The notes under the pieces were generated by a model. It saw nothing but the letters and a program-made list of their open reading frames with translations, was not told the origin of the DNA and did not search any database. DNA of 64,000 nucleotides from a virus. Taxonomy: Duplodnaviria > Heunggongvirae > Uroviricota > Caudoviricetes. This document shows, piece after piece, positions 1 through 64,000 of the stretch; within the stretch, counting starts at the first letter, position 1, and each line of letters opens with the position of its first letter. Location of the stretch: the IMG/VR virus record IMGVR_UViG_3300042483_000604; one strand, 5' to 3'. The translations under genes were made by a program, and so were the position numbers.

Positions 1-210
1 AGCAAATACTGTTGTCCAATGGCTAGTTCCTTCAGCTTTAAATTGGATAGTCTGAAGAGCTCCTTTCTTCCATCTATTAAGAGAAGGTAATTCAGATCCT
101 ATTTCTGTAGCTATCATAAAGCCTGCTTGTACTTTTACTATGGCCTGGAAGATACCTTTTCTACCTCCGATGAAATCTACTACTGTTAATCCTTTGATTT
201 TGTTGATCAT
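1..210 (-). CDS. hypothetical protein (N-terminal part; ORF runs off the window start)
   Basis: ATG at 208-210 on the minus strand, open frame to position 1, promoter motif directly upstream (237-269). Confidence 0.4.
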   Translation of the reverse strand, partial: MINKIKGLTVVDFIGGRKGIFQAIVKVQAGFMIATEIGSELPSLNRWKKGALQTIQFKAEGTSHWTTVFA

Positions 211-236
211 GATATATGTCGTTTTAATTATTGATA

Positions 237-269
237 CCTAAAGATAAGAAGAAGCCTCCGAAGAGGCAA
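237..269 (-). promoter_or_regulatory. promoter motif TTG-N20-TAnnTTTAG (spacer contains GCCTC-TTCG-GAGGC hairpin)
   Basis: sequence. Confidence 0.5.
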
Positions 270-277
270 CTTTTTTT

Positions 278-412
278 TTAAAAATAAGGGAAATATTTTT
301 CTTTTAAATAAGTGATAACATCTTCTGCTGCTAATGCTTTGGCGTCTGCTAATGACATTTCTGATAAATAATCTTTTGCAATTTCTTCAACTAACTGATC
401 GATTTTTGACAT
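278..412 (-). CDS. small hypothetical protein (44 aa)
   Basis: short ORF with upstream promoter motif 437-470; below the ORF-track length cutoff. Confidence 0.3.
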   Translation of the reverse strand: MSKIDQLVEEIAKDYLSEMSLADAKALAAEDVITYLKEKYFPYF

Positions 413-436
413 ATTATATTGTTTTAATTATTGATG

Positions 437-470
437 CCTAAATATATGCATTTATATGGTAGGATCCAAC
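437..470 (-). promoter_or_regulatory. promoter motif TTG-N20-TATATTTAG
   Basis: sequence. Confidence 0.5.
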
Positions 471-522
471 CCTTATATGTTATTTATATTCATTATAAAT
501 TAAAAAAAAGTTAATAAAAAAG

Positions 523-555
523 TTGCTAGTTACAAAGATCGTTCGTATCTTTAGG
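523..555 (+). promoter_or_regulatory. Bacteroidetes-type promoter on the PLUS strand (TTG-N20-TATCTTTAGG)
   Basis: exact match to the recurring motif; only plus-strand copy; no ORF downstream. Confidence 0.55.
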
Positions 556-630
556 TATGTTAGAAGGGAATAAGGGGCCTGGCTTTGAAAGAGAGTCGGA
601 AGAGTAGAAGGGCCGGTACGCCATGTTCGT

Positions 631-700
631 TACTTAAAGCAAAGCTTTAACTTAAAGTGATGCTTTAACTGAATATTTTACTTAAAGGAAAGCTTTAGAT
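631..700. repeat. three tandem palindromic units (TTAAAGC-n3-GCTTTAA and variants)
   Basis: direct reading of the sequence. Confidence 0.55.
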
Positions 701-868
701 AAAAAGGAAAGGGCCCTTGTGAGGCCCCTGCTTGGAAGAGGAGTGCTTCTCCTTCCTGGTGTAGGTCTTCTTAGACTTCTGAATGGTATGCCGTGAGGCT
801 GCCCATCTCTCTTGCATTGTAATCTGAATCTGTTTCATAGGTGCTGAGTATTATTTTTAATATATAGG

Positions 869-1066
869 CTACATTAAAGTAGTACCCCAAGTATAGAACA
901 GGAAGAACATTACTAATACTGCTAGGAAGATTATCTTTTCCCCTATAGAAGAAGTAAATATCCATTTAATAGCCTCATAGATAAGTACAAGGAATATCAG
1001 TATACTAAATAAATGTACTATTCCAGAAAGAAATCCACCTTTGTTCTTATTTGTTTCCATACCCAT
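869..1066 (-). CDS. small membrane protein
   Basis: hydrophobic TM segments; promoter motif 1082-1114 immediately upstream. Confidence 0.5.
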   Translation of the reverse strand: MGMETNKNKGGFLSGIVHLFSILIFLVLIYEAIKWIFTSSIGEKIIFLAVLVMFFLFYTWGTTLM

Positions 1067-1081
1067 ACCTGTTTTTATATA

Positions 1082-1114
1082 CCTAAAGATAAGAAGAATA
1101 GATCATATAGGCAA
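1082..1114 (-). promoter_or_regulatory. promoter motif TTG-N20-TATCTTTAG
   Basis: sequence. Confidence 0.5.
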
Positions 1115-1159
1115 CTTTTTTATAGGCTTTTTTTACCCCCGAAGGGGGATAAGGACAGG

Positions 1160-1290
1160 GTCTCTAACGGGTAAAGAGAACGGGTCTCAATTGGGTCACT
1201 AGACGGGTAACAAAACGGGTAGCTAGAACGGGTTTGTAAAGGGTAACGAATCGGGTTACTAGAGAGTGAAACGGGTCTATAGAACGGGTA
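1160..1290. repeat. iteron array A: about 10 copies of AACGGGT (variants GACGGGT, TGGGT) at 11-13 bp spacing
   Basis: direct reading of the sequence. Confidence 0.7.
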
Positions 1291-1560
1291 TCTACTATAG
1301 ATTTTCCTTATTATAGAAAAAAACTATTAAGGAGACACACAAGCCACATTTTTCCTATCCTTATTTTACCATCCCTACTTCCTTTTTTTACACATCATAT
1401 ATACTATACAATACCTTTTCATACCAAGTACTATATGTCTTTATACTCTTCCATTCCTTTTACTACTCTTTATGTTTAATCAGAGTCGTACCCTTTTACT
1501 ATGTATTTCCAGTAGTTCTCCCTATGTCTCTCCCTTTATCTCTCCAGGTCCATACGTATG

Positions 1561-1632
1561 TATAAACGGGTATCGATTGGGTAGAGAAACGGGTAATTGG
1601 ACGGGTATCAAAGTGGGTATTTTAACGGGTAT
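1561..1632. repeat. iteron array B: about 6 copies of AACGGGT at ~12 bp spacing
   Basis: direct reading of the sequence. Confidence 0.7.
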
Positions 1633-1887
1633 CTAGGCTTGTTCTTCAAAGAAATAAGACCATAATCCTAATGAGAATTTACCTACATACTTTCCACTGT
1701 AATGACTTATATCATATGGTAGGTAAGTAGTTTCTCCTATAGGGGTAAATAAACATCTTCTTACATTACCCTCTTCTAGTATACCTTCATATACTCCTTC
1801 CTCTTCTCCAAGTCTATCTAAGTAATATGTCTTTCCTATTATTAGATTATTACCATCTACTTGTATTAACTTCTTATTTGTCTTCAT
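1633..1887 (-). CDS. hypothetical protein
   Basis: ORF track; follows the iteron region. Confidence 0.45.
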   Translation of the reverse strand: MKTNKKLIQVDGNNLIIGKTYYLDRLGEEEGVYEGILEEGNVRRCLFTPIGETTYLPYDISHYSGKYVGKFSLGLWSYFFEEQA

Positions 1888-1943
1888 TGTACTATTGCTG
1901 GATATATTATTTCTTTCTATAGTATTTACCCCTCTACGGATAC

Positions 1944-2150
1944 TTATATCTTTCTAATTTGTATTTGCCAAACTTCTTTTACCTTTATGTAACCATTCTC
2001 ATCTGGCTTTCCTACATATTTTAGTAAGGCCATATGACTATTCTTTTTTATTAGATTGAATGTCTTTGAATCATAATAGTCCATAAGGACTATTCTATAC
2101 CCTATCCTTCTACATATTCTCCAATATAGATTTGCTATTAGCTTTTTCAT
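1944..2150 (-). CDS. hypothetical protein
   Basis: ORF track. Confidence 0.4.
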   Translation of the reverse strand: MKKLIANLYWRICRRIGYRIVLMDYYDSKTFNLIKKNSHMALLKYVGKPDENGYIKVKEVWQIQIRKI

Positions 2151-2151
2151 A

Positions 2152-2367
2152 CTATTCGTCCATTGACATAAAGAATGATACTATAAGAGCTATTACCATA
2201 TACAATCTAACAATTGGCCATTCAATGTTTACTTGAATACTCCATGTCATAAAACATCCTATTGCATACAGTACTATACAAAGTGCTAATGGTAATGCTA
2301 TAAAAAATCCTAAATAAATTTCTAAAAACTTTTTCATATTTCTTCTAATGTTAATATTGATATACAA
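2152..2367 (-). CDS. small membrane protein
   Basis: two hydrophobic segments. Confidence 0.45.
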   Translation of the reverse strand: MYININIRRNMKKFLEIYLGFFIALPLALCIVLYAIGCFMTWSIQVNIEWPIVRLYMVIALIVSFFMSMDE

Positions 2368-2531
2368 TGTGGAAAGTTATCATAGTCTCTGAGTATTATC
2401 AATCCTCCTTGTTCCTTTACTACCTGGACAGCTATTCCTTCTATAACCTTTCCTGCTCCTTTTCTAGAGTTAAAGGTTACTTTATTACCTCTATACTTTT
2501 TATGATATAATACTACGTCTTCAATTTTCAT
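2334..2531 (-). CDS. hypothetical protein
   Basis: ORF track. Confidence 0.4.
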   Translation of the reverse strand: MKIEDVVLYHKKYRGNKVTFNSRKGAGKVIEGIAVQVVKEQGGLIILRDYDNFPHCISILTLEEI

Positions 2532-2689
2532 CTTCTATAACTAAATAAGGTTTATCATTCTCTGTCTTCTTTATTGTACCCCTTTGTATCAATTCCTGAG
2601 TACCTTGAGGATCTTTTTGAGACATTATTAGGATTGTCTCCTCCATATAGATTACTTTCATATAACTTTTGTTTAGATTTTACCTCCTA

Positions 2690-2760
2690 CAACTCGGAGG
2701 GTTGGGAGAATTTGCGCGTGACACCTTCGGTGAGGAGAGAGAAGCGCCCCCTCCTCCCCT
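2690..2760. repeat. GC-rich structured element copy 1 (core AATTTGCGCGTGACACCTTCGGTGAGGAG)
   Basis: 29-nt identity with 25501-25529; G-run/C-run outer stem; CACC-UUCG-GGUG tetraloop hairpin. Confidence 0.6.
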
Positions 2761-2889
2761 AAGTCTCTATATTGAATCTATTTGTTCTTGTGTTAAACTA
2801 TCTCTCCATTCATTGATGTAAGCCTCTTCCTCATCAAGTAATGCCTGTAATTCCTCTTCTGTCATAACCTTTATTTGTTTGTTTCTATA

Positions 2890-2922
2890 CCTAAATATAC
2901 GAAAAAAGAGCTGCGCTAGCAA
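2890..2922 (-). promoter_or_regulatory. promoter motif with palindromic spacer (terminator-like hairpin)
   Basis: sequence. Confidence 0.5.
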
Positions 2923-2950
2923 CTCTTTTATCAATTATTTTTAAAATATT

Positions 2951-3790
2951 TTACTTTAATCCGTACAATACACTAGTACCTGATCCTAATTGTGTTGTCG
3001 GTACATTACCTTTCCACTTCTCAATCCATTGCTGTTGTATTAACATTGGAGTTAATGTTTGTTGTCTCAATCTATTTGATTCAGCTTCAGCTCTTGCATT
3101 CGCTAGTAATGCTTCAGCGTTACCATTTGCTGTTGCTACTTTGATTTTAGCTTCTGCTTCTGCTTGCTTAACTTTATTCTCTGCCATTAAAGCTGACTGT
3201 ACTGCATTGTTCTTAGCATTAATAGCTTTCTTAAATGAATCTGGATAGATTAGATTTGATGTGAATTGATTTAGTATGAATCCTTCTTTCTGTAATTGTG
3301 TTACCAATATTCTTCTTACTTCAGTTTCAAATACTTCTCTATTTGAAATCAATCCATCTGCTGTATACTTATTTGCTGCTAATCTAAAAGCATCGTACAC
3401 GGCCGTTTTTAAGAATCCTTCTTCAATTTCTGGTAAGCTTCTTCTATATTTTGCAAAGATAGCTGGTACTTTATCTCTCTGTACTGAGTAATTCATAATA
3501 GGTGATACACTGAATTCAGATCCATCTTTACTATTTACAATGAATGAATTGTCTCCTTCTTCTGATTTCTTATACTCTTTATGTTGAATATAAGTTGGAA
3601 ATTCATAGATCTTTGTTGACATAGGATTGTAAAATACTAATCCAGTACATTCTGTAACATCGCTTACTCCTTTACCTGACCCATATAGATTTACTTTTAC
3701 ACCTACATGCCCGGCATCAATACGTTCACATGAGAATACTCCCACTACTAATAACACTACTAATCCTAATACTACTAAAATTCTGTTCAT
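2951..3790 (-). CDS. SPFH/band-7 (HflK/C-prohibitin-like) membrane protein
   Basis: N-terminal TM, GHVGV motif, C-terminal Ala/Glu-rich coiled coil typical of the SPFH family; promoter 3837-3869. Confidence 0.65.
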   Translation of the reverse strand: MNRILVVLGLVVLLVVGVFSCERIDAGHVGVKVNLYGSGKGVSDVTECTGLVFYNPMSTKIYEFPTYIQHKEYKKSEEGDNSFIVNSKDGSEFSVSPIMNYSVQRDKVPAIFAKYRRSLPEIEEGFLKTAVYDAFRLAANKYTADGLISNREVFETEVRRILVTQLQKEGFILNQFTSNLIYPDSFKKAINAKNNAVQSALMAENKVKQAEAEAKIKVATANGNAEALLANARAEAESNRLRQQTLTPMLIQQQWIEKWKGNVPTTQLGSGTSVLYGLK

Positions 3791-3836
3791 AACTTGTTGT
3801 TTAAATTTGATTTATAATTAATTATTTATTACTATA

Positions 3837-3869
3837 CCTAAATATACGAAATATATTCTTAGGAGGCAA
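3837..3869 (-). promoter_or_regulatory. promoter motif TTG-N20-TATATTTAG
   Basis: sequence. Confidence 0.55.
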
Positions 3870-4259
3870 CTAATCCAGCCCTAATTTTTTTCTTTTATCT
3901 GTTTTATAAGTAGAATTTTCAATGTTATCTTTAAATAACTTTTTAACTCTACTGTAAGCTTTGCTCCATATTGGAATTACTCCTACATCTGTAATGTGAT
4001 ATGGAAATATCAATGAGTACTGTGTTTGAAAAATGGAAGGATTATTTCCATGTCTGACTGTATATCCTTTTACATTTAAAACAAACTTATCATTCCATCT
4101 TTTAGTTACTCCGTTTATAAGATTTTCATTTTCAATTCTATCTAAATAATCTGAAATGTCTTTATCTGAGATTGGAGATCCTAGCTCACATGTTGTAACA
4201 GTTTCTATAATTCCTAAAACTACTAAACCTGCAATTAATAATATTAATAACACTACCAT
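3870..4259 (-). CDS. membrane-anchored hypothetical protein
   Basis: N-terminal TM helix. Confidence 0.5.
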   Translation of the reverse strand: MVVLLILLIAGLVVLGIIETVTTCELGSPISDKDISDYLDRIENENLINGVTKRWNDKFVLNVKGYTVRHGNNPSIFQTQYSLIFPYHITDVGVIPIWSKAYSRVKKLFKDNIENSTYKTDKRKKLGLD

Positions 4260-4261
4260 AA

Positions 4262-4486
4262 CTATTCTTCTTTTTCTTGTTTAACTTCTTCTTTCTCTGG
4301 CTTAATTATCTTCATCAGATATAGTCCTAAGTATCCAAATGCTACAAACACTACTCCAAATAATACTATTCCAATATTAAATAAGTAAGTATCTTCTTGA
4401 TTCATCAAATAAAATACTAAGTCTACTAACTGAACTAATCCTAATCCTAAGAATAGTCCTACTAAAACTTTAATAACTGTCTTCAT
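4262..4486 (-). CDS. small membrane protein
   Basis: two TM helices. Confidence 0.45.
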   Translation of the reverse strand: MKTVIKVLVGLFLGLGLVQLVDLVFYLMNQEDTYLFNIGIVLFGVVFVAFGYLGLYLMKIIKPEKEEVKQEKEE

Positions 4487-4689
4487 TACTTTGAACTTGA
4501 GCTTGTATTTCTAAATAAAATTCCACATAGGATATTAATTCCTAATGCTTGCCAAAAGCCAATTGGATTGAATCCATCTGCTGCTCCTACTAAAGCGTTG
4601 TTCCAAAGCCATTGTGTTGGCCATGCTAATAAAATCGCTATTACAACTAGCGCTCCTAATCCTGCTAATACTAATCCTACTTTTTCCAT
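4486..4689 (-). CDS. small membrane protein
   Basis: hydrophobic ORF. Confidence 0.45.
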   Translation of the reverse strand: MEKVGLVLAGLGALVVIAILLAWPTQWLWNNALVGAADGFNPIGFWQALGINILCGILFRNTSSSSK

Positions 4690-4691
4690 AA

Positions 4692-4928
4692 TTATAATTC
4701 GTTTTCTGGTGTTCCTGTTACTGCATCAATTTCTGTATACCTTGAGTTAACTTGCTCTTTAAGAACCTCTCTAAGGTATTTTATATTCTCTACTCCTACC
4801 GATCGTACTGCTCTCTGAGGATCTTTAAACAATTTGTCGTGAGTCTTTCCATTCTTTTTTATAACTTGAATGTAATTTCCTTTTAAGTCTGCCATCAATT
4901 CCTTTGGTGTTTTTACTTTGCCTTCCAT
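4692..4928 (-). CDS. hypothetical protein
   Basis: ORF track. Confidence 0.45.
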   Translation of the reverse strand: MEGKVKTPKELMADLKGNYIQVIKKNGKTHDKLFKDPQRAVRSVGVENIKYLREVLKEQVNSRYTEIDAVTGTPENEL

Positions 4929-4931
4929 GTT

Positions 4932-5171
4932 TTAATTTATGTATAATAAGTTTCCTTGTTGATCTTCTATCTTTGTTACTTCCATTTTCTTATCCATATG
5001 GTCTAAAATAAATCCTCCATGCATTTGGAAGTACATATTAAAGGCTTGATGGAAAGCTTCATAGGGAGGAGTCATTCTATTCTCATCCTTATGCTTTAAG
5101 AAGTATTCGTAAAACCAAGCCAGATCATACTGGCCTGATTTTCTCATCTGTATATACTTTTCTCTATCCAT
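4932..5171 (-). CDS. hypothetical protein
   Basis: ORF track. Confidence 0.45.
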   Translation of the reverse strand: MDREKYIQMRKSGQYDLAWFYEYFLKHKDENRMTPPYEAFHQAFNMYFQMHGGFILDHMDKKMEVTKIEDQQGNLLYIN

Positions 5172-5989
5172 TAGTTAACCAATGCTGTAGCTAATTTAAA
5201 AAGCTTTTGATTAACTTCTAGATCTTTCTCGAATGATTTAATCTTTCTAACCTTTCTTACTTTAGCACCATTCAATGCTGCTGAATATCCTCCTTGAGTA
5301 ATCTTCTCTTGGATTACATTAAATACTTTCCAGAGATCATTTCCTTTATCAGCATCTCTTACAGGAGTTAGAACGTCTTGAATAGTCTCTTCATCCCACT
5401 CAGCATCGATTCTATTAGTTCTCAATTGCATTGCATCAATTGCTAACTGTCTTTGCTCTGCAGGAGTCAATTCTCTTAACTGCATTTTGTTAAGAATGTC
5501 TACTTTATTAGGAAGATCAGCTACTGCTTGAGATACTACTCCTCTTAATTCTTCGAAGGTATATCCTGTATGTCTGATTCTGAATGCTGAGAATTCTTCA
5601 TCAGCTACTACTAATCCATTTGAGCATACTAATCTGTAGATACCAATTCTGAATTGAAAAGAATTAAATCCATCATGAGAGTTCGTTAAAATGATTCTTG
5701 GGAAAGCATCATCACCATTCTTACCTTTGATCATAAGATCTGGATTTTGAAATGATACCATATGTTTTGAGAAGATTGTATCTTTACCTCTAGATTTTCT
5801 TTGAGAGGCAGTTACTGGCTTCCATCCTAACTTCTCTAAGTCATCGATGATAGTCTCAGTATTAACATGTAAATATTTACCACTTACTTTAGTACTTGTC
5901 GGTGCTGTAGCGAATGCTACTGGTGCTAAAGCTTTTACTTGATCTTTTGAAAGGTAAGAATCTAAACCTGTAGTGAATTTTGATAACAT
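5171..5989 (-). CDS. DUF932-family phage/plasmid protein
   Basis: conserved ILTNSHDGxxxFQ block typical of DUF932. Confidence 0.55.
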   Translation of the reverse strand: MLSKFTTGLDSYLSKDQVKALAPVAFATAPTSTKVSGKYLHVNTETIIDDLEKLGWKPVTASQRKSRGKDTIFSKHMVSFQNPDLMIKGKNGDDAFPRIILTNSHDGFNSFQFRIGIYRLVCSNGLVVADEEFSAFRIRHTGYTFEELRGVVSQAVADLPNKVDILNKMQLRELTPAEQRQLAIDAMQLRTNRIDAEWDEETIQDVLTPVRDADKGNDLWKVFNVIQEKITQGGYSAALNGAKVRKVRKIKSFEKDLEVNQKLFKLATALVN

Positions 5990-6018
5990 AACTTATTGTT
6001 TTTAATTGATTAACATAC

Positions 6019-6051
6019 CTAAATATATGAACTATATCTTTGGTAGGCAAC
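6019..6051 (-). promoter_or_regulatory. promoter motif
   Basis: sequence. Confidence 0.55.
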
Positions 6052-6073
6052 TTTTTTAGTAACTTTTTTTAAA

Positions 6074-6328
6074 TTATTTTACTAATCCTAATGCTTTAGC
6101 TCTATAGTAACTTACTTCCTTACCTGTCTTAGGATTTAAGAACATTTGTTTTGTTTTCGGAAGATTCTTTTGATATTTTTCCTTTTTATTGAATTCATCC
6201 AAGTATTCTTTAGGATATTCGAACTCTGCTTTTACTATGCCGCTTACAATACTTTCACTGTTGTATGTATAGGTTGTCTTGATTCCAGTCAACTCACATA
6301 CAAATACTTTTACATAGGGCTTTGTCAT
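6074..6328 (-). CDS. hypothetical protein
   Basis: ORF track; promoter 6019-6051 lies downstream of it and serves the next gene. Confidence 0.45.
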   Translation of the reverse strand: MTKPYVKVFVCELTGIKTTYTYNSESIVSGIVKAEFEYPKEYLDEFNKKEKYQKNLPKTKQMFLNPKTGKEVSYYRAKALGLVK

Positions 6329-6618
6329 GCTTTCAATTCTTTGATTAGTAAATAAGTGTCAATGGCTTCATCTCCCATCTCCCATTCGCTGTAATGCTTC
6401 AAGCAATTCTCTAAAGCAATAATCCATTCTTTTTTTGAGAGTGATATCTCAAAAGAAGTATCCATTCCTTCCATAAAGATCTCAAATAGTATAGCTGTCT
6501 TCTTCTTAGCCTTCATAGCTTCCTCAATACCTTCTCGAATGTTATTTGTCATATCGACTGATCTTTCTCTAAAGATTGCTTCTAATTCTTCTAAAGATTC
6601 TATTTCTAATTTTCTCAT
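6325..6618 (-). CDS. hypothetical protein
   Basis: ORF track, start/stop coupled with neighbours. Confidence 0.45.
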   Translation of the reverse strand: MRKLEIESLEELEAIFRERSVDMTNNIREGIEEAMKAKKKTAILFEIFMEGMDTSFEISLSKKEWIIALENCLKHYSEWEMGDEAIDTYLLIKELKA

Positions 6619-6944
6619 ATACGATTACTATTTGCTTCTGATTTTTGATTAACCGGCATCTCTGGATTAGTTACAATTGTCTCTGTATCCATTCTGATTA
6701 CCTCTACGTTTGATTGTACAATATAGACTGGACCATTATAATCATATGTATGCATAGGAACATTGAACATACTATCTCCTAAGCCTGGCTGTTTGATAGG
6801 CTCAGTTATTCTTCTCTTTCCATCAAATGATCTGAATTCTCTAGCTGTAGTACGGTACCAATTACCTTTTATACAAACCTCACATACTCCTGAAGTATTA
6901 AAATCGTATACTAATTTTGCGGTATTACCAGTCTTTTCTCCCAT
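6615..6944 (-). CDS. hypothetical protein
   Basis: ORF track; promoter 6967-6999. Confidence 0.45.
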   Translation of the reverse strand: MGEKTGNTAKLVYDFNTSGVCEVCIKGNWYRTTAREFRSFDGKRRITEPIKQPGLGDSMFNVPMHTYDYNGPVYIVQSNVEVIRMDTETIVTNPEMPVNQKSEANSNRI

Positions 6945-6966
6945 AACCTTTATCTTTTTATTTATA

Positions 6967-6999
6967 CCTAAATATATGAATAAAGATTCGTACTAGCAA
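6967..6999 (-). promoter_or_regulatory. promoter motif
   Basis: sequence. Confidence 0.55.
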
Positions 7000-7111
7000 C
7001 TATTTTCCAAACAATTTCCAAAAAGAATTATTAATTGTTTTCTCTCTCAGCTTTTCATTCTGCTCTGATTGTTTTACTAATTGATTGGCTACAATTCTTT
7101 CTCTAGTAGGC

Positions 7112-7765
7112 TTAGTCTTCTTTTTCATTCCTCTTAAAGTTTTCTGAGATGTATTGTGAACCATCTGTAGGTTCTTCTTTCCAAAGTCCTAATGATTCTA
7201 AATGCTCTTTCATAGCATCATCTACCTCCCAATCAAAATCTCTTACTTGTCTGTCTACAGAATCCTCTGCTGCTGCTACTTGCTTGTCGGTAATAGGTGA
7301 TACCGAGTACAGAAAAGAACAATTGTAACACATAAGTTCTATATTGGTAAGCTCATAGTTGACTTTATTCTTATCCTTGAATTGAAGTATCAAAGGTATT
7401 TTATGATCTGTTACCCTCTCTTCATGAAAGCCACATCGACTACATTCCTCTTTCAAGTACCCTTCAAAGATTAATCTCTGTTTGATCTTGGCTGGCTCAA
7501 AAGAAGCAACTGATATCTTCCCTTCTATTAATTCTTTAAGAGGTGCTTGCTTTCCTTTGTTAGGAAGATATTTAGGAATACCTATACCGGCTGGATTCTT
7601 ATGAACCTCCCATAGAGATATTCCTTCTTCATTCACATAAGTCTTAGCATACTTTTTGTAATGGACAAAGCTACAACGAAGAAATCGAGCTGCTCCTCTA
7701 TTACTTCTAGTATTGGCCATTGCTCTTAAGCAATCATCTTTGGATATAAATTTAGCTGGAGGCAT
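7112..7765 (-). CDS. HNH-like endonuclease
   Basis: CxxC...DHKIP...N...CYNC arrangement resembling an HNH motif. Confidence 0.45.
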   Translation of the reverse strand: MPPAKFISKDDCLRAMANTRSNRGAARFLRCSFVHYKKYAKTYVNEEGISLWEVHKNPAGIGIPKYLPNKGKQAPLKELIEGKISVASFEPAKIKQRLIFEGYLKEECSRCGFHEERVTDHKIPLILQFKDKNKVNYELTNIELMCYNCSFLYSVSPITDKQVAAAEDSVDRQVRDFDWEVDDAMKEHLESLGLWKEEPTDGSQYISENFKRNEKED

Positions 7766-8172
7766 TAATCGTCGTCTTCGTCTTCTAGGTCTACATCTTC
7801 TACATCCTCTAGATCTTCTAAGTCTTCTTCTACCTCTTCGACTTCTAATTCATCGTCTAAGGCCTTTTCAATAACAGCATCTAATGCTTTAGCATCATCT
7901 GTTACTTCATCTTCGTCATAGTTTAAGATCTCTAATGGAACATTTCTAACTCCTCTTGCAGTGTTCTCCATCTCTTGAAGTCTTCTAGCAGTATCCTGAT
8001 CTAAGATATCAAGCTCTGTTACTGTATAGTCTCCTTCTCCTACTACTCTAATACGTCCTACCTTAGGCTTTACATCTGAGCAGTTAACACAGAAATCGTA
8101 TCCGTATTTTTCTAATCGGAGCTTTGGCATATCATTGCCACATCTTGTACAAGGAATCATTTCTAAATTCAT
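7765..8172 (-). CDS. zinc-ribbon protein with poly-acidic C-terminal tail
   Basis: CxxC...CxxC at N-terminus; last 35 residues almost exclusively D/E. Confidence 0.5.
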   Translation of the reverse strand: MNLEMIPCTRCGNDMPKLRLEKYGYDFCVNCSDVKPKVGRIRVVGEGDYTVTELDILDQDTARRLQEMENTARGVRNVPLEILNYDEDEVTDDAKALDAVIEKALDDELEVEEVEEDLEDLEDVEDVDLEDEDDD

Positions 8173-8196
8173 AACCGTTTTTGTTTATTAATTATA

Positions 8197-8229
8197 CCTA
8201 AATATAAGAACAATAGTCTTCTTAGGCAA
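8197..8229 (-). promoter_or_regulatory. promoter motif
   Basis: sequence. Confidence 0.55.
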
Positions 8230-8640
8230 CTATTTTTTAACTTCTTTTAAGCTAGTTATTACATTCCAAACCTGCTCAGGTGTTTCAAAGTCAACTGTAA
8301 TCATTTTCTTTCCGTCTGAGAGATCTATCTTTCCATCCCAATTGTCTATGGTAGGTACTTGATATAAATAATACTGTATTAATGCAAATTGTTCTTTGCT
8401 GAAGTGTATCTTAAATAGATTTTCTATTATTTGTAGGAACTTCTCTTCGTAGATAGACATATCTACTCCGATCTCTTCTTCCATGAAGTCTCTCCTATCC
8501 TCTATCTCTCTTAAAAGGATAATGTTTTCTATGAAGAGTTTCTTTTCGATTACCTCTCTAGCCATATCCTTTTCCTTTATACTAATACTAGCCTTTAAGA
8601 AGCTGTTTAGTGTTTTCCTTAAGTCCTTCTTGTGTACCAT
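8230..8640 (-). CDS. hypothetical protein
   Basis: ORF track; promoter 8197-8229. Confidence 0.45.
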   Translation of the reverse strand: MVHKKDLRKTLNSFLKASISIKEKDMAREVIEKKLFIENIILLREIEDRRDFMEEEIGVDMSIYEEKFLQIIENLFKIHFSKEQFALIQYYLYQVPTIDNWDGKIDLSDGKKMITVDFETPEQVWNVITSLKEVKK

Positions 8641-8800
8641 ACGTGTAGTTCTTTACTTCAAAAATTGTTAGAAAATCGTTAACTGGTAACTGTTTTGATA
8701 ATGAGAAGAATTTTACTGCTTCTTCTCTACTTGCTGCATGCAATACTCCTATTGGTTCTTGTGAAGGATTATTTTTTGAATAAAAACAAAACTGTGGCAT
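8588..8800 (-). CDS. hypothetical protein
   Basis: ORF track; small overlap with downstream gene. Confidence 0.35.
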   Translation of the reverse strand: MPQFCFYSKNNPSQEPIGVLHAASREEAVKFFSLSKQLPVNDFLTIFEVKNYTYGTQEGLKENTKQLLKG

Positions 8801-8811
8801 AATTAATTTAT

Positions 8812-9162
8812 TTAGTCGTTACTTGATTGTGCTGCTTGATTTAAAGCATTGATAATAATCTTATCTAGATATTCGATATAGATAAAGAAACCTATAATCG
8901 TCTTATCCTTTAGTTCTCTGTCTCTCTCAACTGCTAAGCCTAGTTGTGATAGTCCTTGATTCAGTTTAGCTCCTAACTCCATAGCGATGTCGTCTTGTTG
9001 TTGCTTAGACATCCCTGCAAAGGTAGTTGGAAGGAATTGTACTTTGATTCCTTTCTTATTTGGATCTTCGTTTACATCTATCTTAAGTACAAATTTATTT
9101 CCTTTGAAATTTACTTTTGTTACTTCAGATAACATCTCTTTTATTTCGTTGATTAAGCTCAT
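8812..9162 (-). CDS. hypothetical protein
   Basis: ORF track. Confidence 0.45.
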   Translation of the reverse strand: MSLINEIKEMLSEVTKVNFKGNKFVLKIDVNEDPNKKGIKVQFLPTTFAGMSKQQQDDIAMELGAKLNQGLSQLGLAVERDRELKDKTIIGFFIYIEYLDKIIINALNQAAQSSND

Positions 9163-9187
9163 ATGTTTTTATTATAAATAGTTATTA

Positions 9188-10495
9188 CTATGCAAATATA
9201 AACTTCTGTGAAGCTATTAGTGCATCTGTGGTTAACTGTTTTTTATATGTCTGCATTATATTCTCTTTCTTCTTTATATCAAATGTAAAAGGTCCGTAAC
9301 TAAAAACACCTTCTTCGTTTTGATCTACAACAGTATGTATATTTTCTATTAAATTCCTTAACTCTGCATTAAAACTCTCTTTTAGTTCTGAATACTTAAA
9401 AGAAATTACAATATCTTCTTCTATTTCTGAGTCTATATCTGTAGTTACTATCCTTGTGTTAAAGTCTGTAGGATTAAAAAACTCCTTTACAGATTCCCAA
9501 TACTCTTTAGTATACTTCCATCGAAGATTACTGTAGTAGTGTGCTTCAAACTCTATCCTATTTTTAAGTTCCTCTGCAACTTGACTATCTGTTAGGTACA
9601 TTTTCTTACAATAAGGCTCTAACCATTGAAGTAATTCAAAATTAACCATTCTATCTATCTCTACCTTAAATGCTATATTATAGACAGGTTGTGGATGATG
9701 TCCAAAGAATCCCCACTTACGGATAAATCTCTTTAACTCTTGCATGTCTGCTTGCTGCTGTAATTCATTCTTATACGCTGCATCTGCATTAGTTTTATAC
9801 CAATCTGTACCTCTACTTGATACGCAAGTAAAATGGTATACACAAGCATTCCAAGTCTGTACCATTTCTAAATCACAAAGCTCCATTCTAATAATAGTAT
9901 CAGAGTCTTCTCTAGAGCATCTGAATTGTGTGTCAAAGCCTCCTAGTATATCAAACCATGTCTTTTTATATACAGCAAATGGAGCAAAGTGTCCAACCAT
10001 GGTAGGTCTATTCTCTTTTTGTAACTCATCTACAAATAAATTAAAAGCTTCATAGTCAAATTCTTCAGGAGTAATTCCAAAGTCTTTTACAATCTTTTCT
10101 GGAGAGCCTGGATGAAGTGGAGGTTCTATTCTAGCCATCGACAATACTCTCTTCTCCGATGTTAGATTTTCTAATATATGTTTATCAAAGTCCTTACCTA
10201 CTACCATGTCTGATTGTAAGTAACATACTAGATCATTCTTAGCTGCATCAAACATTACTGATATGTTCCTTTGCCCCCCTACAGGGTAGGGGTTAGGATT
10301 TTTACATATACGTAAGTTACTTATAGAGCTTTTGTACTCATTAAGTGCTTCGTATGTATTTTGATTGTCTGAATCTATAAAGATTAATACTTCATGTTTG
10401 TCTATAGTAGTATGATCTATTAAAGAATTCAGTAATAGTTTTGTATACTCTCTTTCGTTGTTAGCTGAAGCTATGCAAAACGTAATTGATTTCAT
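9188..10495 (-). CDS. family-2 glycosyltransferase (GT-A) with C-terminal extension
   Basis: N-terminal ITFCI..NNE..L pattern and DxD-type GT2 architecture. Confidence 0.6.
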   Translation of the reverse strand: MKSITFCIASANNEREYTKLLLNSLIDHTTIDKHEVLIFIDSDNQNTYEALNEYKSSISNLRICKNPNPYPVGGQRNISVMFDAAKNDLVCYLQSDMVVGKDFDKHILENLTSEKRVLSMARIEPPLHPGSPEKIVKDFGITPEEFDYEAFNLFVDELQKENRPTMVGHFAPFAVYKKTWFDILGGFDTQFRCSREDSDTIIRMELCDLEMVQTWNACVYHFTCVSSRGTDWYKTNADAAYKNELQQQADMQELKRFIRKWGFFGHHPQPVYNIAFKVEIDRMVNFELLQWLEPYCKKMYLTDSQVAEELKNRIEFEAHYYSNLRWKYTKEYWESVKEFFNPTDFNTRIVTTDIDSEIEEDIVISFKYSELKESFNAELRNLIENIHTVVDQNEEGVFSYGPFTFDIKKKENIMQTYKKQLTTDALIASQKFIFA

Positions 10496-10496
10496 A

Positions 10497-11255
10497 TTAC
10501 TTTTTTCTTAAAACCGCTAAGTAATTTATTTGTGAAGGATCTAATACTATCTCTACTAATTCAAAGTTATCTTGAATATCTTTGTTCTGTTGGTCATTTA
10601 AGAAGCTTGAGTATAATTCTCCTGTAGATAAAGTCTGTAGAAATTCTTCTGCGATTAATGCATTATCGTATTTAAACCATCCTCTTGACTTAAGTGGATT
10701 TTGTATATCTTCCATAAAGTAGTACCCTCCTGATTTTAACACTCCTATAGCTTTCCAAAGACTCACCATCATATGATTAGGCCAGTGGCTTCCGTCTTCA
10801 ACTACAAAATCAAATCTATTAGGAAATAATTCATTTAACTCATTCCAATCATCAAAGCTTCCTTGATCAGCATAAATAAAATTAACACCTTCACTGTTTA
10901 GTTTAGTAATATCCTCTAACTTATCTCCTATTTTATGCCCCCAGAAGTTATCTACAGCATATAGATCTAAGTCTTTAAAATAACTTTTCCACATCTTAAT
11001 AGATGCATAAGGAAATCTCTTATCACAAACACCTATTTCAAGCATACTGATAGAATCGTTTTTACTACTGTTCATATATTTTTCATAAGTAGTTGAATAA
11101 TGCCAACTTCTATGTGTGGCGTATTCTGTTCCCCATGATAAATTTACTGAATCGGATGTTCCTTTATCTGTTTCAAATTGATTTGCTAATTCTGATAAAG
11201 ATTTCTCCGGGCTGTGGTAAGGGTTATTGCTGTTTGTTTTTAAAAATAATTCCAT
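10497..11255 (-). CDS. class I SAM-dependent methyltransferase (TylF/MycF-like, sugar O-methyltransferase type)
   Basis: FETDKGT...H.Y..Y and MLEIGV Rossmann motif, VVEDGSH block. Confidence 0.55.
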   Translation of the reverse strand: MELFLKTNSNNPYHSPEKSLSELANQFETDKGTSDSVNLSWGTEYATHRSWHYSTTYEKYMNSSKNDSISMLEIGVCDKRFPYASIKMWKSYFKDLDLYAVDNFWGHKIGDKLEDITKLNSEGVNFIYADQGSFDDWNELNELFPNRFDFVVEDGSHWPNHMMVSLWKAIGVLKSGGYYFMEDIQNPLKSRGWFKYDNALIAEEFLQTLSTGELYSSFLNDQQNKDIQDNFELVEIVLDPSQINYLAVLRKK

Positions 11256-12024
11256 TTTTTTCTAATTGTATATAAGTGTTAATAATTCCTTGTTTTAATC
11301 CTACGAAAGCTATTGGAAGCTCGTTATAAATTCCTATGTAATTCTGTCCTGGTAAAGGATCTTGTATATTGATTGGTACTTTATTTATTGATAAGTTATT
11401 TATTTGCTGAGCTATATTACTTAACGAGACAGTATCATCATATATACAATCTACTTCTTTCAGAAGATCTTTTCCTACGATATAATACTCAATTATAGAG
11501 ATTAGATCAGGCATATAAATAAAGTCCATTAACTTATCTTGATGTATAACTATTGGATCATTATTTAGATAGCGTTGTATGTTAGATTTAATAAAGCGTG
11601 TATCTTTTTCTTTTTCATCAAACACAGCATATATTCTTAAGTTGTAAAAACTATCATACTTGTGTATAAGCTTATTTATTATCTTCTTACTAAAGCCATA
11701 TGGAGTATATTCTGTTCTATATTCAGCTCCTGAACCAAATGATATTAATTTGTTAAACTGTTCTTTTTTTCTGATTAAATTATAGAACATAATCAAGTTA
11801 TAGAAGCTAACAGTCTCATCTTCTTCTTTCAATCTATTTCCTCCTAGTGTTGCAGTATGTATTACAACATCAAAATATTTTCCTTCAAAAAAAGTATCTA
11901 CAGATTTAGAATCAAATAAATCCAGTTCTTCTCTTCCAGGAGCTATTATATGATACTTCTCCCAAAGCCTATTAGCAATACTCTTTGCTATGTATCCGTT
12001 TCCTCCTGTGATTAATATTTTCAT
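11224..12024 (-). CDS. NAD(P)-dependent epimerase/reductase (SDR superfamily)
   Basis: N-terminal ILITGGNGYIA Rossmann motif. Confidence 0.55.
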   Translation of the reverse strand: MKILITGGNGYIAKSIANRLWEKYHIIAPGREELDLFDSKSVDTFFEGKYFDVVIHTATLGGNRLKEEDETVSFYNLIMFYNLIRKKEQFNKLISFGSGAEYRTEYTPYGFSKKIINKLIHKYDSFYNLRIYAVFDEKEKDTRFIKSNIQRYLNNDPIVIHQDKLMDFIYMPDLISIIEYYIVGKDLLKEVDCIYDDTVSLSNIAQQINNLSINKVPINIQDPLPGQNYIGIYNELPIAFVGLKQGIINTYIQLEKNGIIFKNKQQ

Positions 12025-13773
12025 CTATAAATTAAATACATCTGAGATATGCATGTCAGTTAATTCTCCTGGTATTATTCTACCTTCAGAGTCTATTCCT
12101 TTATGCACAACCTTTGGTTCGTGAATTTCATATGGATATGTAAATAGTTCGCATACAACTGGACCTTCTGTAGAGTAAACTTGTGGTATCTTACTATCAT
12201 ACTCGCTATTAGATCTTATACCTATGTAGGGTAGTCCGTAAGCTTTACATATCTTTTCTAAGTCTGGGAAGCTTATTCCACTCTCTTTACCTGATGCAAC
12301 TTGTGTACCGTTGAAGAAAGCTTGCTGAGTTATCTTAATAGATAGGTACCCATCGTTGTTTATTACAAATAACTTAACTGGCACTTTGTGATGCACTAAG
12401 GTCTGTAACTCTTGAATGTTCATCTGTAAGCTTCCATCTCCTTCTATGCATGTGATGTCTTGTCCAGGGCTTGCAAATGCTGCTCCTATTGCAGCAGGAA
12501 GCCCATACCCCATACTCGCACAGCCTACATTTGTAAATAACCTCTGACCTTGCTTTAGTTGGTAGGTCTGTAGTGTTACTACATGTGCAGATCCATTACT
12601 GGTTATAATTGGTGCTCCGTTATCAAACTCTTTTAACCTATCCGTAAAGTAATATGCACTGGCATAGTCCTTCATATTAATATGCTTATCATAGAAATAC
12701 TTCTGTGTAGATCTTGTACCCTTAATATAGTTTTGCCATACTGAGATATCTGGATTGGTAAGTACTTTTCCTTCTATTTGTTTTAAGAACGTATTAATGT
12801 CTCCTAGTATCTTTTGCTCTATATTAAAAGTATGCTTATTAGATTCATACTTATCAATATCAATAAAGATCTTTTTAGCATTTGGAGCAAATTGAGGTGT
12901 ATTATACCCTGTCATCTTTACACTCAACCTACTTCCTAGTACTATAATAAGGTCTGCTTGTTGTACAATCGTATTAGAAGTTATTTGTCCTAAGATTCCA
13001 ATACGTCCTGCATAGTATTCGTAAGTATTATCTATACAATCCACTCCTGAATGTACTCCGGAGATTACCGGTATGTTAGTTTCTTTTAATATCTTATCGA
13101 AGAGATCAAAACTATTTGAAAGTCTTATTCCATTTCCAACTAAGAATAATGGCTTTTTTGCTTGCTTAATATGCTCTAGGAATGTATTAATTTCTTCCTC
13201 CGGTATTAAACTCTCTGTCTGAGATGCTTCTGTAGGCTTTAAGTCTTCCTCTGCTACTTCAGCTCCTTGTATATCCAAAGGAATATCTATCCATACTGGA
13301 CCTGGCCTACCTCCTACTGCTATACTGTATGCTTTTTCTAATTCAAATAAGATATCTCTCTTATCTGTAATCATTGTAGCATACTTAGTCATAGGAGTAA
13401 CTGCTGATACTATATCAAATTCTTGATCTCCTATTTGTCTACAACCGCTCTTACCTACTGTCTGGGATAGAGATACTTGCCCTGATATGAATAGGGTAGG
13501 TATGCTATCTAACCAACATCCTAATACGCCTGTCAGTGTATTAGTTCCTCCTGGTCCTGTTGTAACAATACAAGCTCCTACATCTTGTTTCAACCTTGCA
13601 TAACCTTCAGCAGCCATTGCAGCAGATTGCTCATGATGAACACATACGTAGTCTAGATTTTCTGCCTTACCTAAAGAGTCTATTAGATGTATACAACCTC
13701 CTCCTGAAACTGTAAATACATGTTTGATCTTTTTAGATTCTAAAAATTGTATTACTATATCAGATACTTTCAT
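12025..13773 (-). CDS. thiamine-diphosphate-dependent enzyme, acetolactate-synthase/YerE-like
   Basis: three-domain ALS architecture, GDGSLQMN ThDP-binding motif, TGPGGTN block. Confidence 0.7.
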   Translation of the reverse strand: MKVSDIVIQFLESKKIKHVFTVSGGGCIHLIDSLGKAENLDYVCVHHEQSAAMAAEGYARLKQDVGACIVTTGPGGTNTLTGVLGCWLDSIPTLFISGQVSLSQTVGKSGCRQIGDQEFDIVSAVTPMTKYATMITDKRDILFELEKAYSIAVGGRPGPVWIDIPLDIQGAEVAEEDLKPTEASQTESLIPEEEINTFLEHIKQAKKPLFLVGNGIRLSNSFDLFDKILKETNIPVISGVHSGVDCIDNTYEYYAGRIGILGQITSNTIVQQADLIIVLGSRLSVKMTGYNTPQFAPNAKKIFIDIDKYESNKHTFNIEQKILGDINTFLKQIEGKVLTNPDISVWQNYIKGTRSTQKYFYDKHINMKDYASAYYFTDRLKEFDNGAPIITSNGSAHVVTLQTYQLKQGQRLFTNVGCASMGYGLPAAIGAAFASPGQDITCIEGDGSLQMNIQELQTLVHHKVPVKLFVINNDGYLSIKITQQAFFNGTQVASGKESGISFPDLEKICKAYGLPYIGIRSNSEYDSKIPQVYSTEGPVVCELFTYPYEIHEPKVVHKGIDSEGRIIPGELTDMHISDVFNL

Positions 13774-14155
13774 TTGCGAAAAGTGCTATATCTTTTAGGG
13801 ATTGTTCCCAATTTAAAAATCTAATTGCTTTATCATCTACATAGCAGATTGCTCTAGGCTTCTCTGCTGTAACCTCAGCAATATAACTATCCATATTATA
13901 CTTTGCAAGCCAAAGCCAAACTAATTCTATACCTGTCTTACCATTTATTAAAGGCCTATCTGCTTTTGCTTTAGCAGTATAGAGTACAATCTTATACTTG
14001 CTTGCTAGAGTTTTTAAAGCTTCTAAAGAACCTTCTATAGGAGTTCCGTAAATAGTTCCATCGTGAAATCCTAATTCATGGCTATGTATAACTCCGTCAA
14101 AATCTACTGCTACAGTATTTGACTCTTCTGATAAAACTTTATTACTGTAATTCAT
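13760..14155 (-). CDS. small HAD-superfamily phosphatase
   Basis: VDFDGVI motif I of HAD hydrolases. Confidence 0.5.
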   Translation of the reverse strand: MNYSNKVLSEESNTVAVDFDGVIHSHELGFHDGTIYGTPIEGSLEALKTLASKYKIVLYTAKAKADRPLINGKTGIELVWLWLAKYNMDSYIAEVTAEKPRAICYVDDKAIRFLNWEQSLKDIALFANESI

Positions 14156-14955
14156 TATTTAGAGGTTATAGATTGATTAATACGGTCTTGAATCATTTTG
14201 ATTCGTTTGATATCTTGATTTGCTAAAGCTGTATAGTATTCATGCTTACTTGTCATCCATTCATATTCAAACATCTGAGCTTTTGATAAAGCTCTTGATA
14301 AGTTCTTTAACGCTATTGAAGGATCAAAGATACAGTATCTAGTTTCAAATTTGTCTAGTAACCCTTCTGAGTGTAATTTTTTAAGGAAGTCTAATGACTC
14401 AATAGATACAGCTCCTCCTAAACAAGCTTTTAGTCCATTAGCTTTTGCTTTAGTAAATACTTGTTTTGCAAGTTTATAAACCTCTTCACTGTTTACATAA
14501 GACCTATCCTTACCCATTGACGATACTAAGTCAACTCTACCTACAGTTACTCCGTATAAGTCTTGAATCTCAGGAATAGATAATATCTTATCTGAATTAT
14601 TCATAGCAGTAATTGTCTCTAGGTTTACGTTTAATTGTAAGGTACTTAGAACATCTTCTGAGATATGAGCTTTGGTGGCTTGTAAGAACTTCACTAATCC
14701 AAATTCAGACTCAACCATAGGGGCTACAATTCCTTTTACTCCAATAACAGTAGAGTCTTTTAAATCTCTAATTGCTTCTGGACCTCCGATCTTTAATGTA
14801 ACTTTAGTATTAGCTTCATTACATACTTGCTTAAGCCTAACTGTTTCGTTAAAGGTAGCACCTTCATCTTCGAAACTAGTTTTAATACCTACTAACCCTT
14901 CGTTATCGATAAGGTCAGCTAGGATTTTTACGCATTTTGATTCTCTTGTGTTCAT
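14155..14955 (-). CDS. HpcH/HpaI-family aldolase / citrate-lyase-beta-like TIM barrel
   Basis: APMVES and GRVDL..MG blocks characteristic of HpcH/HpaI aldolases. Confidence 0.5.
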   Translation of the reverse strand: MNTRESKCVKILADLIDNEGLVGIKTSFEDEGATFNETVRLKQVCNEANTKVTLKIGGPEAIRDLKDSTVIGVKGIVAPMVESEFGLVKFLQATKAHISEDVLSTLQLNVNLETITAMNNSDKILSIPEIQDLYGVTVGRVDLVSSMGKDRSYVNSEEVYKLAKQVFTKAKANGLKACLGGAVSIESLDFLKKLHSEGLLDKFETRYCIFDPSIALKNLSRALSKAQMFEYEWMTSKHEYYTALANQDIKRIKMIQDRINQSITSK

Positions 14956-14957
14956 AT

Positions 14958-15911
14958 TTACCAGATAAATTTTTCTCTACTATTTTCTACAATATACTTT
15001 AATTCAGTATCAAAGTTAATTTGAGGCTTCCATCCTAATGCTCTTAGCTTATCATCATTCAAAGCATACCTAACATCCTGTCCTTGTCTATTACATGAGA
15101 AGTCTATAAAGTCTTCTAGTATGTAAACCTGATCCTTATTATACAATGTAAGAACTTTTTTGATAGTATCCAAATTACTTTGTTCAAATCCTCCACAAAT
15201 ATTAAAGATTTCATTCTGTACTCCTGATTCAATAATTGTTATAACTGCCTTGGCAGTATCCTGAGCATGAAGCCAAGTCCTTATTGGAGTACCTCCATTA
15301 TGTAGAGGAATCTTTTTTCCTAGTTTTAAGTACTTCAAAGCTTTAGGAATTAACTTCTCAACATATTGCCCTATTCCGTAATTGTTTGTTGGTCGAACTA
15401 TTACATATGGAAGATTATAAGTCCTACCCCATGCCGTTACTAACATATCTGCTGCTGCTTTAGTAGCTGAATATGGATTAGAAGGTTTAAGTAGATCTGT
15501 TTCGATATGCTCTCCCTCTTCAATATCTCCATATACTTCGTCTGTACTGAAGTGAAGGAGTATAGGTTTAGATACGTTCTCTCCTCTGTGGTTCTTAATT
15601 AACTCTAATAGGTTATGAACTCCGTTTATATTTGAAGATACAAAATCATCTGAATTAGCAATTGAATTACCTACATGAGTTTCAGCTGCTGTATTGATAA
15701 TATAATCGCAATCGTATAAGAACTTTAAATCATTTATATCACAATCTACAAAAGAAAAGTTACTGTACTCTTTGAAATCTTTTAGTAGAGTTTTATTAGC
15801 TGCATAGGTTCCTTTATCAACTCCCTTAACATACCATCCTTTATTAAGACATGCTCTTGTTATATAGGATCCTATAAACCCTAAGCACCCTGTTACATAA
15901 ACTACTTTCAT
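14958..15911 (-). CDS. NDP-sugar 4,6-dehydratase (extended SDR)
   Basis: VTGCLGFIGS Rossmann motif, ETHVGNSI resembles RmlB ESHVDRSI. Confidence 0.6.
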   Translation of the reverse strand: MKVVYVTGCLGFIGSYITRACLNKGWYVKGVDKGTYAANKTLLKDFKEYSNFSFVDCDINDLKFLYDCDYIINTAAETHVGNSIANSDDFVSSNINGVHNLLELIKNHRGENVSKPILLHFSTDEVYGDIEEGEHIETDLLKPSNPYSATKAAADMLVTAWGRTYNLPYVIVRPTNNYGIGQYVEKLIPKALKYLKLGKKIPLHNGGTPIRTWLHAQDTAKAVITIIESGVQNEIFNICGGFEQSNLDTIKKVLTLYNKDQVYILEDFIDFSCNRQGQDVRYALNDDKLRALGWKPQINFDTELKYIVENSREKFIW

Positions 15912-17270
15912 TTAATCAAAAAATTTATCTACAATTGTTCCAATGTATTCTATTTGCTCTAGTGTAATGATTGGAGAACATCCTAAGAAGAAAGTATCTG
16001 TTGTTACTTTTCTTGATACTGGATATTTTTCAATTACTTCTTTTGAATCAATCAAATGAGAGTATCCTGGTTGAAGCATTATGTTACCTGCAAAGTAAGG
16101 TCTTGTTTGAATCTTATGCTTCTCTAAGAATTGACAGAACTCTGATCTTGTAAACCCTACTCCGTCTCTTAATGTCAATGCAACTGCAAACCAATCTGGA
16201 TCTGATTTAGCTGTAGCTTTAGGAAGGATAAATTTATCTTCATACTTCTTAAAGATATCGACAATTGCTTTATGATTTCTTCTTCTTAGTACTCCAATCT
16301 CTTCTAACTTACCTAACTGAACATTACCCATTGCTGCTTGTAACTCAGTTGGTTTTAGATTGTACCCAATCTCTTCGTAAGTATATTTGTGATCAAATAT
16401 CTCATTAGGTAGACTTGGTAACCAATTGCTAAATCTAATACCGCATGAACCACATTCTAAAGCATTTGCTTTACCTTGACAGTAACATCCTCTACCCCAG
16501 TCTCTAAAACTTCTTAAGATCTTTTCTGTTTGAGCATCTTGACAAGCTACAAATCCTCCTTCACCCATTGTAATGTGATGTGCTGGGTAGAATGAACATG
16601 AAGCCATTTTACCAAATGATCCTAACATCTTACCGTCATAGGTTGTTCCTAAAGCATCACAGCAGTCTTCTAATAAGATCAAATTGTATTTATTTACAAT
16701 TTCCATTAATCGATCCATGTTAGGTGGATTACCTAATACGTGAGCAAATGTAATTACCTTTGCATCTGGATGATCAATACATGCTTGCTCTACTTGATCT
16801 AAATCTAGGTTAAGAGATTCTAATTCAATATCAACAAAGATTGGTGTAAAGCCTACCTGAATGGCAGGACTAAGTGTTGCAGGGAACCCTGCTATTGGAG
16901 TAATAACTTTAGTACCTTTTGGTAAGTTCATTCCTCTTTTTGATGTTAAAGCTAACATCATTAGTAGATTAGCACTTGAACCGCTATTAACAATAACTCC
17001 GGTCTTTTGTCCTAGCTTCTTAGGAAACTTTCTTTCGAACATTGCTCCTTCTTTTCCTAGAACCAGCCATCCTTCTAGCATAGTTCTAACAACTGCTTGT
17101 GCTTCTTGTCCATCAAAATAAGGTCCAGCATATTGGACTAAGTCCTCTCCTGCTACCCATTTCTTCTCGCTATCCTTTTTTGTAATGTACTCTTGTACTA
17201 AATTTAAAATACTATCCATAACTGGTTTATAAAGTGTTGTAATAATTATTCTGCCTTTCTTGTCTGTCAA
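15912..17270 (-). CDS. DegT/DnrJ/EryC1/StrS-family PLP/PMP enzyme, E1 (CDP-6-deoxy-4-hexulose-3-dehydrase)-like
   Basis: fold-type I sugar aminotransferase architecture plus Cys cluster CYCQG...C.SCG reminiscent of the E1 [2Fe-2S] site. Confidence 0.55.
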   Translation of the reverse strand: MTDKKGRIIITTLYKPVMDSILNLVQEYITKKDSEKKWVAGEDLVQYAGPYFDGQEAQAVVRTMLEGWLVLGKEGAMFERKFPKKLGQKTGVIVNSGSSANLLMMLALTSKRGMNLPKGTKVITPIAGFPATLSPAIQVGFTPIFVDIELESLNLDLDQVEQACIDHPDAKVITFAHVLGNPPNMDRLMEIVNKYNLILLEDCCDALGTTYDGKMLGSFGKMASCSFYPAHHITMGEGGFVACQDAQTEKILRSFRDWGRGCYCQGKANALECGSCGIRFSNWLPSLPNEIFDHKYTYEEIGYNLKPTELQAAMGNVQLGKLEEIGVLRRRNHKAIVDIFKKYEDKFILPKATAKSDPDWFAVALTLRDGVGFTRSEFCQFLEKHKIQTRPYFAGNIMLQPGYSHLIDSKEVIEKYPVSRKVTTDTFFLGCSPIITLEQIEYIGTIVDKFFD

Positions 17271-17847
17271 TTGTCTTTGGATGGTACAAAGCCCATTCCT
17301 CTTCTACTGGAAGCATACCATGTATTTTAAATCCTTCTAATACTTCGTGTACTTTATTTTTCCATCTAATGTGAGGAGCATTTTTATAGATTCTCATTTG
17401 CCAATCAGCCCAGTTCACCCATCCTTTTTCATTTACATGCCATCCCCATTTCTGAATATGCTCTTGAGTTAAACCCTCTACGGTATTTACTCTAGGAACT
17501 CTAACCATATCAACATCGTTAGTGCTCAACATTGTAGGAAGGTTTTGTATTAAATTGATATGAGGAATCTCATCAGCATCTATCTGAAAGATATAATCTC
17601 CTGAGCATACTTTAAAGAATTTATTCTTCCAATCGGCAAAGTGTCCTTCAAATTGACTTTCGATTAACTTAATCCAATTTGCAGAAGAAAATCTATATAA
17701 CTGATCTTGTAACTCTTGAGACATTTTAGGACTATCTGCTAGTACTACTATCTCGTCTTGTTCTCGTTTGTTTGAATGAAGGAAGTTGACTAGTCTTTTC
17801 ACTTCCTCCAATTCGTTACAAACTGTTATTGCATAACTTATTTTCAT
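17227..17847 (-). CDS. family-2 glycosyltransferase
   Basis: N-terminal SYAITVCNE GT2 signature; promoter 17849-17880. Confidence 0.55.
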   Translation of the reverse strand: MKISYAITVCNELEEVKRLVNFLHSNKREQDEIVVLADSPKMSQELQDQLYRFSSANWIKLIESQFEGHFADWKNKFFKVCSGDYIFQIDADEIPHINLIQNLPTMLSTNDVDMVRVPRVNTVEGLTQEHIQKWGWHVNEKGWVNWADWQMRIYKNAPHIRWKNKVHEVLEGFKIHGMLPVEEEWALYHPKTIDRQERQNNYYNTL

Positions 17848-17848
17848 A

Positions 17849-17880
17849 CTTAAATATATGAAATTTATTCTTTATCTGCA
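17849..17880 (-). promoter_or_regulatory. promoter motif (19-nt spacer)
   Basis: sequence. Confidence 0.4.
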
Positions 17881-18323
17881 ACTTCTACATCAAAGAAGTT
17901 GATAGCATCTAATGCTTCCATAAAGTCTTCTTTCTCAAAATGTTTGATATTTTTCATATCCATTTTAGTTGTTTGACCTTTTGGGAACTTAGCTTTTTCT
18001 TCTTCTAAGATCTCTATAGAGTTTACTGCAGCCCATCTCCAATTATCTTTTGAATTTCCATCTAGGAATACCATTCCTTTCTCAGGAAGAGTAACTGTGG
18101 AAGGGAACCATACTTTCTTATTCTCATCAACGAACATAAGGTCTTTATACAGTTCTGGTGATGCTTCTAAAGTCTTATTAACTAATTCTCCTCCTTCAAC
18201 CATTAGAGTCGAAGTTGAATATCCACAACCAAAGCAAAAGCTTGTTGTTACTTCTTCTGTTACTGCTTGTTCATAGCAAGCATTTCCTCCACAATGTGGA
18301 CAGATTGACATTTTTTCTTCCAT
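17865..18323 (-). CDS. zinc-ribbon hypothetical protein
   Basis: CPHCGG...CFGCG. Confidence 0.45.
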   Translation of the reverse strand: MEEKMSICPHCGGNACYEQAVTEEVTTSFCFGCGYSTSTLMVEGGELVNKTLEASPELYKDLMFVDENKKVWFPSTVTLPEKGMVFLDGNSKDNWRWAAVNSIEILEEEKAKFPKGQTTKMDMKNIKHFEKEDFMEALDAINFFDVEVADKE

Positions 18324-19609
18324 TATAATTTTTTCAATTTAGGTAATTCTATTTTCTTAAGCGTAGGTAGCTTTAATTCAACTTGTTTAGGGAATTCAGG
18401 AATAGACTGTGTTAGAAGATTATCCAACGTCTCTCTCATCTTATCGTAGGAGAACTCAGTTCTACTTCTATGCCCTTGTCTTTTAGCTAATTCTTTATAG
18501 GCTTTATAGTCATCAAAGACATCTTTTAATGCCTTACCTACTAGTATATCGTCTGGTGTAAACCATTGACTCTCTCTTAAGATCATCTTATCAATTGCAG
18601 CTGATGGATGTACGTTTGTAAGTTGTCCTCCTATCTGTTTTGTGAACTTATTATCTAGGAAGTCTGTATGCCCTGACCATCCTGATACTATAATTGGTTT
18701 ATTTACTAAACTAAATTCAAGTAATGGTCTTCCAAATCCTTCTCCTTTTGTTAGAGAGATCATTGCTTTTACCTTACCGTGGTTGTATAGTTCATTCATC
18801 TCACCATCAGATAGTTCTCCATGTAGAAGGTATATGTTCGGTAACTTACCCTTCACAGTCTTTCTTATTTCATCAATTTTATCCAATACAGCTTCTCTAT
18901 CCATAATAGATGTTCCTGAACCTGCCTGTACTTTTAATAAAAGGGCTGGTGGTGTTTGTTTATTTTTAAATGTTTCTAAGAATGCTTTGATAGTATATCC
19001 AATATTTTTTCTATCCTCTCCTAATACTCCTGGTAGCCAATGTCCTACTACTAAGAAACAAAACATCTCTGGAATTTCATTTAAGTCTAGTTTAACTGGT
19101 AATGCCAATGGCATATACTTCTCCACATCTGCTCCTTCAAATACTACTTCAACTCTAGTAGTTAATTCCACTACTCCGGTTACTTGTCCAGTTCTTTCGT
19201 CCTGTATATTATACTTACTTTTCTCGAAAGTCTCCTTAGCATGTTGTGCAGATACTATTACTAGGTCCATATTGTTACATCCTTGAATCCAAGAAGGATC
19301 ACAAAGTGTTGTTTCAATTCCTGCTGTTACTCCTATATTGTACTTACCGACCTTTTGGAATTCATTTGGTACAGTAATTTGTATCCAGATGTCTGGTTGT
19401 TGTGTTAGTTGTGTAATAACTCTAGAATGTAATGATTCATTCTTATGATCTTTTAAATATCCAAATCTAGTATTACCCCATCTTTGTGATAATATTTTTA
19501 CATCATACTTGTCTGTATCAATGATTGACTGTACAAAGTCTCTTGCTCTTGCTCCGTATCCTGAATATGTATCGATAGGGCAACTTACTACTAATGTAGG
19601 TTTACTCAT
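18323..19609 (-). CDS. GT-B glycosyltransferase (GT4-like)
   Basis: EGFGRPLLEFSLVNKPIIVS E-x7-E motif. Confidence 0.6.
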   Translation of the reverse strand: MSKPTLVVSCPIDTYSGYGARARDFVQSIIDTDKYDVKILSQRWGNTRFGYLKDHKNESLHSRVITQLTQQPDIWIQITVPNEFQKVGKYNIGVTAGIETTLCDPSWIQGCNNMDLVIVSAQHAKETFEKSKYNIQDERTGQVTGVVELTTRVEVVFEGADVEKYMPLALPVKLDLNEIPEMFCFLVVGHWLPGVLGEDRKNIGYTIKAFLETFKNKQTPPALLLKVQAGSGTSIMDREAVLDKIDEIRKTVKGKLPNIYLLHGELSDGEMNELYNHGKVKAMISLTKGEGFGRPLLEFSLVNKPIIVSGWSGHTDFLDNKFTKQIGGQLTNVHPSAAIDKMILRESQWFTPDDILVGKALKDVFDDYKAYKELAKRQGHRSRTEFSYDKMRETLDNLLTQSIPEFPKQVELKLPTLKKIELPKLKKL

Positions 19610-19611
19610 AA

Positions 19612-21054
19612 CTAATATATTAATTTATGTGTGATGTATTTTTTTGGTCTGTCTGTAATTTTATGTAGTTCAAATCTAGGTCTAGGGACAAACTTCTCAA
19701 ATGATTCATCCATTGCATCAATTACATTCTCACACATCTGACGTGCTGACATTCCTGATTCATCTGATGTTACCCATTCTCTTGCTAAAGCTCCTCTTCT
19801 ATCTCTTTCCTCTTTACCCATGTTATAAACTTCTTCTAAAGCTTTTGCTACGTCTTCTGGTTTACATCTATCATCGAAGATATAAGGAGTCGGAACTGAG
19901 CCAACCATTGAAATGTTTGAAGGGAATACAGGGACTGCCCATTCTCCACACTCCTTATATGTTCCTCTATGATTAGAAGGGAAGTCAGGAGTAAAGTCAA
20001 TCCACTTACCATTCTCGTCTGTAAATCTCATCTGATCTTGCATACCGCCTGTTACGTTAGCAATAATCATTTTTCCTGCCATCATAGTTTCTGTTAGAGA
20101 TAATCCCCATCCTTCGTTAGAAGTGATAAGCATTCCAACATCTGCTATATTATAAAGTAAGTTCATATGCGGAGTGTCTAATCTCTCTTGTGAGAAGAAT
20201 ACATTTACATAACTGTCATCACAGATAGCTTCTCTTACTGCATAAAGATCTGTACCATTTTCATCCACAGCTTGTGTATGCATTACAAGAGCACATTTCT
20301 TAGCTTTCTCTTCTCCGATTAAATCACAGAACATTCTATAAGAAAGAATTACATCTCCTGGAGATTTTCTTCTGATGTTCCTAGAATTAAAGAATGCTAC
20401 GAATTCGATATCTTTTCCTTGAAATAGATTCTTTTTAAACTCATCTAAGTTTTTAATATCCTCTACTGAGGTCATTGGAAAGAAGTGTTCGTGGTTTATT
20501 CCATGAGGTACGTATCTAGTTATTTTACCCTTAACAGCATCTCCTAAAACTATTTCATTAATATTTTTAGTTTGTTTTGAGATTGCCATTAATAAATCAC
20601 ATGACTCGTAGTAAGGTCTGTTGTACAAAGGTGCTGGATAGTCATCCCAAATGTTTAAGTACATCAAAGGAATTTCATTTCTAATCTCTCTTTCTATTTC
20701 AAACAACCAAGTCCAGTATCTTGGATCAGTAAAGATGAAAATAGCGTCTGGTTTTTCTTGAGCGATTAAACCTCTTATTTGCATTGCTTCACCATAGCCG
20801 TTGTTAGGGAGTACCTTTACATCAGCATCTTCTATACCGTTTAACTTATTTATCTCAGCTGATATATCAAATGCTTTACCTACTTCTGGATGATTGATGG
20901 CTGCTGCTAGATTAACCCAGTTGAAATGATGAGCTGTTCCTACAACAATCTCTCTGGCCATAGTTGCGATACCGGAATGCATCCTAATATCATCGCATAA
21001 CAAAAGAATCTTTTTACGATCCTCTTTCTTAACATAACGAAATTTTTCTTTCAT
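19612..21054 (-). CDS. GT-B glycosyltransferase (GT4-like)
   Basis: NEGWGLSLTETMMAGKMIIANVTGG motif. Confidence 0.6.
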   Translation of the reverse strand: MKEKFRYVKKEDRKKILLLCDDIRMHSGIATMAREIVVGTAHHFNWVNLAAAINHPEVGKAFDISAEINKLNGIEDADVKVLPNNGYGEAMQIRGLIAQEKPDAIFIFTDPRYWTWLFEIEREIRNEIPLMYLNIWDDYPAPLYNRPYYESCDLLMAISKQTKNINEIVLGDAVKGKITRYVPHGINHEHFFPMTSVEDIKNLDEFKKNLFQGKDIEFVAFFNSRNIRRKSPGDVILSYRMFCDLIGEEKAKKCALVMHTQAVDENGTDLYAVREAICDDSYVNVFFSQERLDTPHMNLLYNIADVGMLITSNEGWGLSLTETMMAGKMIIANVTGGMQDQMRFTDENGKWIDFTPDFPSNHRGTYKECGEWAVPVFPSNISMVGSVPTPYIFDDRCKPEDVAKALEEVYNMGKEERDRRGALAREWVTSDESGMSARQMCENVIDAMDESFEKFVPRPRFELHKITDRPKKYITHKLIY

Positions 21055-21058
21055 GTAA

Positions 21059-21241
21059 CTATTTTAATTTAATATTTGTCTGTGTGTGAAGCTTTTGTTT
21101 AAACCCCTCTTCTGTAAGATAGAGAAAAATTGCTCTGTCTACAAGCTTCTGTAGAGAAAATTTATGCCTTACGCATTGCTCTTTAAATTCCTGTAGAAGA
21201 TCTTCTTCTACTTTAACCGATGTTAATTTTTTAGTGTTCAT
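21059..21241 (-). CDS. small hypothetical protein
   Basis: ORF track. Confidence 0.35.
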   Translation of the reverse strand: MNTKKLTSVKVEEDLLQEFKEQCVRHKFSLQKLVDRAIFLYLTEEGFKQKLHTQTNIKLK

Positions 21242-21276
21242 TGTTTATATAATTATATGTATATATAAATATACCC

Positions 21277-22218
21277 TTATCCTAAAACACCTGCATGGCA
21301 ATGCTCTGTTCCTTTAAATTCACAAAACATACAGTTTGACTTAGAAGGAGTCTTGTCATACTCTTTATCAATATACTGTCCATGACTATCAAAGGCATCG
21401 TTAATAAACTTAGAAAGTGCTGTAGTAGCTTGACCTCTCTTAATCTTTCCTGAAGGAGGAATAAATTCTTGAACTCTTCTTCCCATTACTGCAAATTCTG
21501 GATTGGCAGGAACCTTTCTCTTAACAATAAAGTACTTTACATCTACCTTATCAACATCTATACCGAATTGTCTTGCTAAAAATTCTTTGTAGAGTAGTAA
21601 CTGTGCTAACTTCTTATCATCCTTCTTTGCATAGTCATTCCATCCTGAGGTTGATGTTTTGATATCTAAAATAATATACTTATCATCTTGCTCATCATAA
21701 AGTACAATATCGATATACCCTTTGAAGAAAACATTCTCAGCTATCTTATGTACTAGTGGAATTTCTACTCCAACCAGCTTATAGTACTTGGTACCGAAGT
21801 AAACAGAGCGTTTCTTACGAACGTATTGTAGTATTTCAACTCCATCATTATGAAACTCAGAAAGCTCTTGAGAGGTAGAGAAATGTTTTCCATACTTCTC
21901 TTTCTCTTCAGCATAGATACTAAAGATTTTTTCCTGTAACATCTGTTTGAAGTCCATTTCATTTGACTTCTTTACTGTACCTTCATAGAGTTCTGTTAAC
22001 CATTCCTGCATTACTTCGTGTACTGCTGTACCAAAGACTGTATGAATGGAAGGTTTATACTCTTGTAATCCTTTAACATACTTTAATGCCCATTGGTGCG
22101 GGCAAGTATTGTATGATAGAGTTTGACTATATGAAATTGATTTTTGAAAGGAATAATCTATATCAGGCTTACAGAAGTCTTTTATCAGGCTTACCTGCTT
22201 AAGAACTTTTTTTGCCAT
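21277..22218 (-). CDS. PD-(D/E)xK nuclease, Cas4/RecB-like with Fe-S cysteines
   Basis: DIVLYDEQDDKYIILDIK core; Cys near N-term (CPHQW) and CMFCEF...C at C-term. Confidence 0.6.
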   Translation of the reverse strand: MAKKVLKQVSLIKDFCKPDIDYSFQKSISYSQTLSYNTCPHQWALKYVKGLQEYKPSIHTVFGTAVHEVMQEWLTELYEGTVKKSNEMDFKQMLQEKIFSIYAEEKEKYGKHFSTSQELSEFHNDGVEILQYVRKKRSVYFGTKYYKLVGVEIPLVHKIAENVFFKGYIDIVLYDEQDDKYIILDIKTSTSGWNDYAKKDDKKLAQLLLYKEFLARQFGIDVDKVDVKYFIVKRKVPANPEFAVMGRRVQEFIPPSGKIKRGQATTALSKFINDAFDSHGQYIDKEYDKTPSKSNCMFCEFKGTEHCHAGVLG

Positions 22219-22468
22219 CTTTTAAGTTTTTGATTTCTCTTTCCAAATACCATAAAGCTTTTTCAAGCTCTTGGACTGTAGCATCTTTCTTTCCAGCTCT
22301 GGCAATATACTTAACGGTATTACCTAAACAGAATCCTAAGTTCCAGGCTTCGATAACTTTTATGGCTTCGTATGGATTATCCTTTCCTCCGTAATGTTTA
22401 GGATGGTTGACTAATTCTTTTTTGAATTCTTCTTTATCAATAGTAAAGGTTGCTTCTCTATCGTTCAT
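22199..22468 (-). CDS. DUF3310-family phage protein
   Basis: HPKHY...GNTVKYIARAGKK pattern. Confidence 0.5.
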   Translation of the reverse strand: MNDREATFTIDKEEFKKELVNHPKHYGGKDNPYEAIKVIEAWNLGFCLGNTVKYIARAGKKDATVQELEKALWYLEREIKNLKDGKKSS

Positions 22469-22496
22469 AATAACATTTTTATATAACTATAATATA

Positions 22497-22523
22497 TGAA
22501 AAAAGGCCTGTAAAAACAAGCCT
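22497..22523 (-). terminator. intrinsic terminator-like hairpin plus U-run
   Basis: AAGGCTTG-TTTTTA-CAGGCCTT followed by UUUUUU on the minus strand, after the stop of 22532-22930. Confidence 0.45.
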
Positions 22524-22531
22524 TAATTTAT

Positions 22532-22930
22532 TTATTTTACAAAAAATACTGTTGTGGATAAACTCACAAAAGCTAGTACCTTATACCAGAAGGTTTTATT
22601 CCTTTGACTTTTTAATTCTTTCTTTAAATCATCAGTCATGCCTTTATATTCTCCAATTTGAACATCTTTCTGACCAATAATGAATTGATTGTTTTTGTCT
22701 TTAACAGTTAGAAAATTAATGATAGTATCTTTCTGTACTTCTCTTTCTTGTAATTTAATTACTTTATCTTGAGTAAGTTTTAATTCTAACTTACATCCAT
22801 CATATTTAATTAAATCTTTTGCTGCTAGTCTTACTACCTTAGTTGGTAGTGTTACCTTGGTTGTATCTGTTTGTGAAAAAGAATTCAAGCTCAGCGTTAG
22901 AAAACTTATCAACAGTATTAATTTTTTCAT
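22532..22930 (-). CDS. secreted protein (possible o-spanin-like partner)
   Basis: signal peptide; overlaps 22839-23192 out of frame, beside the lysis genes. Confidence 0.4.
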   Translation of the reverse strand: MKKLILLISFLTLSLNSFSQTDTTKVTLPTKVVRLAAKDLIKYDGCKLELKLTQDKVIKLQEREVQKDTIINFLTVKDKNNQFIIGQKDVQIGEYKGMTDDLKKELKSQRNKTFWYKVLAFVSLSTTVFFVK

Positions 22931-23192
22931 CTGTTTGTTTTTTTACAATTGTTATGGTATTATCTATGTGATGTATTTCTTTTGTAATAGAAACTACATT
23001 TTCTTTTACTGAATCGATTTTAACATCGATTTGTTTATTAATTACTTGTGCTGAATCTATTTTGGTCTGTACTGAGTCGATTCTCATTTCGTAACCTTTT
23101 ACATCAGTTCTAATACTGTTTGTAGTAAAAATGTTATAACCTAATAGTGCAATAACAATTAATATAAGAATGTTTTGTTTATTTAGCAACAT
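22839..23192 (-). CDS. type-II membrane coiled-coil protein (i-spanin-like)
   Basis: N-terminal TM then repetitive coiled-coil; overlapping gene pair. Confidence 0.4.
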   Translation of the reverse strand: MLLNKQNILILIVIALLGYNIFTTNSIRTDVKGYEMRIDSVQTKIDSAQVINKQIDVKIDSVKENVVSITKEIHHIDNTITIVKKQTDEKINTVDKFSNAELEFFFTNRYNQGNTTN

Positions 23193-23604
23193 CTCTATCT
23201 CCTTTGTGTTTATCTAACTTATCCAATATCTGAGTAAGTAATTCGTTTTTTACCACACCTACCATTGAGGCATTTTTTAGAATAGAAATTAACTGGAACA
23301 CTAGGAAGGGAGCCATAATTGTCTCGCTTAACCAACCTGTTCCAGTGAATCCTTTTTCTATTGTTAATATAGCTGAAAGCATTACTACCCAAAATACAAA
23401 TGTTCTTAGTACACTTAATGCTTTATAAGTTCTGAATCCTTCTCTTTTAACTCCAGCCCATACACCAAAGAACCCGTCAGCAAATATTACAAATGCTACT
23501 GAAAGGTATTGTTCGATGTTTTCTGCTGTTAGATTCATAAAGTATGAACCTATAAATGCGCATGCTGTTGTCAATGATAATGTAATTAAAAGTGAAGTCT
23601 TCAT
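23179..23604 (-). CDS. multi-pass membrane protein (holin candidate)
   Basis: 3-4 TM helices directly downstream of the endolysin. Confidence 0.45.
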   Translation of the reverse strand: MKTSLLITLSLTTACAFIGSYFMNLTAENIEQYLSVAFVIFADGFFGVWAGVKREGFRTYKALSVLRTFVFWVVMLSAILTIEKGFTGTGWLSETIMAPFLVFQLISILKNASMVGVVKNELLTQILDKLDKHKGDRDVAK

Positions 23605-23615
23605 CTTATAGTTTA

Positions 23616-24227
23616 CTATTTAACGTATTCGTAGTACTTTTTAGTTTTTTGATTTCTGTCTTCTAACCCGTGAGTACCACCGTTAATTCTTTTCGTAAGA
23701 GCTAATATGGCTGCATCGTTAATTCCTTTGTCGCATATCTCCCACAATTTGTTTTTGTCAAAGAAGAACATTGCTGATTCAAAAGAATAAGTCGTTGCTA
23801 CTAGATCTGGATTAGTCATAATTTCTGGTTTGTTTAAATACTTAGCAAATGCTGCGTAGTTATCTTTACCAGTTAATTGAAGAGCACCTCTTCCTCTAAA
23901 TTTAAAACCATCTCCTGATTTTTCATCTCCGTTACCCATTCTTGATGCGTAAACTCTATTGGCAATCTTTTCAGGATTTCTAGCGTAAGACTCTTCTAAG
24001 TTACCAGGAAAGTATTTTCCAAAGATACCTTGAAGTCCTTGTGCTGAATAGTTTAAGTTTTCTGAGAATGCTTTAAATCCTCCTGTTTCGTGTGACGTTT
24101 GTGCAAAGAAGTGAGCCGCTCTAACTGGTGTTAGTTTGTAAAACTCCATTGCTTTTTTCATTGTTCCAGGACCGAAAGCTCCATCTGCAGCTACTCCGAT
24201 CTTTTCTTGTAAACTTTTTAAGCTCAT
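23616..24227 (-). CDS. endolysin, GH19 chitinase-like catalytic domain with N-terminal peptidoglycan-binding domain
   Basis: HETGGF and RGRGALQLTGKDNY GH19 motifs. Confidence 0.75.
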   Translation of the reverse strand: MSLKSLQEKIGVAADGAFGPGTMKKAMEFYKLTPVRAAHFFAQTSHETGGFKAFSENLNYSAQGLQGIFGKYFPGNLEESYARNPEKIANRVYASRMGNGDEKSGDGFKFRGRGALQLTGKDNYAAFAKYLNKPEIMTNPDLVATTYSFESAMFFFDKNKLWEICDKGINDAAILALTKRINGGTHGLEDRNQKTKKYYEYVK

Positions 24228-24237
24228 AATCTAATTT

Positions 24238-24489
24238 TTATTCTTCGTTATTTGATTTGTTTCCGTTTTTCATTGCTGCAAACTTCTCTAATACATCTGG
24301 AAGGAATGAACCTAATGTGATGTACATGAATGCATCAAAGATGTATTCGTTTAATTCTAATGCTTTACCCATGTAACCTGTTACAAGGTCTACTACAATA
24401 GCTCCTACCATTACTGTGAATGATAAAAACCCAATTATAACTTTTTCGTTATAATCATTTGATTTTTTAAAGATACTGAAAAATCCCAT
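24238..24489 (-). CDS. small membrane protein (holin candidate)
   Basis: two TM helices, charged C-terminus, upstream of the endolysin. Confidence 0.45.
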   Translation of the reverse strand: MGFFSIFKKSNDYNEKVIIGFLSFTVMVGAIVVDLVTGYMGKALELNEYIFDAFMYITLGSFLPDVLEKFAAMKNGNKSNNEE

Positions 24490-24569
24490 AAAATATTTTT
24501 TAAGTTAGTTAGTGTGTAACCAATTAGTAATAACAAAATTTTATAGTAACTCTTTGATATAAATAGCAC

Positions 24570-24593
24570 AAAAAAAAGAGGCCGAATGGCCTC
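24570..24593 (-). terminator. intrinsic terminator (GAGGCC-GAAT-GGCCTC hairpin then U-run on minus strand)
   Basis: perfect 6-bp GC-rich stem, A8 on plus strand equals U8 on the transcript; 25 nt past the stop of 24619-24855. Confidence 0.65.
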
Positions 24594-24618
24594 TTGAGAA
24601 GTTTAAGTAGAGTCTTTC

Positions 24619-24855
24619 TTACTCTCCTATATTCATATGCTTTAATTCCTTTGGAAGGAACTCAGTGTTGACATGGCCGCAGGCCTTGCACGCAAATACC
24701 GGAATAGGCATGTAGGTTGTTTGCCCTGTTCCTGTAAGGATTCCACTTGCCTTTCTAATGTGAAGGGCTTCTTCAAAAAATGTATGATTACATTTCTCGC
24801 ATTCTACCGGCAGGGTTTGATCAATCGATAGATTCATTCTTGGTTGTTGTTCCAT
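24619..24855 (-). CDS. zinc-ribbon hypothetical protein
   Basis: CEKC...CKAC. Confidence 0.45.
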   Translation of the reverse strand: MEQQPRMNLSIDQTLPVECEKCNHTFFEEALHIRKASGILTGTGQTTYMPIPVFACKACGHVNTEFLPKELKHMNIGE

Positions 24856-25112
24856 TGTTCTTGTTTTTCTTTACCACATAACTCGTCTACCTTTGCCTCC
24901 TCGCCTGCAATTTGAAATACAGTGGCCGGGGTAAGGTTCGGACCTTTTTTGCATATGTCTGTTGCTCTTTCTAAAAGAGTTTTCATATTACCGGCACAAT
25001 CTGAAGCACGAAGTATCTCTATGATGGTCATAGTACTTTTCTGGTGTGATGTAACGGTAAACGTTCTACCTTCTTCTAGTAACTCTTGATATTTTTTTAT
25101 TGAGTCTGACAT
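24834..25112 (-). CDS. hypothetical protein
   Basis: ORF track. Confidence 0.45.
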   Translation of the reverse strand: MSDSIKKYQELLEEGRTFTVTSHQKSTMTIIEILRASDCAGNMKTLLERATDICKKGPNLTPATVFQIAGEEAKVDELCGKEKQEQWNNNQE

Positions 25113-25124
25113 ATACTTTACGTA

Positions 25125-25457
25125 TTATTTTTTCTTAGGGTAGTACTTTCTTTTTTTCTTTGGCTTGTCAATAGGAAACTCTGGCTTTGGTTCTTTCTTA
25201 ACTGGCTCTTCTACAATCCCTTCTGGTATTACTTCTTCTACCTTTTCTTTCTTAGGTGCTTTCTTAGTTACAATTGGACGTAAGTCCTTGTTGTATAGTT
25301 CCTGTGCTAGTTCTACTACTTCTTGTGCCTCTTCGTTGTTGTAGTAGTCTTTAGTCATTTCTGCTAATGACTTCTGTTCTCTTGTTAGGAACGCTCCAAT
25401 TGCTCCTGCTACGATAACTACTACTACAATTAGAATAATAATCTCAATTCCTGTCAT
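25125..25457 (-). CDS. membrane-anchored Lys/Glu/Pro-rich protein
   Basis: N-terminal TM, KKxPKKEK repeats. Confidence 0.45.
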   Translation of the reverse strand: MTGIEIIILIVVVVIVAGAIGAFLTREQKSLAEMTKDYYNNEEAQEVVELAQELYNKDLRPIVTKKAPKKEKVEEVIPEGIVEEPVKKEPKPEFPIDKPKKKRKYYPKKK

Positions 25458-25467
25458 AATGTTTTGT

Positions 25468-25560
25468 TTTGTCCCCCCTCCTTGGGCGGGTGATTAATAA
25501 AATTTGCGCGTGACACCTTCGGTGAGGAGGTTTTGACGCCCCCTCCCCTCTCGGTCCCTT
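25468..25560. repeat. GC-rich structured element copy 2
   Basis: same 29-nt core; flanked by CCCCTCC / GGAGG... complementary runs. Confidence 0.6.
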
Positions 25561-25563
25561 CTT

Positions 25564-25731
25564 ATTTACTCTCTGCTGTTGAAGCTTTTCTGTAATCTGT
25601 GATTAATTTCTTAACCTCTCCGATTTGCTTTCTAGCTTGTGCTTGCGATTTTTTAGTTGTACCGTTGTGTGCGGCTACGAAACTTTGATACAATCCATCG
25701 ATTTGTTCGAATAATTCTTGCTTGTTCATTT
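25564..25731 (-). CDS. small hypothetical protein (55 aa)
   Basis: ORF directly downstream of GroEL, below the track cutoff. Confidence 0.3.
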
Positions 25732-25751
25732 TTGTTTATTTTAAATTAATA

Positions 25752-27694
<1,943 letters not shown>

Positions 27695-27757
27695 AAACTT
27701 GATTTGGTTAATAACTTATTTTACTAATATATGAATAAATATCTAAGGAAACAACTT

Positions 27758-30091
27758 CTAATGACCTTCTGCAAAGTTATTTGCTATTTGTGGTGGTGCT
27801 TTTAGAGTTACTCCTGGAAGCTGTGTTGTTAGTTCCATCAACTCTTGAACGTAAGGCATGAACATTTCTGCTTGATCTTCTCTTACATTTATGATCAACT
27901 GGTCATGAATCTGAGCTTGTACTCTAGCATCTATTCCTAACTCTTTTGCTTTTCTATTGATCTGAATTGCTGCTCTGTTTACAACCGCCGCTGCTAGTGA
28001 CTGTAGCTGGTAGTTCAAGCAGTTGTTTAATCCATTTCGGTAATCTCTATACATCTGCATTACAGGATCTTTTCCATACTGCTCTTCAAGACTCTTTCTG
28101 AATCTCCAATCCAATACTTGATCTCCAAACTTTTCAAAGATAAGTTTTACTTTAGGTAAGTGTCTGATTCGTCCTACTTTATTTTGAATAAAGCCATGCT
28201 TCTTTACTTGCTCTCTAGAATTAATTCTCCATTCTTTTAATTGAGGAAATCCATCTAAGTAACCTGCTACTAAAGTATCAGCTTCTTTTTGAGATATGTC
28301 TAGAGTTTTTGCTAGAGCATATGCTTCCATTCCGTATGCAATTCCTAATGAATAAGCCTTAGCTTGATTTCTTTTTACTGGATCTAGTTTCTTTAAGAAG
28401 ATAGGAGATTTAGTATCAGGTGAAACACCGTCTGGATATTTTACTCTATCCTGATCAAGCTTCTCAGTTCTAATAGCAACTGTAGAATAAAAGTCCCATC
28501 CGTTGTTAAAGATCTCTTGAAGATTAATATCACCTGCTACAGAAGCAAAGCAGTGAGGTTCTAGAGAAGTATAGTCATTATCGATTAACTTTCTTCCTTC
28601 TCCTGCAATTAAGAACTCTCTTACTACATTTGTATATTTTACAAGTAGTGGAGTATCTTCTCCTTCTTCTTTAGGCTTTGGTAATTGCTGAGCATCTGAA
28701 CCATATCGTCCTGATACTGTACCGTTTTGTTTATAGTAGAAGTAGTATCTTCCATCCTCTTGACCATCCAGGAATCTATCGATGTAAGTTGATTTAATCT
28801 TCAATAACTTATTATACGTTCTAAGATTATTTGCCCATTCGTATGTCTTAGATAACTCCTCTAACATATCCATATCGAATTGATCTTGACCTTTCTTAGT
28901 CTGAGTAAGAGGTTTGATTCCCATATACTTGAATGCAATCTCACCTAAGTGTTTCTTAGACTGAATATTCAAATACTCTCCTTCATTCTCTTCCTTCCAC
29001 ATCGACATAGAGATTCTAACAACTTCCATTTCATCTAGTAGATCTAACTCTCCTGTCAGTAAGAATTGTTTTACGTTACTCTCTTCTAACTCTTCAATAG
29101 CTTTTTTAGTTAATGAATACTTTCCAGTCTTCTCACTTCTTTCTAATGGTAGGGAATGAAGCATGATTAAATTCTGTGCCCAGTTACCTTTATGTGAAGG
29201 AGGGTAAGTATATAGTGCTGTATCAACTACCCATTCTTTTGCTTCTGGAATAGCTAAGATGCTATTGATTACAATTCTCTTATTCGATTCTAAATCGTTT
29301 GTAATATCTTCTTTAGTCTTTTCTAGTAACGGAAGATCTAAAGCTACTCCTAACTCTTCCATTGGAACAGTTACTTCTTTGTAAAGAGGCATTACTTCTT
29401 CTTCAAAGAAGAATTTCTCTAGTCCTTCTTCTTTTAAAACTTTTAGGAAGTGATTACAAACCCTTAAAGTTAAATCCGTATCGGCAGCAGCATACTTAGA
29501 GAGGATTGCCATATCTGCTTTAAAGATTTCGTAAAGATCTTTTGTAGTTGATCCTCCATTTGCTTTGATAGATTCTTTTAGCTCTACCTGCTCTTTGTTG
29601 GCTGCTTCTTCTACATTCAGACCTATCTCTTTCTGAATTGAGATTGCTAATGCTTTTAGTCCAAATACTCCCATGCCGGCTCCTTCTTCCTGTACTGTAT
29701 GAACAAGGAGAGCTGTATCTACCCATAGATCTTCCAATAAAGATACTCCGTAATAGTTCTTAGTAATACGGCAGTCAAAAGAAGCATTGTGCATTACCAG
29801 TTTCTTACCCTTAAGCAGCGGGAGTAACTTTTTAGTAATGTCATGTGCTCCTTTTCCGCCGATAGTACATTCCTCTAATTGATTTGTTTCTGTATTCCAC
29901 TTCTGAGTAGGAAGGTAGAATCCTATTCCTTCTTCTCCTGATACAGACCATCCTACAACTTGATCCCTTCTTACATTTAGTCCAGTTGTCTCAGTATCGT
30001 AGGAAATAACCTCCGACTGATTAATATGTTCGATAAGTAAATTGACAGTTTCAATACTGTCGACGTGGTAATATTTTTTTTCTATTTGCAT
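27758..30091 (-). CDS. family A DNA polymerase with 3'-5' exonuclease domain
   Basis: DTETTGL exo I motif; Pol A palm/fingers region (RxxxKxxxxGxxYG-like). Confidence 0.85.
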   Translation of the reverse strand: MQIEKKYYHVDSIETVNLLIEHINQSEVISYDTETTGLNVRRDQVVGWSVSGEEGIGFYLPTQKWNTETNQLEECTIGGKGAHDITKKLLPLLKGKKLVMHNASFDCRITKNYYGVSLLEDLWVDTALLVHTVQEEGAGMGVFGLKALAISIQKEIGLNVEEAANKEQVELKESIKANGGSTTKDLYEIFKADMAILSKYAAADTDLTLRVCNHFLKVLKEEGLEKFFFEEEVMPLYKEVTVPMEELGVALDLPLLEKTKEDITNDLESNKRIVINSILAIPEAKEWVVDTALYTYPPSHKGNWAQNLIMLHSLPLERSEKTGKYSLTKKAIEELEESNVKQFLLTGELDLLDEMEVVRISMSMWKEENEGEYLNIQSKKHLGEIAFKYMGIKPLTQTKKGQDQFDMDMLEELSKTYEWANNLRTYNKLLKIKSTYIDRFLDGQEDGRYYFYYKQNGTVSGRYGSDAQQLPKPKEEGEDTPLLVKYTNVVREFLIAGEGRKLIDNDYTSLEPHCFASVAGDINLQEIFNNGWDFYSTVAIRTEKLDQDRVKYPDGVSPDTKSPIFLKKLDPVKRNQAKAYSLGIAYGMEAYALAKTLDISQKEADTLVAGYLDGFPQLKEWRINSREQVKKHGFIQNKVGRIRHLPKVKLIFEKFGDQVLDWRFRKSLEEQYGKDPVMQMYRDYRNGLNNCLNYQLQSLAAAVVNRAAIQINRKAKELGIDARVQAQIHDQLIINVREDQAEMFMPYVQELMELTTQLPGVTLKAPPQIANNFAEGH

Positions 30092-30099
30092 AACTGATT

Positions 30100-30504
30100 T
30101 TACTTAAACATTATTGTAGAACTATAATACTCTTTCCATTTTTTCTCGGCTGCGAAAACACAATCTGTTTGTAGTACTTCTTCCCCCCATTCGTCTACTC
30201 TGGTAAGAGCTTGGTCATAAAACCTTACATAAAGTTCTATATCAGAACCATTATCTACTATCATTTTATTTAAGACAGGAGTAAGTACTGCACAAGCATA
30301 CCCTTGTCTGTACTTGTAATTATCCATTCTTCTATAGAAATCTATAGACTGCCCTACTTTAATAACCTTTCCTTTCTGTACAAGTAAGTATACAGCTTTT
30401 CTAGTCTGTCTTGACTTATAAGGCCAGTTATCTAATCTTAACTTGTTTGGATCTTCATGTGCAGAAAAAGTATTAACCTTTTCAAAACTTTGATGGACTT
30501 TCAT
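30100..30504 (-). CDS. hypothetical protein (weak GIY-YIG-like N-terminus)
   Basis: VYLL..GKVIKVGQS pattern only. Confidence 0.35.
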   Translation of the reverse strand: MKVHQSFEKVNTFSAHEDPNKLRLDNWPYKSRQTRKAVYLLVQKGKVIKVGQSIDFYRRMDNYKYRQGYACAVLTPVLNKMIVDNGSDIELYVRFYDQALTRVDEWGEEVLQTDCVFAAEKKWKEYYSSTIMFK

Positions 30505-30530
30505 ACATAACCTTTTTTAATTTATATAAT

Positions 30531-30562
30531 ATAAAGATACGAAAAGAGCTGCGGTTAAGCAA
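30531..30562 (-). promoter_or_regulatory. promoter motif (TATCTTTAT -7) with hairpin in spacer
   Basis: sequence. Confidence 0.45.
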
Positions 30563-30572
30563 CTCTTTTTTA

Positions 30573-30872
30573 TTAATATTCCCCGTAAAGGTCAAACTTT
30601 TCTGGCTCTGGAGGTGTCCAAGTAACTGTCTGTGTTTTAATAGCGTAGAGCTCTCCTTTTAAAGGTTCTAATCTATAAGCTCCTTTAAATTCTGTCGCTC
30701 TCATATAAGCCGATAGAGTTGGTACTAGTCCTTCAATTACTCCAGGAGGAAATCCATACCACTCTCCTTTCCAATTATCACCTGGCGGTACTCTCCTTGC
30801 AATCAACTCAAGTACTTCTTCTTGTCTTGAATTAGCTTCCATTATTGGCGTAATGTTTTTTCCATTCTGCAT
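30573..30872 (-). CDS. hypothetical protein
   Basis: ORF track; 3' overlap with the QueF-like gene. Confidence 0.4.
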   Translation of the reverse strand: MQNGKNITPIMEANSRQEEVLELIARRVPPGDNWKGEWYGFPPGVIEGLVPTLSAYMRATEFKGAYRLEPLKGELYAIKTQTVTWTPPEPEKFDLYGEY

Positions 30873-31765
30873 TTTACATCTGCAAAGAAGCTTGGGATTA
30901 ATTCCTTATGTGAAGCTCTTACTGGATTAATATCTAATCCTCCTCTACGAGTGTAAAGACAAGCTACCATTAATTCTTCTGGATTGTAAGCTTCTCTTAA
31001 GTGCATGTAAACCATTTCACAAATCTCTTCGTGGAAGTGACTTACTTGTCTGTGACTTACAATATATTTTGCTAATGATTCTAAATTAGGAACAACTCCT
31101 GCTTTAGGTTTAATGTGAATAAATACATCACCCCAGTCTGGTTGATTTGTTACTCTACAATTTGATCTTAAAAGATTTGATTGTATTTTGATTACTCCAA
31201 TTTCGAAATCATCATCTACTTCTTCTGTTTCCAATTGTGTAGCATCTGAATGATAAGAAGTAAATTCAATATTATCTAGATTAGCTATTTGATCCAATTG
31301 TGCATATCCTTTAAATGCATATGCTGGTCCAAAGTCTGAAGTAAACATCTCTACTTCTACATTTGTTTGTAACTTCTCAGATAAATCTCTCTTTACTCTA
31401 TCTTTTAAAATTGCAATACACTCTGCTGCTGTATCTCCCATTTGAGTCATATTGAATGAATTCAAATACAATTTGATAGATTTAGACTCTACGTGAAGTT
31501 TTGAATCTGCTGGATAGTAAATTTTCAACATCCCTACTACTGGAAGTCCTTTTGTAGTGATTGCTGATACTTCGTATGCATTCCAAACATCTCCTCCAAC
31601 AAATGGTAAGTTGTTATCGTCTATTCCGTATGCTTCTCTGTTTAAGTAACGAGGAATCTCTACTAATAATTCTGGATCATAAGTATCCTTATAACCTTCT
31701 CCTCCTACTTTACCAAGATGCTTTCCGGCAATCTTTACTACTTCTGCTTGATTTAATTCTGCCAT
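30842..31765 (-). CDS. queF: QueF-like protein (type II 7-cyano-7-deazaguanine reductase family)
   Basis: ESKSIKLYLNSF motif and two-domain T-fold size (~300 aa). Confidence 0.6.
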   Translation of the reverse strand: MAELNQAEVVKIAGKHLGKVGGEGYKDTYDPELLVEIPRYLNREAYGIDDNNLPFVGGDVWNAYEVSAITTKGLPVVGMLKIYYPADSKLHVESKSIKLYLNSFNMTQMGDTAAECIAILKDRVKRDLSEKLQTNVEVEMFTSDFGPAYAFKGYAQLDQIANLDNIEFTSYHSDATQLETEEVDDDFEIGVIKIQSNLLRSNCRVTNQPDWGDVFIHIKPKAGVVPNLESLAKYIVSHRQVSHFHEEICEMVYMHLREAYNPEELMVACLYTRRGGLDINPVRASHKELIPSFFADVKCRMEKTLRQ

Positions 31766-31766
31766 G

Positions 31767-32318
31767 TTATTTTATATAGTTTAATATTTGTTCAACTCTT
31801 TGTTTAGGACTTCCTGATACTGTTAAGTAATCTCCTCCTAATGCTTTAATTGCTTTTAAGTTATTCTCAAATTGCTTATCGATTGCATCTCTCCATCCTT
31901 CGTTAACACTTCTTACTCCATCATCTACAGAAGCAAATTCAATAGGGAAATAAATAAAATGTGTATATTGATCCTTAACTCTCATCCAAGTATCTAAGAT
32001 ATAATTGTATGTACTATCAGAAATGTTTTCCATATAAGTAGAATATACTACTAGGTCTAAATAACATCTGTCAAGTATTACATCTCCTGGCTGTAGTAAA
32101 GCCTCTAAATGAAAAGAAGAAATAGCAAGCTGTGTTTCAGAAGTTCCATCTTCGTTAATAGGAAATCCATATTTACCAACCGTTCTTGTTGATTCGTTTA
32201 TAAAATTAAACTCTGGAAGTCTATCTTTTAATAATTCGTATACAGTAGTCTTTCCTACTGATGATGCTCCTACTAATGCTATTCTTTTCATAACTAATTT
32301 TTTAAGAAGTCTACCCAA
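31767..32318 (-). CDS. P-loop NTPase/kinase
   Basis: Walker A GASSVGKTT. Confidence 0.5.
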   Translation of the reverse strand: MGRLLKKLVMKRIALVGASSVGKTTVYELLKDRLPEFNFINESTRTVGKYGFPINEDGTSETQLAISSFHLEALLQPGDVILDRCYLDLVVYSTYMENISDSTYNYILDTWMRVKDQYTHFIYFPIEFASVDDGVRSVNEGWRDAIDKQFENNLKAIKALGGDYLTVSGSPKQRVEQILNYIK

Positions 32319-32821
32319 AGACTTACTGATATACTATGTAATATATGAAATAATTCTCCAATCTCCAACCCTTTTATAGAAACTTTTCTACTACGGAGTA
32401 TCTCTCCTTCATCAACTCCTTCTGTTACTCTATGAATAACACATCCTGAGGATTCTAATCCTAGGTCGAAAGCTTTTTGCTGAGGATCTTTTCCTTTTAG
32501 TTCTGGATATTCAGTTATAAGTCCTGGATGTCCGTTATAGATTTCAAATCGATTACAGATATATGGAGGCATAATTCTCAACCATCCATGAAGAGTTACT
32601 AAAGGATTTCCATATTGGCCAAGTATCATTGACAATTCTTCTTCTGTAGGTTTATTCTCTACAAAGACTAAATGCTTTGATTCTAAAGCCGGATGAATCT
32701 TTCTAAGATGTTCTGGTCTTTCGTTTGTTACTATCATATCAGGCCATCTTCCTAAAAGCTTTGACACTTCTACGATCTCTGATCCTGTTTGACTAAAGAA
32801 TGCTATCCAAGGCCTACTCAT
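32294..32821 (-). CDS. formyltransferase (PurN/Fmt N-domain family)
   Basis: YNGHPGLI...SGCVIHRVTEGVDEGEIL matches the formyl_trans_N catalytic block. Confidence 0.6.
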   Translation of the reverse strand: MSRPWIAFFSQTGSEIVEVSKLLGRWPDMIVTNERPEHLRKIHPALESKHLVFVENKPTEEELSMILGQYGNPLVTLHGWLRIMPPYICNRFEIYNGHPGLITEYPELKGKDPQQKAFDLGLESSGCVIHRVTEGVDEGEILRSRKVSIKGLEIGELFHILHSISVSLWVDFLKN

Positions 32822-32999
32822 GTGATATACTTATTATTCTACTTTCATCTACAAAGATAAAATTACCTTTTACTCTTAAACTGTACGAAGGTTTTCCTGA
32901 AGTGTTATTTACTATTCCAAATACTTCAGCATCTATAATCTCATTATCGAGATTAATAATAACCATCTCTCCTACTTTATACTTTGCGTCCATTTGCAA
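32814..32999 (-). CDS. small hypothetical protein
   Basis: ORF track. Confidence 0.3.
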   Translation of the reverse strand: MQMDAKYKVGEMVIINLDNEIIDAEVFGIVNNTSGKPSYSLRVKGNFIFVDESRIISISHE

Positions 33000-33771
33000 A
33001 CCATCTGAATTTGTGAATGTTCTGAAGAATCATATTCGTATCTTCTGGTACGTAATTGATTAGTTCAAATAACTTTTGAGACTCTTTTGACCATAATCCG
33101 TCTGCTCTATACTCAATTCCTTTTATACCATGTACAACTGGATTAGAAGTATCTAAAGAATAGATCCATTTATAATCTGAGTAAAAAGAAAACTCTTGAG
33201 GTAATCCACATCCTAATAAGTGATGCTTCTTCTCTTCGTTTATTACACCGTCTCTCAACAGATCTCCTAGTAGCTTAACCCTTCCTAACATCCAGCTAAC
33301 ATACTTGTTAGGATGAGAAATAGTATTAGTATAGTACGAATAGTCGAATGAAATTGCAATCATATCTACATTTGCAATCTTATCCATATACTCATAACAA
33401 GTCTTAATTTGACTATAAGTCTTTCCTTGAACAACTCCTATTTTCTTTCCTGGAAGATTTTTATATTTGTTATTCCATTCAGTCATCTGCTTAACAGTCT
33501 TCTTTGCATCTTCTAAAGCATCTGGAACTATATACCAATCTGGCTTTAATTCTAATACCCATCCTGCAAACTTCTCTGCATCAAAAGCTTCTTCTAATTC
33601 AAATATAGAATTATCTAAAATAATTTCTCTACCTGCTTCTTTAGCTTCTTGAAACTGTTTTAAGTATTCTGGATCTTCTTCAAATAAGTGAACAAGTGCA
33701 TAGTCGTAATCAGTATGCTTTTGTACTTCTTTAAATATACTCTTCGGTGATTCGTGTGCTATCTTAATCAT
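32977..33771 (-). CDS. dpdA: DpdA-like DNA/tRNA-guanine transglycosylase homologue (TGT fold, no zinc subdomain)
   Basis: GVVQGKT (TGT GIVQGG-like), HHLLGCGLPQEF (YLMGVGxP-like), SLDTSNPVVHG (DCVLPTRxGRxG-like). Confidence 0.55.
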   Translation of the reverse strand: MIKIAHESPKSIFKEVQKHTDYDYALVHLFEEDPEYLKQFQEAKEAGREIILDNSIFELEEAFDAEKFAGWVLELKPDWYIVPDALEDAKKTVKQMTEWNNKYKNLPGKKIGVVQGKTYSQIKTCYEYMDKIANVDMIAISFDYSYYTNTISHPNKYVSWMLGRVKLLGDLLRDGVINEEKKHHLLGCGLPQEFSFYSDYKWIYSLDTSNPVVHGIKGIEYRADGLWSKESQKLFELINYVPEDTNMILQNIHKFRWFANGRKV

Positions 33772-33967
33772 TATTTTCTGGTGTTATATCTTCTAAATCT
33801 TCTACTAACCCTCCTAGCTGTGTCTGTAATGTTTCCATAACTTCTGCCAGCTGACTATCAATAGATTTCTCAACTGCTTTATAAGCCTCTGATAAAGGAA
33901 TCATATCTATACCTAAAGTATCAATAAACACTTTATGCTTTTCTAAATGGTCTAGTGCTGCTTGCAT
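33764..33967 (-). CDS. small hypothetical protein
   Basis: ORF track. Confidence 0.35.
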   Translation of the reverse strand: MQAALDHLEKHKVFIDTLGIDMIPLSEAYKAVEKSIDSQLAEVMETLQTQLGGLVEDLEDITPENND

Positions 33968-34479
33968 TATTTACTTCTATTAAATTTACTTAACTGCTCT
34001 TGAGTAAAAAACTGAGAAAGATCTGGTCGGAAGTAGTTTACATTCTTCATTACTTTTCTATCTCTTGTTCTATAAACAACGTAATACTCTCCAACTTTTT
34101 CGTAATGACACTCCTCACCTTGCTCACTCGATCTCTGAATGACAGTTGCTTTAGCGTCTTCTTCTGTTTGGCAAGCTTTTGATAGATTTGATGCTTGAAC
34201 TTCTCTATATGCTGGCCATATCTTATCCTTAAGGCCATGTAACATAGTACCGTTCCCAGTGGCAACATAAGTAATATCGCACAAAGCATCCAGAACCTCA
34301 ACGATGTCTCCTGCTTCGCAAGCTGCTCTATATTCTTCCAATTCCTCAAGGATGAAATTGTATACAAACTCCCATTCTTTTCTTTCGGGGATAGTTGGTT
34401 CATAGTTATTAGGTTTGCCCATTACGGCGTTAAATTCTTCTACTTCGTCAATAAAAGGTACTTTTGGATCTGTAATCAT
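33967..34479 (-). CDS. MazG-like nucleoside-triphosphate pyrophosphohydrolase
   Basis: EELEEYRAA...DIVEVLDALCDI all-alpha NTP-PPase pattern. Confidence 0.45.
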   Translation of the reverse strand: MITDPKVPFIDEVEEFNAVMGKPNNYEPTIPERKEWEFVYNFILEELEEYRAACEAGDIVEVLDALCDITYVATGNGTMLHGLKDKIWPAYREVQASNLSKACQTEEDAKATVIQRSSEQGEECHYEKVGEYYVVYRTRDRKVMKNVNYFRPDLSQFFTQEQLSKFNRSK

Positions 34480-34531
34480 ATCTTTTTACTTTTTTATTAA
34501 TATAAGAAATTGGCTCCGAAGAGCCAACTTA

Positions 34532-34729
34532 TTATTCAATTACTTTTAGGATTTTAGATTGGTTAACTCCTACTACTGTAAAGTTAGACTCTCCTTCAAA
34601 CTCTTTATAGATTTTTGCTTCAGCATCTGTTGCTGAAATTGCATCTACTAAATAAAGTTCTTTTACTCTTTGGATACGACCTCGGTCATTTTCGTGCTCC
34701 AATTGCACAGTTACTTGCCAATAATTCAT
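34532..34729 (-). CDS. small hypothetical protein
   Basis: ORF track. Confidence 0.4.
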   Translation of the reverse strand: MNYWQVTVQLEHENDRGRIQRVKELYLVDAISATDAEAKIYKEFEGESNFTVVGVNQSKILKVIE

Positions 34730-34741
34730 AATGTTTGGTTT

Positions 34742-35452
34742 TTATTTACAACTATATCCTTTTACAAATTCGTAAAATTCTGCTCTTGCTGATGCTTCGT
34801 CTAAGAAACATCCTGTTAATTTTGCTGTCTTCATTGAAGCACCTTGATGCTTAATACCTCTACAGCTTACACAATTATGTCCTGCTTCAATCATAACTGC
34901 TACTCCTAGATTACCTTCACAGATCTTATCTACTGCATTATGAATTGCAACTGTTAATTGTTCTTGGATAGCTCCTCTACGAGCAAATTGCTCTACAATT
35001 CTATTCAATTTAGAAAGTCCAACTACTTTTCCATCTGCTGAAGGAACATATCCGATATGAACTCTTCCTGTGATTGTTTGGTGATGATGAGAGCACATTG
35101 AAGTAATTGGAATGTTTCCTTCGAATACTATTCCGTCATACCCATCAGAAGGGAATGCTGTGATCTTAGTCATTGGTTCAAATCGACCTGCCCATAAATC
35201 ATTTACATATGCTTTTGCAACTCTCTTAGGAGTATCAGATGAATTTGGATCATTACTCCAATCACACCCTAAAGCTGAAAGGAATTGCCCAAAAGCTACT
35301 GCAGCATTCTCGATAATAGCTTGCTTTTCTTCTTCAGTTAGTCTTGCTTCTGGACCATCTATTAATTGTTTTTTTGCTAATTGTGTTGAGATTCCATTAG
35401 CGAATCCGGCTTGTACTAATTCTGTACCGTCGATAAATTTTTTATTTGACAT
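34742..35452 (-). CDS. folE: GTP cyclohydrolase I
   Basis: conserved FolE core (SMCSHHH, GYVP) and length. Confidence 0.8.
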   Translation of the reverse strand: MSNKKFIDGTELVQAGFANGISTQLAKKQLIDGPEARLTEEEKQAIIENAAVAFGQFLSALGCDWSNDPNSSDTPKRVAKAYVNDLWAGRFEPMTKITAFPSDGYDGIVFEGNIPITSMCSHHHQTITGRVHIGYVPSADGKVVGLSKLNRIVEQFARRGAIQEQLTVAIHNAVDKICEGNLGVAVMIEAGHNCVSCRGIKHQGASMKTAKLTGCFLDEASARAEFYEFVKGYSCK

Positions 35453-35492
35453 ATAAGATTGTTTTTATGGAGGTTCTACGACTCCGTTTTAT

Positions 35493-35523
35493 TTAATATA
35501 ACATTTTTTATTCTATCCTGCAA
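35493..35523 (-). promoter_or_regulatory. promoter motif (TATATTAAA -7 variant) upstream of folE
   Basis: sequence. Confidence 0.35.
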
Positions 35524-35919
35524 CTATTTTTTCAAATAATCTTGAATAGTTTCTGAATCATTTCTTTCCCAAGGGTAAACAATCCACTCTGTTCCTACTT
35601 CTTTTGAATAGAAGTCTGGGGTAAATATTGCTGTTGGTTTGTAATGAAGCGTTGCAGTATACATTCCAATAGTCTTTTTTAACGTCTCTCCTGTATCACA
35701 AATGTCATCTACAACAAGAGTATCTTTATTTATTCTACTAACGAAAGGTATATGGAGCTTGTGGGAGATCATTACTGCTGGTATTAACCCTCCTCTTTGA
35801 ATACCTGTTATCGATTTAATTTCTGCTCCTGATGAAGCTATTGTCTGACATAAATCTTCTACTAAGATATTAATATCATCCCAGCTTAAATAAACTTTGT
35901 TTCCTATTTTTAGTGCCAT
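35524..35919 (-). CDS. type I phosphoribosyltransferase (purine/xanthine-guanine PRTase-like)
   Basis: LVVDDICDTGETL PRPP-binding motif. Confidence 0.65.
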   Translation of the reverse strand: MALKIGNKVYLSWDDINILVEDLCQTIASSGAEIKSITGIQRGGLIPAVMISHKLHIPFVSRINKDTLVVDDICDTGETLKKTIGMYTATLHYKPTAIFTPDFYSKEVGTEWIVYPWERNDSETIQDYLKK

Positions 35920-35921
35920 AA

Positions 35922-36521
35922 CTAGTTAAGTTTTACTTGATAATCTACAAACGTTGCTTTCTTTGGTGCTTCATTTAAGAAATAGAAAGCAAGTGTTTTA
36001 TTTTTAGTTTTGATAATTTTATAGAAAGCTGTTGGTATAGCTGCACCTGCAGGTACTCTTTTAGGTACTTTGTCAAATACTATTTTTATTTCTACATTGA
36101 CTGGTCCTTCTGAAAAGGCTAGAAGTCTTTCATAGTCTTCTAATAATCTCCAATGAACTCTGTTCAGTCTTTCATTCTGTAGGGTACAGTTTAAGTATGA
36201 AAATGTTTTAAGTAACATTTCTCTAGTGCAGTTAAAGTCTGCCGCTGGAGCACAATGTCCTTTGTCGTAAACATTATTTACATAATCTTTTGCATCTGAA
36301 GTATGAATTGTTTTATCTGTATAAAAATCCATTCCTTTTCTAGATGCTCCAGCACCTGTACATAGTACTTGGTACTTTACCCACAATGGTTGTTCTAGTG
36401 TCTCTGAATACATCACTTCGTAGATGTCTGTCTTTACATAAACGCTATCTCTTAACTGTCCAAACCCTACTAACGGAAGTAAGAGTAATAATAAAAACTT
36501 CTTCATATTATACCTTTGCAA
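35922..36521 (-). CDS. secreted DNA/RNA non-specific endonuclease (Serratia nuclease family)
   Basis: signal peptide; DKGHCAP matches the DRGH active-site motif. Confidence 0.6.
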   Translation of the reverse strand: MQRYNMKKFLLLLLLPLVGFGQLRDSVYVKTDIYEVMYSETLEQPLWVKYQVLCTGAGASRKGMDFYTDKTIHTSDAKDYVNNVYDKGHCAPAADFNCTREMLLKTFSYLNCTLQNERLNRVHWRLLEDYERLLAFSEGPVNVEIKIVFDKVPKRVPAGAAIPTAFYKIIKTKNKTLAFYFLNEAPKKATFVDYQVKLN

Positions 36522-36807
36522 TTGTAATTCCTTCCACGTCTACTATTGGTAGTTGTGAGATAATTTCATCTCCTGATACTTCTGGATCTGTTGACTCCAG
36601 TACGTAGTTTACTAATTCTTCGATAGATACTTTATCTTTAAATCCTGTCTTACCTGAGTCGCTTGGTATTAGTACTAACTCTAATTCAAAATTTTTAGTA
36701 CCGTTAAACTGTAACTTATAGTCCCAGATGTAAAGGCCATCTGCTTTTGGATATGCTTTTGATAATTCTCTGTCTCCTGCTAAATCGATTAGATCTTTTA
36801 ATGTCAT
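36508..36807 (-). CDS. hypothetical protein
   Basis: ORF track. Confidence 0.4.
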   Translation of the reverse strand: MTLKDLIDLAGDRELSKAYPKADGLYIWDYKLQFNGTKNFELELVLIPSDSGKTGFKDKVSIEELVNYVLESTDPEVSGDEIISQLPIVDVEGITIAKV

Positions 36808-37005
36808 AACTTTATTTTTTATTTAATTGAATATTTAATTTTTCCGTCTGGTGATTGTGCTGTGATGCCTCCGTTTGTTATACTTGTTAGTTCTAGGAAG
36901 CAGCTAGTCTTAATTAAGTGCTTTACCTGTGCTGTTTGTAATTGACCCTTTCTCCATAGTGTATGAAGAGTGTACAATGTTTCTACTGTAGTTGCTGGTC
37001 TCATC

Positions 37006-37779
37006 CTACACTTCTCTTTTGTCCTCAAATGCAATGATGTGAGGTCTCCAAGTCAATCTGTAACCATTATCTCTCACCCAATCAAACATTTTTGGATATG
37101 ATTTGAATAAAGCTTCTCTTGAATCTCCAGCTGGCATGAACCATACTTTGTCTTGAGGTATGTCTAGCATTTTAATACAAGCCATAATTTCTGCTAACGC
37201 TTCTTGATCCTCTCCATCCCATACTGGCTTTAAGTGGTAATCGGAATGATACGAGATTGATTTAGAAATTGCATCGTAGTTTAATCTTAACTTGTTATGC
37301 TGTTTGATCATTCTTTCATCTGTAACGTCTCCTTGAGGTGTGAGTACGCCAACCTTAGGGACAGAATTACTGAACTTAGGGGAGATTGATAATAGATTAA
37401 TTGGGTAATCCGTTTCAAGAAAATGACTTCCTTCGGTCTCAATTGTAATGAAAATATTTCTTTCATGTGCAAAATGTGTTAATTCATTTACTAATGCTGG
37501 ATGCATTGTTGGTGATCCTCCTGTTAGCATCATCTCTGTGATGTGAGGATTCTTATCGTACATGTTGATAATGTCTTGGAAACTAATATGTCCTTTTTCA
37601 GGATGAATACTTGTGTACCAAGAATCACACCATCCACCTTCACCAAACCAACATCTGTGAGTACAGCCTGTTGTTCTGATTACTACTGTTGGATAGCCTG
37701 CTCTACTTCCTTCTGATTGTACAGCTGTATAAAGCTCTACAATTGGAAGTGTTTTGTTATAATCTTCTATTCTTTTCAT
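37006..37779 (-). CDS. queE: 7-carboxy-7-deazaguanine synthase (radical SAM)
   Basis: CTHRCWFG radical-SAM Cys motif near N-terminus, QueE length. Confidence 0.7.
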   Translation of the reverse strand: MKRIEDYNKTLPIVELYTAVQSEGSRAGYPTVVIRTTGCTHRCWFGEGGWCDSWYTSIHPEKGHISFQDIINMYDKNPHITEMMLTGGSPTMHPALVNELTHFAHERNIFITIETEGSHFLETDYPINLLSISPKFSNSVPKVGVLTPQGDVTDERMIKQHNKLRLNYDAISKSISYHSDYHLKPVWDGEDQEALAEIMACIKMLDIPQDKVWFMPAGDSREALFKSYPKMFDWVRDNGYRLTWRPHIIAFEDKREV

Positions 37780-37908
37780 CTACCTGTTATTTGTTTTATA
37801 TACATTTCTACCGCTACTACTTTCTGTCTTAGATTTAATTTAGAGTCTATTACATCCTGTAAGTATTTGTGGAACTCTTCCATTGTTAAATTAGGTTTTG
37901 CTACCATA

Positions 37909-38118
37909 CTATCCGATATCGTAATGTTCCCAAATAGCATCGATATGCTCTCTTAACTTTTCCATAGCTGCTCTAGCTTCTTTACATAGTTGAACTAATT
38001 CCGGATCTTCTTCTCCTTTATATCCATAATGCTCAACCCAATATCCAAATCCTTGATTATCAATTTCTCCGAATAATTGTTCTGCTTCTTCTTCTGATAG
38101 TTTAATTTTACTCTCCAT
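37909..38118 (-). CDS. small hypothetical protein
   Basis: ORF track. Confidence 0.35.
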   Translation of the reverse strand: MESKIKLSEEEAEQLFGEIDNQGFGYWVEHYGYKGEEDPELVQLCKEARAAMEKLREHIDAIWEHYDIG

Positions 38119-38569
38119 ATATCGCTGAGTTTTTGTTATGTTCTTTAAATTCTACACTCACTACTCTTACTCTACCTTCTGTTTCTATTTGTATAAATTC
38201 AGATACTTTATCATAGATAAATTTAGCGAATTGTTCTGCTCCTGTAGCTGGAATTATTCTTAGTTGGATTATTTCTTCGTTGTGCATCTCTAATGCTTTT
38301 GGTAAGAATGGATCATCTTTTGCAATGATGTAAGTATGGTCGAACATATGGTCCATCCATGCTTTAGGAGGCATACCATCAATAGTGTTTTTAGCTCTCT
38401 TCATTCCTCCAAAGTCCCATACCCAGTTTCTTTCGTCTAGATCTCCTTCAAAAGTAATTTTGAAAGAAATACCATAACCGTGTAGGAACCTGCAATGAGT
38501 ACCTTCTGCTCTCCATTGACGAAATACTGTTGAGTATCCATCAAAGACTTTTGTTGATTGAAATTTCAT
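38108..38569 (-). CDS. queD: 6-carboxy-5,6,7,8-tetrahydropterin synthase
   Basis: T-fold PTPS/QueD pattern (CxxxHGH..., HxxxxE). Confidence 0.7.
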   Translation of the reverse strand: MKFQSTKVFDGYSTVFRQWRAEGTHCRFLHGYGISFKITFEGDLDERNWVWDFGGMKRAKNTIDGMPPKAWMDHMFDHTYIIAKDDPFLPKALEMHNEEIIQLRIIPATGAEQFAKFIYDKVSEFIQIETEGRVRVVSVEFKEHNKNSAIYGE

Positions 38570-38731
38570 TTGTTAAAATATTAAATTGTAAATTGTTGTC
38601 CATATAGCAACTGTTATAGCTCCTAGTAGGATCCATACAAATGCTTTTGTGTAGTCTTTCTTAAATCTCTTTTTAGGCTTTATTCCTAAAGCTTCTTTTA
38701 CGTGATCGTTTACCTGTCTCATAACTCTAAT

Positions 38732-39055
38732 TTAAACTAATTCTTCGTAAATACCAACTATTTCACTTAAAATTAATACTCCGGCTCCTATTAGAAGATT
38801 AAAAGGTAGTAGGAAGTATCCGAGTATTCTTATACCGGATTTAATAAATGAAATTGTTTGATGTAATTTTGGATCTGGAATTGCTAATAGATTTCTTCTA
38901 GCTGCTTCTTCAAGTAGTTCTTGCTGAGTTGTAAAGTTTGTATAGGTTTTGAAATCCTCAGGTGAAAGTTCTTTCTTTTTTTGTTCTAGAACTCTATCCA
39001 TTATAACCGATTGTTCTGCTCTCTCTATGGAGGGCTTCTTAAAATATGTTGCCAT
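38732..39055 (-). CDS. membrane protein
   Basis: C-terminal TM helices; promoter 39102-39133. Confidence 0.4.
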   Translation of the reverse strand: MATYFKKPSIERAEQSVIMDRVLEQKKKELSPEDFKTYTNFTTQQELLEEAARRNLLAIPDPKLHQTISFIKSGIRILGYFLLPFNLLIGAGVLILSEIVGIYEELV

Positions 39056-39101
39056 AAGGTGTGTTTTTAAAGTGGTGCTACGACACTGTTGTTATATGTT
39101 A

Positions 39102-39133
39102 ATAAATATAAGAAATATCTTTTTATGATCCAA
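39102..39133 (-). promoter_or_regulatory. promoter motif (TATATTTAT -7)
   Basis: sequence. Confidence 0.45.
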
Positions 39134-39145
39134 CTTACTAAAGTT

Positions 39146-40264
39146 TTATACTTTTGGAATGTCTGTTTGATACCATCCATCTCCTTCATATACGTTCATA
39201 ACATCTTGAAAATATTTCTCATACATAGGAGCTACATTCTCTAATGAGAACTTTTCTCCATACTCTCTACAAGTCTTATAATCTATTTCTCCGTTATTGA
39301 CTTTTATAGTTGCTTTTAAATAATCGTCAAACGTTCTACATCTATAGCCAGTTACTCCGTTTATATTATTCTCTGCAAATGCTCCCCAGTCTGAAGTGAT
39401 GGTAGGTGTTCCTGATAGAAGGTTTTCTATTTGCACTCCTCCAAATGGTTCAACATATTGTGAAGGTAAGAAGCATCCTTTTGCATTCTTCATTAACTTT
39501 TTTCTCTTCTCAGTACCAGCATACCCTACAAACTCTACATGAGGAGGAAAGATTCCATCCTTATATGGTCCATCAGCGTCAATCTGTCCTGCTATCTTTA
39601 ATTTATAACCTAAGTGTTCAGTAACCTGGATTGCTATATTAACTCCTTTTCCATCAAAGACTCTTCCTAAATATAAGAAGTAGTCTTCTTTTTTATCGCT
39701 AAATTCGAAATCAGAAAGATCAAAATAGTTTGGAATTACTACTTCATAGTTTTTCATATCGCAATAATTCACTCCCATCAGTCCGTAGTATGCATGATAG
39801 ATTGCATAAGATTCAAATACCTTCCAATTGGCCCAATGACCTCCGGCGTAACCTATTCCTGGTTCAACAGTTATTAAATCTGGATGTCCATCACATACTG
39901 GACGTACTCCTGATCCCCAGAATGGAAGTATGAAGTCATTCTTCTGTTTTCTCTTTCCTATTTCCTCTATAGCATTTTTATAGAAGGTTTGATAGGCTTC
40001 ATCCTCTACATTGTACTTAAAGAATTTAGATTTATAGTCGTGAGTACCATATACCTTTTTCCATACCTTATTGGTAATAACTGTTACGTTTTCCGCATAT
40101 GGAGCGTCGCTCTCCTCATGTCCGTAATGGTATATAGTATGCCCTCTCTCTCCCATCATCTTACAGAATTTCCAAGCTTTTTGTGTATAAGCACATGCTA
40201 CAAATTCTCTATTAGTGATTGTATGAGGAAGTCCTAATACGTGGAATGTAAATTTATTATTCAT
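39146..40264 (-). CDS. GT-B fold glycosyltransferase embedded in the DNA-modification block
   Basis: EPFGGVQIENLLSGTPTITSDWGAFAE E-x7-E motif. Confidence 0.55.
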   Translation of the reverse strand: MNNKFTFHVLGLPHTITNREFVACAYTQKAWKFCKMMGERGHTIYHYGHEESDAPYAENVTVITNKVWKKVYGTHDYKSKFFKYNVEDEAYQTFYKNAIEEIGKRKQKNDFILPFWGSGVRPVCDGHPDLITVEPGIGYAGGHWANWKVFESYAIYHAYYGLMGVNYCDMKNYEVVIPNYFDLSDFEFSDKKEDYFLYLGRVFDGKGVNIAIQVTEHLGYKLKIAGQIDADGPYKDGIFPPHVEFVGYAGTEKRKKLMKNAKGCFLPSQYVEPFGGVQIENLLSGTPTITSDWGAFAENNINGVTGYRCRTFDDYLKATIKVNNGEIDYKTCREYGEKFSLENVAPMYEKYFQDVMNVYEGDGWYQTDIPKV

Positions 40265-40270
40265 AGTTTT

Positions 40271-40299
40271 TAATATACGAAATTTATTTTAAGACTCCA
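40271..40299 (-). promoter_or_regulatory. promoter-like motif (weak)
   Basis: sequence. Confidence 0.3.
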
Positions 40300-40675
40300 A
40301 ACTTTTTGGATAGTATTTTTCGTACAACTCTGCTTCTTTCTTTCCACAGTCCTCACATTGAACTCCTCTTCCAACAGTGCTTAACATCTGATCGTACATT
40401 GATAGGTTATCTAGTTCTTTCATTTCTTCTTCAGTAAGATCTTCTCTTTCTAAATTATTCCACCAATCTTTTCTTCCCCATTTATCAATCATTGCTTCCA
40501 TTTCAGGAACAGGAATGCACATTGTTATAAATCCGTGATAACAATTTTCTTTTTCTTCACCGCAGTGGTGACATGTTTCTAGTTTTTTCATTTCCAAAAT
40601 AATTGAACCATCATTATTGCAAAAGCTAATCCAAGACATATAAGTGTCTTCAAAGTAAATGGTTCTTGAAACCAT
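40289..40675 (-). CDS. cysteine-rich zinc-finger hypothetical protein
   Basis: CHHCG...C and CEDCGKK pairs. Confidence 0.4.
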   Translation of the reverse strand: MVSRTIYFEDTYMSWISFCNNDGSIILEMKKLETCHHCGEEKENCYHGFITMCIPVPEMEAMIDKWGRKDWWNNLEREDLTEEEMKELDNLSMYDQMLSTVGRGVQCEDCGKKEAELYEKYYPKSLES

Positions 40676-40926
40676 AAATGTGCCATATAACTAAATACTA
40701 TTGCTCCTATTGAAAAGCCCATCAGTCTTGAAGGCCATAACTCTCCTCCAAAATGCGATACCATATACTTTACAGACATAATATAAAGAAAGGAAATTGG
40801 TACCCCCATTAGTGAAATAATCATTGGATGTTGTTTAAACCATTCCCATCTGAATTGTCCTTGTAGTTGTACAAATGTAAGTACTTGTGCCAGTACTCCG
40901 AAGCTAAAACCTATTATAAAATTCAT
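40588..40926 (-). CDS. membrane protein
   Basis: multiple TM helices. Confidence 0.4.
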   Translation of the reverse strand: MNFIIGFSFGVLAQVLTFVQLQGQFRWEWFKQHPMIISLMGVPISFLYIMSVKYMVSHFGGELWPSRLMGFSIGAIVFSYMAHLWFQEPFTLKTLICLGLAFAIMMVQLFWK

Positions 40927-41237
40927 ATGTACTGTATTAAGTAGTAGCTCAACTTATACCCTACAAATGCTCCAAGTGCTGAAGGTATTGGAAATACTAT
41001 TAGTTTTCCTAAATCTGTAACGTATTTAGGCCTGTTTAATAGCCTACCCATAAAGGCATAGTATGCTAGATATCCCAGTAATACTGCAATGTCTGTTCTT
41101 GTTGCAATGAATACAACTAGAGTTGCTCCAATAAAGGCAAAAGTAAAATTATCTCTTACTCCTTCCCAGATTTCTTTTCTAGTGGCGTCTTTATACTCCT
41201 TAACTATTTTTTTTACTTTTGCTTTTGGTACTTTCAT
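40923..41237 (-). CDS. membrane protein
   Basis: TM helices. Confidence 0.4.
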   Translation of the reverse strand: MKVPKAKVKKIVKEYKDATRKEIWEGVRDNFTFAFIGATLVVFIATRTDIAVLLGYLAYYAFMGRLLNRPKYVTDLGKLIVFPIPSALGAFVGYKLSYYLIQYI

Positions 41238-41239
41238 TT

Positions 41240-42394
41240 CTAATTGCTTAAAGGTGCTTTAATTGCTGGATGTGATTGATAATTAAATAACAATACATCT
41301 TCTATTGATGAACAATATATTCCATCTCTAACATGAACTGTTGGTAGTGGATAAGGTTCTCTTGTTCTTGTTGGTGTTGGTTTGTAATATTCATTATCAA
41401 AGTCAGGTAATTCATTTGGGTTAAAAAATCTTTCCATACCCGTTTCATAATTGTTACTAAACCATATATTATACCTCTCTTCATTAGTTAAATCTCTCCC
41501 AATTTGTTCTTTGGCTTGTTCAATATGATTTGAATACAAATGAACATCTCCTAAATTACCAATCAATTGATCAGGAACCATATTTACTTCATCTGCTAAC
41601 ATCATCAATAATAATCCATAAGAAGCAATGTTGAATGGTAAACCTAAGAATGTATCTACTGAACGTTGATTCCACATTAAAGAGATTGCTCTGGTTGGTA
41701 TTCCTTTACTGTCAAAATCTTCTTTAGTGTAACAATCTGCGGTACATCTATCTTTAAATTTAATATTATATTCATTATACCTTTCTTCGTGACTCAACTC
41801 TCTTGTATAAACTTGAAATCCATAATGACAAGGTGGAAGTACCATTTGATCTAATTCTCCAACATTCCAAGCATTAACCATCATTCGTCTTGAGTCTGGA
41901 TTGTTGGTAAGGTCTGCGATAAGTCTACGGATTTGGTCTACTTCATATATATTCATCCTCATATCAAAATCAGAGTTATCTATTGAGTTCCAACCTCTCC
42001 ATTGTTTACCGTAGATTGGTCCTAAATTACCCCATCTTTCAGCAAACTTATCATTTGTTTTAATAGTTTCAATAAACTCTTCCATACCCATTGGAAAGTT
42101 TCCTTTGTATGTGTTCACATAATTTTTAAAGGCATCACCATCCCAAATATGGCAATTATTATCGACCAAATATTTTATATTAGTACTACCCTGTAAAAAC
42201 CATAACAGTTCAGTTACAATTGTTTTGAATGGCATTTTCTTAGTTGTAAGCAAAGGAAAACCATCCTTCATGTTATGTCTGATAGTATAACCGAAGATTG
42301 ATTTTGTTCCTGTACCTGTTCTATCTTTCTTATCAACACCATGTTCTAGTATTGTCTGGAGTAAGTCTGTGTATTGTTTATCTAGTTTATTCAT
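41240..42394 (-). CDS. thyA: thymidylate synthase (ThyA) family enzyme with two large insertions (TS or pyrimidine dNMP hydroxymethylase)
   Basis: RTGTGT, FLQG, DSRR..NAWN, LPPCH nucleophile, FLGLPFNIASYGLL, HLYSNH; 384 aa versus ~265 for canonical ThyA. Confidence 0.6.
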   Translation of the reverse strand: MNKLDKQYTDLLQTILEHGVDKKDRTGTGTKSIFGYTIRHNMKDGFPLLTTKKMPFKTIVTELLWFLQGSTNIKYLVDNNCHIWDGDAFKNYVNTYKGNFPMGMEEFIETIKTNDKFAERWGNLGPIYGKQWRGWNSIDNSDFDMRMNIYEVDQIRRLIADLTNNPDSRRMMVNAWNVGELDQMVLPPCHYGFQVYTRELSHEERYNEYNIKFKDRCTADCYTKEDFDSKGIPTRAISLMWNQRSVDTFLGLPFNIASYGLLLMMLADEVNMVPDQLIGNLGDVHLYSNHIEQAKEQIGRDLTNEERYNIWFSNNYETGMERFFNPNELPDFDNEYYKPTPTRTREPYPLPTVHVRDGIYCSSIEDVLLFNYQSHPAIKAPLSN

Positions 42395-42578
42395 TCAAAT
42401 ACTTATTAAACATTTCTTTTGCTTTTTCTATATTGTTAGTATCTTCTTCTAGAATAGCTAGAATAATAAAGTTTGCTTCTTCTTCAGTACATTTTTCAAT
42501 TATGTCAATGTATACTTCTACATCAACTCCTAATTCATCTGCGATGGCCATATCCATCATGTCAAATAGTCCTGCCAT
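42387..42578 (-). CDS. small acidic hypothetical protein
   Basis: ORF track. Confidence 0.35.
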   Translation of the reverse strand: MAGLFDMMDMAIADELGVDVEVYIDIIEKCTEEEANFIILAILEEDTNNIEKAKEMFNKYLNE

Positions 42579-42581
42579 ACT

Positions 42582-42800
42582 TTAGTTTTTTATATTTTCT
42601 TCTAAATGCCATAAGATGCCTTCAAACTTATCTCTAATGTGGGTATATTGGTAGTAAGGCATTCCTTCGTCCTGTAATCTTTTTACATAAAGTCTTACTA
42701 ATTTATAAGCATTCATACGATGTGCTAGCGTCTCACATGAATTGATTACTTTCTCAATCCAAATTTCAATATCTACTGGTGTGTTACTTTCTGCTGCCAT
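42582..42800 (-). CDS. hypothetical protein
   Basis: ORF track. Confidence 0.4.
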   Translation of the reverse strand: MAAESNTPVDIEIWIEKVINSCETLAHRMNAYKLVRLYVKRLQDEGMPYYQYTHIRDKFEGILWHLEENIKN

Positions 42801-43018
42801 TATAATCTACTAAATTTTAATACTCTAGTTGCTTCTACTGCTTCCATAAATTGTTTATGTGCTGAGTTCTGTGAAGGCTTTCTTCCAGATGGAGTTGTTA
42901 TCTTCTTTACTGCTCTAGGCTTTCCTTGCTCTCCCCAATGAATGAAATAATGTCCTGCATCTTTTATAAATGCAATTTCATTTCCATTCACCGTCACTGT
43001 CAATAATGTTTTTACCAT
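42800..43018 (-). CDS. hypothetical protein
   Basis: ORF track. Confidence 0.4.
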   Translation of the reverse strand: MVKTLLTVTVNGNEIAFIKDAGHYFIHWGEQGKPRAVKKITTPSGRKPSQNSAHKQFMEAVEATRVLKFSRL

Positions 43019-43386
43019 TTTACTTTAACGTATAAATTGTCTAATATGTTTTGTTTTTTACCTCTGATTGTATCTTCAAGGTCTGCTCTTTGTTTTGATA
43101 CTTCTTCTTTGATTCTCTGTACAGCACGCTCTGTTACTTTCTTATCAAGGTTAAGAGGGTAGATTTGTTTTGTATTTACAATTTCTGCTTTCTCTATATC
43201 GATGATCAGATCAAGGTGAAGGCAAGGTACTTGAATAAAGTATTTAGCTACCTCTGGATCTTTAAGGGGTGTTTCTGCTTTAGGATGATAAAGCAATTTA
43301 AGTATATTTCTATACCCTCTTAAGTCTTCTTGAGTTAATTGTTGTCTAAATTTCTTAGCAATCTTAATTCTAGTTCTTCTAAACAT
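43012..43386 (-). CDS. hypothetical protein
   Basis: ORF track; promoter 43410-43442. Confidence 0.45.
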   Translation of the reverse strand: MFRRTRIKIAKKFRQQLTQEDLRGYRNILKLLYHPKAETPLKDPEVAKYFIQVPCLHLDLIIDIEKAEIVNTKQIYPLNLDKKVTERAVQRIKEEVSKQRADLEDTIRGKKQNILDNLYVKVKW

Positions 43387-43409
43387 AACCTTTTTGTTTT
43401 TAATTAATA

Positions 43410-43442
43410 CTTAAAGATAAGAAAAAAGACTCACATATGCAA
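43410..43442 (-). promoter_or_regulatory. promoter motif
   Basis: sequence. Confidence 0.5.
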
Positions 43443-43454
43443 GCCTTTTTCTAT

Positions 43455-44156
43455 TTATTTTACAAATAATATATTACTTTCAGAATCCCATTCTATATTC
43501 CAAGGCTTCTGAGTATATTCGTATCTTTCGTCTAATACTGAGGCATTTATATAATGTATGCCGTCAATAGTCTCAACTCCATATCCTGAATGAATATGTC
43601 CACAGACATGGATCTTTGGTCTAAATCTCTGAATTCTTTCTGCTAATAATTCACATCCTAAATTGTCCCAAGGTCTTCCTTCTACTGTATCAACAGAACC
43701 CCAAGCCGGGCCGTGTGTGATTAAGATGTCTGTGTTGTCAGGAATTGCTTCCCACTTGCCTGATAATTCAAGACTGTTTCTTTGTAAATTAAATGCCCAT
43801 GAATAGAATTCTGGTTGCCAAGGTGATCCGTAAATCTTAATGCTCTTATCTGTTGCTAAGTCATATATCTCGTATGCCTCGTCTTGCAGATAGATTATGT
43901 TTGGAAATTTAGATAACCATTCTTTTACATCTTCAGGATGGTTTTGAAACATTCTATCATGATTACCTGCTATGAACACTTTCTTATCGTAGCCTGGAAT
44001 TGAATCATACCAGTGTAAGAAATCAAAGATATCATTCTTATTGTATCCTGAGTTCATAATATCACCAGCATGGATTAGTAAATCACCACCAGGTAAATCT
44101 GAATATGGTATTTGTCCTTGCCGTGTATGTGTATCTGATATGAATGTTATTTTCAT
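43455..44156 (-). CDS. calcineurin-like metallophosphoesterase
   Basis: GDxxN...GNHD...GHIH motif series. Confidence 0.65.
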   Translation of the reverse strand: MKITFISDTHTRQGQIPYSDLPGGDLLIHAGDIMNSGYNKNDIFDFLHWYDSIPGYDKKVFIAGNHDRMFQNHPEDVKEWLSKFPNIIYLQDEAYEIYDLATDKSIKIYGSPWQPEFYSWAFNLQRNSLELSGKWEAIPDNTDILITHGPAWGSVDTVEGRPWDNLGCELLAERIQRFRPKIHVCGHIHSGYGVETIDGIHYINASVLDERYEYTQKPWNIEWDSESNILFVK

Positions 44157-44386
44157 TATAGTTTTTTGTTTTTAAAGTTCTGCCAAGATTCATCTTCATC
44201 TAGAAATTTCTCAATAAGAAAATATATACCTACTACCACAGCAGCAATATTAAGTAAGGGAATGAGTAAATAAGGTAGTGGTTCTAAAAATTCTTTTACA
44301 GCCCCTCCATCTCTTTTAACTAAAAAATAAACACCTACTATTGATATTAGTAGAGGTAAAACGTAAAGTAATAAAATCCAAATCAT
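44156..44386 (-). CDS. small membrane protein
   Basis: two TM helices; promoter 44408-44440. Confidence 0.4.
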   Translation of the reverse strand: MIWILLLYVLPLLISIVGVYFLVKRDGGAVKEFLEPLPYLLIPLLNIAAVVVGIYFLIEKFLDEDESWQNFKNKKL

Positions 44387-44407
44387 ATCTTTTGCTTTTA
44401 AATTATA

Positions 44408-44440
44408 CCTAAATATATGAAATTATATTTGGCTTTCCAA
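44408..44440 (-). promoter_or_regulatory. promoter motif
   Basis: sequence. Confidence 0.5.
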
Positions 44441-44899
44441 ACTTTTCATTATAATTTTATAAACTTTTTTACCCTTATGTGGATCTCCTTTTCCAATTGC
44501 CGGATGTATTATTGTTCCTGGAAATTGTTTGTAGTACCTGTCTAGAGTACTTTGGTTCATTCTTCTTACTGTACCCCAACCCCATGAGCCTTGAATGATA
44601 AAAAGACGAGCATTTGGAAAAGTTCTCTTAATAGTATTTAATAAAACATCTATACCTCTGTCCTTGTATCCATCGTTTACTCCTATGCATACACATACGC
44701 TTTTAACTGCAGGAGATACAGGGTATTTAAGTGTCTTCCTATTCAATTTAACAACACCTATACCTGATTGGCATAACTGTTTTACTTGTTTAATTTCAGT
44801 TGAATGCCTGGCCAGTAGGTATGTTTGCGAATCACCTATTAGGATATGTTCCTGACTAAAACTAAATATTGTAAATAGTAAAAGTAAATATTTTATCAT
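44423..44899 (-). CDS. secreted SGNH/GDSL hydrolase
   Basis: signal peptide, IGDSQT block I and GVNDG block III. Confidence 0.55.
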   Translation of the reverse strand: MIKYLLLLFTIFSFSQEHILIGDSQTYLLARHSTEIKQVKQLCQSGIGVVKLNRKTLKYPVSPAVKSVCVCIGVNDGYKDRGIDVLLNTIKRTFPNARLFIIQGSWGWGTVRRMNQSTLDRYYKQFPGTIIHPAIGKGDPHKGKKVYKIIMKSLESQI

Positions 44900-45029
44900 T
44901 TATCTTTTTTTGGTTCATCTTCTCCAAACAAATCCTCTCCTTTATAGTCTGGATGTTTTGTATGCATTTCATCTATTCCTCTAACCCATAGTGCTACTAT
45001 TCCAATTAGCACAAATATTCCTATAGTAA

Positions 45030-45647
45030 TTAATCCCACCATCCTTCAATATTTTCTTCCATTATTCTAAACAGTAATTTTCTTGCTCTGTCGTGATTTA
45101 TATGAGCAATATTCATTGCGATAATTCTTTTTATTTCAGATTCATCTCTATCATCTAAAGTAAATGGTCCTTCACCTTTTAACACTCTCTTATAGACTAA
45201 AGGATACTTTTTAAAGAACTCATCATAATTTTCCCATATCTCTTCTGAATTATATAAAGATGATCCTTCACGATCCTCACAAGGTGTAAACCAAACTCTG
45301 TCCTTATGGTAATCCATATACTCCATTAAATAAGGCTCATCTTGACATGCTTGAATTAATTTAACACATATTCTCATATTACGAGCATCTTGCTGTGCTC
45401 GAGTATGAAAATCTCTTCTTCCAATATAATTGGCTTGAGCTTTCAACTTATGTTTCATTACTTCATAAATGTAATGCCCGTCCCAATTTCTATCTTTCCA
45501 TATAATTGGAAACCAGTAAATAAGATTTTGAATACCCCATTTAATTTCTTTATGTAAGTATTTACCATCATGTTCCCACCACAGATATATTCTTCTAAAG
45601 AAGTTTGGTCTTGGTTGGTTTTTTAAATCTTCAAAAAAATCTTCCAT
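45030..45647 (-). CDS. hypothetical protein
   Basis: ORF track. Confidence 0.45.
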   Translation of the reverse strand: MEDFFEDLKNQPRPNFFRRIYLWWEHDGKYLHKEIKWGIQNLIYWFPIIWKDRNWDGHYIYEVMKHKLKAQANYIGRRDFHTRAQQDARNMRICVKLIQACQDEPYLMEYMDYHKDRVWFTPCEDREGSSLYNSEEIWENYDEFFKKYPLVYKRVLKGEGPFTLDDRDESEIKRIIAMNIAHINHDRARKLLFRIMEENIEGWWD

Positions 45648-45652
45648 AATTT

Positions 45653-46582
45653 TTATACTGTATGTTCAATTTGTACTCTTACACAATTCTGAGGTAATCT
45701 ATGGATGTGTCTGTAGTTGTTTATGTAACCCATCATATTTGCACTACCAACTGCATTTGCAGAATGTATTACAACATCAACAACAGGAGATCCATCAAGC
45801 CACTGATTGACCAACCATTTAGTGCAATCCATTCCAGTTTTCTCTTCAATGTTATCATAATTTAATTCGTAGTTGTGATACACGTTTGAGTGCCATTCAG
45901 CCATTGCTGAAGGTCCTAAATCATGATCTAATGAAATTATATCAATGTTTTCTAACCCGTAATAAGTAATTTGATCTACAAATTGTTCATAGTTTCTAAC
46001 TACTTTCCAAGTTGGATCAACTGGTGTTCTTACGTCGTCTAGGTATATTTTTATTTTATTCATATCAACAGTATTTTCAATACAAGTACAATCTGTTAAA
46101 TTGTCATTACAGTCTTTACATTGCAGTTTAGGTTCTTCTTTAGGAATGATGATTTTGTATTTACCCTTTAAACATTCTTTAGCATTTGGACAACTATCAT
46201 AATTCCATTCACAATTAAGACAAACACCTAATTCTTGTTTAATCTCAACAAACTCACAACTCTGATTCTTAACAAACCATTCTAGGAATTTATCATCAAT
46301 AGCTTGTACACCATCTTTGATTAACTCTTGGTCTGTTGTTAGAATGATTTTTCTCCAATCTCTTCTATCAAACAATCCTTGAGCATCTACTAATTTTGGA
46401 GTTGCTTGTATAAGGTAAATTCCATCAGTACACCATTCTCTTTCTTTAATTTCTTCATCAGAAGTGATATAGATATTTTGAGTATTCTTTCTCCATTGAA
46501 GTCTGTGTAATTCTAATACACCATCTTTGTTGTAAGATAATCTACTTGAATTTTCCGTTGGTAATACGTGTATGTTTTTCAT
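45653..46582 (-). CDS. cysteine-rich hypothetical protein
   Basis: multiple CxxC pairs in the central region. Confidence 0.45.
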   Translation of the reverse strand: MKNIHVLPTENSSRLSYNKDGVLELHRLQWRKNTQNIYITSDEEIKEREWCTDGIYLIQATPKLVDAQGLFDRRDWRKIILTTDQELIKDGVQAIDDKFLEWFVKNQSCEFVEIKQELGVCLNCEWNYDSCPNAKECLKGKYKIIIPKEEPKLQCKDCNDNLTDCTCIENTVDMNKIKIYLDDVRTPVDPTWKVVRNYEQFVDQITYYGLENIDIISLDHDLGPSAMAEWHSNVYHNYELNYDNIEEKTGMDCTKWLVNQWLDGSPVVDVVIHSANAVGSANMMGYINNYRHIHRLPQNCVRVQIEHTV

Positions 46583-46619
46583 AACCTTTACTTTAAATTA
46601 ATATCTAAATATACGAAAT

Positions 46620-47066
46620 TTATTTTGATAAAACAAACAATTCGTATACAGAATTTTCTGTATTAAATTTAATATAATCTTCTCTTTGTTCTACAATTTC
46701 TGTTACTGGTGTTGTTTGCCAAGTGAATGAAGGTCCGAATGGAGACATTAATAAACTTCTTCCAACAGCAATGTCTTTAAAGTCTGCTTTGTATCTTCCT
46801 TCTTCATCAAACTCTAACCATTTTATTCCTACTGATGTTTTAGTTAGTTGATCTCTTTCTCGAACTAATTTGTATTTTGGTTCTAGTTCTTTTCCGAAGA
46901 TGGACTTAAATGCTTCATCTAGATCAAATGTACCTTGCTCATTTTGAGTTAGTAATATTTTTGGCTGTGCTCCTCCTATCATAATCCTTTTTCTTTTTTG
47001 AATCGTTCTAATACACCATCCTGCAATACCAGTCCTTTCTCTCCTGCCACTCTTTCTACTAACCAT
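46620..47066 (-). CDS. hypothetical protein
   Basis: ORF track. Confidence 0.4.
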   Translation of the reverse strand: MVSRKSGRRERTGIAGWCIRTIQKRKRIMIGGAQPKILLTQNEQGTFDLDEAFKSIFGKELEPKYKLVRERDQLTKTSVGIKWLEFDEEGRYKADFKDIAVGRSLLMSPFGPSFTWQTTPVTEIVEQREDYIKFNTENSVYELFVLSK

Positions 47067-47212
47067 ATTGCAAACTCAGCAGCAAATTCTTCTGCTATTT
47101 TTTCGCATTCCATAGCATTATCTTCTGCTACATCTTTATCGTATGTGTTGGATAACATCCCGCTACCCATAAAGCAGTACATTCTAGGTAAAAACTTTTC
47201 TTTTAGTGTCAT
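46979..47212 (-). CDS. hypothetical protein
   Basis: ORF track. Confidence 0.35.
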   Translation of the reverse strand: MTLKEKFLPRMYCFMGSGMLSNTYDKDVAEDNAMECEKIAEEFAAEFAIWLVERVAGEKGLVLQDGVLERFKKEKGL

Positions 47213-47213
47213 A

Positions 47214-47774
47214 TTAAAATTTACTTTTTAAATCTTGTTTCTTAATAATCTGTTTCAATCTTTGAACGTATGTTGGATCCTCAGCATAGTTCTGTCTTAA
47301 GTATTCAAAATACTCTCCTTCAGTTTTAATACTTCTTAAGTAAGATGAATAATACAAAGCATAATCGATAACTGATTCTTGCCACGAATCGTAATACGCA
47401 TGATTTCTGTTTGTACCTTTTGCTAAATTAGCTCTTAACTTAGCTTCTTTCATACCGAACATGTTATTGTTCTCTAGAAAGATAGTTGATTTAAAATGCC
47501 CTGATTCTAATTTAGCTTGTGCTAGAATGATGTGAGGGTATCTAAAATTTAACTCTGTAATCTTTTCAATTAGTTTTTCTTCTGAGAACTCATTATATTC
47601 TCTAATTACTATTAATTTGTCTTCTTGAGATAAATTTTGTACCTCATTTGCTGGATTAGATGTGAATCCAAATAATAGTATTAATCCTACTGCTGCTCCT
47701 AAACCTGTTAATGTTTTGTTACTTACATTAACTTTTTCCGGTAACAATGTTTCTTCATTAAATTTGTAGTACAT
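47214..47774 (-). CDS. membrane-anchored N-acetylglucosaminidase-like peptidoglycan hydrolase
   Basis: ESGHFKS...NNNMFGMK resembles the FlgJ/LytD glucosaminidase motif; N-terminal TM. Confidence 0.5.
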   Translation of the reverse strand: MYYKFNEETLLPEKVNVSNKTLTGLGAAVGLILLFGFTSNPANEVQNLSQEDKLIVIREYNEFSEEKLIEKITELNFRYPHIILAQAKLESGHFKSTIFLENNNMFGMKEAKLRANLAKGTNRNHAYYDSWQESVIDYALYYSSYLRSIKTEGEYFEYLRQNYAEDPTYVQRLKQIIKKQDLKSKF

Positions 47775-47798
47775 AACCTTTTTGTTTTAATTATTATA

Positions 47799-47831
47799 CC
47801 TAAATATATGAAAAAAGAGTTGAACTAGCAA
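47799..47831 (-). promoter_or_regulatory. promoter motif with palindromic spacer
   Basis: sequence. Confidence 0.55.
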
Positions 47832-47848
47832 CTCTTTTAGTAATTATT

Positions 47849-48979
47849 TTAATGTGAATCTCCTACATCATGCTTCTCTCCGTAGATCAAATAGTCTGGA
47901 TTGATTACCTTTGCTACTTTCTTTCTATCACCTGAGGTATGTTTGATTACAATTCCTTCATGTGGTACTTTTGTTCCTTCAATGAAGTTATTAAATACAA
48001 ACATGTCTTGAACTTCTTGATTCCAAGTTCCGGTGTAAAGTACTTCTACGTGAGGTAAGTGTAACATATTGATTATTTCATATTGAGCTGAATCTGTTGA
48101 GAGATATTCGTTATCCATTTTTAAATCAAATCCTACGAACTCAATATCTTTCAAACCATATTCATAGTTCTTTTGAATACCGGCTCCATAAATTTCTCCG
48201 TAAAGAATAATTCCATCACCTACATGATAAGTTCCAAGAATATCACATAGGTCCCAAAGTTTTTCTTTAATACTATATTTTTCAGCTATTGTTCTCCAAA
48301 CATCAGTTGAGTAAAATCCTTGTGAGTCACTTCCTTTTTCACAGTTATGTGATCCATAAATGTATTCATAATCAATCCACTCATCAGCAAGTCTAAAGAA
48401 TTTTTTTACTTTATCCCAGAATGATAACTTACCTTTCTTTACAATACCGTATCTAGCATTTGTACCATGAATCTTTCTAGTGATTTGAACCATATCTTCT
48501 TCAGTGAACATTCCTGCTACGTTTTTAAGATTCGGGAATTTGTAGTAGATGTGGAAGTTTTGATTGTCTCTCCACTTAATCTTTCTACCTGAAGCCAATT
48601 GAATTTGTTTAACTGGTGGTTCATATTTTACAATACCAAATTTTTCCATCATGTCATCTCCATCTTGGTATCTGTCTCCATATCCTGGAATGTATTTAGT
48701 TGGGATGATTAGACATTCAGAATAAACTCCTCTTAATTTTACAGTTCTTACTCTACCTCCTTTTCTTAGGTAAGAAGTAACTCCCATTTTTTCAGAAAAT
48801 GCTTCTGGAATTACTGCATCTGTAGTTGCAATAACTGTTAAGTCACCTTCTTTAAATTCACCTTTTTTAGTGATAGCATTCCATCCTCCAACAATTACTT
48901 GTTCAATGTTGTCAGCATTTGGGATTGCTTTAATTTCGTTGATTGTTGCTACAAAGCAAACACTATTTTGATTTTCCAT
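47849..48979 (-). CDS. ATP-dependent RNA ligase (Rnl-type) with N-terminal OB/tRNA-binding-like domain
   Basis: KIHGTN nucleotidyltransferase motif I; promoter 47799-47831. Confidence 0.55.
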   Translation of the reverse strand: MENQNSVCFVATINEIKAIPNADNIEQVIVGGWNAITKKGEFKEGDLTVIATTDAVIPEAFSEKMGVTSYLRKGGRVRTVKLRGVYSECLIIPTKYIPGYGDRYQDGDDMMEKFGIVKYEPPVKQIQLASGRKIKWRDNQNFHIYYKFPNLKNVAGMFTEEDMVQITRKIHGTNARYGIVKKGKLSFWDKVKKFFRLADEWIDYEYIYGSHNCEKGSDSQGFYSTDVWRTIAEKYSIKEKLWDLCDILGTYHVGDGIILYGEIYGAGIQKNYEYGLKDIEFVGFDLKMDNEYLSTDSAQYEIINMLHLPHVEVLYTGTWNQEVQDMFVFNNFIEGTKVPHEGIVIKHTSGDRKKVAKVINPDYLIYGEKHDVGDSH

Positions 48980-49087
48980 TTTCTTTAATTTTGTTACACA
49001 TAATACATTTAACTTCTTTCAATACTAACCTTGTCCCTCGATAATTTATTTTCCAAAATTCTCTGAAGTCATGTTTGCATTCTTTTT

Positions 49088-49489
49088 TCATAACTGTACC
49101 TCGAATCTATTTTTCATTTGTACTAATTTTTCTTCTGGGACTCCATGCTCATTTACTCCTCCATGTCTATTTTCTACAATTAAAGAATAAACTCTGTATC
49201 CGTATTTTTCTGCTAGATCATAGTATGGTTGCATTTCCCATTCCTGAGTGAATGTATTTGATACTATAATTTTTTCATCAGGATTTATTCCGTTCCAATT
49301 TGACATTGACTCTTCAACTACTTGTCTACACCATTCATGAGCTGCTTTTAAATTTGAAGCATTGAATTCATATTCTCCTTTCTCATTAAGAAAGAAATGA
49401 TCTGCTTCATACCAAGAACCCCCTATACAATTTGCAAATGTTGATTTACCTGCTCCAGGTAATCCTCTTAATAAAAATAACTCTTTCAT
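49088..49489 (-). CDS. polynucleotide 5'-kinase (P-loop, T4 Pnk kinase-domain-like)
   Basis: LRGLPGAGKST Walker A, small AAA_33-type fold. Confidence 0.55.
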   Translation of the reverse strand: MKELFLLRGLPGAGKSTFANCIGGSWYEADHFFLNEKGEYEFNASNLKAAHEWCRQVVEESMSNWNGINPDEKIIVSNTFTQEWEMQPYYDLAEKYGYRVYSLIVENRHGGVNEHGVPEEKLVQMKNRFEVQL

Positions 49490-49634
49490 ACTATTCTCTT
49501 TTATCAGATAAATACTTTAAATAAAATGCCCATACTAAGTAGAATGTAGCTCTATCAATTTCTCCTGTCCATGTTGCTCCTACAGCCAAACCTGTACTTA
49601 TTGCTGAGGCTATTAGTAGTGTTGTTTTCATATT

Positions 49635-49904
49635 TTATATTTTTATAATATTATTTACTACTAATGCTCCTATGGCGTAACCTAAAGCTAAAGCAAAGGC
49701 CATTTTTATACGTTCATTCCAGAATTTAGATTCTACCATATAACCTGCAAACGGTAAAGCTAGAAATGGACCAATAAAAGCAAAAAATACCATTCCTATT
49801 GTATTAGCTTCTGCTGTAAAGCGAATATAGAATGTTGAACAAATCTCTATAATTAAAGCACTTGTAAAAATTATTCCATATTTTATATTAGATTCTTTTC
49901 TCAT
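49635..49904 (-). CDS. small membrane protein
   Basis: three hydrophobic segments. Confidence 0.4.
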   Translation of the reverse strand: MRKESNIKYGIIFTSALIIEICSTFYIRFTAEANTIGMVFFAFIGPFLALPFAGYMVESKFWNERIKMAFALALGYAIGALVVNNIIKI

Positions 49905-50538
49905 GATGATCCTTTGGCAACTCTAACTTTCTTATTGGCTGTTTTTCCATCAACGATAATACTTCGTCTAATGAAATTGGCTCTAAACCGTTTCCATCTA
50001 CTCCAACATCCATTGCTTTACCCTCTGCTACTCTTATATCTGCCGGTAAATGAACGTGTCCATGTAAGTGAATTACTCCGATGTTCATATCATGCCATGA
50101 CGCAATTGGATAGTGCATACAAACAAAAGTAAACTTTTCAGTTGTTGCTTTGTTGATTGGTCTTCTTACTTCTAATCTCAAGTATTGCTGTACTGAAGAA
50201 AATAGTCTTTGAATACCTTCCTTGTTTCTTTCAATGTGGTGATCATGGTTTCCAAGTACCAAGTGAATGTTTTTACAGTTGATTTGACTTCTGAATTCTT
50301 CAATCTTATCAAATCCTCCAAAGCTAAAATCCCCTAAGTGAATTAGAATATCATCTTCACCAACCATGTTGTTGATGTTATCCACCAAAGTCTTATTCAT
50401 AGAGGCAAGTGAATCGAATTCTCTTGTCAAGTTTGAAGACTCAGTCCAGTTTGTAGTAGCACTGCAAATGTTTGAATGTGAGTAATGTGTGTCTGATGTA
50501 AAGAACAATTGTTGTCCTTTTTCTAATACTAGTTTCAT
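49888..50538 (-). CDS. metallophosphoesterase (candidate 2',3'-phosphatase partner of the kinase/ligase)
   Basis: DTHYSH, HLGDF, GNHDHH, HGHVH motifs; promoter 50554-50586. Confidence 0.55.
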   Translation of the reverse strand: MKLVLEKGQQLFFTSDTHYSHSNICSATTNWTESSNLTREFDSLASMNKTLVDNINNMVGEDDILIHLGDFSFGGFDKIEEFRSQINCKNIHLVLGNHDHHIERNKEGIQRLFSSVQQYLRLEVRRPINKATTEKFTFVCMHYPIASWHDMNIGVIHLHGHVHLPADIRVAEGKAMDVGVDGNGLEPISLDEVLSLMEKQPIRKLELPKDHHEKRI

Positions 50539-50553
50539 GTCTTATTAATTATA

Positions 50554-50586
50554 CCTAAATATACGAATAAAAGCCTGCCGAAGCAA
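50554..50586 (-). promoter_or_regulatory. promoter motif with UUCG-loop hairpin plus U-run in spacer (terminator-promoter module)
   Basis: sequence. Confidence 0.55.
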
Positions 50587-50920
50587 GCTTTTTGTTAATT
50601 ATTTTTAAAAAAATTGTTGCTGGGATGTAAAGCATATAGACGATGTCGAATGCAAAATCAAGGTCAAAGACCTTCCTTACCACAAAGGCAAGGACAAGAA
50701 CTAAGTCTCAAAGTTGTTAGCCAATTACCTCTTTCGAGCAGACCTGTCTAACGGTTGAGTTCTATCTCAGTTTTGTAAAGTTTGTAAGGAAGCGAGTGTT
50801 AAAGGGCACCTGGCCATTAAATGTAGTTGATTTGCTATCATATAGTTTTATATTTAAAACTCCACTATCCCAGCATAAAGCTTTGGAGGATCGGCTTGTG
50901 CTTACCTCCTTAGCACCAAA

Positions 50921-51832
50921 TTATTGTAACTGTTTTAAGAACATATCAACCACTGGCTGAAATCTAGAATCAATATCAATCTTCATATTAGCAGCTTCTT
51001 TGATTCTTTCTTGACGTTTTGCTTCAAATTCATTAGAAGCTTTTCTAAAATCAGCTCTCCATTTCTCCAACCCTGCATTGTAGTCAGCATCCTGTTTGCC
51101 GTTTATCTCATTCAATTCAGCTTGAATTTCTGCTCTTTCATTAGCAATACGAGCATTTTCAGTTGTTACTGAGTTCTTTACTTTAGATTTAAAGTAGTTA
51201 ACTTTTTGCTCATAGTTTCTATGAAGACTAGCTAACTCTTCGTGAATTGCAAGTAACCCTTCTGAGGTGTGGTGAATAGAAACTTTCATAGGAGTTTTCT
51301 TTCCTACTTCGATTTCCATAAACTCTAAAGTCTTAATGGTAGGTAATTCACTTCTTAATTTATCTAATTTACCTCCTTTGTGGATAAATTGTCCAATATG
51401 TGAAGCGTAAGCTTCTGCTTCTAAGTATTCGTTATACTCTGCTGTAGTCAATTGAGACCATCCCCATTCCTCATCTATTAAGGAAGGTAATTCTTTAGTT
51501 GCAGTTTTAGGTCTTTCTGGAGCTAGGATAGTATAGTCAAAGTCCTCAAATTGGATCTCTTTGATTAATTCGTCTTTTGCTTTGATGTTCTCCATCAAGA
51601 AGGCTTGTGTAGCAGATAGTCTTGCTTTTTCTGTTAACAGTTCTACTGTATTTGCAGGCATTGGATTACCCTGAGTCTCAGTATAGGTCTCTGAGCCAAT
51701 TACTAATGTTTTAGAAACATTATTAACATCTGCTAATTTATTAGAAATTTCTTTTGCTCTTTGATTGCACAAGTTTGAGATTGATTGTGCTTGAGACATT
51801 GATAACCCTTTTGTAGATAACGAATTTTTCAT
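50921..51832 (-). CDS. hypothetical coiled-coil protein
   Basis: ORF track. Confidence 0.45.
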   Translation of the reverse strand: MKNSLSTKGLSMSQAQSISNLCNQRAKEISNKLADVNNVSKTLVIGSETYTETQGNPMPANTVELLTEKARLSATQAFLMENIKAKDELIKEIQFEDFDYTILAPERPKTATKELPSLIDEEWGWSQLTTAEYNEYLEAEAYASHIGQFIHKGGKLDKLRSELPTIKTLEFMEIEVGKKTPMKVSIHHTSEGLLAIHEELASLHRNYEQKVNYFKSKVKNSVTTENARIANERAEIQAELNEINGKQDADYNAGLEKWRADFRKASNEFEAKRQERIKEAANMKIDIDSRFQPVVDMFLKQLQ

Positions 51833-51911
51833 ATGATAACTTTTTAATTTTGATTTATACTCTAATATAAGAAGAAAGGTTCAGGTTTCCAAACCTTTCT
51901 CCGAATATTTC

Positions 51912-52163
51912 TTATTGGTGATGTTTGATATACCTCCCATGTCTGTCTACTCTGACATTCATTCTTGTTAAATCAAAATACCAATTGTTAAACTTACCCA
52001 AGCGAGATTTCTGTCTTGCTTGTAGGTTTGCAGATTTTTCTGCTTCTTCTCGTCCGTTCTCTGTTGTTTCAACAAAAAACGTGGGAGCCTGAACACCAGT
52101 CATGCTGGTTGGAACTACTCTCCAAATTCTCAATTTCTGAGTCATAATACTTGAACTAGTCAA
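51912..52163 (-). CDS. hypothetical protein
   Basis: ORF track. Confidence 0.4.
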   Translation of the reverse strand: MTSSSIMTQKLRIWRVVPTSMTGVQAPTFFVETTENGREEAEKSANLQARQKSRLGKFNNWYFDLTRMNVRVDRHGRYIKHHQ

Positions 52164-52212
52164 GTACTACATTGGAGATGAGGGAATTGCTCTCATATTG
52201 GATAAACTTTAG

Positions 52213-52287
52213 TGTCCTATACAGGATTCGAACCTGTGACCTTCTCGTTATGAGCGAGCTGCTCTAACCGGCTGAGCTAAAAGGACA
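52213..52287 (-). tRNA. tRNA-Met/Ile2 (CAT)
   Basis: GGTTCGAATCC T-loop on minus strand, cloverleaf with CTCATAA anticodon loop. Confidence 0.7.
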
Positions 52288-52292
52288 ATTTG

Positions 52293-52366
52293 TAGCGTAG
52301 CGTGGACTCGAACCACCCCCCAGGCTTATGAGACCTAGATGCAACCTTTACACCTTAACGCAATTT
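52293..52366 (-). tRNA. tRNA-like, CAT anticodon loop, poorly paired acceptor/D arms
   Basis: TTCGAGT T-loop and CTCATAA loop, but acceptor has only 4 bp. Confidence 0.3.
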
Positions 52367-52372
52367 ATAAGC

Positions 52373-52444
52373 GGTCTGCACGGGGATCGAACCCGCAATC
52401 TTCGCAGTGACAGTGCGACGTGTTACCAATAACACCTCCAGACC
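52373..52444 (-). tRNA. tRNA-Asp (GTC)
   Basis: cloverleaf, loop CTGTCAC. Confidence 0.75.
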
Positions 52445-52498
52445 AAAATGCCCGTCTGTTCCGAGCTGTCAACCACCAGCTGTTATACAGCTGTATAG

Positions 52499-52570
52499 TG
52501 GAGCTACCGGGATTCGAACCCGGAATAACAGAATGCAAATCTATCGTGATGCCAATTTCACTATAGCCCC
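52499..52570 (-). tRNA. tRNA-Ala (TGC)
   Basis: cloverleaf, G3-U70 identity pair, loop TTTGCAT. Confidence 0.8.
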
Positions 52571-52645
52571 AGTTACTCGTCTTTCCGAGTCGTCAAATCT
52601 AGAAGCTGATTAAGCTATTCCTCCTAATACGAATAAAGAGCTCTG

Positions 52646-52717
52646 TACTGCGTACGGGATTCGAACCCGTGCCTTATCATAGAAAGTGATACGTGTTTAC
52701 CCCTTCACTAACGCAGC
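52646..52717 (-). tRNA. tRNA-Glu (TTC)
   Basis: cloverleaf, loop CTTTCTA. Confidence 0.75.
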
Positions 52718-52723
52718 AATTTG

Positions 52724-52795
52724 AGCGGCTAGAGAGAATCGAACTCTCATCTTTAGATTGGAAGTCTAAAGTAATGACCATTATACGATAGCCGC
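52724..52795 (-). tRNA. tRNA-Gly (TCC)
   Basis: cloverleaf, loop CTTCCAA. Confidence 0.8.
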
Positions 52796-52800
52796 AGTTG

Positions 52801-52874
52801 AGCTTCTGGACGGGATCGAACCGACTCTATTCTGGGTTACAAATCCAGTGCACCACCATTTGTGCGTCAGAAGC
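52801..52874 (-). tRNA. tRNA-Thr (TGT)
   Basis: cloverleaf, loop TTTGTAA closed by an A-C mismatch. Confidence 0.6.
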
Positions 52875-53069
52875 AAATTTAAACTATTAGAGGCTATTGG
52901 GAGTCATCAGTGGCAGCCTTTCACCGTAAACTCGGCTTCCCAATCTTATCTGCACATCTATCTAACTTTTTACGCATAATAGTTTATATTTTAATTAGAG
53001 CCGGGCTATGAATCCGTTCTGCAGGTTAGCCCCTGCTGCTTTAACCTTTATAAGCTAACTCTAATTTTG

Positions 53070-53143
53070 TACCCAAGGAGGGACTCGAACCCTCAATATC
53101 TAGATCCTAAGTCTAGCGTGTCTGCCAATTCCACCACTCGGGC
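53070..53143 (-). tRNA. tRNA with anticodon TAG (Leu-like D arm, short variable arm)
   Basis: GTGGAATTGGCAGAC D-arm like tRNA-Leu, loop CTTAGGA, A73, but only a 5-nt variable region. Confidence 0.5.
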
Positions 53144-53238
53144 ATTTGCCGCATGTGCGGCCACTTATCAATCGGTAGCTCCCTCTCGTTGTCCATCTGT
53201 GGGTGTAACACATTTGGTAGAGGGTCGAACCTTCAATG

Positions 53239-53309
53239 AGGTCGGTGTTGGAATCGAACCAACGTTACAGAGTTTGCAATCCTGCGCCTAACCATTCGGC
53301 CAACCGACC
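53239..53309 (-). tRNA. tRNA-Cys (GCA)
   Basis: cloverleaf, loop TTGCAAA, U73. Confidence 0.65.
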
Positions 53310-53394
53310 AATTTAAACATCTAGCCTGACCTGCCAGACAGTACGTGTCGTCGATCGTGCGTTACGTAGTAGATGTTTTATCTTCTTTCTTATA

Positions 53395-53427
53395 CTTAAA
53401 GATATGAACTTTATTTCTTTCTAGCAA
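53395..53427 (-). promoter_or_regulatory. promoter motif positioned to transcribe the tRNA sub-array 52213-53309
   Basis: sequence. Confidence 0.5.
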
Positions 53428-53436
53428 CTTTTTTTA

Positions 53437-53943
53437 CTAAAAAAATAAAAAAGTTTCCCATTCCTTTGGTATGTGTGTCATAGTTCTCATTAACATTAAA
53501 TAGTGAGGTCTTTTTGGTTCTGGAATTTCCTTACCGTATTCCTCTAATGTTAAATCTGCTTTCTCATGATTACATGGTCTGCAGGCTGTTACTAAATTAT
53601 CCCAAGCATCTTTTCCTCCTTTTGATTGAGGTATAACATGGTCAAGTGTTAGTGTTCTTTGATTTGAACATCCGCAGTAAACACATTCGTAATTATCTCT
53701 TCTATAAATATTCTCTCTTGTTAGAGCTACTTTTTGAATATTATGTTTTACATATGTAAATACTCTAATAATAGAAGGTTTATAAATTGTTAATTCTGGG
53801 TTATACAGATTAAATGTTTCTGGATGTTCAGCTATTACTTCAGCATTACCTTTATAAGAAATCACGAAAGCTCTTTCTGTACTTATAACTGATCTTGCGA
53901 TAAAGCTGGCATCTACTACTAGTGCTTTTTGATACTTACTCAT
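53437..53943 (-). CDS. HNH endonuclease inserted within the tRNA array
   Basis: CVYCG...LDHVIPQSKGG..WDNLVTAC..CNHEK canonical HNH motif. Confidence 0.8.
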   Translation of the reverse strand: MSKYQKALVVDASFIARSVISTERAFVISYKGNAEVIAEHPETFNLYNPELTIYKPSIIRVFTYVKHNIQKVALTRENIYRRDNYECVYCGCSNQRTLTLDHVIPQSKGGKDAWDNLVTACRPCNHEKADLTLEEYGKEIPEPKRPHYLMLMRTMTHIPKEWETFLFF

Positions 53944-53975
53944 GATTTACTTTTTTTAATGAAACAATATATTTG

Positions 53976-54052
53976 CGCGAACCCTAGGAATCGAACCCAG
54001 CCGTCGAGGTTTTGGAGACCTGACCGACACCTTGTCTGTGGAACGCATTTGT
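53976..54052 (-). other. degenerate tRNA-like element
   Basis: TTCGATT T-arm but no acceptable acceptor/anticodon arms. Confidence 0.25.
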
Positions 54053-54118
54053 AGGGTATCGCTTAACCTACCTAGATTAGCCTCATCTACTTAACCCTTA
54101 TGAGGGACGATTTTTTTG

Positions 54119-54189
54119 AACCCATACCTGGACTTGAACCAGGACTGAAACGTTAGAAGCGTTTAGTTCTTCCGATTAAACTATACGGG
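54119..54189 (-). tRNA. tRNA-Arg (TCT)
   Basis: cloverleaf, loop CTTCTAA, TTCAAGT T-loop. Confidence 0.7.
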
Positions 54190-54195
54190 CAGTTG

Positions 54196-54267
54196 AGGTC
54201 TTAGTAGGAGTCGAACCTACGTTCTATCGTTCGTAGCGATAAGTTTTTCCAATTAAACTATAAGACC
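54196..54267 (-). tRNA. tRNA-Arg (ACG)
   Basis: cloverleaf, loop CTACGAA. Confidence 0.75.
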
Positions 54268-54343
54268 AAATAAGAGAGGCTTTATTTAAGCTACTTTCTG
54301 CTATGCAACAGGGTAGGCAATTAGTCCTACATCTCTCTCTTTG

Positions 54344-54423
54344 TACCCCTGACTGGAGTCGAACCAGCAAGCCTGAGCGCCAAGTTTTAAGCCTGGTGTG
54401 TTTACCATTTTCACCACAGGGAT
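54344..54423 (-). tRNA. tRNA-Leu (TAA), class II
   Basis: loop CTTAAAA, 11-nt variable arm, A73. Confidence 0.65.
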
Positions 54424-54430
54424 ATGTTTG

Positions 54431-54504
54431 TGTGAAAGATGGGACTCGAACCCACAATCTCCTGAACCACAATCAGACGCTTTACCAATTCAGCTACAAT
54501 CACC
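54431..54504 (-). tRNA. tRNA-His (GTG)
   Basis: loop TTGTGGT, extra 5' G(-1); acceptor has two U-U mismatches. Confidence 0.55.
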
Positions 54505-54710
54505 ATATTGTACCGACTACAAGTTACGCTCTTGTCTGAGAATACTTATGAGATATTCTCGATCCTAGATCAAGTCGGTAGTTGATAGGGAACCTCTTAC
54601 CCTATCGCTGTACTATCTGATTTTAAAGTGTCTTACCACGGGGCCCCGTTCGTACTTCCTTCTCCTGCATTCCTTAGATGCGTTGTGAGGACGGTGAGGA
54701 GGTTTTTTTG

Positions 54711-54793
54711 AGGAAAGCAGAGGTATCGAACCCCATGCCCGAAGGCACGATACGCTTAGCAAGCGGTCTCAACTCCTAGTTGATTTACTTTCC
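54711..54793 (-). tRNA. tRNA-Ser (GCT), class II
   Basis: loop TTGCTAA, long variable-arm hairpin with UUCG loop; T-stem imperfect. Confidence 0.45.
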
Positions 54794-54798
54794 CTTTG

Positions 54799-54872
54799 TA
54801 GGTAATATAGGAATCGAACCTATAACCTCTCACGTATCAGGCGAGTGCTCTAACCAATTGAGCTAATTACCT
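54799..54872 (-). tRNA. tRNA-Ile (GAT)
   Basis: clean cloverleaf, loop CTGATAC. Confidence 0.8.
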
Positions 54873-54879
54873 ATTTTTG

Positions 54880-54955
54880 TGCTCATAGCTGGAATCGAAC
54901 CAACCTCGATAAGTCACTTACTCCAACCAACTGCTACTTGTTACGTACCTTGAGC
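54880..54955 (-). tRNA. tRNA, anticodon unresolved
   Basis: good T-arm and acceptor; D/anticodon arms could not be folded by eye. Confidence 0.4.
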
Positions 54956-55032
54956 TTTTACGATTGACCGTCACGTTATCCCACTTCAGGTTGGGGAGCT
55001 ACCACACTACCTGTTATACGAGCATTTAATTG

Positions 55033-55104
55033 CGGGCCTGGGAGGAATCGAACCTCCATAAGATGATTAACAGTCATCCGTAATAACCTTTATACGACAA
55101 ACCC
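55033..55104 (-). tRNA. tRNA-Asn (GTT)
   Basis: cloverleaf, perfect GATGA/TCATC anticodon stem, loop CTGTTAA. Confidence 0.8.
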
Positions 55105-55109
55105 GGTTG

Positions 55110-55182
55110 TGGACCCTACAGGAATCGAACCTGTTCCTCTAGTTCTTCAGACTAGCGTACGCACCAGCTATACAAAAGGTCC
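55110..55182 (-). tRNA. tRNA-Phe (GAA)
   Basis: cloverleaf, loop CTGAAGA. Confidence 0.8.
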
Positions 55183-55187
55183 AATTG

Positions 55188-55270
55188 TGGGATACTGTGG
55201 AATCGAACCACACGCTTCTTACAGCAACGATTTTACAGACCGCTTATCACACCAGTGACTGAAGCATCCC
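55188..55270 (-). tRNA. tRNA-Tyr (GTA), class II
   Basis: loop CTGTAAA, long variable arm. Confidence 0.7.
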
Positions 55271-55276
55271 AATTTG

Positions 55277-55348
55277 ATCATTCTACAGGAATCGAACCTG
55301 CTTCTCCACCCTCCACGGGCAGCGTAGTCACCAATCTACCAAGAACGA
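55277..55348 (-). tRNA. tRNA, atypical anticodon loop CGTGGAG (TGG-like, lacks U33)
   Basis: good acceptor, D and T arms. Confidence 0.4.
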
Positions 55349-55447
55349 AACTATAACAAGCTTTCATCGGCAAATTACTAACTCATAATAGACTCCATAT
55401 AGTCTTGAAAATACTTGCCGGTATTTTACTTGCTACCCAGAATTTTG

Positions 55448-55518
55448 TACCTCGTGATAGAATCGAACTATCGCCCTTTGCATGTAAAACAAATACGCTA
55501 CCATTACGCCAACGAGGC
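55448..55518 (-). tRNA. tRNA-Val (TAC)
   Basis: cloverleaf, loop TTTACAT. Confidence 0.75.
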
Positions 55519-55575
55519 AAATCTAATTCTACGCTTCGGTCTAAAAGCCCTTCTATGAATTAGTAACAGTCTTCT
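55519..55575 (-). repeat. conserved tRNA 5'-leader, copy 1 (upstream of tRNA-Val)
   Basis: CAAATCTAATTCTACGCTTCG...CTTCTATGAATTAGTAACAGTCT shared with 55653-55712. Confidence 0.5.
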
Positions 55576-55579
55576 TTTG

Positions 55580-55652
55580 TACCCCCGGCTGGCCTCGAAC
55601 CAGCTACCCCCGAGTTAAAAGCCCGGTGCCCGTCCACATGAGCTTCGAAGGC
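55580..55652 (-). tRNA. tRNA-Lys (TTT)
   Basis: cloverleaf, loop CTTTTAA, perfect T-stem. Confidence 0.7.
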
Positions 55653-55712
55653 AAATCTAATTCTACGCTTCGAGGACTTACTCGCGTGGTCTTCTATGAA
55701 TTAGTAACAGTC
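55653..55712 (-). repeat. conserved tRNA 5'-leader, copy 2 (upstream of tRNA-Lys)
   Basis: direct repeat of 55519-55575. Confidence 0.5.
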
Positions 55713-55720
55713 TCTTCTCG

Positions 55721-55796
55721 TCTGGTAGGCAGGATTCGAACCTGCGTGCTCTAGCGTCCAAGGCCAGCGAGATAAACCGGACTCCTCTACTACCAG
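55721..55796 (-). tRNA. tRNA-Pro (TGG)
   Basis: cloverleaf, loop CTTGGAC. Confidence 0.75.
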
Positions 55797-56011
55797 TGGT
55801 GAAGGGATTATTTTTTTAAAGTAGAATTCGCCCATCTCAAAACTACTGTAATTTCCGTAAGCAAAGCCATCGGGCTGATTCCCTGTACTCATGTCTTGCA
55901 TCGTTTTCTCCATATGGATTTCTCCACTACTTACTGATAATGCTTTCTTTACTAACCGTCCTACTTACTGATCAAGTGTTGGGATAGGCTTTCATTACTT
56001 ACAATTATTTG

Positions 56012-56083
56012 TTGGCTTACTAGGATTCGAACCTAGACTAAAACAGTCAAAGTGTTTTGTGCTAACCGTTACACTATAAGCCA
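56012..56083 (-). tRNA. tRNA-Gln (TTG)
   Basis: cloverleaf, AAACA/TGTTT stem, loop CTTTGAC. Confidence 0.8.
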
Positions 56084-56089
56084 ATATTG

Positions 56090-56173
56090 AGGAAGACGTG
56101 GGACTCGAACCCACAACAGTATTACCTGCTACCACTTTTCAAGAGTGGCTCCTGATCCAGCCGGATGCCTTCC
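56090..56173 (-). tRNA. tRNA-Ser (TGA), class II
   Basis: CCACT/AGTGG stem, loop CTTGAAA, long variable arm. Confidence 0.7.
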
Positions 56174-56221
56174 CTATGCTTTATCCAATATGTCAATGAA
56201 CTCTTATTCTTTATTTCTGTA

Positions 56222-56253
56222 CCTAAAGATACGATTTTTTTTTCTTTCTAGCA
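56222..56253 (-). promoter_or_regulatory. promoter motif positioned to transcribe the tRNA sub-array ending at 56173
   Basis: sequence. Confidence 0.5.
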
Positions 56254-56270
56254 ACTTTTTTTTAATAAAA

Positions 56271-56305
56271 AACCCGAATCTTTTTTTGATCCGGGTACCT
56301 TACTT
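56271..56305 (-). terminator. hairpin plus U-run upstream of the promoter at 56222
   Basis: ACCCGGATC-A7-GATTCGGGT then U6 on the minus strand. Confidence 0.35.
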
Positions 56306-56332
56306 ATAATATGTATTTTATACTATATCATA

Positions 56333-56476
56333 TCATACCCCGGTACCTCCTTGTTTCGGTTCGTTATTATATCCAGCAAAGCCTAAAATGACATCCCCAC
56401 ATAACGAATCCGACCACGTATTCAATGCTCTTGTCGCTGTGCTAAGTTGTTGATGTATGTTTTGAATTGCTTTCAT
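56333..56476 (-). CDS. small hypothetical protein (47 aa)
   Basis: ORF preceded by tandem promoter motifs 56496-56527 and 56565-56596. Confidence 0.25.
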   Translation of the reverse strand: MKAIQNIHQQLSTATRALNTWSDSLCGDVILGFAGYNNEPKQGGTGV

Positions 56477-56495
56477 TTTATTTGCTTTCTATATA

Positions 56496-56527
56496 TAAAT
56501 ATATGAACTTTTCCATTCCAGTCCAAC
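56496..56527 (-). promoter_or_regulatory. promoter motif (tandem copy 1)
   Basis: sequence. Confidence 0.4.
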
Positions 56528-56564
56528 TATATTTTAATTTTTTTTCTTTGTGTTTTTATATATT

Positions 56565-56596
56565 ATAAATATACGAACTTTTATTTTATAAAACAA
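56565..56596 (-). promoter_or_regulatory. promoter motif (tandem copy 2)
   Basis: sequence. Confidence 0.4.
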
Positions 56597-56616
56597 CTAC
56601 TGTTCTTTGGATTAAT

Positions 56617-56928
56617 TTATCCGTTTATTAATTTTTTTTTCTTAACTGGCTCACATCCATCATTGTTAATTGACGTAAGTTTTTGTTCTAATTTGTCTAC
56701 TCTGGAGTCTGTATAGGAAATACAGTCTGAGTGTAGTTTGTTTACTCGATCAACTTCCTGATCAATTCTACGATTTACTAATTCATCGTTTCTAGAAATC
56801 CAGTTCTGTATTTCAGTTAACTCTTTTTCTTGCTTTGCTACTTTGCTTGCTGTTCTAAACGCTACCACAACCCCCCATGCAAGGAGAGCTATACCAACCC
56901 CTAAAACAAATGCTAAAATTTGTTCCAT
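56617..56928 (-). CDS. membrane-anchored coiled-coil protein
   Basis: N-terminal TM helix. Confidence 0.4.
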   Translation of the reverse strand: MEQILAFVLGVGIALLAWGVVVAFRTASKVAKQEKELTEIQNWISRNDELVNRRIDQEVDRVNKLHSDCISYTDSRVDKLEQKLTSINNDGCEPVKKKKLING

Positions 56929-56969
56929 AATTTATAATTTTTATTTCAAAGAACAGTAGTTTAATTTTG

Positions 56970-57066
56970 TAGTCAGGACAGGATTCGAACCTGCTCCAGC
57001 TTTGCCATAAATAGTATATTTCAACTAAACCTTGGGGAGGTGCCACCAACCAATGGTCTCCTGACT
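56970..57066 (-). tRNA. atypically long (97 nt) tRNA-like gene, possible insertion/intron
   Basis: canonical T-arm and 7-bp acceptor pairing, but ~25 extra nt between D and T regions. Confidence 0.35.
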
Positions 57067-57071
57067 GTTTG

Positions 57072-57157
57072 GAATCGGTGAGGGATTCGAACCCTCATCC
57101 CGCTTAGAAGCGGTGTTACCCTCTGTCGGTATTCATTCCCGATTACACCAACCGATT
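57072..57157 (-). tRNA. class II tRNA (Leu/Ser-like), anticodon unresolved
   Basis: perfect GAGGG/CCCTC T-arm, 7-bp acceptor, variable-arm hairpin CCGC-TTCTAA-GCGG. Confidence 0.5.
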
Positions 57158-57283
57158 CTTTTTTTACCAACCTTGGTCTTTCAGGGTTTCTGATTGAGTG
57201 CAATAAGTGGCGCCTTCCTACTATAAACCCTTGTTCGGAAATTAATACACTCTACCTCTCAATTAACAGCGAGCATTGGTAAA

Positions 57284-57481
57284 TTACTTTGTAGTTGCAG
57301 CGTCGATTGAATCTTGTACTGCTTCTGTTGCGATAATTGCAGCCTCTTGAGTTGTATCAACTGCTACTGAATCAACTACTACTGCTGTTGAGTCTACTGT
57401 TGAGGTTTCAGCTGTGTTTACTTTGTTACAAGAAACTAATACTGTTGCTACTAATGCTAATGCTAAAAATACTTTTTTCAT
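57284..57481 (-). CDS. small lipoprotein
   Basis: signal peptide with LVSC lipobox; promoter 57509-57541. Confidence 0.5.
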   Translation of the reverse strand: MKKVFLALALVATVLVSCNKVNTAETSTVDSTAVVVDSVAVDTTQEAAIIATEAVQDSIDAATTK

Positions 57482-57508
57482 TTTTATTTTCTTTTGTTGT
57501 TAATAATA

Positions 57509-57541
57509 CTTAAAGATAAGAACTTTAATTCAATTGAGCAA
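57509..57541 (-). promoter_or_regulatory. promoter motif
   Basis: sequence. Confidence 0.5.
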
Positions 57542-57549
57542 CTTTTTTA

Positions 57550-57939
57550 TTAAAAAGATACTGTTGATAAAACTTTAATAACTGTAGTTTCTGGATCAAA
57601 ATCTTTATCTAAATGTTTTGCAACAATTAAATCAATTGATGCTCCGTTTTTTTGCTCAACCCATAATTCTTTTACAAATTTTGTTGAATTGATTTCATTT
57701 GTATCCGCATCTCTTGTGATTGTGAATACTGCTACTTTTGCTTGAGTTGGTCTCATATTATTTGGTATTAAATTTGAATGTGAATAATTAATTGTTGAAT
57801 TTCCTGATAAGGTTAGTCCAGATGTTACTTCTAATTTTGTTGATGGATTAATATTACCCATTCCTACTGTTCCGAGGTTTGTGTTGATAGTTGTTCCTGA
57901 ATATCCGTTTATTGTTGCTGTTCCTGTTGCTTCAAACAT
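57550..57939 (-). CDS. hypothetical protein
   Basis: ORF track. Confidence 0.45.
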   Translation of the reverse strand: MFEATGTATINGYSGTTINTNLGTVGMGNINPSTKLEVTSGLTLSGNSTINYSHSNLIPNNMRPTQAKVAVFTITRDADTNEINSTKFVKELWVEQKNGASIDLIVAKHLDKDFDPETTVIKVLSTVSF

Positions 57940-57943
57940 AATC

Positions 57944-58834
57944 TTAATTGTTATGGTTATTTAATACTTTTGTTACTTCTGTTACTACATGTTCCCATGT
58001 TACTGGTCCTGTTTCGTCTGCGTAAGGAGCTGGATCAGGTCTTCCTAATTTAATAAATGCTTCTACTCTTTCAACTGATGAAGCTGATTTATAATCTGAG
58101 AACCATTCTTCAAATTTTTCAAATGTTACTGGGTCATGGTATACCATTTTAATTGGTTTGTAAGATGTATTAGTTCTTGAATAAACTTCATCAAAGTCTA
58201 ATCCTAACTCTTTACATAATACTTCTCCGTCTTGTAAGATAGTAAATTTATCTCCTTCTAAGTAAGGTGTAAAATACCCTACTCTTTCTGCTTCCCAGTT
58301 ACCCATTCTAAAAGCTGCATCATCTGCATCTCTAAATTCTTGTCTACAGTCTGGATAAATTGCATGATCACCTGCATGGATACCCATTGCAATATCACAA
58401 GTCTCTCCTGTTCTATTTGCAACTGATAAAGCTACTGCTTGAGTAATAGAAGCAAATATTTTGTTTCTGTTAGGAACAACTGTTGCTTTCATATTATCTT
58501 CTGCATAGTGACCTTCTGGTACATCTTCACCTCCTGTTACTAAAGCTGAATCTAGTAAATCAACTAATCCTTTTAATTGGATTTGGCGATACATAACTTC
58601 ATTGTAGTTTTTTCCTACTACCGTAATTGTACCTAATTGATCTTGTTCCGCTTTTTCAGAGCAACCATTAAGGTACTCTACTAATGATTGAGCTCTCTCT
58701 AACTCTACTCTGTGTTTTTGACCATAGTCAAAGCTAATAGCTGTAACTGTGTCATACTCTTTTAGACATCTAAGTAATAAGGTACTTGAGTCCATTCCTC
58801 CTGATAAGGATACTACAACATGTTTTTTAGACAT
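57944..58834 (-). CDS. queC: 7-cyano-7-deazaguanine synthase with C-terminal extension
   Basis: VVSLSGGMDSST PP-loop motif; ~70 aa longer than a typical QueC. Confidence 0.7.
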   Translation of the reverse strand: MSKKHVVVSLSGGMDSSTLLLRCLKEYDTVTAISFDYGQKHRVELERAQSLVEYLNGCSEKAEQDQLGTITVVGKNYNEVMYRQIQLKGLVDLLDSALVTGGEDVPEGHYAEDNMKATVVPNRNKIFASITQAVALSVANRTGETCDIAMGIHAGDHAIYPDCRQEFRDADDAAFRMGNWEAERVGYFTPYLEGDKFTILQDGEVLCKELGLDFDEVYSRTNTSYKPIKMVYHDPVTFEKFEEWFSDYKSASSVERVEAFIKLGRPDPAPYADETGPVTWEHVVTEVTKVLNNHNN

Positions 58835-58885
58835 AATTTATAATTTTAAATAAGCCAGGTATTTTAAGCGTATAGGCAAACGCTT

Positions 58886-59080
58886 TTAGTTTTCTCTTAA
58901 TTCAAATTCTAATTCAGGATCACCGACTTTGTCATAACTGAATTCCCAATCTAAATCGCTATCGAATGTTTCCCAGAAAAGATCTTCATTTTCTTTATAC
59001 ATTGTTAATTGTTCGTCAGTAAGATTTACTTCATAAACATTAACATCTGTTACAGTTTCGTATTTTCTTAATGTAGCCAT
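58886..59080 (-). CDS. small acidic hypothetical protein
   Basis: ORF track. Confidence 0.35.
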   Translation of the reverse strand: MATLRKYETVTDVNVYEVNLTDEQLTMYKENEDLFWETFDSDLDWEFSYDKVGDPELEFELREN

Positions 59081-59085
59081 AACTT

Positions 59086-59331
59086 TTATAATTGATAACT
59101 TTGACGATCTCCTAAGGAAGGTTCTACTTCTGATTGTTCAGTTTTAAAATACTCTTGTAAAAATTCCCTCTTATAAAGCATTACCTTTCCTTTGTATCGA
59201 GTATTTGAAATTTCTCTAGTTCCTACTTCCTGTTTTGCTTTAAGAGCTGCTTTATATACTTTGTCTCCTAACTCTTGTCCTGCAGCATAACCTAAGTAAT
59301 CGTATAAAGATATTAATCCTCTTTCTTCCAT
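59086..59331 (-). CDS. hypothetical protein
   Basis: ORF track. Confidence 0.4.
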   Translation of the reverse strand: MEERGLISLYDYLGYAAGQELGDKVYKAALKAKQEVGTREISNTRYKGKVMLYKREFLQEYFKTEQSEVEPSLGDRQSYQL

Positions 59332-59472
59332 AACGATTTAATTCTGTATTTAATATACGAAATACTTCCTCCTACTGCAACAAAAAATGCAGAAATGTTT
59401 AGTAAATTAGGATGCCAATGCTCTCCACATAGTCCCAACGCATGTTTAAATGTCTCTACCATACTCTCTTTC

Positions 59473-59781
59473 TTAATCGATAGTAGTCATTGTTCGCATC
59501 TTTTGCTCAATAGAGTTCCAAGTTTCAATATATTCCTTTATTGTCTTGAAATGTTTATTTTCATTAAAGTTTAGTAACTCTTTTGAAACTGTTTTTAATG
59601 CATGATTGAATGTGGCTGGATAGCTTACAGTTCTTAGGTATGCTTTATCGTCTTTACCTCTGTTTACTCTTTCATAAACTGTGTAACCTCCTGATGGAGA
59701 ATGTGTAATGAAGAATGGCTCCATGATTGGATCCTCGATAAGGGTATCGCCTGCCGGTATTGTATCTGGATTACGTAACAT
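59473..59781 (-). CDS. hypothetical protein
   Basis: ORF track. Confidence 0.4.
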   Translation of the reverse strand: MLRNPDTIPAGDTLIEDPIMEPFFITHSPSGGYTVYERVNRGKDDKAYLRTVSYPATFNHALKTVSKELLNFNENKHFKTIKEYIETWNSIEQKMRTMTTID

Positions 59782-59793
59782 TTGTTTTGATTT

Positions 59794-60060
59794 TTAGTTT
59801 AAAATTAATTCTTTTAATTCTTCTACCCCTAGTCTTCCAGATGCAGCTTTTACTTCTACTCCGTCTTGAAGAACTACTGTGTGAGGAATTCCTCTTACCT
59901 TATGCTGACCTGATAAGTTTTCTGTATCTTCCTCTACATTAATTTCTAAGAAAGTAATCTCATCACTTTCTAACTCTTCTCTTACTTTTGTAAATGTAGG
60001 TCCATATACTTTACACGGACCACACCAATTAGCATAAAACTTAATTACCTGCTTTGCCAT
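59794..60060 (-). CDS. thioredoxin
   Basis: WCGPC active site. Confidence 0.75.
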   Translation of the reverse strand: MAKQVIKFYANWCGPCKVYGPTFTKVREELESDEITFLEINVEEDTENLSGQHKVRGIPHTVVLQDGVEVKAASGRLGVEELKELILN

Positions 60061-60252
60061 ATGCTCCTTTTGATTTGTAGTGATCAGCTTTGCTGAATTT
60101 ACTTTGTGATTGTTCTTGTTTAGGAACTGATGTTCTTCCTAAGGTTGGAATCCATTCCATTAGTTGAGTATAAATACTCTTTGCTGAATTTTTAGACATA
60201 TCCTTTATTTTTGATTATACTATAATATAGGTATTTTAATTGAGAAATACAA

Positions 60253-60459
60253 CTATTTCTCTACCTTTTTTATACCTCCCCACTTGAGCATATTGTTTAT
60301 TCTATTTTCTAAGGTAATAAAATCTCCTACCTCTACACAGTATTTAAGTTGACTCAATTGAAACTCTCTAGTACTATTAGGCTGTTCTTCGTCCCAATAT
60401 TCTGGATCTAGTTCGTACTTCTGTTTTTTGTATGTAATAGTATATTCTTTACCTTTCAT
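60253..60459 (-). CDS. hypothetical protein
   Basis: ORF track; promoter 60463-60494 abuts the start (near-leaderless). Confidence 0.4.
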   Translation of the reverse strand: MKGKEYTITYKKQKYELDPEYWDEEQPNSTREFQLSQLKYCVEVGDFITLENRINNMLKWGGIKKVEK

Positions 60460-60462
60460 ATG

Positions 60463-60494
60463 ATAAAGATACGAAATTTATTACATTTCTCCAA
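60463..60494 (-). promoter_or_regulatory. promoter motif abutting the start codon (near-leaderless transcript)
   Basis: sequence. Confidence 0.4.
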
Positions 60495-60936
60495 CAGCTT
60501 CTACTAAAGCTTTTTTAACTGCTCCTGAGAATGATGTTTTATTAAATGGTAAATTATCGTCGTTCAAATCTAAGAAAGTCGATTGAACTGTAGTGTTTGC
60601 TTCTCCTTGACCCCAATATTCTTCTCCTTTTACTAATAGTCTTAATTTTACAATAGTAATTTTTTTAGTTTTAGAGAATGGTCCTAAAGAGGTATTTGTG
60701 GAAGGTGCTTCAACTGATAACACTTCTACTTCAACTGGAGTTCCATCTTCACATATATCGTATTTTTCAGATAGAATTTCTTCAGTCATTTGTTTAATTC
60801 CGAATACAACTCTTTCTTTTTTCATTTCTGGTGCTTCAACTTGTGAAGACACTTTTGTTACTTTATAACATTCTTTAGTAGCTGTATCAGCTGATACTAG
60901 AAATACTAATGCTAATAATAAAAATAATTTTTTCAT
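60481..60936 (-). CDS. secreted hypothetical protein
   Basis: signal peptide. Confidence 0.45.
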   Translation of the reverse strand: MKKLFLLLALVFLVSADTATKECYKVTKVSSQVEAPEMKKERVVFGIKQMTEEILSEKYDICEDGTPVEVEVLSVEAPSTNTSLGPFSKTKKITIVKLRLLVKGEEYWGQGEANTTVQSTFLDLNDDNLPFNKTSFSGAVKKALVEAVGEM

Positions 60937-61021
60937 AATACTAAACTGTTTTATCTTCCAAAAAGGAAATTTGATACCTTATCGTAAAACCTTTCAAATA
61001 ATTGATTTAATTTTTTCATAA

Positions 61022-62449
61022 TTAAAATGTTAATTTACCTCCTGTTAATATTTGGTAATTTAAAAATTCTTTACCTGCTTCGTATACTCCTGTAAAACTT
61101 ACATTAAACTTAAATGTCTTAGTTATTTTTAAATCCCATGAATTAAATGGTACTACTATTATACCTGCATCCCACCATTTACCTTCATAGAACTGAGTGA
61201 ATGGAGAGTAAACTCCTAATACTAGTACGCTAGTACTAACTCTATCACTTAGTTTAAAACTACTATGTGCTCCACCTACAGCAGATAGGTTTAGTAGAGA
61301 TCTTTCTCCCATTTTACCCGCTGTAAAATTAACACCAAACATTCCTGTTAGTTTATTATTTACTTTATAAGATTCTAATACGGTAGTTGTACTAAAGAAG
61401 TTTTTATCAAAATCCATCATAATAGATTGAGCACCTACTGTATTTAATTTTTTAGATTTATTAATCCAAGACTTATAAAAAGTAACGTTCAAATTATTAA
61501 CACCTGAAGTAAAATTAAATAATACTCCTTTAATTCTAGTTCCCCTAGTATTGGCGTGAGTTATACTTCCTACAAATCTAAAATTCTGAGTTTGATCAGT
61601 ATTTGCAATAGCTACTATATCCCCAGAAGCAATTAAACTTCCTACACTCTTAGCTGCATTGTTAGATTTTTTACCACCACCTGATGTTCCTCCGCCTGAA
61701 CTTCCTCCGTCAGCTGATCCTCCATCTACAGAGTTCGATAAAGAGTTAGCTAAGTTGTTACTACTCCCGCTTGACCCTTCTACAGACGACTCAGACGTAG
61801 GACTTCCTGTCGAAGCTGGTTGATTTGGATTTGTAGTGTCTCCTCCTTGCTGAGGTGTTCCTGTTGAAGATCCTGTAGGTGTTCCTCCAGAAGGGTTAGG
61901 ATTGGTTTGGCTTCCTTGATTTTGGTTACCTGTTGGGCTTGTTCCAGCAGTTCCTGTATTTGTTCCTGAATTGGTATTTGAATCGGATTTTTTTTCATCT
62001 TTTGAGTTTTGGTTAGTACTACCTCCTTCACTTTGTGAAGAATTTGTTACGCCTCCGGCTGTAGCTGTCATAGAGCTTCCCATAGATCCTCCTATGGTTG
62101 CTATGGATTGAGCTACGTTTGTTACTGATATTACATTTGTAACAACAGTTAATGTATTAGCGACTGTTATATTAGTTATACTATTTACAATTGCTGTAGT
62201 TACTGATTCACAAGGTGAGTTAGAATTTTGTTGAGATACTTGAGCTATCCAGTTATCAAAGACTCCTGAGGAGAAATCATTTGCGGAAAATGTACTTTGG
62301 TTATCGAAGTAGTTTACCATTACCCCTCCACCGGCTGGTACGTAAATACTCTTTGATACTAGGGTACAAGGATCTTTGTAGGTATAGGTGTACTGGCCCC
62401 AGGAGGTCAGGACTGAAAATAGTGAAAATAATAATATCCATTTTTTCAT
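61022..62449 (-). CDS. secreted protein with Ser/Gly/Thr/Asn-rich linker and OMP-like C-terminal domain
   Basis: signal peptide; 150-aa low-complexity stretch; C-terminal alternating hydrophobic beta pattern ending in Phe. Confidence 0.45.
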   Translation of the reverse strand: MKKWILLFSLFSVLTSWGQYTYTYKDPCTLVSKSIYVPAGGGVMVNYFDNQSTFSANDFSSGVFDNWIAQVSQQNSNSPCESVTTAIVNSITNITVANTLTVVTNVISVTNVAQSIATIGGSMGSSMTATAGGVTNSSQSEGGSTNQNSKDEKKSDSNTNSGTNTGTAGTSPTGNQNQGSQTNPNPSGGTPTGSSTGTPQQGGDTTNPNQPASTGSPTSESSVEGSSGSSNNLANSLSNSVDGGSADGGSSGGGTSGGGKKSNNAAKSVGSLIASGDIVAIANTDQTQNFRFVGSITHANTRGTRIKGVLFNFTSGVNNLNVTFYKSWINKSKKLNTVGAQSIMMDFDKNFFSTTTVLESYKVNNKLTGMFGVNFTAGKMGERSLLNLSAVGGAHSSFKLSDRVSTSVLVLGVYSPFTQFYEGKWWDAGIIVVPFNSWDLKITKTFKFNVSFTGVYEAGKEFLNYQILTGGKLTF

Positions 62450-63159
62450 TAACTACGAAATATCCCCTTTTTAATCATTTTACTTACTACTCTTGAAGAA
62501 GCAGTTTCTAATGACTTTTTGGTAGATACTCCGATTGTTGATTGATTGAATTTTGTATCGTCGAGTCCGTCTAGTAGATTTGCTTTCTTCACTGTAACTG
62601 CTTCACCGGAACCTGATCCAGTAATTATTTCACCAGTTTGTGCATCCACAAATCTTATCTGTAACCCTATTATTGTTTTTTGTTTTATTTCTATTCCGTT
62701 GCCTCCTATTTCTTCATCTTCTCCAACTGAGAAATCATATACTTCAATGTATACAAAATATCTAGCTAAAACAACATTTCCTTTGACAACTATTTTATTT
62801 GATGAGATTCCTTTTGCTGATGCTTTATCTTGAGCAATCATGTTTTGTTTTATCTCATTTCTTTCTTCTGTAAATACAAATCTATTTGTTGATTCTAAAT
62901 ACTCTAATACAATATTTGAAACCCCTAAACCAACTCTTTTGTCTTTTAATTCAGGATACATTTCATATAACTCTTCATTAATACCAATTTTTAATATTTG
63001 AATTGGTATTTGAATAGTATCAGTATAATCAGATACAACTTCTAGAGACTGTTTCTTTTCGAAATCAGCCTTATACTCTTCAGTTTTAGTAGATCCTACC
63101 TTTTGGGCACAACCTACTATACTGAAAGCTAGAAATAATATTGTGAATAATCTTACCAA
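62449..63159 (-). CDS. lipoprotein
   Basis: signal peptide with VGC lipobox. Confidence 0.45.
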   Translation of the reverse strand: MVRLFTILFLAFSIVGCAQKVGSTKTEEYKADFEKKQSLEVVSDYTDTIQIPIQILKIGINEELYEMYPELKDKRVGLGVSNIVLEYLESTNRFVFTEERNEIKQNMIAQDKASAKGISSNKIVVKGNVVLARYFVYIEVYDFSVGEDEEIGGNGIEIKQKTIIGLQIRFVDAQTGEIITGSGSGEAVTVKKANLLDGLDDTKFNQSTIGVSTKKSLETASSRVVSKMIKKGIFRS

Positions 63160-63476
63160 GGTTCTTCTTCTGTTTTTGGTTTAGCTGGAGCAGGTGCTGC
63201 TTGAACAGGTGCTGCTTGTTGCTTAACGTTGTTAGAGTTTGAATTGTTTGATTGTTGTTTTTGTTGGTTAGTGTTATTGTTTTGTAAGTTAATAACAACA
63301 GGTGCTGCAGCTGGAGCTGCTACTTCAGTTTTTGGTTCTTCTTTATCTTCAGAGTGACCTCCAAATAGTTGTGTTGATAACCAAATACCTCCTCCACCAA
63401 TTACTGTAGTTAATGTTCCAATAATTGTTTTTTTCAATCCTGACCAAGTACCGTCGTTGTTTGTTTCTTCTGACAT
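63153..63476 (-). CDS. membrane-anchored low-complexity (Gln/Asn/Ala/Pro-rich) protein
   Basis: TM helix then QN/AP-rich repeats. Confidence 0.4.
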   Translation of the reverse strand: MSEETNNDGTWSGLKKTIIGTLTTVIGGGGIWLSTQLFGGHSEDKEEPKTEVAAPAAAPVVINLQNNNTNQQKQQSNNSNSNNVKQQAAPVQAAPAPAKPKTEEEPW

Positions 63477-63479
63477 AGC

Positions 63480-63974
63480 TTATTTTTTTATTATTTTAAA
63501 TGTTTTTGCGAAGTTCTTACTTCTTATATTTAATAAATAGTTACCACTTGGGTAAGCAGTTAAATCTCCATAAGTAGTATTAGGTCCTTTTGCAAAACGC
63601 TCTTTCCTTATATTTAGAAGATTACCTCCCATATCGAAGATTATGATTTCATAATCCCCACTTACCGGTAAAGACATCTCCATTGTTACAATTCCGTCTG
63701 TAGGTACTGGGTATGCTCTTCCATGGATTCCATCTTCATCTAATGGTGCTGCATTTCTATTATAGTTGATATATCCATCCGTATTAGTTACAGCGATATC
63801 CCACCCCTGTACATCTCCTGCTGTCTTTCTTCCTACTGTTATAGGAGTCTGAGCCCAGTTAGTACTAAGTACTGTGAATTTTAATATGAATAGTTCTGTT
63901 GGATTTGTTATAGAATGCTGTCCATGAGTCTTATCATACCCACCCCATCTTACTTTTCCACTTCCAGTATCCAT
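63480..63974 (-). CDS. protein with T9SS C-terminal sorting-domain-like tail (possibly N-terminally truncated by the window)
   Basis: C-terminus GNYLLNIRSKNFAKTFKIIKK resembles Por-secretion CTD consensus. Confidence 0.4.
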   Translation of the reverse strand: MDTGSGKVRWGGYDKTHGQHSITNPTELFILKFTVLSTNWAQTPITVGRKTAGDVQGWDIAVTNTDGYINYNRNAAPLDEDGIHGRAYPVPTDGIVTMEMSLPVSGDYEIIIFDMGGNLLNIRKERFAKGPNTTYGDLTAYPSGNYLLNIRSKNFAKTFKIIKK

Positions 63975-64000
63975 TGTATATGTTAACCAGGTCTGTGCTT

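Follow-up and report, generated by a model that had tools for sequence, protein, structure and literature searches.

The twelve-gene island described here is almost certainly a locus for glycan synthesis and transfer, and on balance we favour the fuller reading of it as an immuto-like phage glycan locus with an exchangeable cassette that encodes an aldolase-fed pathway to an acyl-branched sugar. It is quite likely that this sugar is an acyl-branched 3,6-dideoxyhexose made by way of a YerE-like enzyme; such rare branched deoxysugars were previously known only from bacterial cell-surface glycans, and here one appears to be phage-encoded. A first-pass annotation had proposed that the island makes and transfers an unusual branched deoxysugar, and the 4,6-dehydratase, E1-type 3-dehydrase, YerE-like ThDP enzyme and reductase behind that proposal were all recovered (Table 1).

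Table 1. Features of the island, in coordinates of the window (the whole 64,000-nt stretch of DNA that was analysed)
Feature	Position	Strand	Length (aa)	Assigned from
GT-B/GT4-like glycosyltransferase (GT480), first island gene, conserved	19612..21054	-	480	PF00534, phrog_2170
GT4-like glycosyltransferase (GT428), conserved	18323..19609	-	428	phrog_2170
Zn-ribbon protein, conserved	17865..18323	-	152	N-terminal CxxC...CxxC
GT2 glycosyltransferase (GT2-206), conserved	17227..17847	-	206	PF00535, 39.8 bits
E1/RfbH-type PMP-dependent NDP-4-keto-6-deoxyhexose 3-dehydrase with [2Fe-2S] cysteine motif	15912..17219	-	435	NF011936
RmlB-type NDP-glucose 4,6-dehydratase	14958..15911	-	317	TIGR01181, PDB matches
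Class II (metal-dependent) HpcH/HpaI-family pyruvate aldolase	14155..14955	-	266	PF03328, AF2, Foldseek
Putative small cap-less HAD-like phosphatase	13760..14155	-	131	phrog_1238, BT0820 model, motifs
YerE-like ThDP-dependent carboligase	12025..13773	-	582	three TPP domains, PDB relatives
Extended SDR reductase	11224..12024	-	266	PF01370 (4e-15), RmlD_sub_bind
MycE/TylE-like SAM-dependent (sugar O-)methyltransferase	10497..11255	-	252	PDB and PHROG matches
Cassette-linked terminal GT2 glycosyltransferase	9188..10495	-	435	PF00535, 39.1 bits (cutoff 23.3)
Exchangeable three-gene sub-cassette aldolase-HAD-ThDP	12027..14957	-		blastn against L002

All twelve consecutive genes that had been listed at 9188-21054 are present as open reading frames on the minus strand. 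They are tightly packed, with intergenic gaps of 17 nt or less or with overlapping reading frames, and no terminator-like site inside the island rose above the shuffled-sequence background. At least 14 contigs of independent metagenomes share this gene order, and therefore the island is not an assembly artefact. HMM searches, which had been suggested as a check, assigned the genes to families of sugar synthesis or transfer, except for the Zn-ribbon protein, which does not belong to an enzyme family. As had been noted before, a nucleotidyltransferase is lacking: none was found among all ORFs of the island and its flanks plus 20 larger ORFs elsewhere in the window, or by tblastn with a bacterial NTP transferase as the query. 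An E3 reductase, the partner of E1, was likewise absent from the window ORFs scanned, and neither enzyme is annotated in immuto, bar the ferredoxin-annotated gp081, which lies outside the window's syntenic span. The source phage appears to be a large, immuto-like myophage of the Flavobacterium type and, judged by synteny, a T4-like myovirus of the virulent type.

The island consists of two parts, a conserved transferase module of about 3.7 kb and an adjoining hypervariable slot filled by a variable cassette (about 9188-17327). The four module genes are 71-93% identical to those of immuto. GT480, which has 335 relatives in IMG/VR, is 91% identical in amino acid sequence to immuto gp181 and matched PF00534 Glycos_transf_1 (28.6 bits, cutoff 26.4) and phrog_2170 (1.2e-13). 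GT428, 91% identical to gp180, scored 21.8 bits with PF00534, under the same cutoff, but matched phrog_2170 'glycosyltransferase' over its full length (1.6e-15). Of the two GT2 and two GT4 enzymes in the first-pass annotation, both GT2s and GT480 stand on Pfam matches, and GT428 stands on its PHROG match instead. The Zn-ribbon protein, found in most related loci, is 93% identical to gp179 and had a single weak Lar-like match (E 0.007). GT2-206 is 71% identical to gp178, and its 3' end is the boundary of the variable cassette, where nucleotide similarity to immuto ends (window position 17327).

Only about 9188-17327 is specific to the source phage: in immuto the slot is taken up by another cassette, one for an amino sugar, in contrast to the putative branched-deoxysugar cassette found here. 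Smaller units are exchanged as well. For instance, one related locus (L002) is 91% identical to the window over 23000-14958 and 93% identical over 12026-10335 by blastn, and between these blocks NeuB, a ThDP enzyme with 51% amino acid identity and an FkbM-like methyltransferase replace exactly the aldolase, HAD and ThDP genes. NeuB adjoins the ThDP gene in 31 of 35 viral loci and never occurs together with the aldolase or the HAD. The terminal GT2 is common to the aldolase and NeuB variants (93% nucleotide identity, as far as the L002 locus reaches), which is odd if the side chains differ greatly. In distant phages the same aldolase-HAD-ThDP block is accompanied by a ColD-like 3-dehydratase with the His kept and the Fe-S segment deleted, and the acceptor keto-sugar is probably the constant part of the pathway. 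Gene order varies widely (33 different orders among 42 related loci), and in another locus (L083) identity is 68-77% for the cassette proteins but only 41-47% for those of the backbone. The cassette evolves as a serotype locus does, through the exchange of whole modules and sub-modules between phages, and its sugar-making part is swapped in this manner among hundreds of related wild phages.

For the acceptor of the glycan, our best guess, offered tentatively, is a phage (virion) protein. With the same sugar chemistry, the glycan could instead be built on a host lipid carrier and reach the host envelope as an O-antigen- or capsule-like structure, which would block superinfection or keep progeny from sticking to debris; we regard this as somewhat doubtful. 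Homologous bacterial cassettes lie in LPS-type clusters with GT9 heptosyltransferase-like genes, a related phage locus (L084) contains GT9 and ADP-heptose-type genes, and hypervariable transferase/LPS-gene islands of pelagimyophages and cyanomyophages have been interpreted in this way (PMC7029224). However, an initiating phosphoglycosyltransferase, flippase, polymerase, ligase or ABC exporter was not found, surface replacement would be slow in a virulent-type lytic cycle, and the retention of the three core transferases in phages with only 41-58% backbone identity would be explained at least equally well by a conserved acceptor that the phage itself encodes. A TM helix is predicted in no island protein, which also speaks against the host envelope; however, many O-antigen transferases are peripheral proteins, and this absence is therefore compatible with a host lipid carrier.

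The first two cassette enzymes would supply the keto-sugar. The dehydratase contains the STDEVYG and YSATK motifs and matched TIGR01181 (3.1e-88, 295.9 bits, below the cutoff of 365), whereas the CDP-type model gave only 64 bits; its ten best PDB matches were all dTDP-glucose 4,6-dehydratases (2hun, 1.2e-66), which points to the dTDP (RmlB) type rather than the CDP type. The E1 reading frame reaches a TTG at 17270 (15912-17270), but translation probably begins at the ATG of position 17219, as in the 435-aa gene call made in four independent metagenome contigs. This protein scored 456.6 bits with NF011936 (cutoff 423) and matched PDB 3bcx with E of about 4e-104 to 6.6e-104. Its segment SFYPAHHITMGEGG is identical in the Yersinia E1, a catalytic His220 replaces the Schiff-base Lys, and the four Fe-S cluster cysteines of the Yersinia enzyme are kept, aligning with its CC, C-x-C and downstream C. 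The PLP enzyme is thus a 3-dehydrase and not an ordinary aminotransferase. There is a mismatch in the nucleotide, since the phage dehydratase appears to be of the dTDP type, whereas CDP-sugars are the substrates of those E1 and YerE enzymes that have been characterised. The best PDB matches of the ThDP enzyme were JanthE (8rph, 6.9e-116), termed YerE-like (PMC12188165), PpYerE (5ahk, 4.8e-78) and E. coli AHAS I (2.9e-70), and four of four homologues at 59-74% identity whose contexts were looked up lie in the same phage island.

The aldolase matched PF03328 HpcH_HpaI (40.3 bits, cutoff 25), and the top Foldseek matches of its AF2 model (pLDDT 90) were all class II pyruvate aldolases (HpcH/HpaI, YfaU and HKA). 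A search with its family profile led to these aldolases again, and E113 and D142 fall within the aligned IET/GxxDL motifs. It is likely that the alpha-keto acid used as donor by the ThDP enzyme comes from this aldolase. At least 581 bacterial loci contain a member of the family, and among the best 80 of these a YerE-like gene lies within a few kb in 64, E1 is present in 36, and an SDR homologue is found with the ThDP gene, usually just upstream of it, in 34, as it also is in phage loci. Taken with the L002 swap and the variety of gene orders, the 64 loci argue for a coupling of the aldolase to the ThDP enzyme.

The HAD phosphatase named by the first-pass annotation is moderately supported as a member of that family. 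It had no match in the Pfam search, but matched phrog_1238 (1.8e-14) and, weakly, the NCBIfam BT0820 HAD phosphatase model (E 1.2e-3), and no variation was seen among 24 homologues at D18xD20, T60, K99 and D107D108, which we take to be the four HAD motifs. The Foldseek matches of its AF2 model (pLDDT 73.5) were HAD members, KdsC among them, and were not significant. The protein may remove a phosphate in the donor branch, from the aldol product or its precursor, a role that we propose with some reserve. A HAD gene of another subfamily directly follows the aldolase in 24 of the 80 bacterial loci, and a Gabonibacter cluster reads NTP transferase, 4,6-dehydratase, E1, SDR, ThDP, aldolase, HAD, GT2 and GT9. 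However, a HAD of the island type was found in only 4 of 28 IMG/VR aldolase loci, in most of which the ThDP gene lies farther off, separated from the aldolase by an adh_short and a DHQ-synthase-like gene; therefore, the phosphate idea is not general, and the link of the HAD to the pathway is weaker than that of the aldolase.

Three genes complete the cassette. The SDR reductase, with the motifs GGNGYIA and YGFSK, is proposed to reduce the branch carbonyl in the manner of YerF/ErwF. The methyltransferase, without a match in the Pfam search, resembled TylE (8ia9, 1.4e-8), MycE (3ssm, 2.7e-7) and phrog_21658 'methyltransferase' (5.9e-11); its class was thus correctly named before, but not its strictly TylF-like character. 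The terminal GT2 and immuto gp169 share only 31% identity, between flanks with about 87% nucleotide identity, and this GT2 is 47-50% identical to its counterparts in distant phages with the same cassette type; we propose that it transfers the branched sugar.

From these families, with substrates and step order deduced from family membership and gene context, the following pathway can be suggested. Host NDP-glucose, probably dTDP-glucose, would be converted to NDP-4-keto-6-deoxyglucose by the dehydratase, and E1 would strip the C3 hydroxyl to give an NDP-4-keto-3,6-dideoxyhexose, with electrons drawn from a redox protein of the host or from another one of the phage, since the island lacks an E3 gene. 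In parallel, the aldolase would join pyruvate and an aldehyde, possibly phosphorylated, to a 4-hydroxy-2-oxo acid, from which the HAD phosphatase would take off the phosphate. The ThDP enzyme may then decarboxylate the keto acid and add the acyl-anion equivalent to the C4 ketone, yielding a tertiary-alcohol, acyl-branched sugar. The SDR would reduce the branch carbonyl, the methyltransferase would O-methylate one hydroxyl, and the terminal GT2 would add the sugar to a glycan primed by the conserved transferases.

Alternatively, the product could be a plain yersiniose-type sugar with a pyruvate-derived C2 branch, the aldolase and HAD making a separate product such as a KDO/KDN-like 2-keto-3-deoxy sugar acid, which would be incorporated too. 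The founding member YpYerE does prefer pyruvate (PMC12247030), the aldolase and HAD are reminiscent of the pairing of a synthase with a phosphatase in the KDO and KDN pathways, and KdsC is one of the non-significant fold matches of the HAD. This explanation is nevertheless unlikely: a CMP-activating cytidylyltransferase for an ulosonic acid was not found among the island and window ORFs scanned, the bacterial loci link the aldolase family to YerE-like genes, the aldolase, HAD and ThDP genes are exchanged as a single unit, and an aldolase-after-branching order was tested and rejected for ErwE (PMC9306805). With the aldolase as the donor supplier, a branch longer than C2 is more likely than yersiniose itself, so that the branched 3,6-dideoxyhexose expected at the outset is retained, but less probably in its yersiniose form. 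The aldolase, earlier considered an alternative route, is probably part of the same one.

Glycosylation of the phage's hypermodified DNA, another acceptor considered initially, is very improbable. The island does have nucleotide-metabolism and 7-deazaguanine genes around it, PF20706 'GT4-conflict' is the annotation of a GT in a related locus, and phage GT-B transferases that modify DNA exist, for example in T4. However, GT480 had no PF20706 match at E <= 0.01, and we know of no DNA that bears a multi-sugar glycan built by five transferases and containing a branched dideoxysugar. Furthermore, DNA is disfavoured because LC-UV-MS of the DNA of immuto, which shares the four conserved genes, found only fdPreQ1 replacing G and the three canonical nucleosides (PMC10516641). 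Least credible of all is that the ThDP enzyme is an acetolactate synthase with an auxiliary metabolic role in making branched-chain amino acids, unrelated to the neighbouring sugar genes, for although acetolactate synthase large subunits head its NCBIfam matches (E 2.4e-107) and its homologues carry the JGI label 'acetolactate synthase', it falls far under every curated NCBIfam cutoff for that enzyme (359.7 against 538 for TIGR00118), small (regulatory) subunit and ilvC/ilvD genes were not found nearby, solved YerE-like enzymes outscore any AHAS in the PDB search, and the gene sits between aldolase/HAD and SDR with overlapping or abutting frames and, in bacteria and phages alike, is found together with genes for E1 and a 4,6-dehydratase.

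The gene set of the island matches the scheme published for erwiniose and caryophyllose in bacteria, in which a pyruvate aldolase makes a gamma-hydroxy-alpha-keto acid, a YerE-like enzyme joins it to CDP-4-keto-3,6-dideoxyglucose, and a YerF-like reductase follows, giving these long acyl-branched 3,6-dideoxyhexoses (PMC9306805). Caryophyllose was lost upon knockout of each of MMAR_2331, an HpcH/citrate-lyase-family aldolase, MMAR_2332, a ThDP enzyme, and MMAR_2333, a glycosyltransferase, and the R. palustris cluster, like the phage cassette, also has a SAM methyltransferase (PMC9306805).

The island at 9188-21054 consists of twelve ORFs, all on the minus strand, which are separated by gaps of 17 nt at most or whose frames otherwise abut or overlap, and its G+C content (0.31-0.36) is level with that of the remainder of the window. 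Genes were assigned from HMM, solved-structure and fold comparisons and are listed below in transcription order.

Genes of the island and the matches on which their assignments rest
Gene product	Length (aa)	Coordinates	Strand	Evidence
GT4-like transferase GT480	480	19612-21054	-	PF00534, 28.6 bits (cutoff 26.4); phrog_2170
GT4-like transferase GT428	428	18323-19609	-	Under Pfam cutoff; phrog_2170 full-length, 1.6e-15
Zn-ribbon protein	152	17865-18323	-	Weak Lar-like match only
GT2 (GT2-206)	206	17227-17847	-	HMM match
E1/RfbH 3-dehydrase	435	15912-17219	-	NF011936, 456.6 bits (cutoff 423); PDB 3bcx, ~1e-104
4,6-dehydratase	317	14958-15911	-	TIGR01181, 3.1e-88; top ten PDB matches all RmlB
HpcH/HpaI aldolase	266	14155-14955	-	Pfam, 40.3 bits; AF2 pLDDT 90
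HAD-like protein	131	13760-14155	-	phrog_1238; BT0820 model; motif residues
ThDP enzyme	582	12025-13773	-	HMM, all three domains
Extended SDR	266	11224-12024	-	HMM match
MycE/TylE-like methyltransferase	252	10497-11255	-	Structure and PHROG matches
Terminal GT2	435	9188-10495	-	HMM match

The HMM searches, run for each ORF, upheld the inventory of the first-pass annotation, which had described a twelve-gene sugar and transferase island including a 4,6-dehydratase, with small corrections only: the methyltransferase is a methyltransferase as stated, of the MycE/TylE-like rather than the TylF-like subtype by match, and one of the two GT4 transferases (GT428) and the HAD phosphatase are less firm than had been claimed. 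The true start of the gene for E1, the PMP/[2Fe-2S] 3-dehydrase, is probably the ATG at 17219. The best Foldseek matches for the aldolase model are class II pyruvate aldolases, and the SDR gene abuts the ThDP gene, with SDR homologues similarly placed in phage and bacterial loci. The identical gene order recurs in independent metagenomes, on 14 contigs or more, which indicates that the island is real. A promoter and terminator scan, which is ill-suited to Bacteroidota promoters, gave nothing above shuffled sequence.

The assignment of the ThDP enzyme as YerE-like is based on its sequence nearness to the solved JanthE and PpYerE structures and on its gene context of E1 and SDR. Its match to JanthE (8rph, 6.9e-116, 390.9 bits), a YerE-like enzyme (PMC12188165), and that to PpYerE (5ahk, 4.8e-78, 266 bits) were both ahead of the best acetohydroxyacid synthase (AHAS), E. 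coli AHAS I (2.9e-70, 240 bits). Against the NCBIfam acetolactate synthase (ALS) models the best score was 359.7 bits for a cutoff of 538.35, with the remaining models also far under their cutoffs, and no ACT or regulatory small-subunit gene adjoins the ThDP gene among the island ORFs. A true acetolactate synthase was therefore rejected, because the enzyme falls under the ALS cutoffs and is closer to the YerE-like structures than to AHAS, and the YerE-like identity proposed from the sequence alone is favoured.

Similarly, the E1-like identity of the DegT protein withstood comparison with an ordinary aminotransferase. When it was aligned with the Yersinia E1 (3bcx), the motif SFYPAHHITMGEGG was identical, which places the catalytic His where an aminotransferase has Lys, and its cysteines aligned with the CC, the C-x-C and the downstream C of the Yersinia enzyme, which we take to be the [2Fe-2S] ligands C193, C251, C253 and C261. 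The Fe-S motif expected of such enzymes is C-x57-C-x-C-x7-C, and in the phage protein the final spacing is four residues longer than in 3bcx. An ordinary aminotransferase was thus rejected on three counts: the NF011936 score above cutoff, the His in place of Lys and the retained cysteines. A phosphonate pathway, in which the aldolase and ThDP pair would be a PEP mutase and a phosphonopyruvate decarboxylase, was also rejected, because the ThDP enzyme is full length with all three ALS-type domains and the TIM-barrel protein is an HpcH/HpaI aldolase by HMM, profile and fold.

A "unifying scheme" has been proposed for acyl-branched sugars (Steitz et al. 2022, PMC9306805), in which a pyruvate aldolase forms a gamma-hydroxy-alpha-keto acid, a YerE-like enzyme (ErwE, MMAR_2332 or MyGE) joins this acid to CDP-4-keto-3,6-dideoxyglucose, and a YerF-like reductase completes the branch. 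Pyruvate is not accepted by ErwE, the aldolase of the caryophyllose cluster (MMAR_2331) belongs to the HpcH/citrate-lyase family, and the R. palustris cluster has an extra SAM methyltransferase (PMC9306805). As judged from predicted functions, the gene set of the phage cassette matches the published scheme exactly, and its aldolase gene lies two genes away from the ThDP gene. The aldolase family comprises 974 clusters at 50% identity and occurs in at least 581 bacterial loci from many phyla; among the best 80 of these, a YerE-like gene is found within a few kb in 64, mostly adjacent, an E1 homologue in 36 and an SDR in 34. For instance, the order in Gabonibacter massiliensis is NTP transferase, CDP-type dehydratase, E1, SDR, ThDP enzyme, aldolase, HAD, GT2 and GT9.

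Related phages exchange this unit in a precise manner. The IMG/VR locus L002 is 91% identical to the window in nucleotide sequence over 23000-14958 and 93% identical over 12026-10335, and between these stretches the aldolase, HAD and ThDP genes are replaced exactly by a NeuB-family synthase, another ThDP enzyme (51% amino acid identity to that of the window) and an FkbM-like methyltransferase. A NeuB gene adjoins the ThDP gene in 31 of 35 viral loci, none of which contains the aldolase or the HAD. Characterised NeuB-family enzymes also produce 3-deoxy-2-ulosonic (alpha-keto) acids. Furthermore, the aldolase-HAD-ThDP-SDR block recurs in distant phages together with a DegT protein of shorter length, in which the His is kept and the Fe-S segment is lost, and which by its sequence is a ColD-like 3-dehydratase. 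The occurrence of either an E1 or a ColD-like DegT protein with the same block suggests that the 4-keto-3,6-dideoxy acceptor sugar is constant and that only the way in which it is made varies. Considered together, the bacterial co-localisation, the L002 swap and the ColD-like variants favour, as the best reading, a likely role of the aldolase in supplying the donor for the ThDP enzyme. Such a donor would give a branch longer than C2, and hence a sugar of the erwiniose/caryophyllose class and not yersiniose. The branched 3,6-dideoxyhexose of the first-pass annotation is accordingly retained, with the aldolase-linked longer branch preferred to the yersiniose given there as an example, and the aldolase, whose family had been named correctly, is tied to YerE-like genes in these bacterial loci and is most probably not the separate route that had been offered as an alternative.

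The commonest context of the aldolase in IMG/VR (L212, 6001-10914; L221, 6001-11626) is a series of aldolase, adh_short (211 aa), DHQ-synthase-like protein (338 aa), ThDP enzyme and SDR, in which the ThDP enzyme is 44-49% identical to that of the window. Aldolase, NeuB and ThDP genes all occur in one further locus (L230). Recent capture of the cassette from a sequenced bacterium is unsupported, since the closest bacterial aldolase is 51% identical and the bacterial ThDP enzymes are 37-43% identical. An apparent 83% bacterial hit (JBMOHW010000076.1, "Terrimicrobiaceae MAG"), in which the phage transferase module and an 82%-identical aldolase are encoded within 11.6 kb, looks like a mis-binned phage contig.

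The HAD identity of the 131-aa protein is of moderate strength and is drawn from sequence motifs and profiles. It matched phrog_1238 (1.8e-14) and, weakly, the BT0820 HAD-phosphatase model (E 1.2e-3), and D18xD20, T60, K99 and D107D108 are invariant among its homologues; there was no match in Pfam and nothing useful in a PDB profile search. Its AF2 model is mediocre (pLDDT 73.5), and the KdsC, GmhB and CTD phosphatases listed by Foldseek are all non-significant (E >= 0.05). HAD genes of two other subfamilies immediately follow the aldolase in 24 of the 80 best bacterial loci, so that recruitment looks recurrent and non-orthologous, and this recurrent placement suggests that the aldehyde or the aldol product may be phosphorylated. 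The window-type HAD is present in just 4 of 28 IMG/VR aldolase loci, which weakens the notion that the aldolase always needs a phosphatase. DHQ synthases use a phosphorylated 3-deoxy-ulosonate as substrate, and the DHQ-synthase-like neighbour of some phage aldolases therefore fits a phosphorylated intermediate, short of proving it.

Two components of the bacterial pathways were not found. No sugar-1-phosphate nucleotidyltransferase was detected in the island, its flanking ORFs or 20 larger ORFs elsewhere in the window, in agreement with the first reading of the sequence, and no E3 (AscD/DdhD) reductase, the partner of E1, was detected as a Fer2, FAD_binding_6 or NAD_binding_1 protein in the island or the 20 larger ORFs. 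[quoted passage not shown] An NTP transferase is present in 36 of the 80 best bacterial aldolase loci and in one phage locus (L085). The window dehydratase is RmlB-like, whereas the bacterial cassettes have a CDP-type enzyme and their own transferase. The RmlB-like dehydratase, together with the absence of a nucleotidyltransferase, suggests that the precursor is probably dTDP-glucose of the host. SpnQ, an E1 homologue that acts on TDP-sugars, works with general ferredoxin or flavodoxin reductases, and on this precedent, with no E3 found, the electrons for E1 would probably come from general redox proteins. Immuto gp081 (45676-46320 in locus L210; 112575-113219 in the record), which is annotated as a ferredoxin and lies outside the syntenic span of the window, could be an electron donor to the Fe-S 3-dehydrase or to QueE.

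On either side of the island, the window is ~87% identical in nucleotide sequence to immuto, a T4-like Baltic Sea myovirus with a genome of 160 kb. The similarity ends at 9183 and restarts at 17327, and the immuto cassette in between encodes aminotransferases, an epimerase, a PglB-like protein, a methyltransferase and a mannosyltransferase-like GT. Compared as proteins, the products of the four upstream genes share 71-93% identity with those of immuto, the last GT2 shares only 31%, and the biosynthetic genes have no counterpart, so that the island consists of a conserved transferase module and an exchangeable cassette with a transferase of its own. GT480 has 335 relatives or loci in IMG/VR (90%-identity clusters). 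We compared 42 loci that extend 6 kb or more beyond the conserved GT2 on its downstream side (37 from the GT480 search, the window, and four found through ThDP or aldolase homologues), and the first 6 kb showed 33 gene-family orders built from 139 protein clusters (50% identity), which, if the chemistry is as predicted, points to strong diversifying selection on a phage-made glycan. Where both flanks are visible, the cassette is 2.6-7 kb long; it is 8.1 kb long in the window and ~18 kb in L085. The L085 cassette (1864-21013) encodes an NTP transferase of its own (623 aa) along with a GT61-like protein, E1 and a 4,6-dehydratase, and further a NeuB, a ThDP enzyme, an adh_short, a DHQ-synthase-like protein, two more SDRs and a second DegT protein. 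In another related phage locus (L083), identity to the window is 68-77% for the cassette proteins and 41-47% for the backbone proteins, indicating that the cassette has moved between phage lineages. Among 50,697 deposited phage records, none carries this aldolase family or a YerE-like gene above ALS-level similarity; their ThDP homologues are at most 32% identical, and the annotated ones are ordinary acetolactate synthases on bacterial-looking records. E1-like genes ~42% identical occur in some cultured cyanophages.

Several other features of the window were observed. A 23-tRNA array on the minus strand (52212-57157; G+C 0.41-0.45) is interrupted by an HNH endonuclease ORF (53437-53943), and only four tRNAs are annotated at the syntenic place in immuto. 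Beside it lies an RNA-repair-like set (43455-50538) with an RNA ligase (47849-48979), a cyclic-phosphate-processing receiver protein (45653-46582) and two metallophosphatases (43455-44156 and 49888-50538). A thymidylate synthase homologue of 384 aa (41240-42394) has an insertion of ~80 residues relative to the Pfam model. The region 62449-63974 encodes a weak CsgG-like protein (62449-62961) and a protein that carries a T9SS sorting domain at its C terminus (Por_Secre_tail, 63480-63974); curli-type genes are known in pelagimyophages too (PMC7029224).

As to the acceptor, a phage (virion) protein is a tentative first choice, given a small lead on two grounds, namely that distant phages have kept the core transferases and that a lytic cycle would leave little time for replacing the host surface, which are arguments and not results. 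A glycan of the host envelope is a somewhat less probable acceptor. No GtrA/B/C, initiating phosphoglycosyltransferase, flippase, polymerase or exporter family was found by Pfam in the island or its flanks, and a hydropathy scan gave a transmembrane segment in none of the twelve island proteins; peripheral transferases could act on a host lipid carrier. Judging from synteny with immuto, at least ~20 kb separate the island from the structural genes. DNA is disfavoured as the acceptor by analogy, since the DNA of the relative immuto contains only fdPreQ1 and the three canonical nucleosides dA, dC and dT (PMC10516641). The hypermodified DNA noted in the first-pass annotation corresponds to an fdPreQ1-type 7-deazaguanine gene set (30842-37779 and 57944-58834), in which FolE (34742-35452), a QueE-like radical SAM protein (37006-37779) and QueC (57944-58834) were identified by Pfam, and to which synteny with immuto contributes a QueF-like protein, DpdA and the formyltransferase DpdN. 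Amid these genes is an extra GT1-family transferase (39146-40264; phrog_3408, 2e-172), which shares 64-66% amino acid identity with a GT from the T4-like cyanophages S-CAM7 and ACG-2014f, and none is annotated syntenically in immuto. The literature on glycans of immuto and its host LMO8 yielded nothing beyond the 7-deazaguanine paper.

The observation of the island is thus confirmed and its interpretation supported and sharpened, with chemistry of a known bacterial kind. The new features are that a phage carries this chemistry, that entry is of the dTDP type, that the ThDP enzyme is partnered by a HAD or a NeuB protein, and that donor-making units are exchanged as modules. Descriptions of YerE-like enzymes and their acyl-branched sugars have so far been confined to the cell-surface glycans of bacteria and mycobacteria, and a 2025 review names viruses as unexplored for this chemistry (PMC12247030). 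Here the entire predicted pathway is found in a phage lineage that aquatic metagenomes commonly contain, with 1694 aldolase and 702 HAD clusters (90% identity). It is conceivable, if rather doubtful, that these abundant aquatic phages decorate their virions or another target of their choosing with a glycan that exposes a long-chain polyhydroxy-acyl-branched dideoxyhexose. If this were true, the island would act as a phage "serotype" locus shaped by diversifying selection, swapping both whole cassettes and inner donor-making units (aldolase with phosphatase, NeuB-family synthase, or aldolase with SDR and DHQ-synthase-like protein), each with its cognate ThDP enzyme; the NeuB-ThDP and aldolase/HAD-ThDP couplings would represent a new branched-sugar logic, and the sugars would be undescribed in any organism. 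If the chemistry is as predicted, phages would be among the makers of the most elaborate known monosaccharides, the module swaps (aldolase-HAD-ThDP, NeuB-ThDP, E1-type or ColD-type 3-dehydratases) would offer enzymes already paired by nature for the biocatalytic synthesis of chiral tertiary alcohols, and the purpose of phage transferase islands could be tested in the cultivable immuto and Flavobacterium sp. LMO8.

Virus-encoded glycosylation of virions is known from the capsid and tail tube of mycobacteriophages and from the fibril glycan clusters of Mimivirus. The likeness to the island lies in the possession of own transferases and, for giant viruses, also of lineage-specific rare-sugar clusters, and the sugar chemistry differs; the mycobacteriophage case is cited in PMC11256854. 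Hypervariable transferase and LPS-gene islands are known in pelagimyophages and cyanomyophages, which are likewise large aquatic myophages, and are similarly non-syntenic and rich in transferases and deoxysugar genes; however, they are located in the tail-fibre ("host recognition") region (PMC7029224), whereas the window island is in the replication/nucleotide-metabolism arm. In immuto, the same slot between the same flanks and four conserved genes holds a cassette of the amino-sugar type, without E1, ThDP enzyme, aldolase or HAD. The yersiniose A pathway of Yersinia pseudotuberculosis (DdhA-D, YerE and YerF) shares with the island the predicted steps of 4,6-dehydration, E1-type C3 deoxygenation, ThDP-dependent C4 branching and reduction. 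In contrast to the island, it uses pyruvate (for a C2 branch), CDP-glucose, the E3 DdhD and the cytidylyltransferase DdhA, the last two being of types found nowhere among the window ORFs scanned, and it has no aldolase, HAD or methyltransferase. There is also a likeness in gene content to the bacterial acyl-branched pathways for erwiniose (ErwI/ErwJ/ErwE/ErwF), caryophyllose (MMAR_2331/2332/2333) and gastriose (MygI/MyGE/MygF) and to the cluster of R. palustris CGA009 (PMC9306805). The phage differs from these clusters in its dTDP/RmlB-type instead of CDP-type dehydratase, in having no nucleotidyltransferase, E3 or acetaldehyde dehydrogenase partner (ErwJ), and in the small HAD between aldolase and ThDP enzyme. 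Its aldolase belongs, like MMAR_2331, to the HpcH/citrate-lyase family, while ErwI is of the BphI type, and its ThDP enzyme and aldolase are ~37-51% identical to the bacterial neighbours found. The phage and the bacterial clusters have in common a 4,6-dehydratase and E1, together with a pyruvate aldolase, a ThDP enzyme that is YerE-like by sequence, an NAD(P)H reductase and a dedicated glycosyltransferase, to which the phage island and the R. palustris cluster both add a SAM methyltransferase.

Follow-up and report, generated by a model that had tools for sequence, protein, structure and literature searches.

A predicted fdPreQ1-type 7-deazaguanine DNA-hypermodification gene block in a phage genome fragment related to Flavobacterium phage immuto

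Analysis of the window, which here means the whole 64,000-nucleotide stretch of Caudoviricetes DNA under study (IMG/VR record IMGVR_UViG_3300042483_000604), located a block of minus-strand genes with family signatures of 7-deazaguanine synthesis, base exchange and nucleotide metabolism, as well as a distal queC gene. The features are as follows, both hairpins being pattern matches from a consensus scan only:

30542..30569 (-): terminator-like hairpin, 11-bp stem
30842..31765 (-): QueF, 307 aa (Pfam QueF_N 1e-33 and QueF 3e-20)
31767..32318 (-): P-loop (deoxy)nucleoside/nucleotide-kinase-like protein (AAA_28), a conserved DpdA3 partner
32294..32821 (-): DpdN, predicted PurN-family formyltransferase, 175 aa (Pfam Formyl_trans_N 2e-13)
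32814..32999 (-): 61-aa ORF overlapping the DpdA3 stop and the DpdN start
32977..33771 (-): DpdA3, predicted minimal zinc-less TGT/DpdA-fold guanine transglycosylase
33764..33967 (-): 67-aa acidic ORF between the MazG-like gene and DpdA3
33967..34479 (-): MazG/HisE-like all-alpha NTP pyrophosphohydrolase (Pfam PRA-PH 9e-10; PHROG 671, nucleotide pyrophosphohydrolase, 4e-28)
34507..34530 (-): terminator-like hairpin, 10-bp stem
34532..34729 (-): 65-aa ORF (PHROG 19572, unknown function)
34742..35452 (-): FolE, GTP cyclohydrolase I (Pfam GTP_cyclohydroI 9e-45; TIGR00063 3e-44)
35524..35919 (-): small type I purine (6-oxopurine-type) PRTase (Pribosyltran)
35922..36521 (-): DNA/RNA non-specific endonuclease (Pfam Endonuclease_NS 7e-25)
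37006..37779 (-): QueE, radical-SAM 7-carboxy-7-deazaguanine synthase (Radical_SAM 3e-07; QueE TIGRFAMs 4e-15 to 2e-06)
38108..38569 (-): QueD-like T-fold enzyme, CPH4 synthase (Pfam PTPS 6e-15)
57944..58834 (-): QueC, preQ0 synthase (TIGR00364 6e-35), 19 kb from the main block

Every ORF listed in a first-pass annotation of this DNA was recovered at exactly its coordinates on the minus strand with the family signature claimed for it, and the P-loop kinase that had been placed in the block without coordinates was located at 31767..32318 as an AAA_28 protein. The MazG-like gene, which lies within the putative DpdA3 operon, was omitted from that annotation. The hairpin at 34507..34530 sits between the FolE unit and the MazG-DpdA3-DpdN-kinase-QueF unit, where an unbroken series of overlapping or abutting ORFs runs from MazG to QueF between the two terminator-like hairpins. 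The MazG-like gene is the putative first gene of this operon, and the hairpin past a small ORF 3' of QueF is its putative 3' end. The gene string was found again in 80 IMG/VR viral contigs, and related loci kept the kinase and QueF (66/66 each), DpdN (62/66), the PRT (70/70) and the MazG-like gene (68/70); this conservation, in addition to the E-values, rules out chance.

Comparison with phage vB_FspM_immuto_2-6A by megablast gave 89.3% identity over 91% of the region, and the pathway proteins were 85–98% identical to their immuto orthologues and in the same order. Gene set and orientation are shared as well, PolA flanks the block in both phages and QueC is equally distal. The window nevertheless represents a different phage, as its flanking DNA aligns over only 34–53% at 85–87% identity. 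Unlike immuto, it carries a GT1 glycosyltransferase and a 107-aa ORF after QueD, as well as a non-specific endonuclease gene that separates the PRTase and QueE genes. This endonuclease, which has a hydrophobic, signal-peptide-like N-terminus, is 82% identical to gp012 located about 20 kb away in the immuto genome; its gene lies within the cluster in about half of the related loci and, despite being embedded in the block, has no evident pathway role. Among the minor ORFs, the 61-aa product is 90% identical to the annotated immuto CDS gp066 and is kept only in close relatives, while the 67-aa ORF overlaps the DpdA3 start by 8 nt, abuts the MazG stop and is weakly conserved (31–96%) across many related loci. 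The 65-aa product matches immuto gp062 at 100% identity, the annotation of the latter being 'protein of unknown function DUF4494'.

GTP would be converted to the preQ0 base by FolE (GTP to H2NTP; 98% identical to immuto gp061), QueD (88%, gp055), QueE (96%, gp057; cysteine motif CX3CX7C) and QueC (90%, gp028; PP-loop SLSGGMDSS). In place of the signature CxxxHGH, QueD has the variant CxxxHGY in 61 of 61 orthologues, and QueC lacks the usual Zn-binding cysteines, so that base synthesis could rely partly on host enzymes. QueF would then reduce preQ0 to preQ1 (7-aminomethyl-7-deazaguanine). The QueF protein is 89% identical to immuto gp069 and aligns with Vibrio cholerae QueF (3bp1; E 1e-44), conserving in this alignment the ESKS(I/F)KLYLNS motif, the catalytic Cys within SNC(R/L)xTNQPDWG and FHE; it is predicted to be a bimodular NADPH-dependent preQ0 reductase (nitrile reductase). 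The first-pass annotation had left a choice between reductase and amidinotransferase, of which the former is retained and the latter is not needed, since catalytic Cys, QueF motif and H-E pair are all present.

DpdA3 is a 264-aa protein with a DpdA-like fold. The catalytic Asp equivalents, whose absence had been named beforehand as evidence against this assignment, are present as D53, D84 and D207 and are invariant across 50 diverse family members. The description 'zinc-less' also held, since a CXCX2C motif is absent and the sequence contains just two Cys. The large nucleic-acid-binding insertion (Ins8) is missing as well. In the proposed exchange of guanine for the deazaguanine, which would proceed via a covalent Asp-deoxyribosyl intermediate, D207 would be the nucleophile and D53 the acid/base. 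In bacteria, by comparison, the Dpd system (DpdA and the ATPase DpdB; PDB 7ui4; PMC10164549) has a DpdA chain of 413–436 aa with the Ins8 helical insertion and a CXCX2CX22H zinc site, includes a ParB-like DpdB partner that DpdA3 lacks, and modifies <0.1% of G at specific sites, whereas G is 100% replaced in all DpdA3 phages tested to date. Two of these, CP220 of Campylobacter (dADG) and phiST of Cellulophaga (dDG), show complete G replacement like immuto and encode a DpdA3-family transglycosylase as in the window (42% identity to that of CP220), with a small P-loop kinase-like gene directly beside it, but they possess neither QueF nor DpdN and their end products differ from the immuto type.

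DpdN shares 98% identity with the founding member of its family, immuto gp067. Its catalytic residues N-x-H-P and H-x-V..D-E-G align with PurN structures, and SQTGS, NGHPG and D are invariant in 52 orthologues. DpdA3::DpdN fusion proteins occur naturally and GNAT acyltransferases replace DpdN in four related loci, for which reason the DpdN slot is read as marking the tailoring step. DpdN resembles PurN (glycinamide ribonucleotide transformylase) in its Formyl_trans_N fold, its N-x-H-P and Asp residues, its G-S N-terminal loop and an acceptor that is a primary aminomethyl amine, but it is shorter, reaches 55 bits where the PurN cut-off is 150, and has deazaguanine synthesis rather than purine synthesis as its gene context. 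Its predicted role is the formylation of preQ1/dPreQ1 (as base, nucleotide or DNA), in which a formyl-folate donor would supply the formyl group to the exocyclic aminomethyl nitrogen.

These genes could also be read as auxiliary metabolic genes, in which preQ1 serves queuosine in host or phage tRNAs and the formyltransferase is an ordinary PurN. The window does encode 23 tRNA genes, including all four queuosine-receiving GUN-anticodon tRNAs (Asp, Asn, His, Tyr), and one PHROG names the formyltransferase family 'cyanobacterial PurN'. This reading is nonetheless very improbable: DpdA3 lacks every tRNA-binding element of TGT, the formyltransferase is truncated, scores far below the PurN cut-off, and is fused to DpdA3 in some phages and swapped for GNATs in others, and the near-identical phage immuto has fully modified DNA (PMC10516641).

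In immuto DNA, LC-MS/MS detected 345,000 fdPreQ1 per 10^6 nt and no dG, all G being replaced by this 7-(formylamino)methyl-7-deazaguanine; the DNA is resistant at G-containing restriction sites, and the orthologues of the present genes were named DpdA3 and DpdN (PMC10516641). Final DNA chemistry and restriction resistance have thus been shown experimentally in an 89%-identical phage, to which our analysis adds the folds, catalytic residues and gene linkage in the window. We consider it about 85% probable that the block encodes fdPreQ1 DNA hypermodification in an immuto-type Flavobacterium myovirus, the chemistry having been measured in immuto and the window being read from its genes. The end product would be DNA with essentially all G as 7-(formylamino)methyl-7-deazaguanine, and restriction enzymes with G in their site would be blocked by it. 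The first-pass proposal that a preQ0 pathway, QueF, a DpdA-like enzyme and a formyltransferase yield an N-formylated aminomethyl-7-deazaguanine in DNA is matched by the immuto orthologues and by fdPreQ1 (PMC10516641) and is correct, but the gene set was already published for immuto-type Flavobacterium phages.

The PRTase (PRPP motif VVDDICDTGETL) has as its best families the xanthine/guanine PRT PRK09177 (2e-15) and the archaeal purine PRTs 4z1o/4trb/1vdm (1e-10), and it adjoins FolE in two DpdA3 lineages (the window type and L088/L092). As it is of this Gpt/archaeal purine-PRT type and adjoins FolE, guanine salvage fits better than the earlier suggestion that it turns a 7-deazapurine base into a nucleotide, and is its most likely predicted function. 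Guanine freed by the exchange would become GMP, which would pull the exchange forward and refill the GTP pool for FolE. In the alternative, the PRTase would join preQ1 or formyl-preQ1 to PRPP and the resulting 7-deazapurine ribonucleotide would be phosphorylated, reduced by a ribonucleotide reductase of the phage and then incorporated. Every immuto-like locus does contain both a PRTase and a nucleotide kinase, and immuto encodes a ribonucleotide reductase, but the proposal appears very unlikely. The Asp of the D-T-G motif in 6-oxopurine PRTs contacts purine N7, an atom that 7-deazapurines lack, and this Asp is kept here. Against it also stand the family matches, the neighbouring FolE instead of QueF, DpdN or the kinase, conservation far below that of neighbouring genes in distant loci (34–47% vs 60–80%) and the lack of an annotated PRTase in the DpdA3 flanks of CP220 (9 kb) and phiST (5 kb). 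Furthermore, this route would leave the signature gene DpdA3 without a role.

Within the fdPreQ1 system, what DpdA3 and DpdN do, whether formylation precedes or follows insertion, and which substrate DpdA3 uses are inferred. For that substrate we would cautiously favour DNA, in line with the published post-replicative model, and a free deoxynucleotide or nucleoside is a plausible but lesser candidate; the conserved kinase and NTP pyrophosphatase genes nearby are compatible with a swap on DNA or on free nucleotides. The published model gives the conserved kinase and MazG-like enzyme no role, and their pattern is typical of pre-replicative base replacement. We tentatively outline such a nucleotide-level route, in which the MazG-like enzyme (in CP220 the HD phosphohydrolase) is proposed to convert dGTP to dGMP, DpdA3 to put preQ1 in place of guanine in the free deoxynucleotide or deoxynucleoside, DpdN to formylate this small molecule and the dNK/TMPK-like kinase to rephosphorylate it. 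The phage DNA polymerase would incorporate the modified dNTP while dGTP is low, and the PRTase would recycle guanine.

Five of six distant lineages have a deoxynucleoside/dTMP-kinase-like P-loop gene 1–3 genes away from DpdA3, and in four of them the two are direct neighbours; the kinase model matches nucleoside/nucleotide kinases only. Pfam assignments differ among these kinases, with AAA_28 for those of immuto-like phages and CP220 and AAA_18 for those of phiST and Chryseobacterium MA9V-3, that of Bacillus BSTP12 being an unassigned P-loop+DR protein. Four of these five lineages also have a gene of the NTP phosphohydrolase type close by: MazG for immuto and phiST, a DCD-like gene for MA9V-3, and for CP220 an HD domain that is fused to an AAA_33 kinase and replaces MazG. 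None was identified near the BSTP12 gene. Kinase, phosphohydrolase and DpdA3 occur together in immuto, CP220 and phiST, the three phages for which 100% G replacement is proven (PMC10516641). The unbroken MazG-to-QueF series between hairpins and the kinase::GNAT fusions that substitute for kinase and DpdN (L058/L060) are consistent with this route, as are the acidic DpdA3 family (median net charge -8.5) and its loss of the zinc site and Ins8, which form the DNA/RNA-binding surface in DpdA and TGT. DpdN has an invariant S-x-x-G-S N-terminal loop resembling the PurN phosphate loop, and PurN acts on an aminomethyl-bearing ribonucleotide. In addition, Cui et al. tested DpdA3 in E. coli unsuccessfully, with no modification of DNA, and cited ADG nucleoside in CP220-infected cells (PMC10516641). 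On the other hand, all characterised TGT/DpdA enzymes use a polynucleotide and the best structural match of DpdA3 is a DNA enzyme. In one DpdA3 lineage (L088-L095), no ORF within 8 kb has a Walker-A motif, and for the phiST and BSTP12 kinases homology to that of the window cannot be demonstrated outside the P-loop. Guanine salvage pulling a DNA-level exchange can also account for kinase and PRTase, and the whole case is one of comparative inference.

The T4 hmC pathway comprises the dCTPase gp56, the dCMP hydroxymethylase gp42 and the dNMP kinase gp1, and the dZ pathway of S-2L/phiVC8 comprises MazZ, DatZ and PurZ. These phages and the DpdA3 phages have in common a dNTP phosphohydrolase, a base-changing enzyme and a nucleotide kinase beside a polymerase, with 100% replacement in each, but the base-changing enzyme would be a transglycosylase here and is a C5-modifying (T4) or adenylosuccinate-synthetase-like (S-2L/phiVC8) enzyme there, and the DpdA3 route is drawn from comparison only. 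If the pre-replicative route is true, DpdA3 systems would be analogous to the T4 hmC and S-2L dZ pathways.

All of the open reading frames (ORFs) named in the first-pass annotation proved to be real minus-strand ORFs in the ORF list at the coordinates given, and most of the families proposed for them were recovered as Pfam matches with which NCBIfam and PHROGs concurred. A MazG-like gene missing from that annotation was also a member of the deazaguanine block; its product possessed a PRA-PH/MazG domain with acidic metal-binding helices, and phmmer against the PDB gave only a marginal match, to DR2231.

[quoted passage not shown]
30842-31765, minus strand: QueF (Pfam QueF_N and QueF); 89% identity; 66/66 loci
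31767-32318, minus strand: P-loop kinase (Pfam AAA_28); 97% identity; 66/66 loci
32294-32821, minus strand: formyltransferase DpdN (Pfam Formyl_trans_N, PF00551, 2e-13); 98% identity to the immuto founding member; 62/66 loci
32977-33771, minus strand: TGT-like protein DpdA3; 96.2% identity to immuto gp065
33967-34479, minus strand: MazG/HisE-like NTP pyrophosphohydrolase (PF01503 PRA-PH, 9e-10; PHROG 671, 4e-28); 93% identity; 68/70 loci
34742-35452, minus strand: FolE (Pfam GTP_cyclohydroI); 98% identity; 68/70 loci
35524-35919, minus strand: phosphoribosyltransferase, PRTase (Pfam Pribosyltran); 85% identity; 70/70 loci
37006-37779, minus strand: QueE (Pfam Radical_SAM); 96% identity to the immuto protein annotated QueE
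38108-38569, minus strand: QueD (Pfam PTPS, 6e-15); 88% identity
57944-58834, minus strand: QueC (NCBIfam and PHROGs); 90% identity

The FolE, QueD, QueE and QueF genes were located within 5 kb of DpdA3 and the QueC gene within 25 kb. Genes for MazG, a 67-aa ORF, DpdA3, a 61-aa ORF, DpdN, the kinase, QueF and a 99-aa ORF formed a string without gaps, which a consensus scan showed to be flanked on both sides by terminator-like hairpins (n = 2). A sigma-70 promoter scan was uninformative, with 28 sites, fewer than the 37 in shuffled sequence, Bacteroidetes promoters being outside this consensus. Between the PRTase and QueE genes lies an Endonuclease_NS gene (35922-36521) encoding a DNA/RNA non-specific endonuclease with a hydrophobic, signal-peptide-like N-terminus; its immuto orthologue is 82% identical and located ~20 kb away in that phage, and the gene was found in-cluster in about half of the related contigs.

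Megablast of the region returned matches only to Flavobacterium phages of the vB_FspM_immuto group (89.3% identity, 91% of the query covered), and the annotated immuto locus possessed the identical gene set in the identical order; PolA was 97% identical to that of immuto 2-6A. Outside the block the window was collinear with immuto with 34–53% of its length alignable at 85–87% identity, a partial alignment indicating that the window phage is related to immuto yet distinct, and one IMG/VR contig (L003) was nearly identical to the window. The DNA of immuto 2-6A was previously analyzed by LC-UV-MS/MS with a synthetic standard and contained 345,000 7-(formylamino)methyl-7-deazaguanines (fdPreQ1) per 10^6 nucleotides and zero dG, and it was resistant to restriction enzymes with G-containing sites (Cui et al., NAR 2023, PMC10516641). 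The same study coined the names DpdA3 and DpdN and proposed, as a prediction, that DpdN formylates preQ1 or dPreQ1, and it made no mention of any kinase or phosphoribosyltransferase (PMC10516641). Our search of the available literature for DpdA3 or DpdN identified nothing after that paper. The earlier interpretation of the block as a 7-deazaguanine DNA modification system is thus supported by immuto orthologues tied to fdPreQ1 DNA (PMC10516641), and the finding as such is a rediscovery of a known system, since the 2023 study had already associated this gene set, in the same type of phage, with the complete replacement of G by fdPreQ1.

Thymidylate synthase (ThyA; 41240-42394) is long (384 aa) and 59–60% identical to the 423-aa immuto protein, a conservation far below that of the adjoining deazaguanine genes, and the PolA/deazaguanine region is immediately preceded upstream by a gene for a 544-aa Cpn60/GroEL-family chaperonin (25752-27386). 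The local rise in GC to 0.41–0.45 is due to a minus-strand array of 23 tRNA genes (52212-57157). The four tRNAs with GUN anticodons (Asp, Asn, His, Tyr), the normal queuosine recipients, are all represented in it, and an HNH endonuclease gene (53437-53943) interrupts it; in immuto only 4 tRNAs are annotated in the equivalent region. Sugar-nucleotide/glycosylation genes were found at 9188-21054 and 39146-40264. Those shared with immuto encode a GT2, a TPP-dependent enzyme, an NAD-dependent dehydratase/epimerase, a DegT aminotransferase and two GT1-like proteins. An additional GT1 glycosyltransferase and a 107-aa ORF directly after QueD were present in loci L003–L005 and unmatched in those parts of immuto that were compared.

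The core pathway is well supported: FolE, QueD, QueE and QueC would convert GTP to preQ0, QueF would convert preQ0 to preQ1, DpdA3 would swap the deazaguanine in for guanine and DpdN would N-formylate it, the outcome being restriction-resistant fdPreQ1-DNA. Guanine-for-deazaguanine exchange in DNA by DpdA3 and formylation of the 7-aminomethyl group by DpdN are predicted steps. Readings of the block as tRNA-queuosine or purine-synthesis AMGs were rejected. QueF was found to be bimodular (type II) with both Pfam domains matched, and its ESKSIKLY, SNCRVTNQPDWG and FHEE segments aligned with V. cholerae QueF, so that the QueF motif, catalytic Cys and H-E pair are retained, with a TIGR03138 score of 256 below the equivalog cut-off of 293. 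The DpdN motifs N-G-H-P and V-D-E-G aligned with the catalytic motifs of PurN and, together with an N-terminal S-Q-T-G-S loop, were invariant in 52 orthologues; the gene is encoded with the DpdA3 and FolE-QueF genes.

Several pathway enzymes, namely QueC, QueE and the zinc-less DpdA3, appear to deviate at metal sites. QueC retained the PP-loop SLSGGMDSS and scored 120.6 against TIGR00364 (cut-off 150.3), and its sequence (57944-58834) had no C-terminal CxxCxxC cluster; canonical QueC carries a zinc-binding Cys cluster at its C-terminus. TIGRFAM matches of QueE (4e-15 to 2e-06) were all under their cut-offs and its radical-SAM Cys spacing was CX3CX7C versus CX3CX2C. The QueD signature is CxxxHGH, its two His being zinc ligands (motif definition from PMC10516641); the window motif was CRFLHGY, and CxxxHGY, a His to Tyr change, was found in 61/61 orthologues of related loci. 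QueD had no PDB match by phmmer. As immuto DNA is fully modified, these QueD, QueC and QueE variants would be either functional or complemented by the host.

Our survey of IMG/VR identified 80 loci with DpdA3 sequences 66–100% identical to that of the window; of the 66 with sufficient flank for the DpdN position, four lacked DpdN (L058, L060, L048 and L049). Two of these (L058:10331-11287 and L060:6123-7079) encoded instead a 318-aa AAA_28 kinase with a C-terminal GNAT acetyltransferase domain, which suggests an undescribed N-acyl (e.g. acetyl) dPreQ1 modification. The DpdN slot of L048 and L049 was filled by other genes; in L049 (6146-10293), examined in detail, these encoded a NUMOD3 homing-endonuclease-like protein, a HAD+GNAT protein of 508 aa and a glyoxalase-fold protein of 124 aa. 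Both the AAA_28 kinase (28% identity) and the QueF (40% identity; active-site motif SNCEITNQKDTGN) encoded after them were divergent, and this slot may represent a different tailoring chemistry. DpdA3::DpdN fusion proteins of 447 aa were also found (P0179, P0180; L084:2262-3605), in one case in the order QueC, 214-aa ORF, fusion, AAA_28 kinase, QueF. The fusions indirectly support the predicted formylation by DpdN, and together with the DpdN-less loci they tie DpdN to DpdA3 and indicate that the DpdN position is a variable tailoring step.

The DpdA3 ORF had zero matches in Pfam and NCBIfam. The TGT/DpdA TIM-barrel fold was present, and the only PDB match of the family profile was 7ui4, with HLLG and S-x-D-T-S-x-P aligned over Leu236 and Asp256 of DpdA. 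The aligned pairs are L186 with Leu236, the stacking residue, and D207 with Asp256, the nucleophile (PMC10164549). By motif alone, D53-x3-F57 may correspond to Asp95...Phe99 of DpdA, D84 to Asp130 and Q115 (Q or H) to His181. Residues D53, D84, L186, G187 and D207 were invariant in the family, the three Asp being checked across 50 sequences, and the catalytic Asp equivalents of a TGT-like enzyme are therefore present in this ORF. The description of the protein as zinc-less also held, as the CXCX2CX22H zinc site, reported to be a conserved feature of DpdA proteins, is absent and C125 and C188 are the only Cys. Ins8, the beta8/alpha8 insertion of ~128 residues in DpdA, has no counterpart in the window DpdA3, whose chain ends 57 residues past the nucleophile Asp. 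Zinc site and Ins8 form the DNA/RNA-binding surface in DpdA and TGT. The net charge of the DpdA3 family is a weak argument, as phage PolA is acidic too.

The published, post-replicative view, in which the substrate of DpdA3 is DNA, fits family precedent and we give it a probability of about 55%. The loss of a polynucleotide-binding insertion is one of several observations that favour a tentative, less probable alternative, in which guanine would be replaced on a free nucleotide or nucleoside before replication. An NTP phosphohydrolase would yield dGMP or dG, on which DpdA3 would swap the base, and after the tailoring enzyme (here DpdN) a dNK/TMPK-like kinase would rephosphorylate the product for use of the modified dNTP by the phage polymerase. 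The window kinase possessed a Walker A motif, a DR(Y/C) acceptor motif, an Arg-containing lid and an NMP-kinase fold (structure prediction was done on database homologues), and had no PDB match by phmmer. A DpdB-like DNA-dependent ATPase was not favoured for this P-loop protein, as both the fold and the motifs mark it as a nucleoside/nucleotide kinase.

Distant DpdA3 lineages frequently encoded similar partners. In Campylobacter phage CP220 (dADG), DpdA3 (CPT_0056; 42% identity, E 6e-48) had an HD-phosphohydrolase::AAA_33-kinase fusion on one side and, on the other, an AAA_28 kinase 32% identical to that of the window (E 3e-19). Cellulophaga phage phiST (dDG), whose gp042 was linked to DpdA3 via an intermediate family member (E 6e-4), had the order FolE, MazG, small ORF, AAA_18 P-loop protein, DpdA3, small ORF, DNA polymerase. 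Chryseobacterium phage MA9V-3 had a DCD-like gene (dCTP deaminase-like, PF22769), one ORF, an AAA_18/33 P-loop gene and a DpdA3-like gene. In Bacillus phage BSTP12 the gene directly before a DpdA3-like gene and PolA encoded a P-loop protein of 187 aa bearing a DR motif. The DpdA3-like gene (L101:4896-5684; relatives in BSTP5/8/10 and BSP7/19; 23% identity) keeps the ILDNS, LPD, HLLG and SID motifs, and its annotation varies between records: NadR, integrase, polynucleotide kinase and hypothetical protein all occur. Its neighbours Gat-QueC, QueD, FolE and PolA suggest an unrecognised deazaguanine DNA modification in this group of Bacillus phages.

Overall, five of the six lineages encoded a small nucleotide-kinase-like protein, of at least two Pfam families, at a distance of 1–3 genes from DpdA3 (directly adjacent in four), and an NTP phosphohydrolase-type gene was nearby in four of the five kinase-bearing lineages, none being identified near the BSTP12 gene. 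Alignment of the kinase profile with phiST gp041 and BSTP12 gp039 by hhalign covered the P-loop region only, so these neighbours are assigned to the same class rather than called homologues. The sixth lineage (L087–L099) had the order ThyA-DpdA3-QueC-QueD-QueE ... PRTase-FolE-MazG and lacked any Walker-A ORF in the 8 kb around DpdA3. In this QueF-less lineage, L092 (11792-13766) has genes for a DegT aminotransferase, a GNAT and a staphylococcal-nuclease-like protein inserted between QueE and PRTase-FolE-MazG. More than 3,000 DpdA3 homologues were found in metagenomes (1,571 clusters at 50% identity). A viral-contig scan with one distant representative (P0194) gave no match, and the short contig that encodes P0249 carried a transposase but lacked deazaguanine genes.

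Classical pre-replicative replacement, as in T4 hmC and S-2L dZ, has a signature that combines a dNTPase with a base-changing enzyme and a dNMP kinase. Taken together, the evidence for a nucleotide route in DpdA3 phages would match this signature: conservation of the kinase and phosphohydrolase genes beside DpdA3, fusions of the kinase to GNAT and of DpdA3 to DpdN, the lost insertion, the PurN-like phosphate loop of DpdN and the 100% replacement of G. This last was also reported for CP220 and phiST (PMC10516641), in comparison to ≤30% for other DpdA enzymes. The route is further favoured by unsuccessful trials to reconstitute DpdA3 in E. coli and by the ADG nucleoside reported from infected cells (PMC10516641). 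Exchange on DNA remains our preferred reading.

The first-pass annotation had raised the possibility that the PRTase acts on 7-deazapurines, which is not favoured given its 6-oxopurine family typing and its position beside FolE, an arrangement seen in two lineages. The protein had a normal PRPP-binding acidic motif followed by D-T-G (VVDDICDTGETL), and its best matches were xanthine/guanine PRT PRK09177 (2e-15, under its cut-off) and archaeal/PDB purine PRTs (1e-10). It is a phosphoribosyltransferase of the type I 6-oxopurine class with predicted base specificity, and its simplest role would be to convert released guanine to GMP, which would pull the exchange forward and feed FolE.

In summary, the conserved partnership of DpdA3 with kinase and phosphohydrolase genes merits experimental work, as do the variants that carry GNAT domains. 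GNAT acyltransferases in place of DpdN point to further undescribed deazaguanine derivatives, and the immuto-type cluster is a well-conserved, abundant test case for how DpdA3 reaches 100% replacement. Together with the lost DNA-binding insertion, the kinase/phosphohydrolase partners set against the post-replicative model a concrete alternative that could be tested cheaply, and if this alternative is true, DpdA3 would be the first TGT-fold enzyme with a mononucleotide substrate.

Follow-up and report, generated by a model that had tools for sequence, protein, structure and literature searches.

A probable RNA repair gene set adjoins a phage tRNA array

Do neighboring ligase, kinase and phosphoesterase genes in a Flavobacterium phage encode a pathway that mends broken RNA, and if so, which RNA would it mend? 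Phage sets of ligase, kinase, phosphoesterase and cRec genes, together with a supply of tRNAs, have been proposed as counter-measures to tRNA cleavage (PMC7824862), and a first-pass annotation had suggested a module of this kind in the window (the whole 64,000-nucleotide stretch of DNA analyzed here). Using the ORF list of the window with Pfam and PHROG searches, we found the ligase (LIG), the kinase (KIN) and two phosphoesterase ORFs (MPE1 and MPE2) at exactly the coordinates given there, all on the minus strand (Table 1). The database matches are strong and the ORFs long, and chance does not account for these assignments. These data confirm that a probable RNA break-repair set (phosphoesterase, RNA 5'-kinase, RNA ligase) adjoins 23 tRNA genes, and they support the proposals that the three genes make up a healing-and-sealing set and that its healing functions are split into stand-alone genes. 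Cassettes of this kind are already known from comparative genomics (computational description in Iyer et al. 2021, PMC7824862); the present one is a new example with an unusual type of ligase.

Table 1. Features of the repair operon and its surroundings, in order of decreasing coordinate
Feature	Coordinates	Strand	Evidence or remark
23 tRNA genes, 19 amino-acid specificities, Trp absent	52212..57157	-	ARAGORN
Terminator-like hairpin AAAAAGCTTGC-TTCG-GCAGGCTTTT	50569..50593	-	Ends preceding unit; just upstream of operon promoter motif; read by eye
Promoter-like 16-mer TATATTTAGGTATAAT	50548..50563	-	10 nt 5' of MPE1 start codon
MPE1, metallophosphoesterase, 216 aa	49888..50538	-	Pfam Metallophos 2.7e-8; PHROG 547 1.3e-44
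Small hydrophobic ORF, 89 aa	49635..49904	-	Overlaps MPE1 stop; lineage-specific
Small hydrophobic ORF, 46 aa	49491..49631	-	Lineage-specific; homolog in 1/80 related loci
KIN, stand-alone P-loop polynucleotide 5'-kinase, 133 aa	49088..49489	-	Predicted fold, profiles
42-aa ORF between KIN and LIG	48963..49091	-	Homolog in 1/80 related loci
LIG, ATP-dependent RNA ligase, 376 aa	47849..48979	-	PF21189 + PF09414
Intrinsic-terminator-like hairpin AAAAGAGTTG-CTAGTT-CAACTCTTTT then TT	47813..47838	-	10 nt 3' of LIG stop; operon end
cREC protein, 309 aa	45653..46582	-	PF20274 4.5e-21; 1.3 kb downstream of operon
MPE2, MPPED2-family metallophosphoesterase, 233 aa	43455..44156	-	Pfam Metallophos 2.6e-13; MPPED2 3rl4 1e-38

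MPE1, KIN and LIG form one transcription unit (47813-50563, minus strand): start and stop codons abut or overlap from MPE1 through LIG, an identical copy of a promoter-like 16-mer lies 5' of MPE1, and hairpins stand at both ends of the unit, the upstream one unflagged by the automatic scan because its T-run lies partly within the stem. The 16-mer occurs eight times in the window at up to two mismatches (four exact), always on the minus strand, as compared to 0.31 copies expected. Four copies compared with the ORF lists each lie just 5' of a start codon, and the next copy after the LIG terminator hairpin is at 47793-47808. The 89-aa ORF had no Pfam or PHROG match and no homolog across 80 related loci, and the 42-aa ORF is, from its sequence, probably not a gene but what is left of a kinase C-terminal tail after decay: it ends in ...IKENGKSK, and close kinase homologs, 166-167 aa long, finish with ...KEHKDGKSK. 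The region around the operon is accessory, and the DNA polymerase gene (27758-30091) is ~18 kb away.

A large tRNA array does lie next to the set, as the first-pass annotation had described, with its nearest gene 1.67 kb upstream of the MPE1 start and on the same strand as the operon. The array is broken by an HNH endonuclease ORF, a sign that the region is dynamic. Across 80 loci with ligase homologs, 55 have at least one tRNA no farther than 10 kb away, and in 30 the tRNAs number 10 or more, the arrays lying on either side of the ligase depending on lineage; CCA-adding enzyme genes are present in nine related loci. One related locus (L108) carries 20 tRNAs without kinase or ligase, and there are phages with the cassette yet only 0-2 nearby tRNAs. 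The 23 tRNAs are candidate substrates or a parallel counter-measure.

The ligase joins an Rnl5 layout to Rnl2-like motifs

LIG matched Pfam RNA_ligase (PF09414, 5e-18) and the PHA02142 OB-fold domain (PF21189, 6.3e-17), and its profile matches include NgrRnl (5e-23) and T4 Rnl2 (1.5e-4). The N terminus had been described as OB/tRNA-binding-like; the OB fold stands, but the resemblance to tRNA-binding domains is marginal, with tRNA_bind (PF01588) weakly matched by 4 of 31 LIG homologs (best E = 0.054). The KIHGTN motif noted previously is present as motif I (R168-K169-I-H171-G172-T173-N174). Invariant across the 31 homologs are K169, H171, G172 and N174 (motif I), E262 (III), F284-D285 (IIIa), E341-G342 (IV) and K357 (V), as well as OB residues D54 and K118, the equivalents of NgrRnl Asp53 and Lys121. 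The active site is intact and the family assigned, and LIG would be expected to seal RNA. Its matches are to RNA ligases rather than DNA ligases, in agreement with the first-pass annotation, and it is not an Rnl1 enzyme, as it lacks a PF09511 match and has the N-terminal OB domain.

Judged by its sequence, LIG has the layout of Rnl5 enzymes (Deinococcus DraRnl, Naegleria NgrRnl), in which an N-terminal OB domain is followed by a nucleotidyltransferase (NTase) domain with no C-terminal module, combined with Rnl2-like motifs. As in Rnl5, the OB domain has equivalents (D54 and K118) of the residues that bind the ATP gamma-phosphate and metal, and TIGR02306 covers the protein in full length, though at 99 bits it scores below the NCBIfam equivalog cut-off of 151 bits. 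Unlike DraRnl, whose partner gene encodes a DEDDh-like exonuclease (PMC5397189), LIG lies in a phage operon with end-healing enzymes. Unlike Rnl5, it has the K-I-H-G-T-N of T4 Rnl2 rather than K-x-D-G, with His where NgrRnl has its metal-binding Asp (Asp172); its motif III string is likewise that of T4 Rnl2, and its NTase core resembles T4 Rnl2 no less than NgrRnl. Rnl5 and Rnl2 are both families of nick-sealing ligases. LIG belongs to this branch, and its preferred substrate is therefore most likely a base-paired, in-register break, such as a nicked tRNA. Characterized Rnl5 enzymes, NgrRnl among them, favor nicks in duplexes and act feebly on single-stranded RNA (PMC4408790), and both T4 Rnl1 and the nick-sealing T4 Rnl2 reseal tRNA nicked in the anticodon stem (PMC12445682). 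Counting against a tRNA role, the physiological role of Rnl5 has been termed uncharted, the sole knockout phenotype being in radiation recovery and genome reassembly, not tRNA (PMC5397189).

Candidate end-healing enzymes

KIN carries a P-loop (G9-LPGAG-K15-S16) and matched Pfam AAA_33 (4.4e-9), PHROG 2071 (2.4e-37) and the polynucleotide-kinase PHROG 505 (1.7e-5). Foldseek searches with its AF2 model (pLDDT 82.5) returned as top matches the T4 Pnk kinase domain (6.7e-6) and Clostridium thermocellum Pnk (8e-5), followed by the Mucorales kinase structures 9drz and 9d8a (which we take to be Trl1) and mammalian PNKP; no dNMP kinase was among the 50 structural matches listed, in keeping with the earlier assignment. 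A profile comparison with the PDB also recovered T4 Pnk (E = 0.012), aligning the invariant D30 to T4 Asp35, and relatives that are 47-54% identical are fused to Rnl1-type ligases (three proteins) or HD phosphohydrolases (five proteins). From the predicted polynucleotide-kinase fold, the catalytic Asp and these fusions, we infer that KIN phosphorylates 5'-OH ends.

MPE1 contains the five metallophosphoesterase motifs (D16-x-H18, G69-D70, G96-N97-H98-D99, H142 and G160-H161-x-H163), all invariant among close homologs. Its best solved relative is the uncharacterized Aquifex protein aq_1665 (7e-17), and it has no detectable similarity to the lambda-phosphatase/CthPnkp type, which is known to act in RNA 3'-end healing. 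MPE1 is a calcineurin-like candidate 2',3'-cyclic phosphodiesterase/3'-phosphatase, its linkage to the neighboring genes being what suggests 3'-end healing.

The second phosphoesterase, which the first-pass annotation had counted as a module member, probably lies outside the repair module: MPE2 is a close MPPED2 homolog in a separate two-gene unit with its own promoter motif (44402-44417) and terminator (43422-43451), it is also present in phage immuto, which has no kinase-ligase segment at this locus, and of 46 related loci that are fully flanked (6 kb on both sides of the ligase), only 12 have it near the ligase. That annotation had missed the cREC-domain gene, which lies in the next transcription unit after LIG under the same promoter motif and encodes a predicted C-terminal cyclic-phosphate-processing receiver domain behind a Cys-rich N-terminal half. 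In 20 of the 46 loci a cREC gene lies no more than 6 kb from the ligase, and linkage between cRec and RNA ligases has been described in phages (PMC7824862). We consider the cREC protein a candidate accessory 3'-end processing factor.

Conservation of the cassette and its relation to known systems

The MPE1/KIN/ligase trio stays linked over some 100 metagenomic phage loci. KIN is present in 36 and MPE1 in 39 of the 46 fully flanked loci, with differing flanking genes, these counts being drawn from phylogenetically related contigs rather than independent events. All 36 KIN-containing loci have at least one candidate 3'-end healing gene, and in the 10 of 46 loci where MPE1 is degenerate (metal ligands lost), a 2H phosphoesterase (8) or an HAD_PNKP phosphatase (2) is present. 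In locus L088, whose MPE1 is 85% identical, an Rnl1-type ligase occupies the ligase slot and a CCA-adding enzyme follows. Such replacement by other enzymes in the same role is non-orthologous displacement.

Cultivated phages carry similar cassettes: Escherichia phage nepoznato (Phapecoctavirus, genes 23-27) has cREC, an MPE1 ortholog (5e-24), an Rnl1-type ligase and PNK, and Pseudomonas phage Pyxpy02 (genes 162-166) has an MPE1 ortholog (2e-17), an Rnl1-type ligase and PNK (51% identical). They share with the present set an orthologous kinase (47-51% identity), an MPE1-family ortholog (31% identity) with a C-terminal DHH(E/K) motif clearest in nepoznato, tight packing on a single strand with the ligase adjacent to the kinase and, in nepoznato, a cREC-domain gene beside the set; the MPE1 ortholog is upstream of the ligase-kinase pair, adjacent in nepoznato and two small ORFs away in Pyxpy02. 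By contrast, their ligases are ~300-aa Rnl1-type proteins (PF09511) rather than a 376-aa OB-plus-NTase protein (PF21189 + PF09414), their order is ligase then kinase rather than kinase then ligase, and only the present cassette abuts a 23-tRNA array.

As with T4 Pnkp and Rnl1, which counter the PrrC anticodon nuclease, the pathway would need 3'-phosphate removal, 5' phosphorylation and ATP-dependent sealing, and KIN has the predicted T4 Pnk fold and its catalytic Asp equivalent. In T4, however, the kinase is fused to an HAD-type 3'-phosphatase, whereas KIN stands alone beside a calcineurin-like candidate phosphatase; and LIG, with its N-terminal OB domain and no PF09511 match, has an Rnl5 layout and Rnl2-like motifs. 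The proposed T4 Pnkp/Rnl1 analogy therefore holds for pathway logic, not for ligase family membership. Bacterial Pnkp/Hen1 (C. thermocellum Pnkp) offers the same three activities with a metallophosphoesterase as 3' healer, and the KIN model matches CthPnk; a 737-aa phage PHROG annotated as RNA ligase (PHROG 8238) is matched by both KIN (profile positions 1-107) and MPE1 (194-259). Unlike CthPnkp, which holds kinase, metallophosphoesterase and ligase domains in one protein, the phage has three separate genes, MPE1 is of the aq_1665 rather than the lambda-phosphatase type, LIG is not Rnl4, and the operon lacks a Hen1 methyltransferase. Fungal and plant Trl1 (ligase, kinase and cyclic phosphodiesterase domains) shares the heal-and-seal logic, and the fusions of KIN relatives to Rnl1-type ligases resemble its ligase-kinase arrangement. 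Trl1, however, works with a 2H cyclic phosphodiesterase and requires the junction to bear a 2'-phosphate; there is no hint of that requirement here.

Discussion

Breaks made by metal-independent host ribonucleases end in a 2',3'-cyclic phosphate and a 5'-OH. MPE1 would open and remove the 3' phosphate to give a 3'-OH, perhaps helped by the cREC protein; KIN would phosphorylate the 5'-OH; and LIG would self-adenylylate on Lys169, pass AMP to the 5'-phosphate and seal the break. We regard the segment 47813-50563 as probably a phage 'heal and seal' RNA repair operon.

A less likely arrangement is that KIN and LIG repair RNA and MPE1 is an independent phosphoesterase, into whose unit the cassette was inserted; MPE1 would then, for example, degrade cyclic nucleotide or oligonucleotide immune signals or serve nucleotide metabolism, and the cREC protein or another enzyme would heal the 3' end. 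In the closest isolate, Flavobacterium phage immuto, a 95% identical MPE1 forms a unit by itself, flanked by the tRNAs and the endolysin and with neither kinase nor ligase beside it, and relative to immuto the KIN-LIG part makes up a clean indel of 2,037 bp that begins immediately after the MPE1 stop codon; MPE1 therefore has, or can have, a ligation-independent function. Its lack of similarity to known RNA-end phosphoesterases, the retention of catalytically degenerate copies in 15 related loci, and the proposal that phage calcineurin-like enzymes also act as signal-degrading phosphodiesterases (PMC7824862) point the same way. Yet KIN lies directly downstream in 30 of 34 MPE1-anchored loci, orthologs accompany Rnl1-type ligase and PNK in distant Escherichia and Pseudomonas phages, and wherever MPE1 is degenerate or absent beside the kinase in the 46 fully flanked loci, an HAD_PNKP, 2H, cREC or MPPED-like phosphoesterase is found instead, as expected if MPE1 fills the 3'-healing role.

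That the set serves DNA metabolism seems improbable. The ligase would seal RNA-3'-OH nicks in duplex DNA (ribonucleotide patches, primer remnants) arising from phage replication or recombination, and cleaning of DNA or hybrid ends would fall to the kinase and phosphoesterase, as it does to PNKP in eukaryotic DNA repair. For Rnl5 enzymes only the 3'-OH side must be RNA, and the 5'-phosphate and template strands can be DNA; Deinococcus without DraRnl is radiation-sensitive and slower to reassemble its genome (PMC5397189; PMC4408790); the KIN model also resembles mammalian PNKP; and L088, Pyxpy02 and nepoznato have ATP-dependent DNA ligase genes at a distance of a few kb. The recurrent neighbors, however, are RNA-related (tRNA arrays, CCA-adding enzyme, cREC, 2H and 'Swiss-army-knife' HAD RNA-repair phosphatases), the same slot is taken by Rnl1-type ligases, the family of the T4 tRNA-repair ligase, and the operon's accessory region is distant from the DNA polymerase gene. 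Very improbable, in our view, is processing of the phage's own transcripts (tRNA-array maturation or rearrangement, ligation of RNA fragments) rather than host-inflicted damage. Same-strand tRNA arrays adjoin the cassette in many lineages and the HNH ORF marks a dynamic region, but ARAGORN reported 23 standard, uninterrupted tRNA genes, none split or intron-bearing, so no ligation step is obviously needed; the cassette also occurs in phages with few nearby tRNAs, and enzymes to heal 5' as well as 3' ends would be called for by nuclease damage more than by RNase P/Z-type maturation.

We favor the RNA repair operon, and suggest, with the odds close to even but slightly against, that tRNA is its main target. 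Like the first-pass annotation, we infer a tRNA substrate and a counter-defense purpose: the most likely biological role of the operon would be to undo the cutting of tRNAs by immune or toxin nucleases of the host, alongside the 23 tRNAs that the phage itself supplies.

A predicted heal-and-seal gene set for RNA next to a tRNA array

The ORF list agreed with the first-pass annotation on the position of four genes, all on the minus strand: an RNA ligase (LIG), a stand-alone P-loop kinase (KIN) and two metallophosphoesterases (MPE1 and MPE2). Pfam and PHROG matches, together with tRNA genes called by ARAGORN, likewise bore out its proposal of an RNA heal-and-seal gene set lying beside a tRNA array. 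To the genes named there we add cREC, a predicted cyclic-phosphate-processing receiver-domain gene.

Features of the repair locus and other genes discussed in the text
Feature	Position	Strand	Size, matches and remarks
LIG	47849-48979	-	376 aa; RNA_ligase PF09414 5e-18; PHA02142 OB-fold PF21189 6.3e-17; PHROG 968 'RNA ligase' 1.3e-59
KIN	49088-49489	-	133 aa; AAA_33 4.4e-9; PHROG 2071 2.4e-37; polynucleotide-kinase PHROG 505 1.7e-5
MPE1	49888-50538	-	216 aa; Pfam Metallophos
MPE2	43455-44156	-	233 aa; Pfam Metallophos
cREC	45653-46582	-	PF20274 4.5e-21; ORF 1.27 kb downstream of LIG
tRNA array, 23 genes	52212-57157	-	ARAGORN; strand common to repair genes
42-aa ORF	48963-49091	-	between KIN and LIG
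Membrane protein	44156-44386	-	76 aa
Exact 16-mer	50548-50563	-	10 nt ahead of MPE1
Exact 16-mer	47793-47808	-	ahead of endolysin gene
Exact 16-mer	44402-44417	-	ahead of small gene preceding MPE2
Other 16-mer copies	2884-2899, 3831-3846, 6012-6027, 6961-6976, 8191-8206	-	
Hairpin + T-run	47813-47838	-	10 nt past LIG stop
HNH endonuclease ORF	53437-53943	-	168 aa; inside tRNA array, between tRNA-Cys and tRNA-Arg
7-deazaguanine (preQ0/queuosine-type) genes	30842-31765, 34742-35452, 37006-37779, 38108-38569, 57944-58834	-	QueF-like, GTP cyclohydrolase I, radical-SAM (QueE-like), PTPS/QueD and QueC as a set
Non-specific DNA/RNA endonuclease	35922-36521	-	Endonuclease_NS 7.4e-25
Protein with type IX secretion C-terminal sorting domain	63480-63974	-	164 aa; 8.2e-9

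Operon boundaries were taken from a repeated 16-mer and from hairpins read in the sequence. The 16-mer, TATATTTAGGTATAAT, has 8 copies in the window when up to 2 mismatches are allowed, against an expectation of 0.31. Every copy is on the minus, coding strand, and a start codon lies just downstream of 4/4 copies compared with ORF lists; the motif likely represents a phage promoter class that delimits short transcription units. A scan for sigma-70 promoters was uninformative (48 sites vs 42.5 expected). In addition to the hairpin past LIG, a second hairpin precedes the MPE1 promoter motif, so that the copies ahead of MPE1 and of the endolysin gene both follow a hairpin. Because the ORFs from MPE1 through LIG overlap or abut, with the 16-mer before MPE1 and hairpins at the bounds, we read MPE1, two small hydrophobic ORFs, KIN, the 42-aa ORF and LIG as one unit. 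cREC belongs to one other unit and MPE2 to another, and both units carry the same 16-mer.

Elsewhere in the window, a dispersed set of 7-deazaguanine genes suggests modified phage DNA or tRNA, and a 164-aa protein bears a Bacteroidota-specific secretion signal. The window also encodes a non-specific endonuclease, and related loci (clusters c77, c30 and c63) carry, near the ligase, a 2OG-Fe(II) oxygenase (PF13532, 2.9e-13; possibly AlkB-like) and NAD-salvage-like genes, by the look of their sequences a nicotinamide phosphoribosyltransferase and a PRPP-synthetase-like protein. The endonuclease, oxygenase and NAD-salvage-like genes are consistent with an accessory counter-defence region.

The ligase has an Rnl5 layout with Rnl2-like motifs

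NgrRnl, the Rnl5 ligase of Naegleria, is the best solved-structure match to LIG, both for the single sequence (5e-17) and with a 31-sequence profile (5e-23), and T4 Rnl2 (2hvq) comes next in the profile search at 1.5e-4. The strong portion of the NgrRnl match is the OB domain (PF21189, LIG residues 10-94, 6.3e-17), which lies N-terminal to the nucleotidyltransferase domain; LIG 8-124 aligns with NgrRnl 8-128 at 5e-17, and D54 and K118, invariant in homologues, are the counterparts of NgrRnl Asp53 and Lys121, which contact the ATP gamma-phosphate and its metal (PMC7261155). LIG also matches positions 6-339 of the 341 in TIGR02306, the NCBIfam profile of the DRB0094/DraRnl family, at 99 bits, below its equivalog cut-off of 151.15.

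The catalytic core points towards Rnl2. K169, E262, F284-D285, E341 and K357 (motifs I, III, IIIa, IV and V) are invariant across 31 homologues of 62-92% identity; motif I (K169-I-H171-G-T-N) is identical to residues 35-40 of T4 Rnl2, with which LIG also has motif III, GE(I/F)xGxGIQKNxxYG, in common. By contrast, motif I of Rnl5 is K-x-D-G, LIG having His171 where NgrRnl has Asp172, a residue that binds the catalytic metal (PMC7261155). PF09414 spans residues 164-359 of 376, and the protein stops ~17 residues past this domain without the appended C-terminal domain that is the signature of Rnl2; TIGR02307 (Rnl2) reaches 24 bits, its cut-off being 197, and aligns at profile positions 76-131 only. 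From the NgrRnl and TIGR02306 matches combined with the T4 Rnl2-like core, we assign LIG, on its sequence, an Rnl5 layout with Rnl2-like motifs.

The first-pass annotation was right to see an RNA ligase with a KIHGTN motif; its comparison with T4 Pnkp/Rnl1 does not extend to ligase family, PF09511 giving no match to LIG at E <= 0.01, nor at E <= 1 in 31 homologues. The DNA ligase it had named as the alternative was rejected as well: RNA ligases match best, no DNA-ligase Pfam family matches, and the sole PDB chain named 'DNA ligase' (3qwu) does so weakly (E = 0.0064-0.012). Rnl5 ligases carry out Mn-dependent sealing of duplex nicks and require RNA on the 3'-OH strand. Rnl2 and Rnl5 are both nick-sealing, NgrRnl being feeble on single-stranded RNA (PMC4408790), and the physiological role of Rnl5 has been described as uncharted (PMC4408790, PMC5397189).

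The kinase resembles polynucleotide kinases

KIN corresponds to a kinase domain alone, whereas in T4 Pnkp the kinase is fused to a HAD-family 3'-phosphatase. Its P-loop residues G9, G12, G14 and K15, as well as D30, R108 and R128, are invariant in a 35-sequence alignment; in a profile search of PDB sequences T4 polynucleotide kinase came first (E = 0.012), with D30 opposite Asp35, the catalytic general base of the T4 enzyme. An AlphaFold model (pLDDT 82.5) likewise found its best Foldseek match in the T4 Pnk kinase domain (1ly1, 6.7e-6, TM 0.67), followed by Clostridium thermocellum Pnk (4gp6, 8e-5), the Mucorales kinases 9drz/9d8a, PSTK and mammalian PNKP. The sequence pattern of KIN may resemble that of the N4BP2/N4BP2L P-loop kinases.

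When 1.84 billion representatives were searched exhaustively, 7,667 relatives of KIN came up; among the closest (47-54% identity), 3 are fused to Rnl1-type RNA ligases and 5 to HD phosphohydrolase domains. The family occurs in 675 phage records, some annotated 'putative polynucleotide kinase'. These fusions and annotations lend indirect support to the prediction that KIN acts on 5'-OH polynucleotides over mononucleotides. The dNMP kinase that had been raised against the repair assignment found no support and was rejected as the leading interpretation, as were other small-molecule kinases: gluconate, APS and adenylate kinases score below the polynucleotide kinases that head the Foldseek matches, and relatives are fused to RNA ligases or HD domains. 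Taken together, there is strong indirect evidence for a predicted RNA-end kinase.

The 42-aa ORF between KIN and LIG ends in IKENGKSK, vs KEHKDGKSK in kinase homologues of 166-167 aa; it is probably the leftover of a lost C-terminal kinase tail, overlapping the start of LIG.

MPE1 is a candidate 3'-end healer and MPE2 probably stands apart

The dinuclear-metal motifs of MPE1 (D16, H18, D70, N97, H98, H142, H161 and H163) show no variation among 30 close homologues. A profile search of all PDB sequences returned a sole significant solved relative, the uncharacterised Aquifex protein aq_1665 (7e-17), and a marginal match to GpdQ (0.079); neither CthPnkp nor lambda phosphatase was matched, and on sequence we rejected that subfamily. 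The metallophosphoesterase segment of PHROG 8238 matched weakly (6.2e-4), and the structure prediction, made with the 30 close homologues, was too poor for fold comparison (pLDDT 45.9). Since the CthPnkp/lambda-phosphatase families gave no match and the model was poor, it is from the genomic context that we infer a candidate 3'-healing role for MPE1, which would call for 2',3'-cyclic phosphodiesterase and 3'-phosphatase activity on RNA ends.

MPE2, which the first-pass annotation had counted in the module, probably falls outside it. Mammalian MPPED2 is a close homologue (1e-38); MPE2 and a 76-aa membrane protein make up a separate two-gene unit with its own promoter motif and terminator, and Flavobacterium phage immuto keeps MPE2 without having the kinase-ligase segment at this locus. 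MPE2 may be a cyclic-nucleotide phosphodiesterase.

Residues 1-175 of the cREC protein form an N-terminal extension that includes a Cys-rich stretch and matches nothing in the databases; most related loci encode the cREC domain on its own, as a protein of 135-160 aa.

A cultivated relative lacks the kinase-ligase segment

Among sequenced phages, Flavobacterium phage vB_FspM_immuto (160 kb, from the Baltic Sea) is nearest to the window, with patches of 87-91% nucleotide identity. The LIG protein itself also turns up on metagenomic contigs as long as ~167 kb. Window positions 47851-49887 (2,037 bp holding the small ORFs, KIN and LIG) stand in place of 32 bp in immuto (L001 9486-9517), and the breakpoints fall right after the MPE1 stop codon and right after the LIG stop codon. 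The immuto MPE1 orthologue is 95% identical, with terminator, promoter motif and endolysin gene directly next; cREC is missing from the corresponding region, and 4 tRNAs are annotated (numbered gt001-gt004) vs 23 in the window. The two phages thus offer a natural near-isogenic contrast, with a cultivated isolate that is without exactly the 2.0-kb kinase-ligase segment.

The presence of MPE1 is thus not tied to that of kinase and ligase, and its retention in immuto is the chief point in favour of the alternative, an independent function for MPE1. Set beside this is the company that MPE1 keeps in relatives. We clustered same-strand ORFs within 6 kb of the ligase in 80 IMG/VR loci (ligase 61-91% identical to LIG); in the 46 with full flanks, the commonest neighbours by far are MPE1 (39/46) and KIN (36/46), with cREC in 20/46 and MPE2 in 12/46. 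Flanking genes are very different among these loci and gene order is sometimes rearranged. In a set of 34 loci anchored on MPE1, KIN lies immediately downstream in 30 and a LIG-type ligase is present in 21. The contigs compared are phylogenetically related, so these counts do not stand for independent events. In L113 the gene after the MPE1-kinase pair encodes a PKD/CHU_C protein of 1,511 aa (11179-15714) in place of a ligase.

The candidate role of MPE1 in 3'-end healing can also be viewed through the loci where it has decayed or is missing. Degenerate homologues of 172-173 aa occur in 15 loci (L015, L017, L022-L024, L026, L029-L035, L039 and L069), with SNQQFGR for SDTHYSH, GN for GD, GEFD for GNHD and no HGHxH; conserved nonetheless, they look like pseudo-enzymes kept beside kinase or ligase. 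All 10 fully flanked loci with a degenerate copy carry a 2H (8) or HAD_PNKP (2) gene, and two loci without MPE1 (L037 and L067) have a separate HAD_PNKP gene (PF25109, 1.9e-29) directly upstream of the kinase. In the fully flanked set, 36/36 loci with a kinase also hold one or more candidate genes for 3'-end healing. Other recurrent RNA-repair neighbours are a CCA-adding enzyme, a 2H/Acb1-like phosphoesterase and a 'Swiss-army-knife' HAD. These complementary phosphoesterase types can steer biochemistry on the uncharacterised aq_1665-like metallophosphoesterases.

The ligase slot itself varies. L088, whose MPE1 is 85% identical to that of the window, has the order MPE1, KIN, Rnl1-type ligase (PF09511, 9e-18), CCA-adding enzyme, and the same-slot ligases of L088, L082 and L083 all match PF09511; judged by its gene order and domain matches, L088 shows one ligase family substituted for another at this position.

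Association with tRNA genes

A tRNA gene lies within 10 kb of the ligase in 55/80 loci, at least 5 in 40/80 and at least 10 in 30/80, the arrays being upstream of the ligase in some lineages and downstream in others. Where MPE1-anchored loci have enough sequence, those with a LIG-type ligase mostly carry 17-24 tRNAs, and unambiguously ligase-free ones 0-3, with one exception of 20; the association of ligase presence with high tRNA count is suggestive, confounded as it is by relatedness.

The ends left by nucleases bear on the kind of damage repaired. [quoted passage not shown] The presence of both kinase and phosphoesterase points to damage of the latter kind. A tRNA with a single nick in its anticodon stem is resealed by T4 Rnl1 and also by T4 Rnl2, itself a nick-sealing enzyme (PMC12445682), so a nick-sealing ligase is compatible with tRNA repair. 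That tRNA is the target, and counter-defence the purpose, is what we infer for the window.

Within the array lies an HNH ORF matching the HNH region of IscB (3.8e-18) and that of Cas9d; ~10 related loci have a homologue (cluster c31) in the corresponding place. The ORF probably encodes a homing endonuclease.

Relation to known phage RNA repair systems

Phage RNA repair is among the oldest known counter-defences, as in T4 vs PrrC, and immune systems that cleave tRNA have proved to be common. Iyer et al. 2021 (PMC7824862) describe phage RNA ligases that act alongside phosphatases and polynucleotide kinases; in their account the partner phosphatases are mostly HAD, with calcineurin-like or HD enzymes in a few phages, the cRec domain is linked to RNA ligases, and tRNA supply is a parallel counter-measure to host tRNA cleavage. 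The cREC, ligase, kinase and phosphoesterase neighbourhood of such cRec-associated systems is found in the window too. Cultivated phages hold similar sets. In Escherichia phage nepoznato an unbroken row runs from cREC through a hypothetical gene to an orthologue of MPE1 (31% identity, 5e-24), then to an Rnl1-type ligase and a kinase. Pseudomonas phage Pyxpy02 likewise encodes an Rnl1-type ligase and a kinase after an orthologue of MPE1 (2e-17), here preceded by an HD protein, with NAD-salvage and macro-domain genes near the repair set.

Since sets of ligase, kinase, phosphatase and cRec have been described (PMC7824862), this kind of system is already known; the locus is a further example of a cassette type established by comparative genomics and adds no new principle. 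Its points of note are an Rnl5/Rnl2-like ligase in the slot that Rnl1 fills in relatives, and a kinase-ligase deletion/insertion pair with a cultivated phage. That one phosphoesterase-kinase pair occurs with an Rnl1-type ligase in some loci and an Rnl5/Rnl2-like ligase in others, at the same position, yields a concrete hypothesis on the role of phage Rnl5. A more far-reaching reading, which we consider rather unlikely, is that an Rnl5-type ligase took over from one of the Rnl1 type in a phage cassette whose other parts are conserved. If this holds, the Rnl5 family would gain its first defined in vivo substrate, and phages would be seen to exchange ligase families to suit the geometry of host-inflicted damage.
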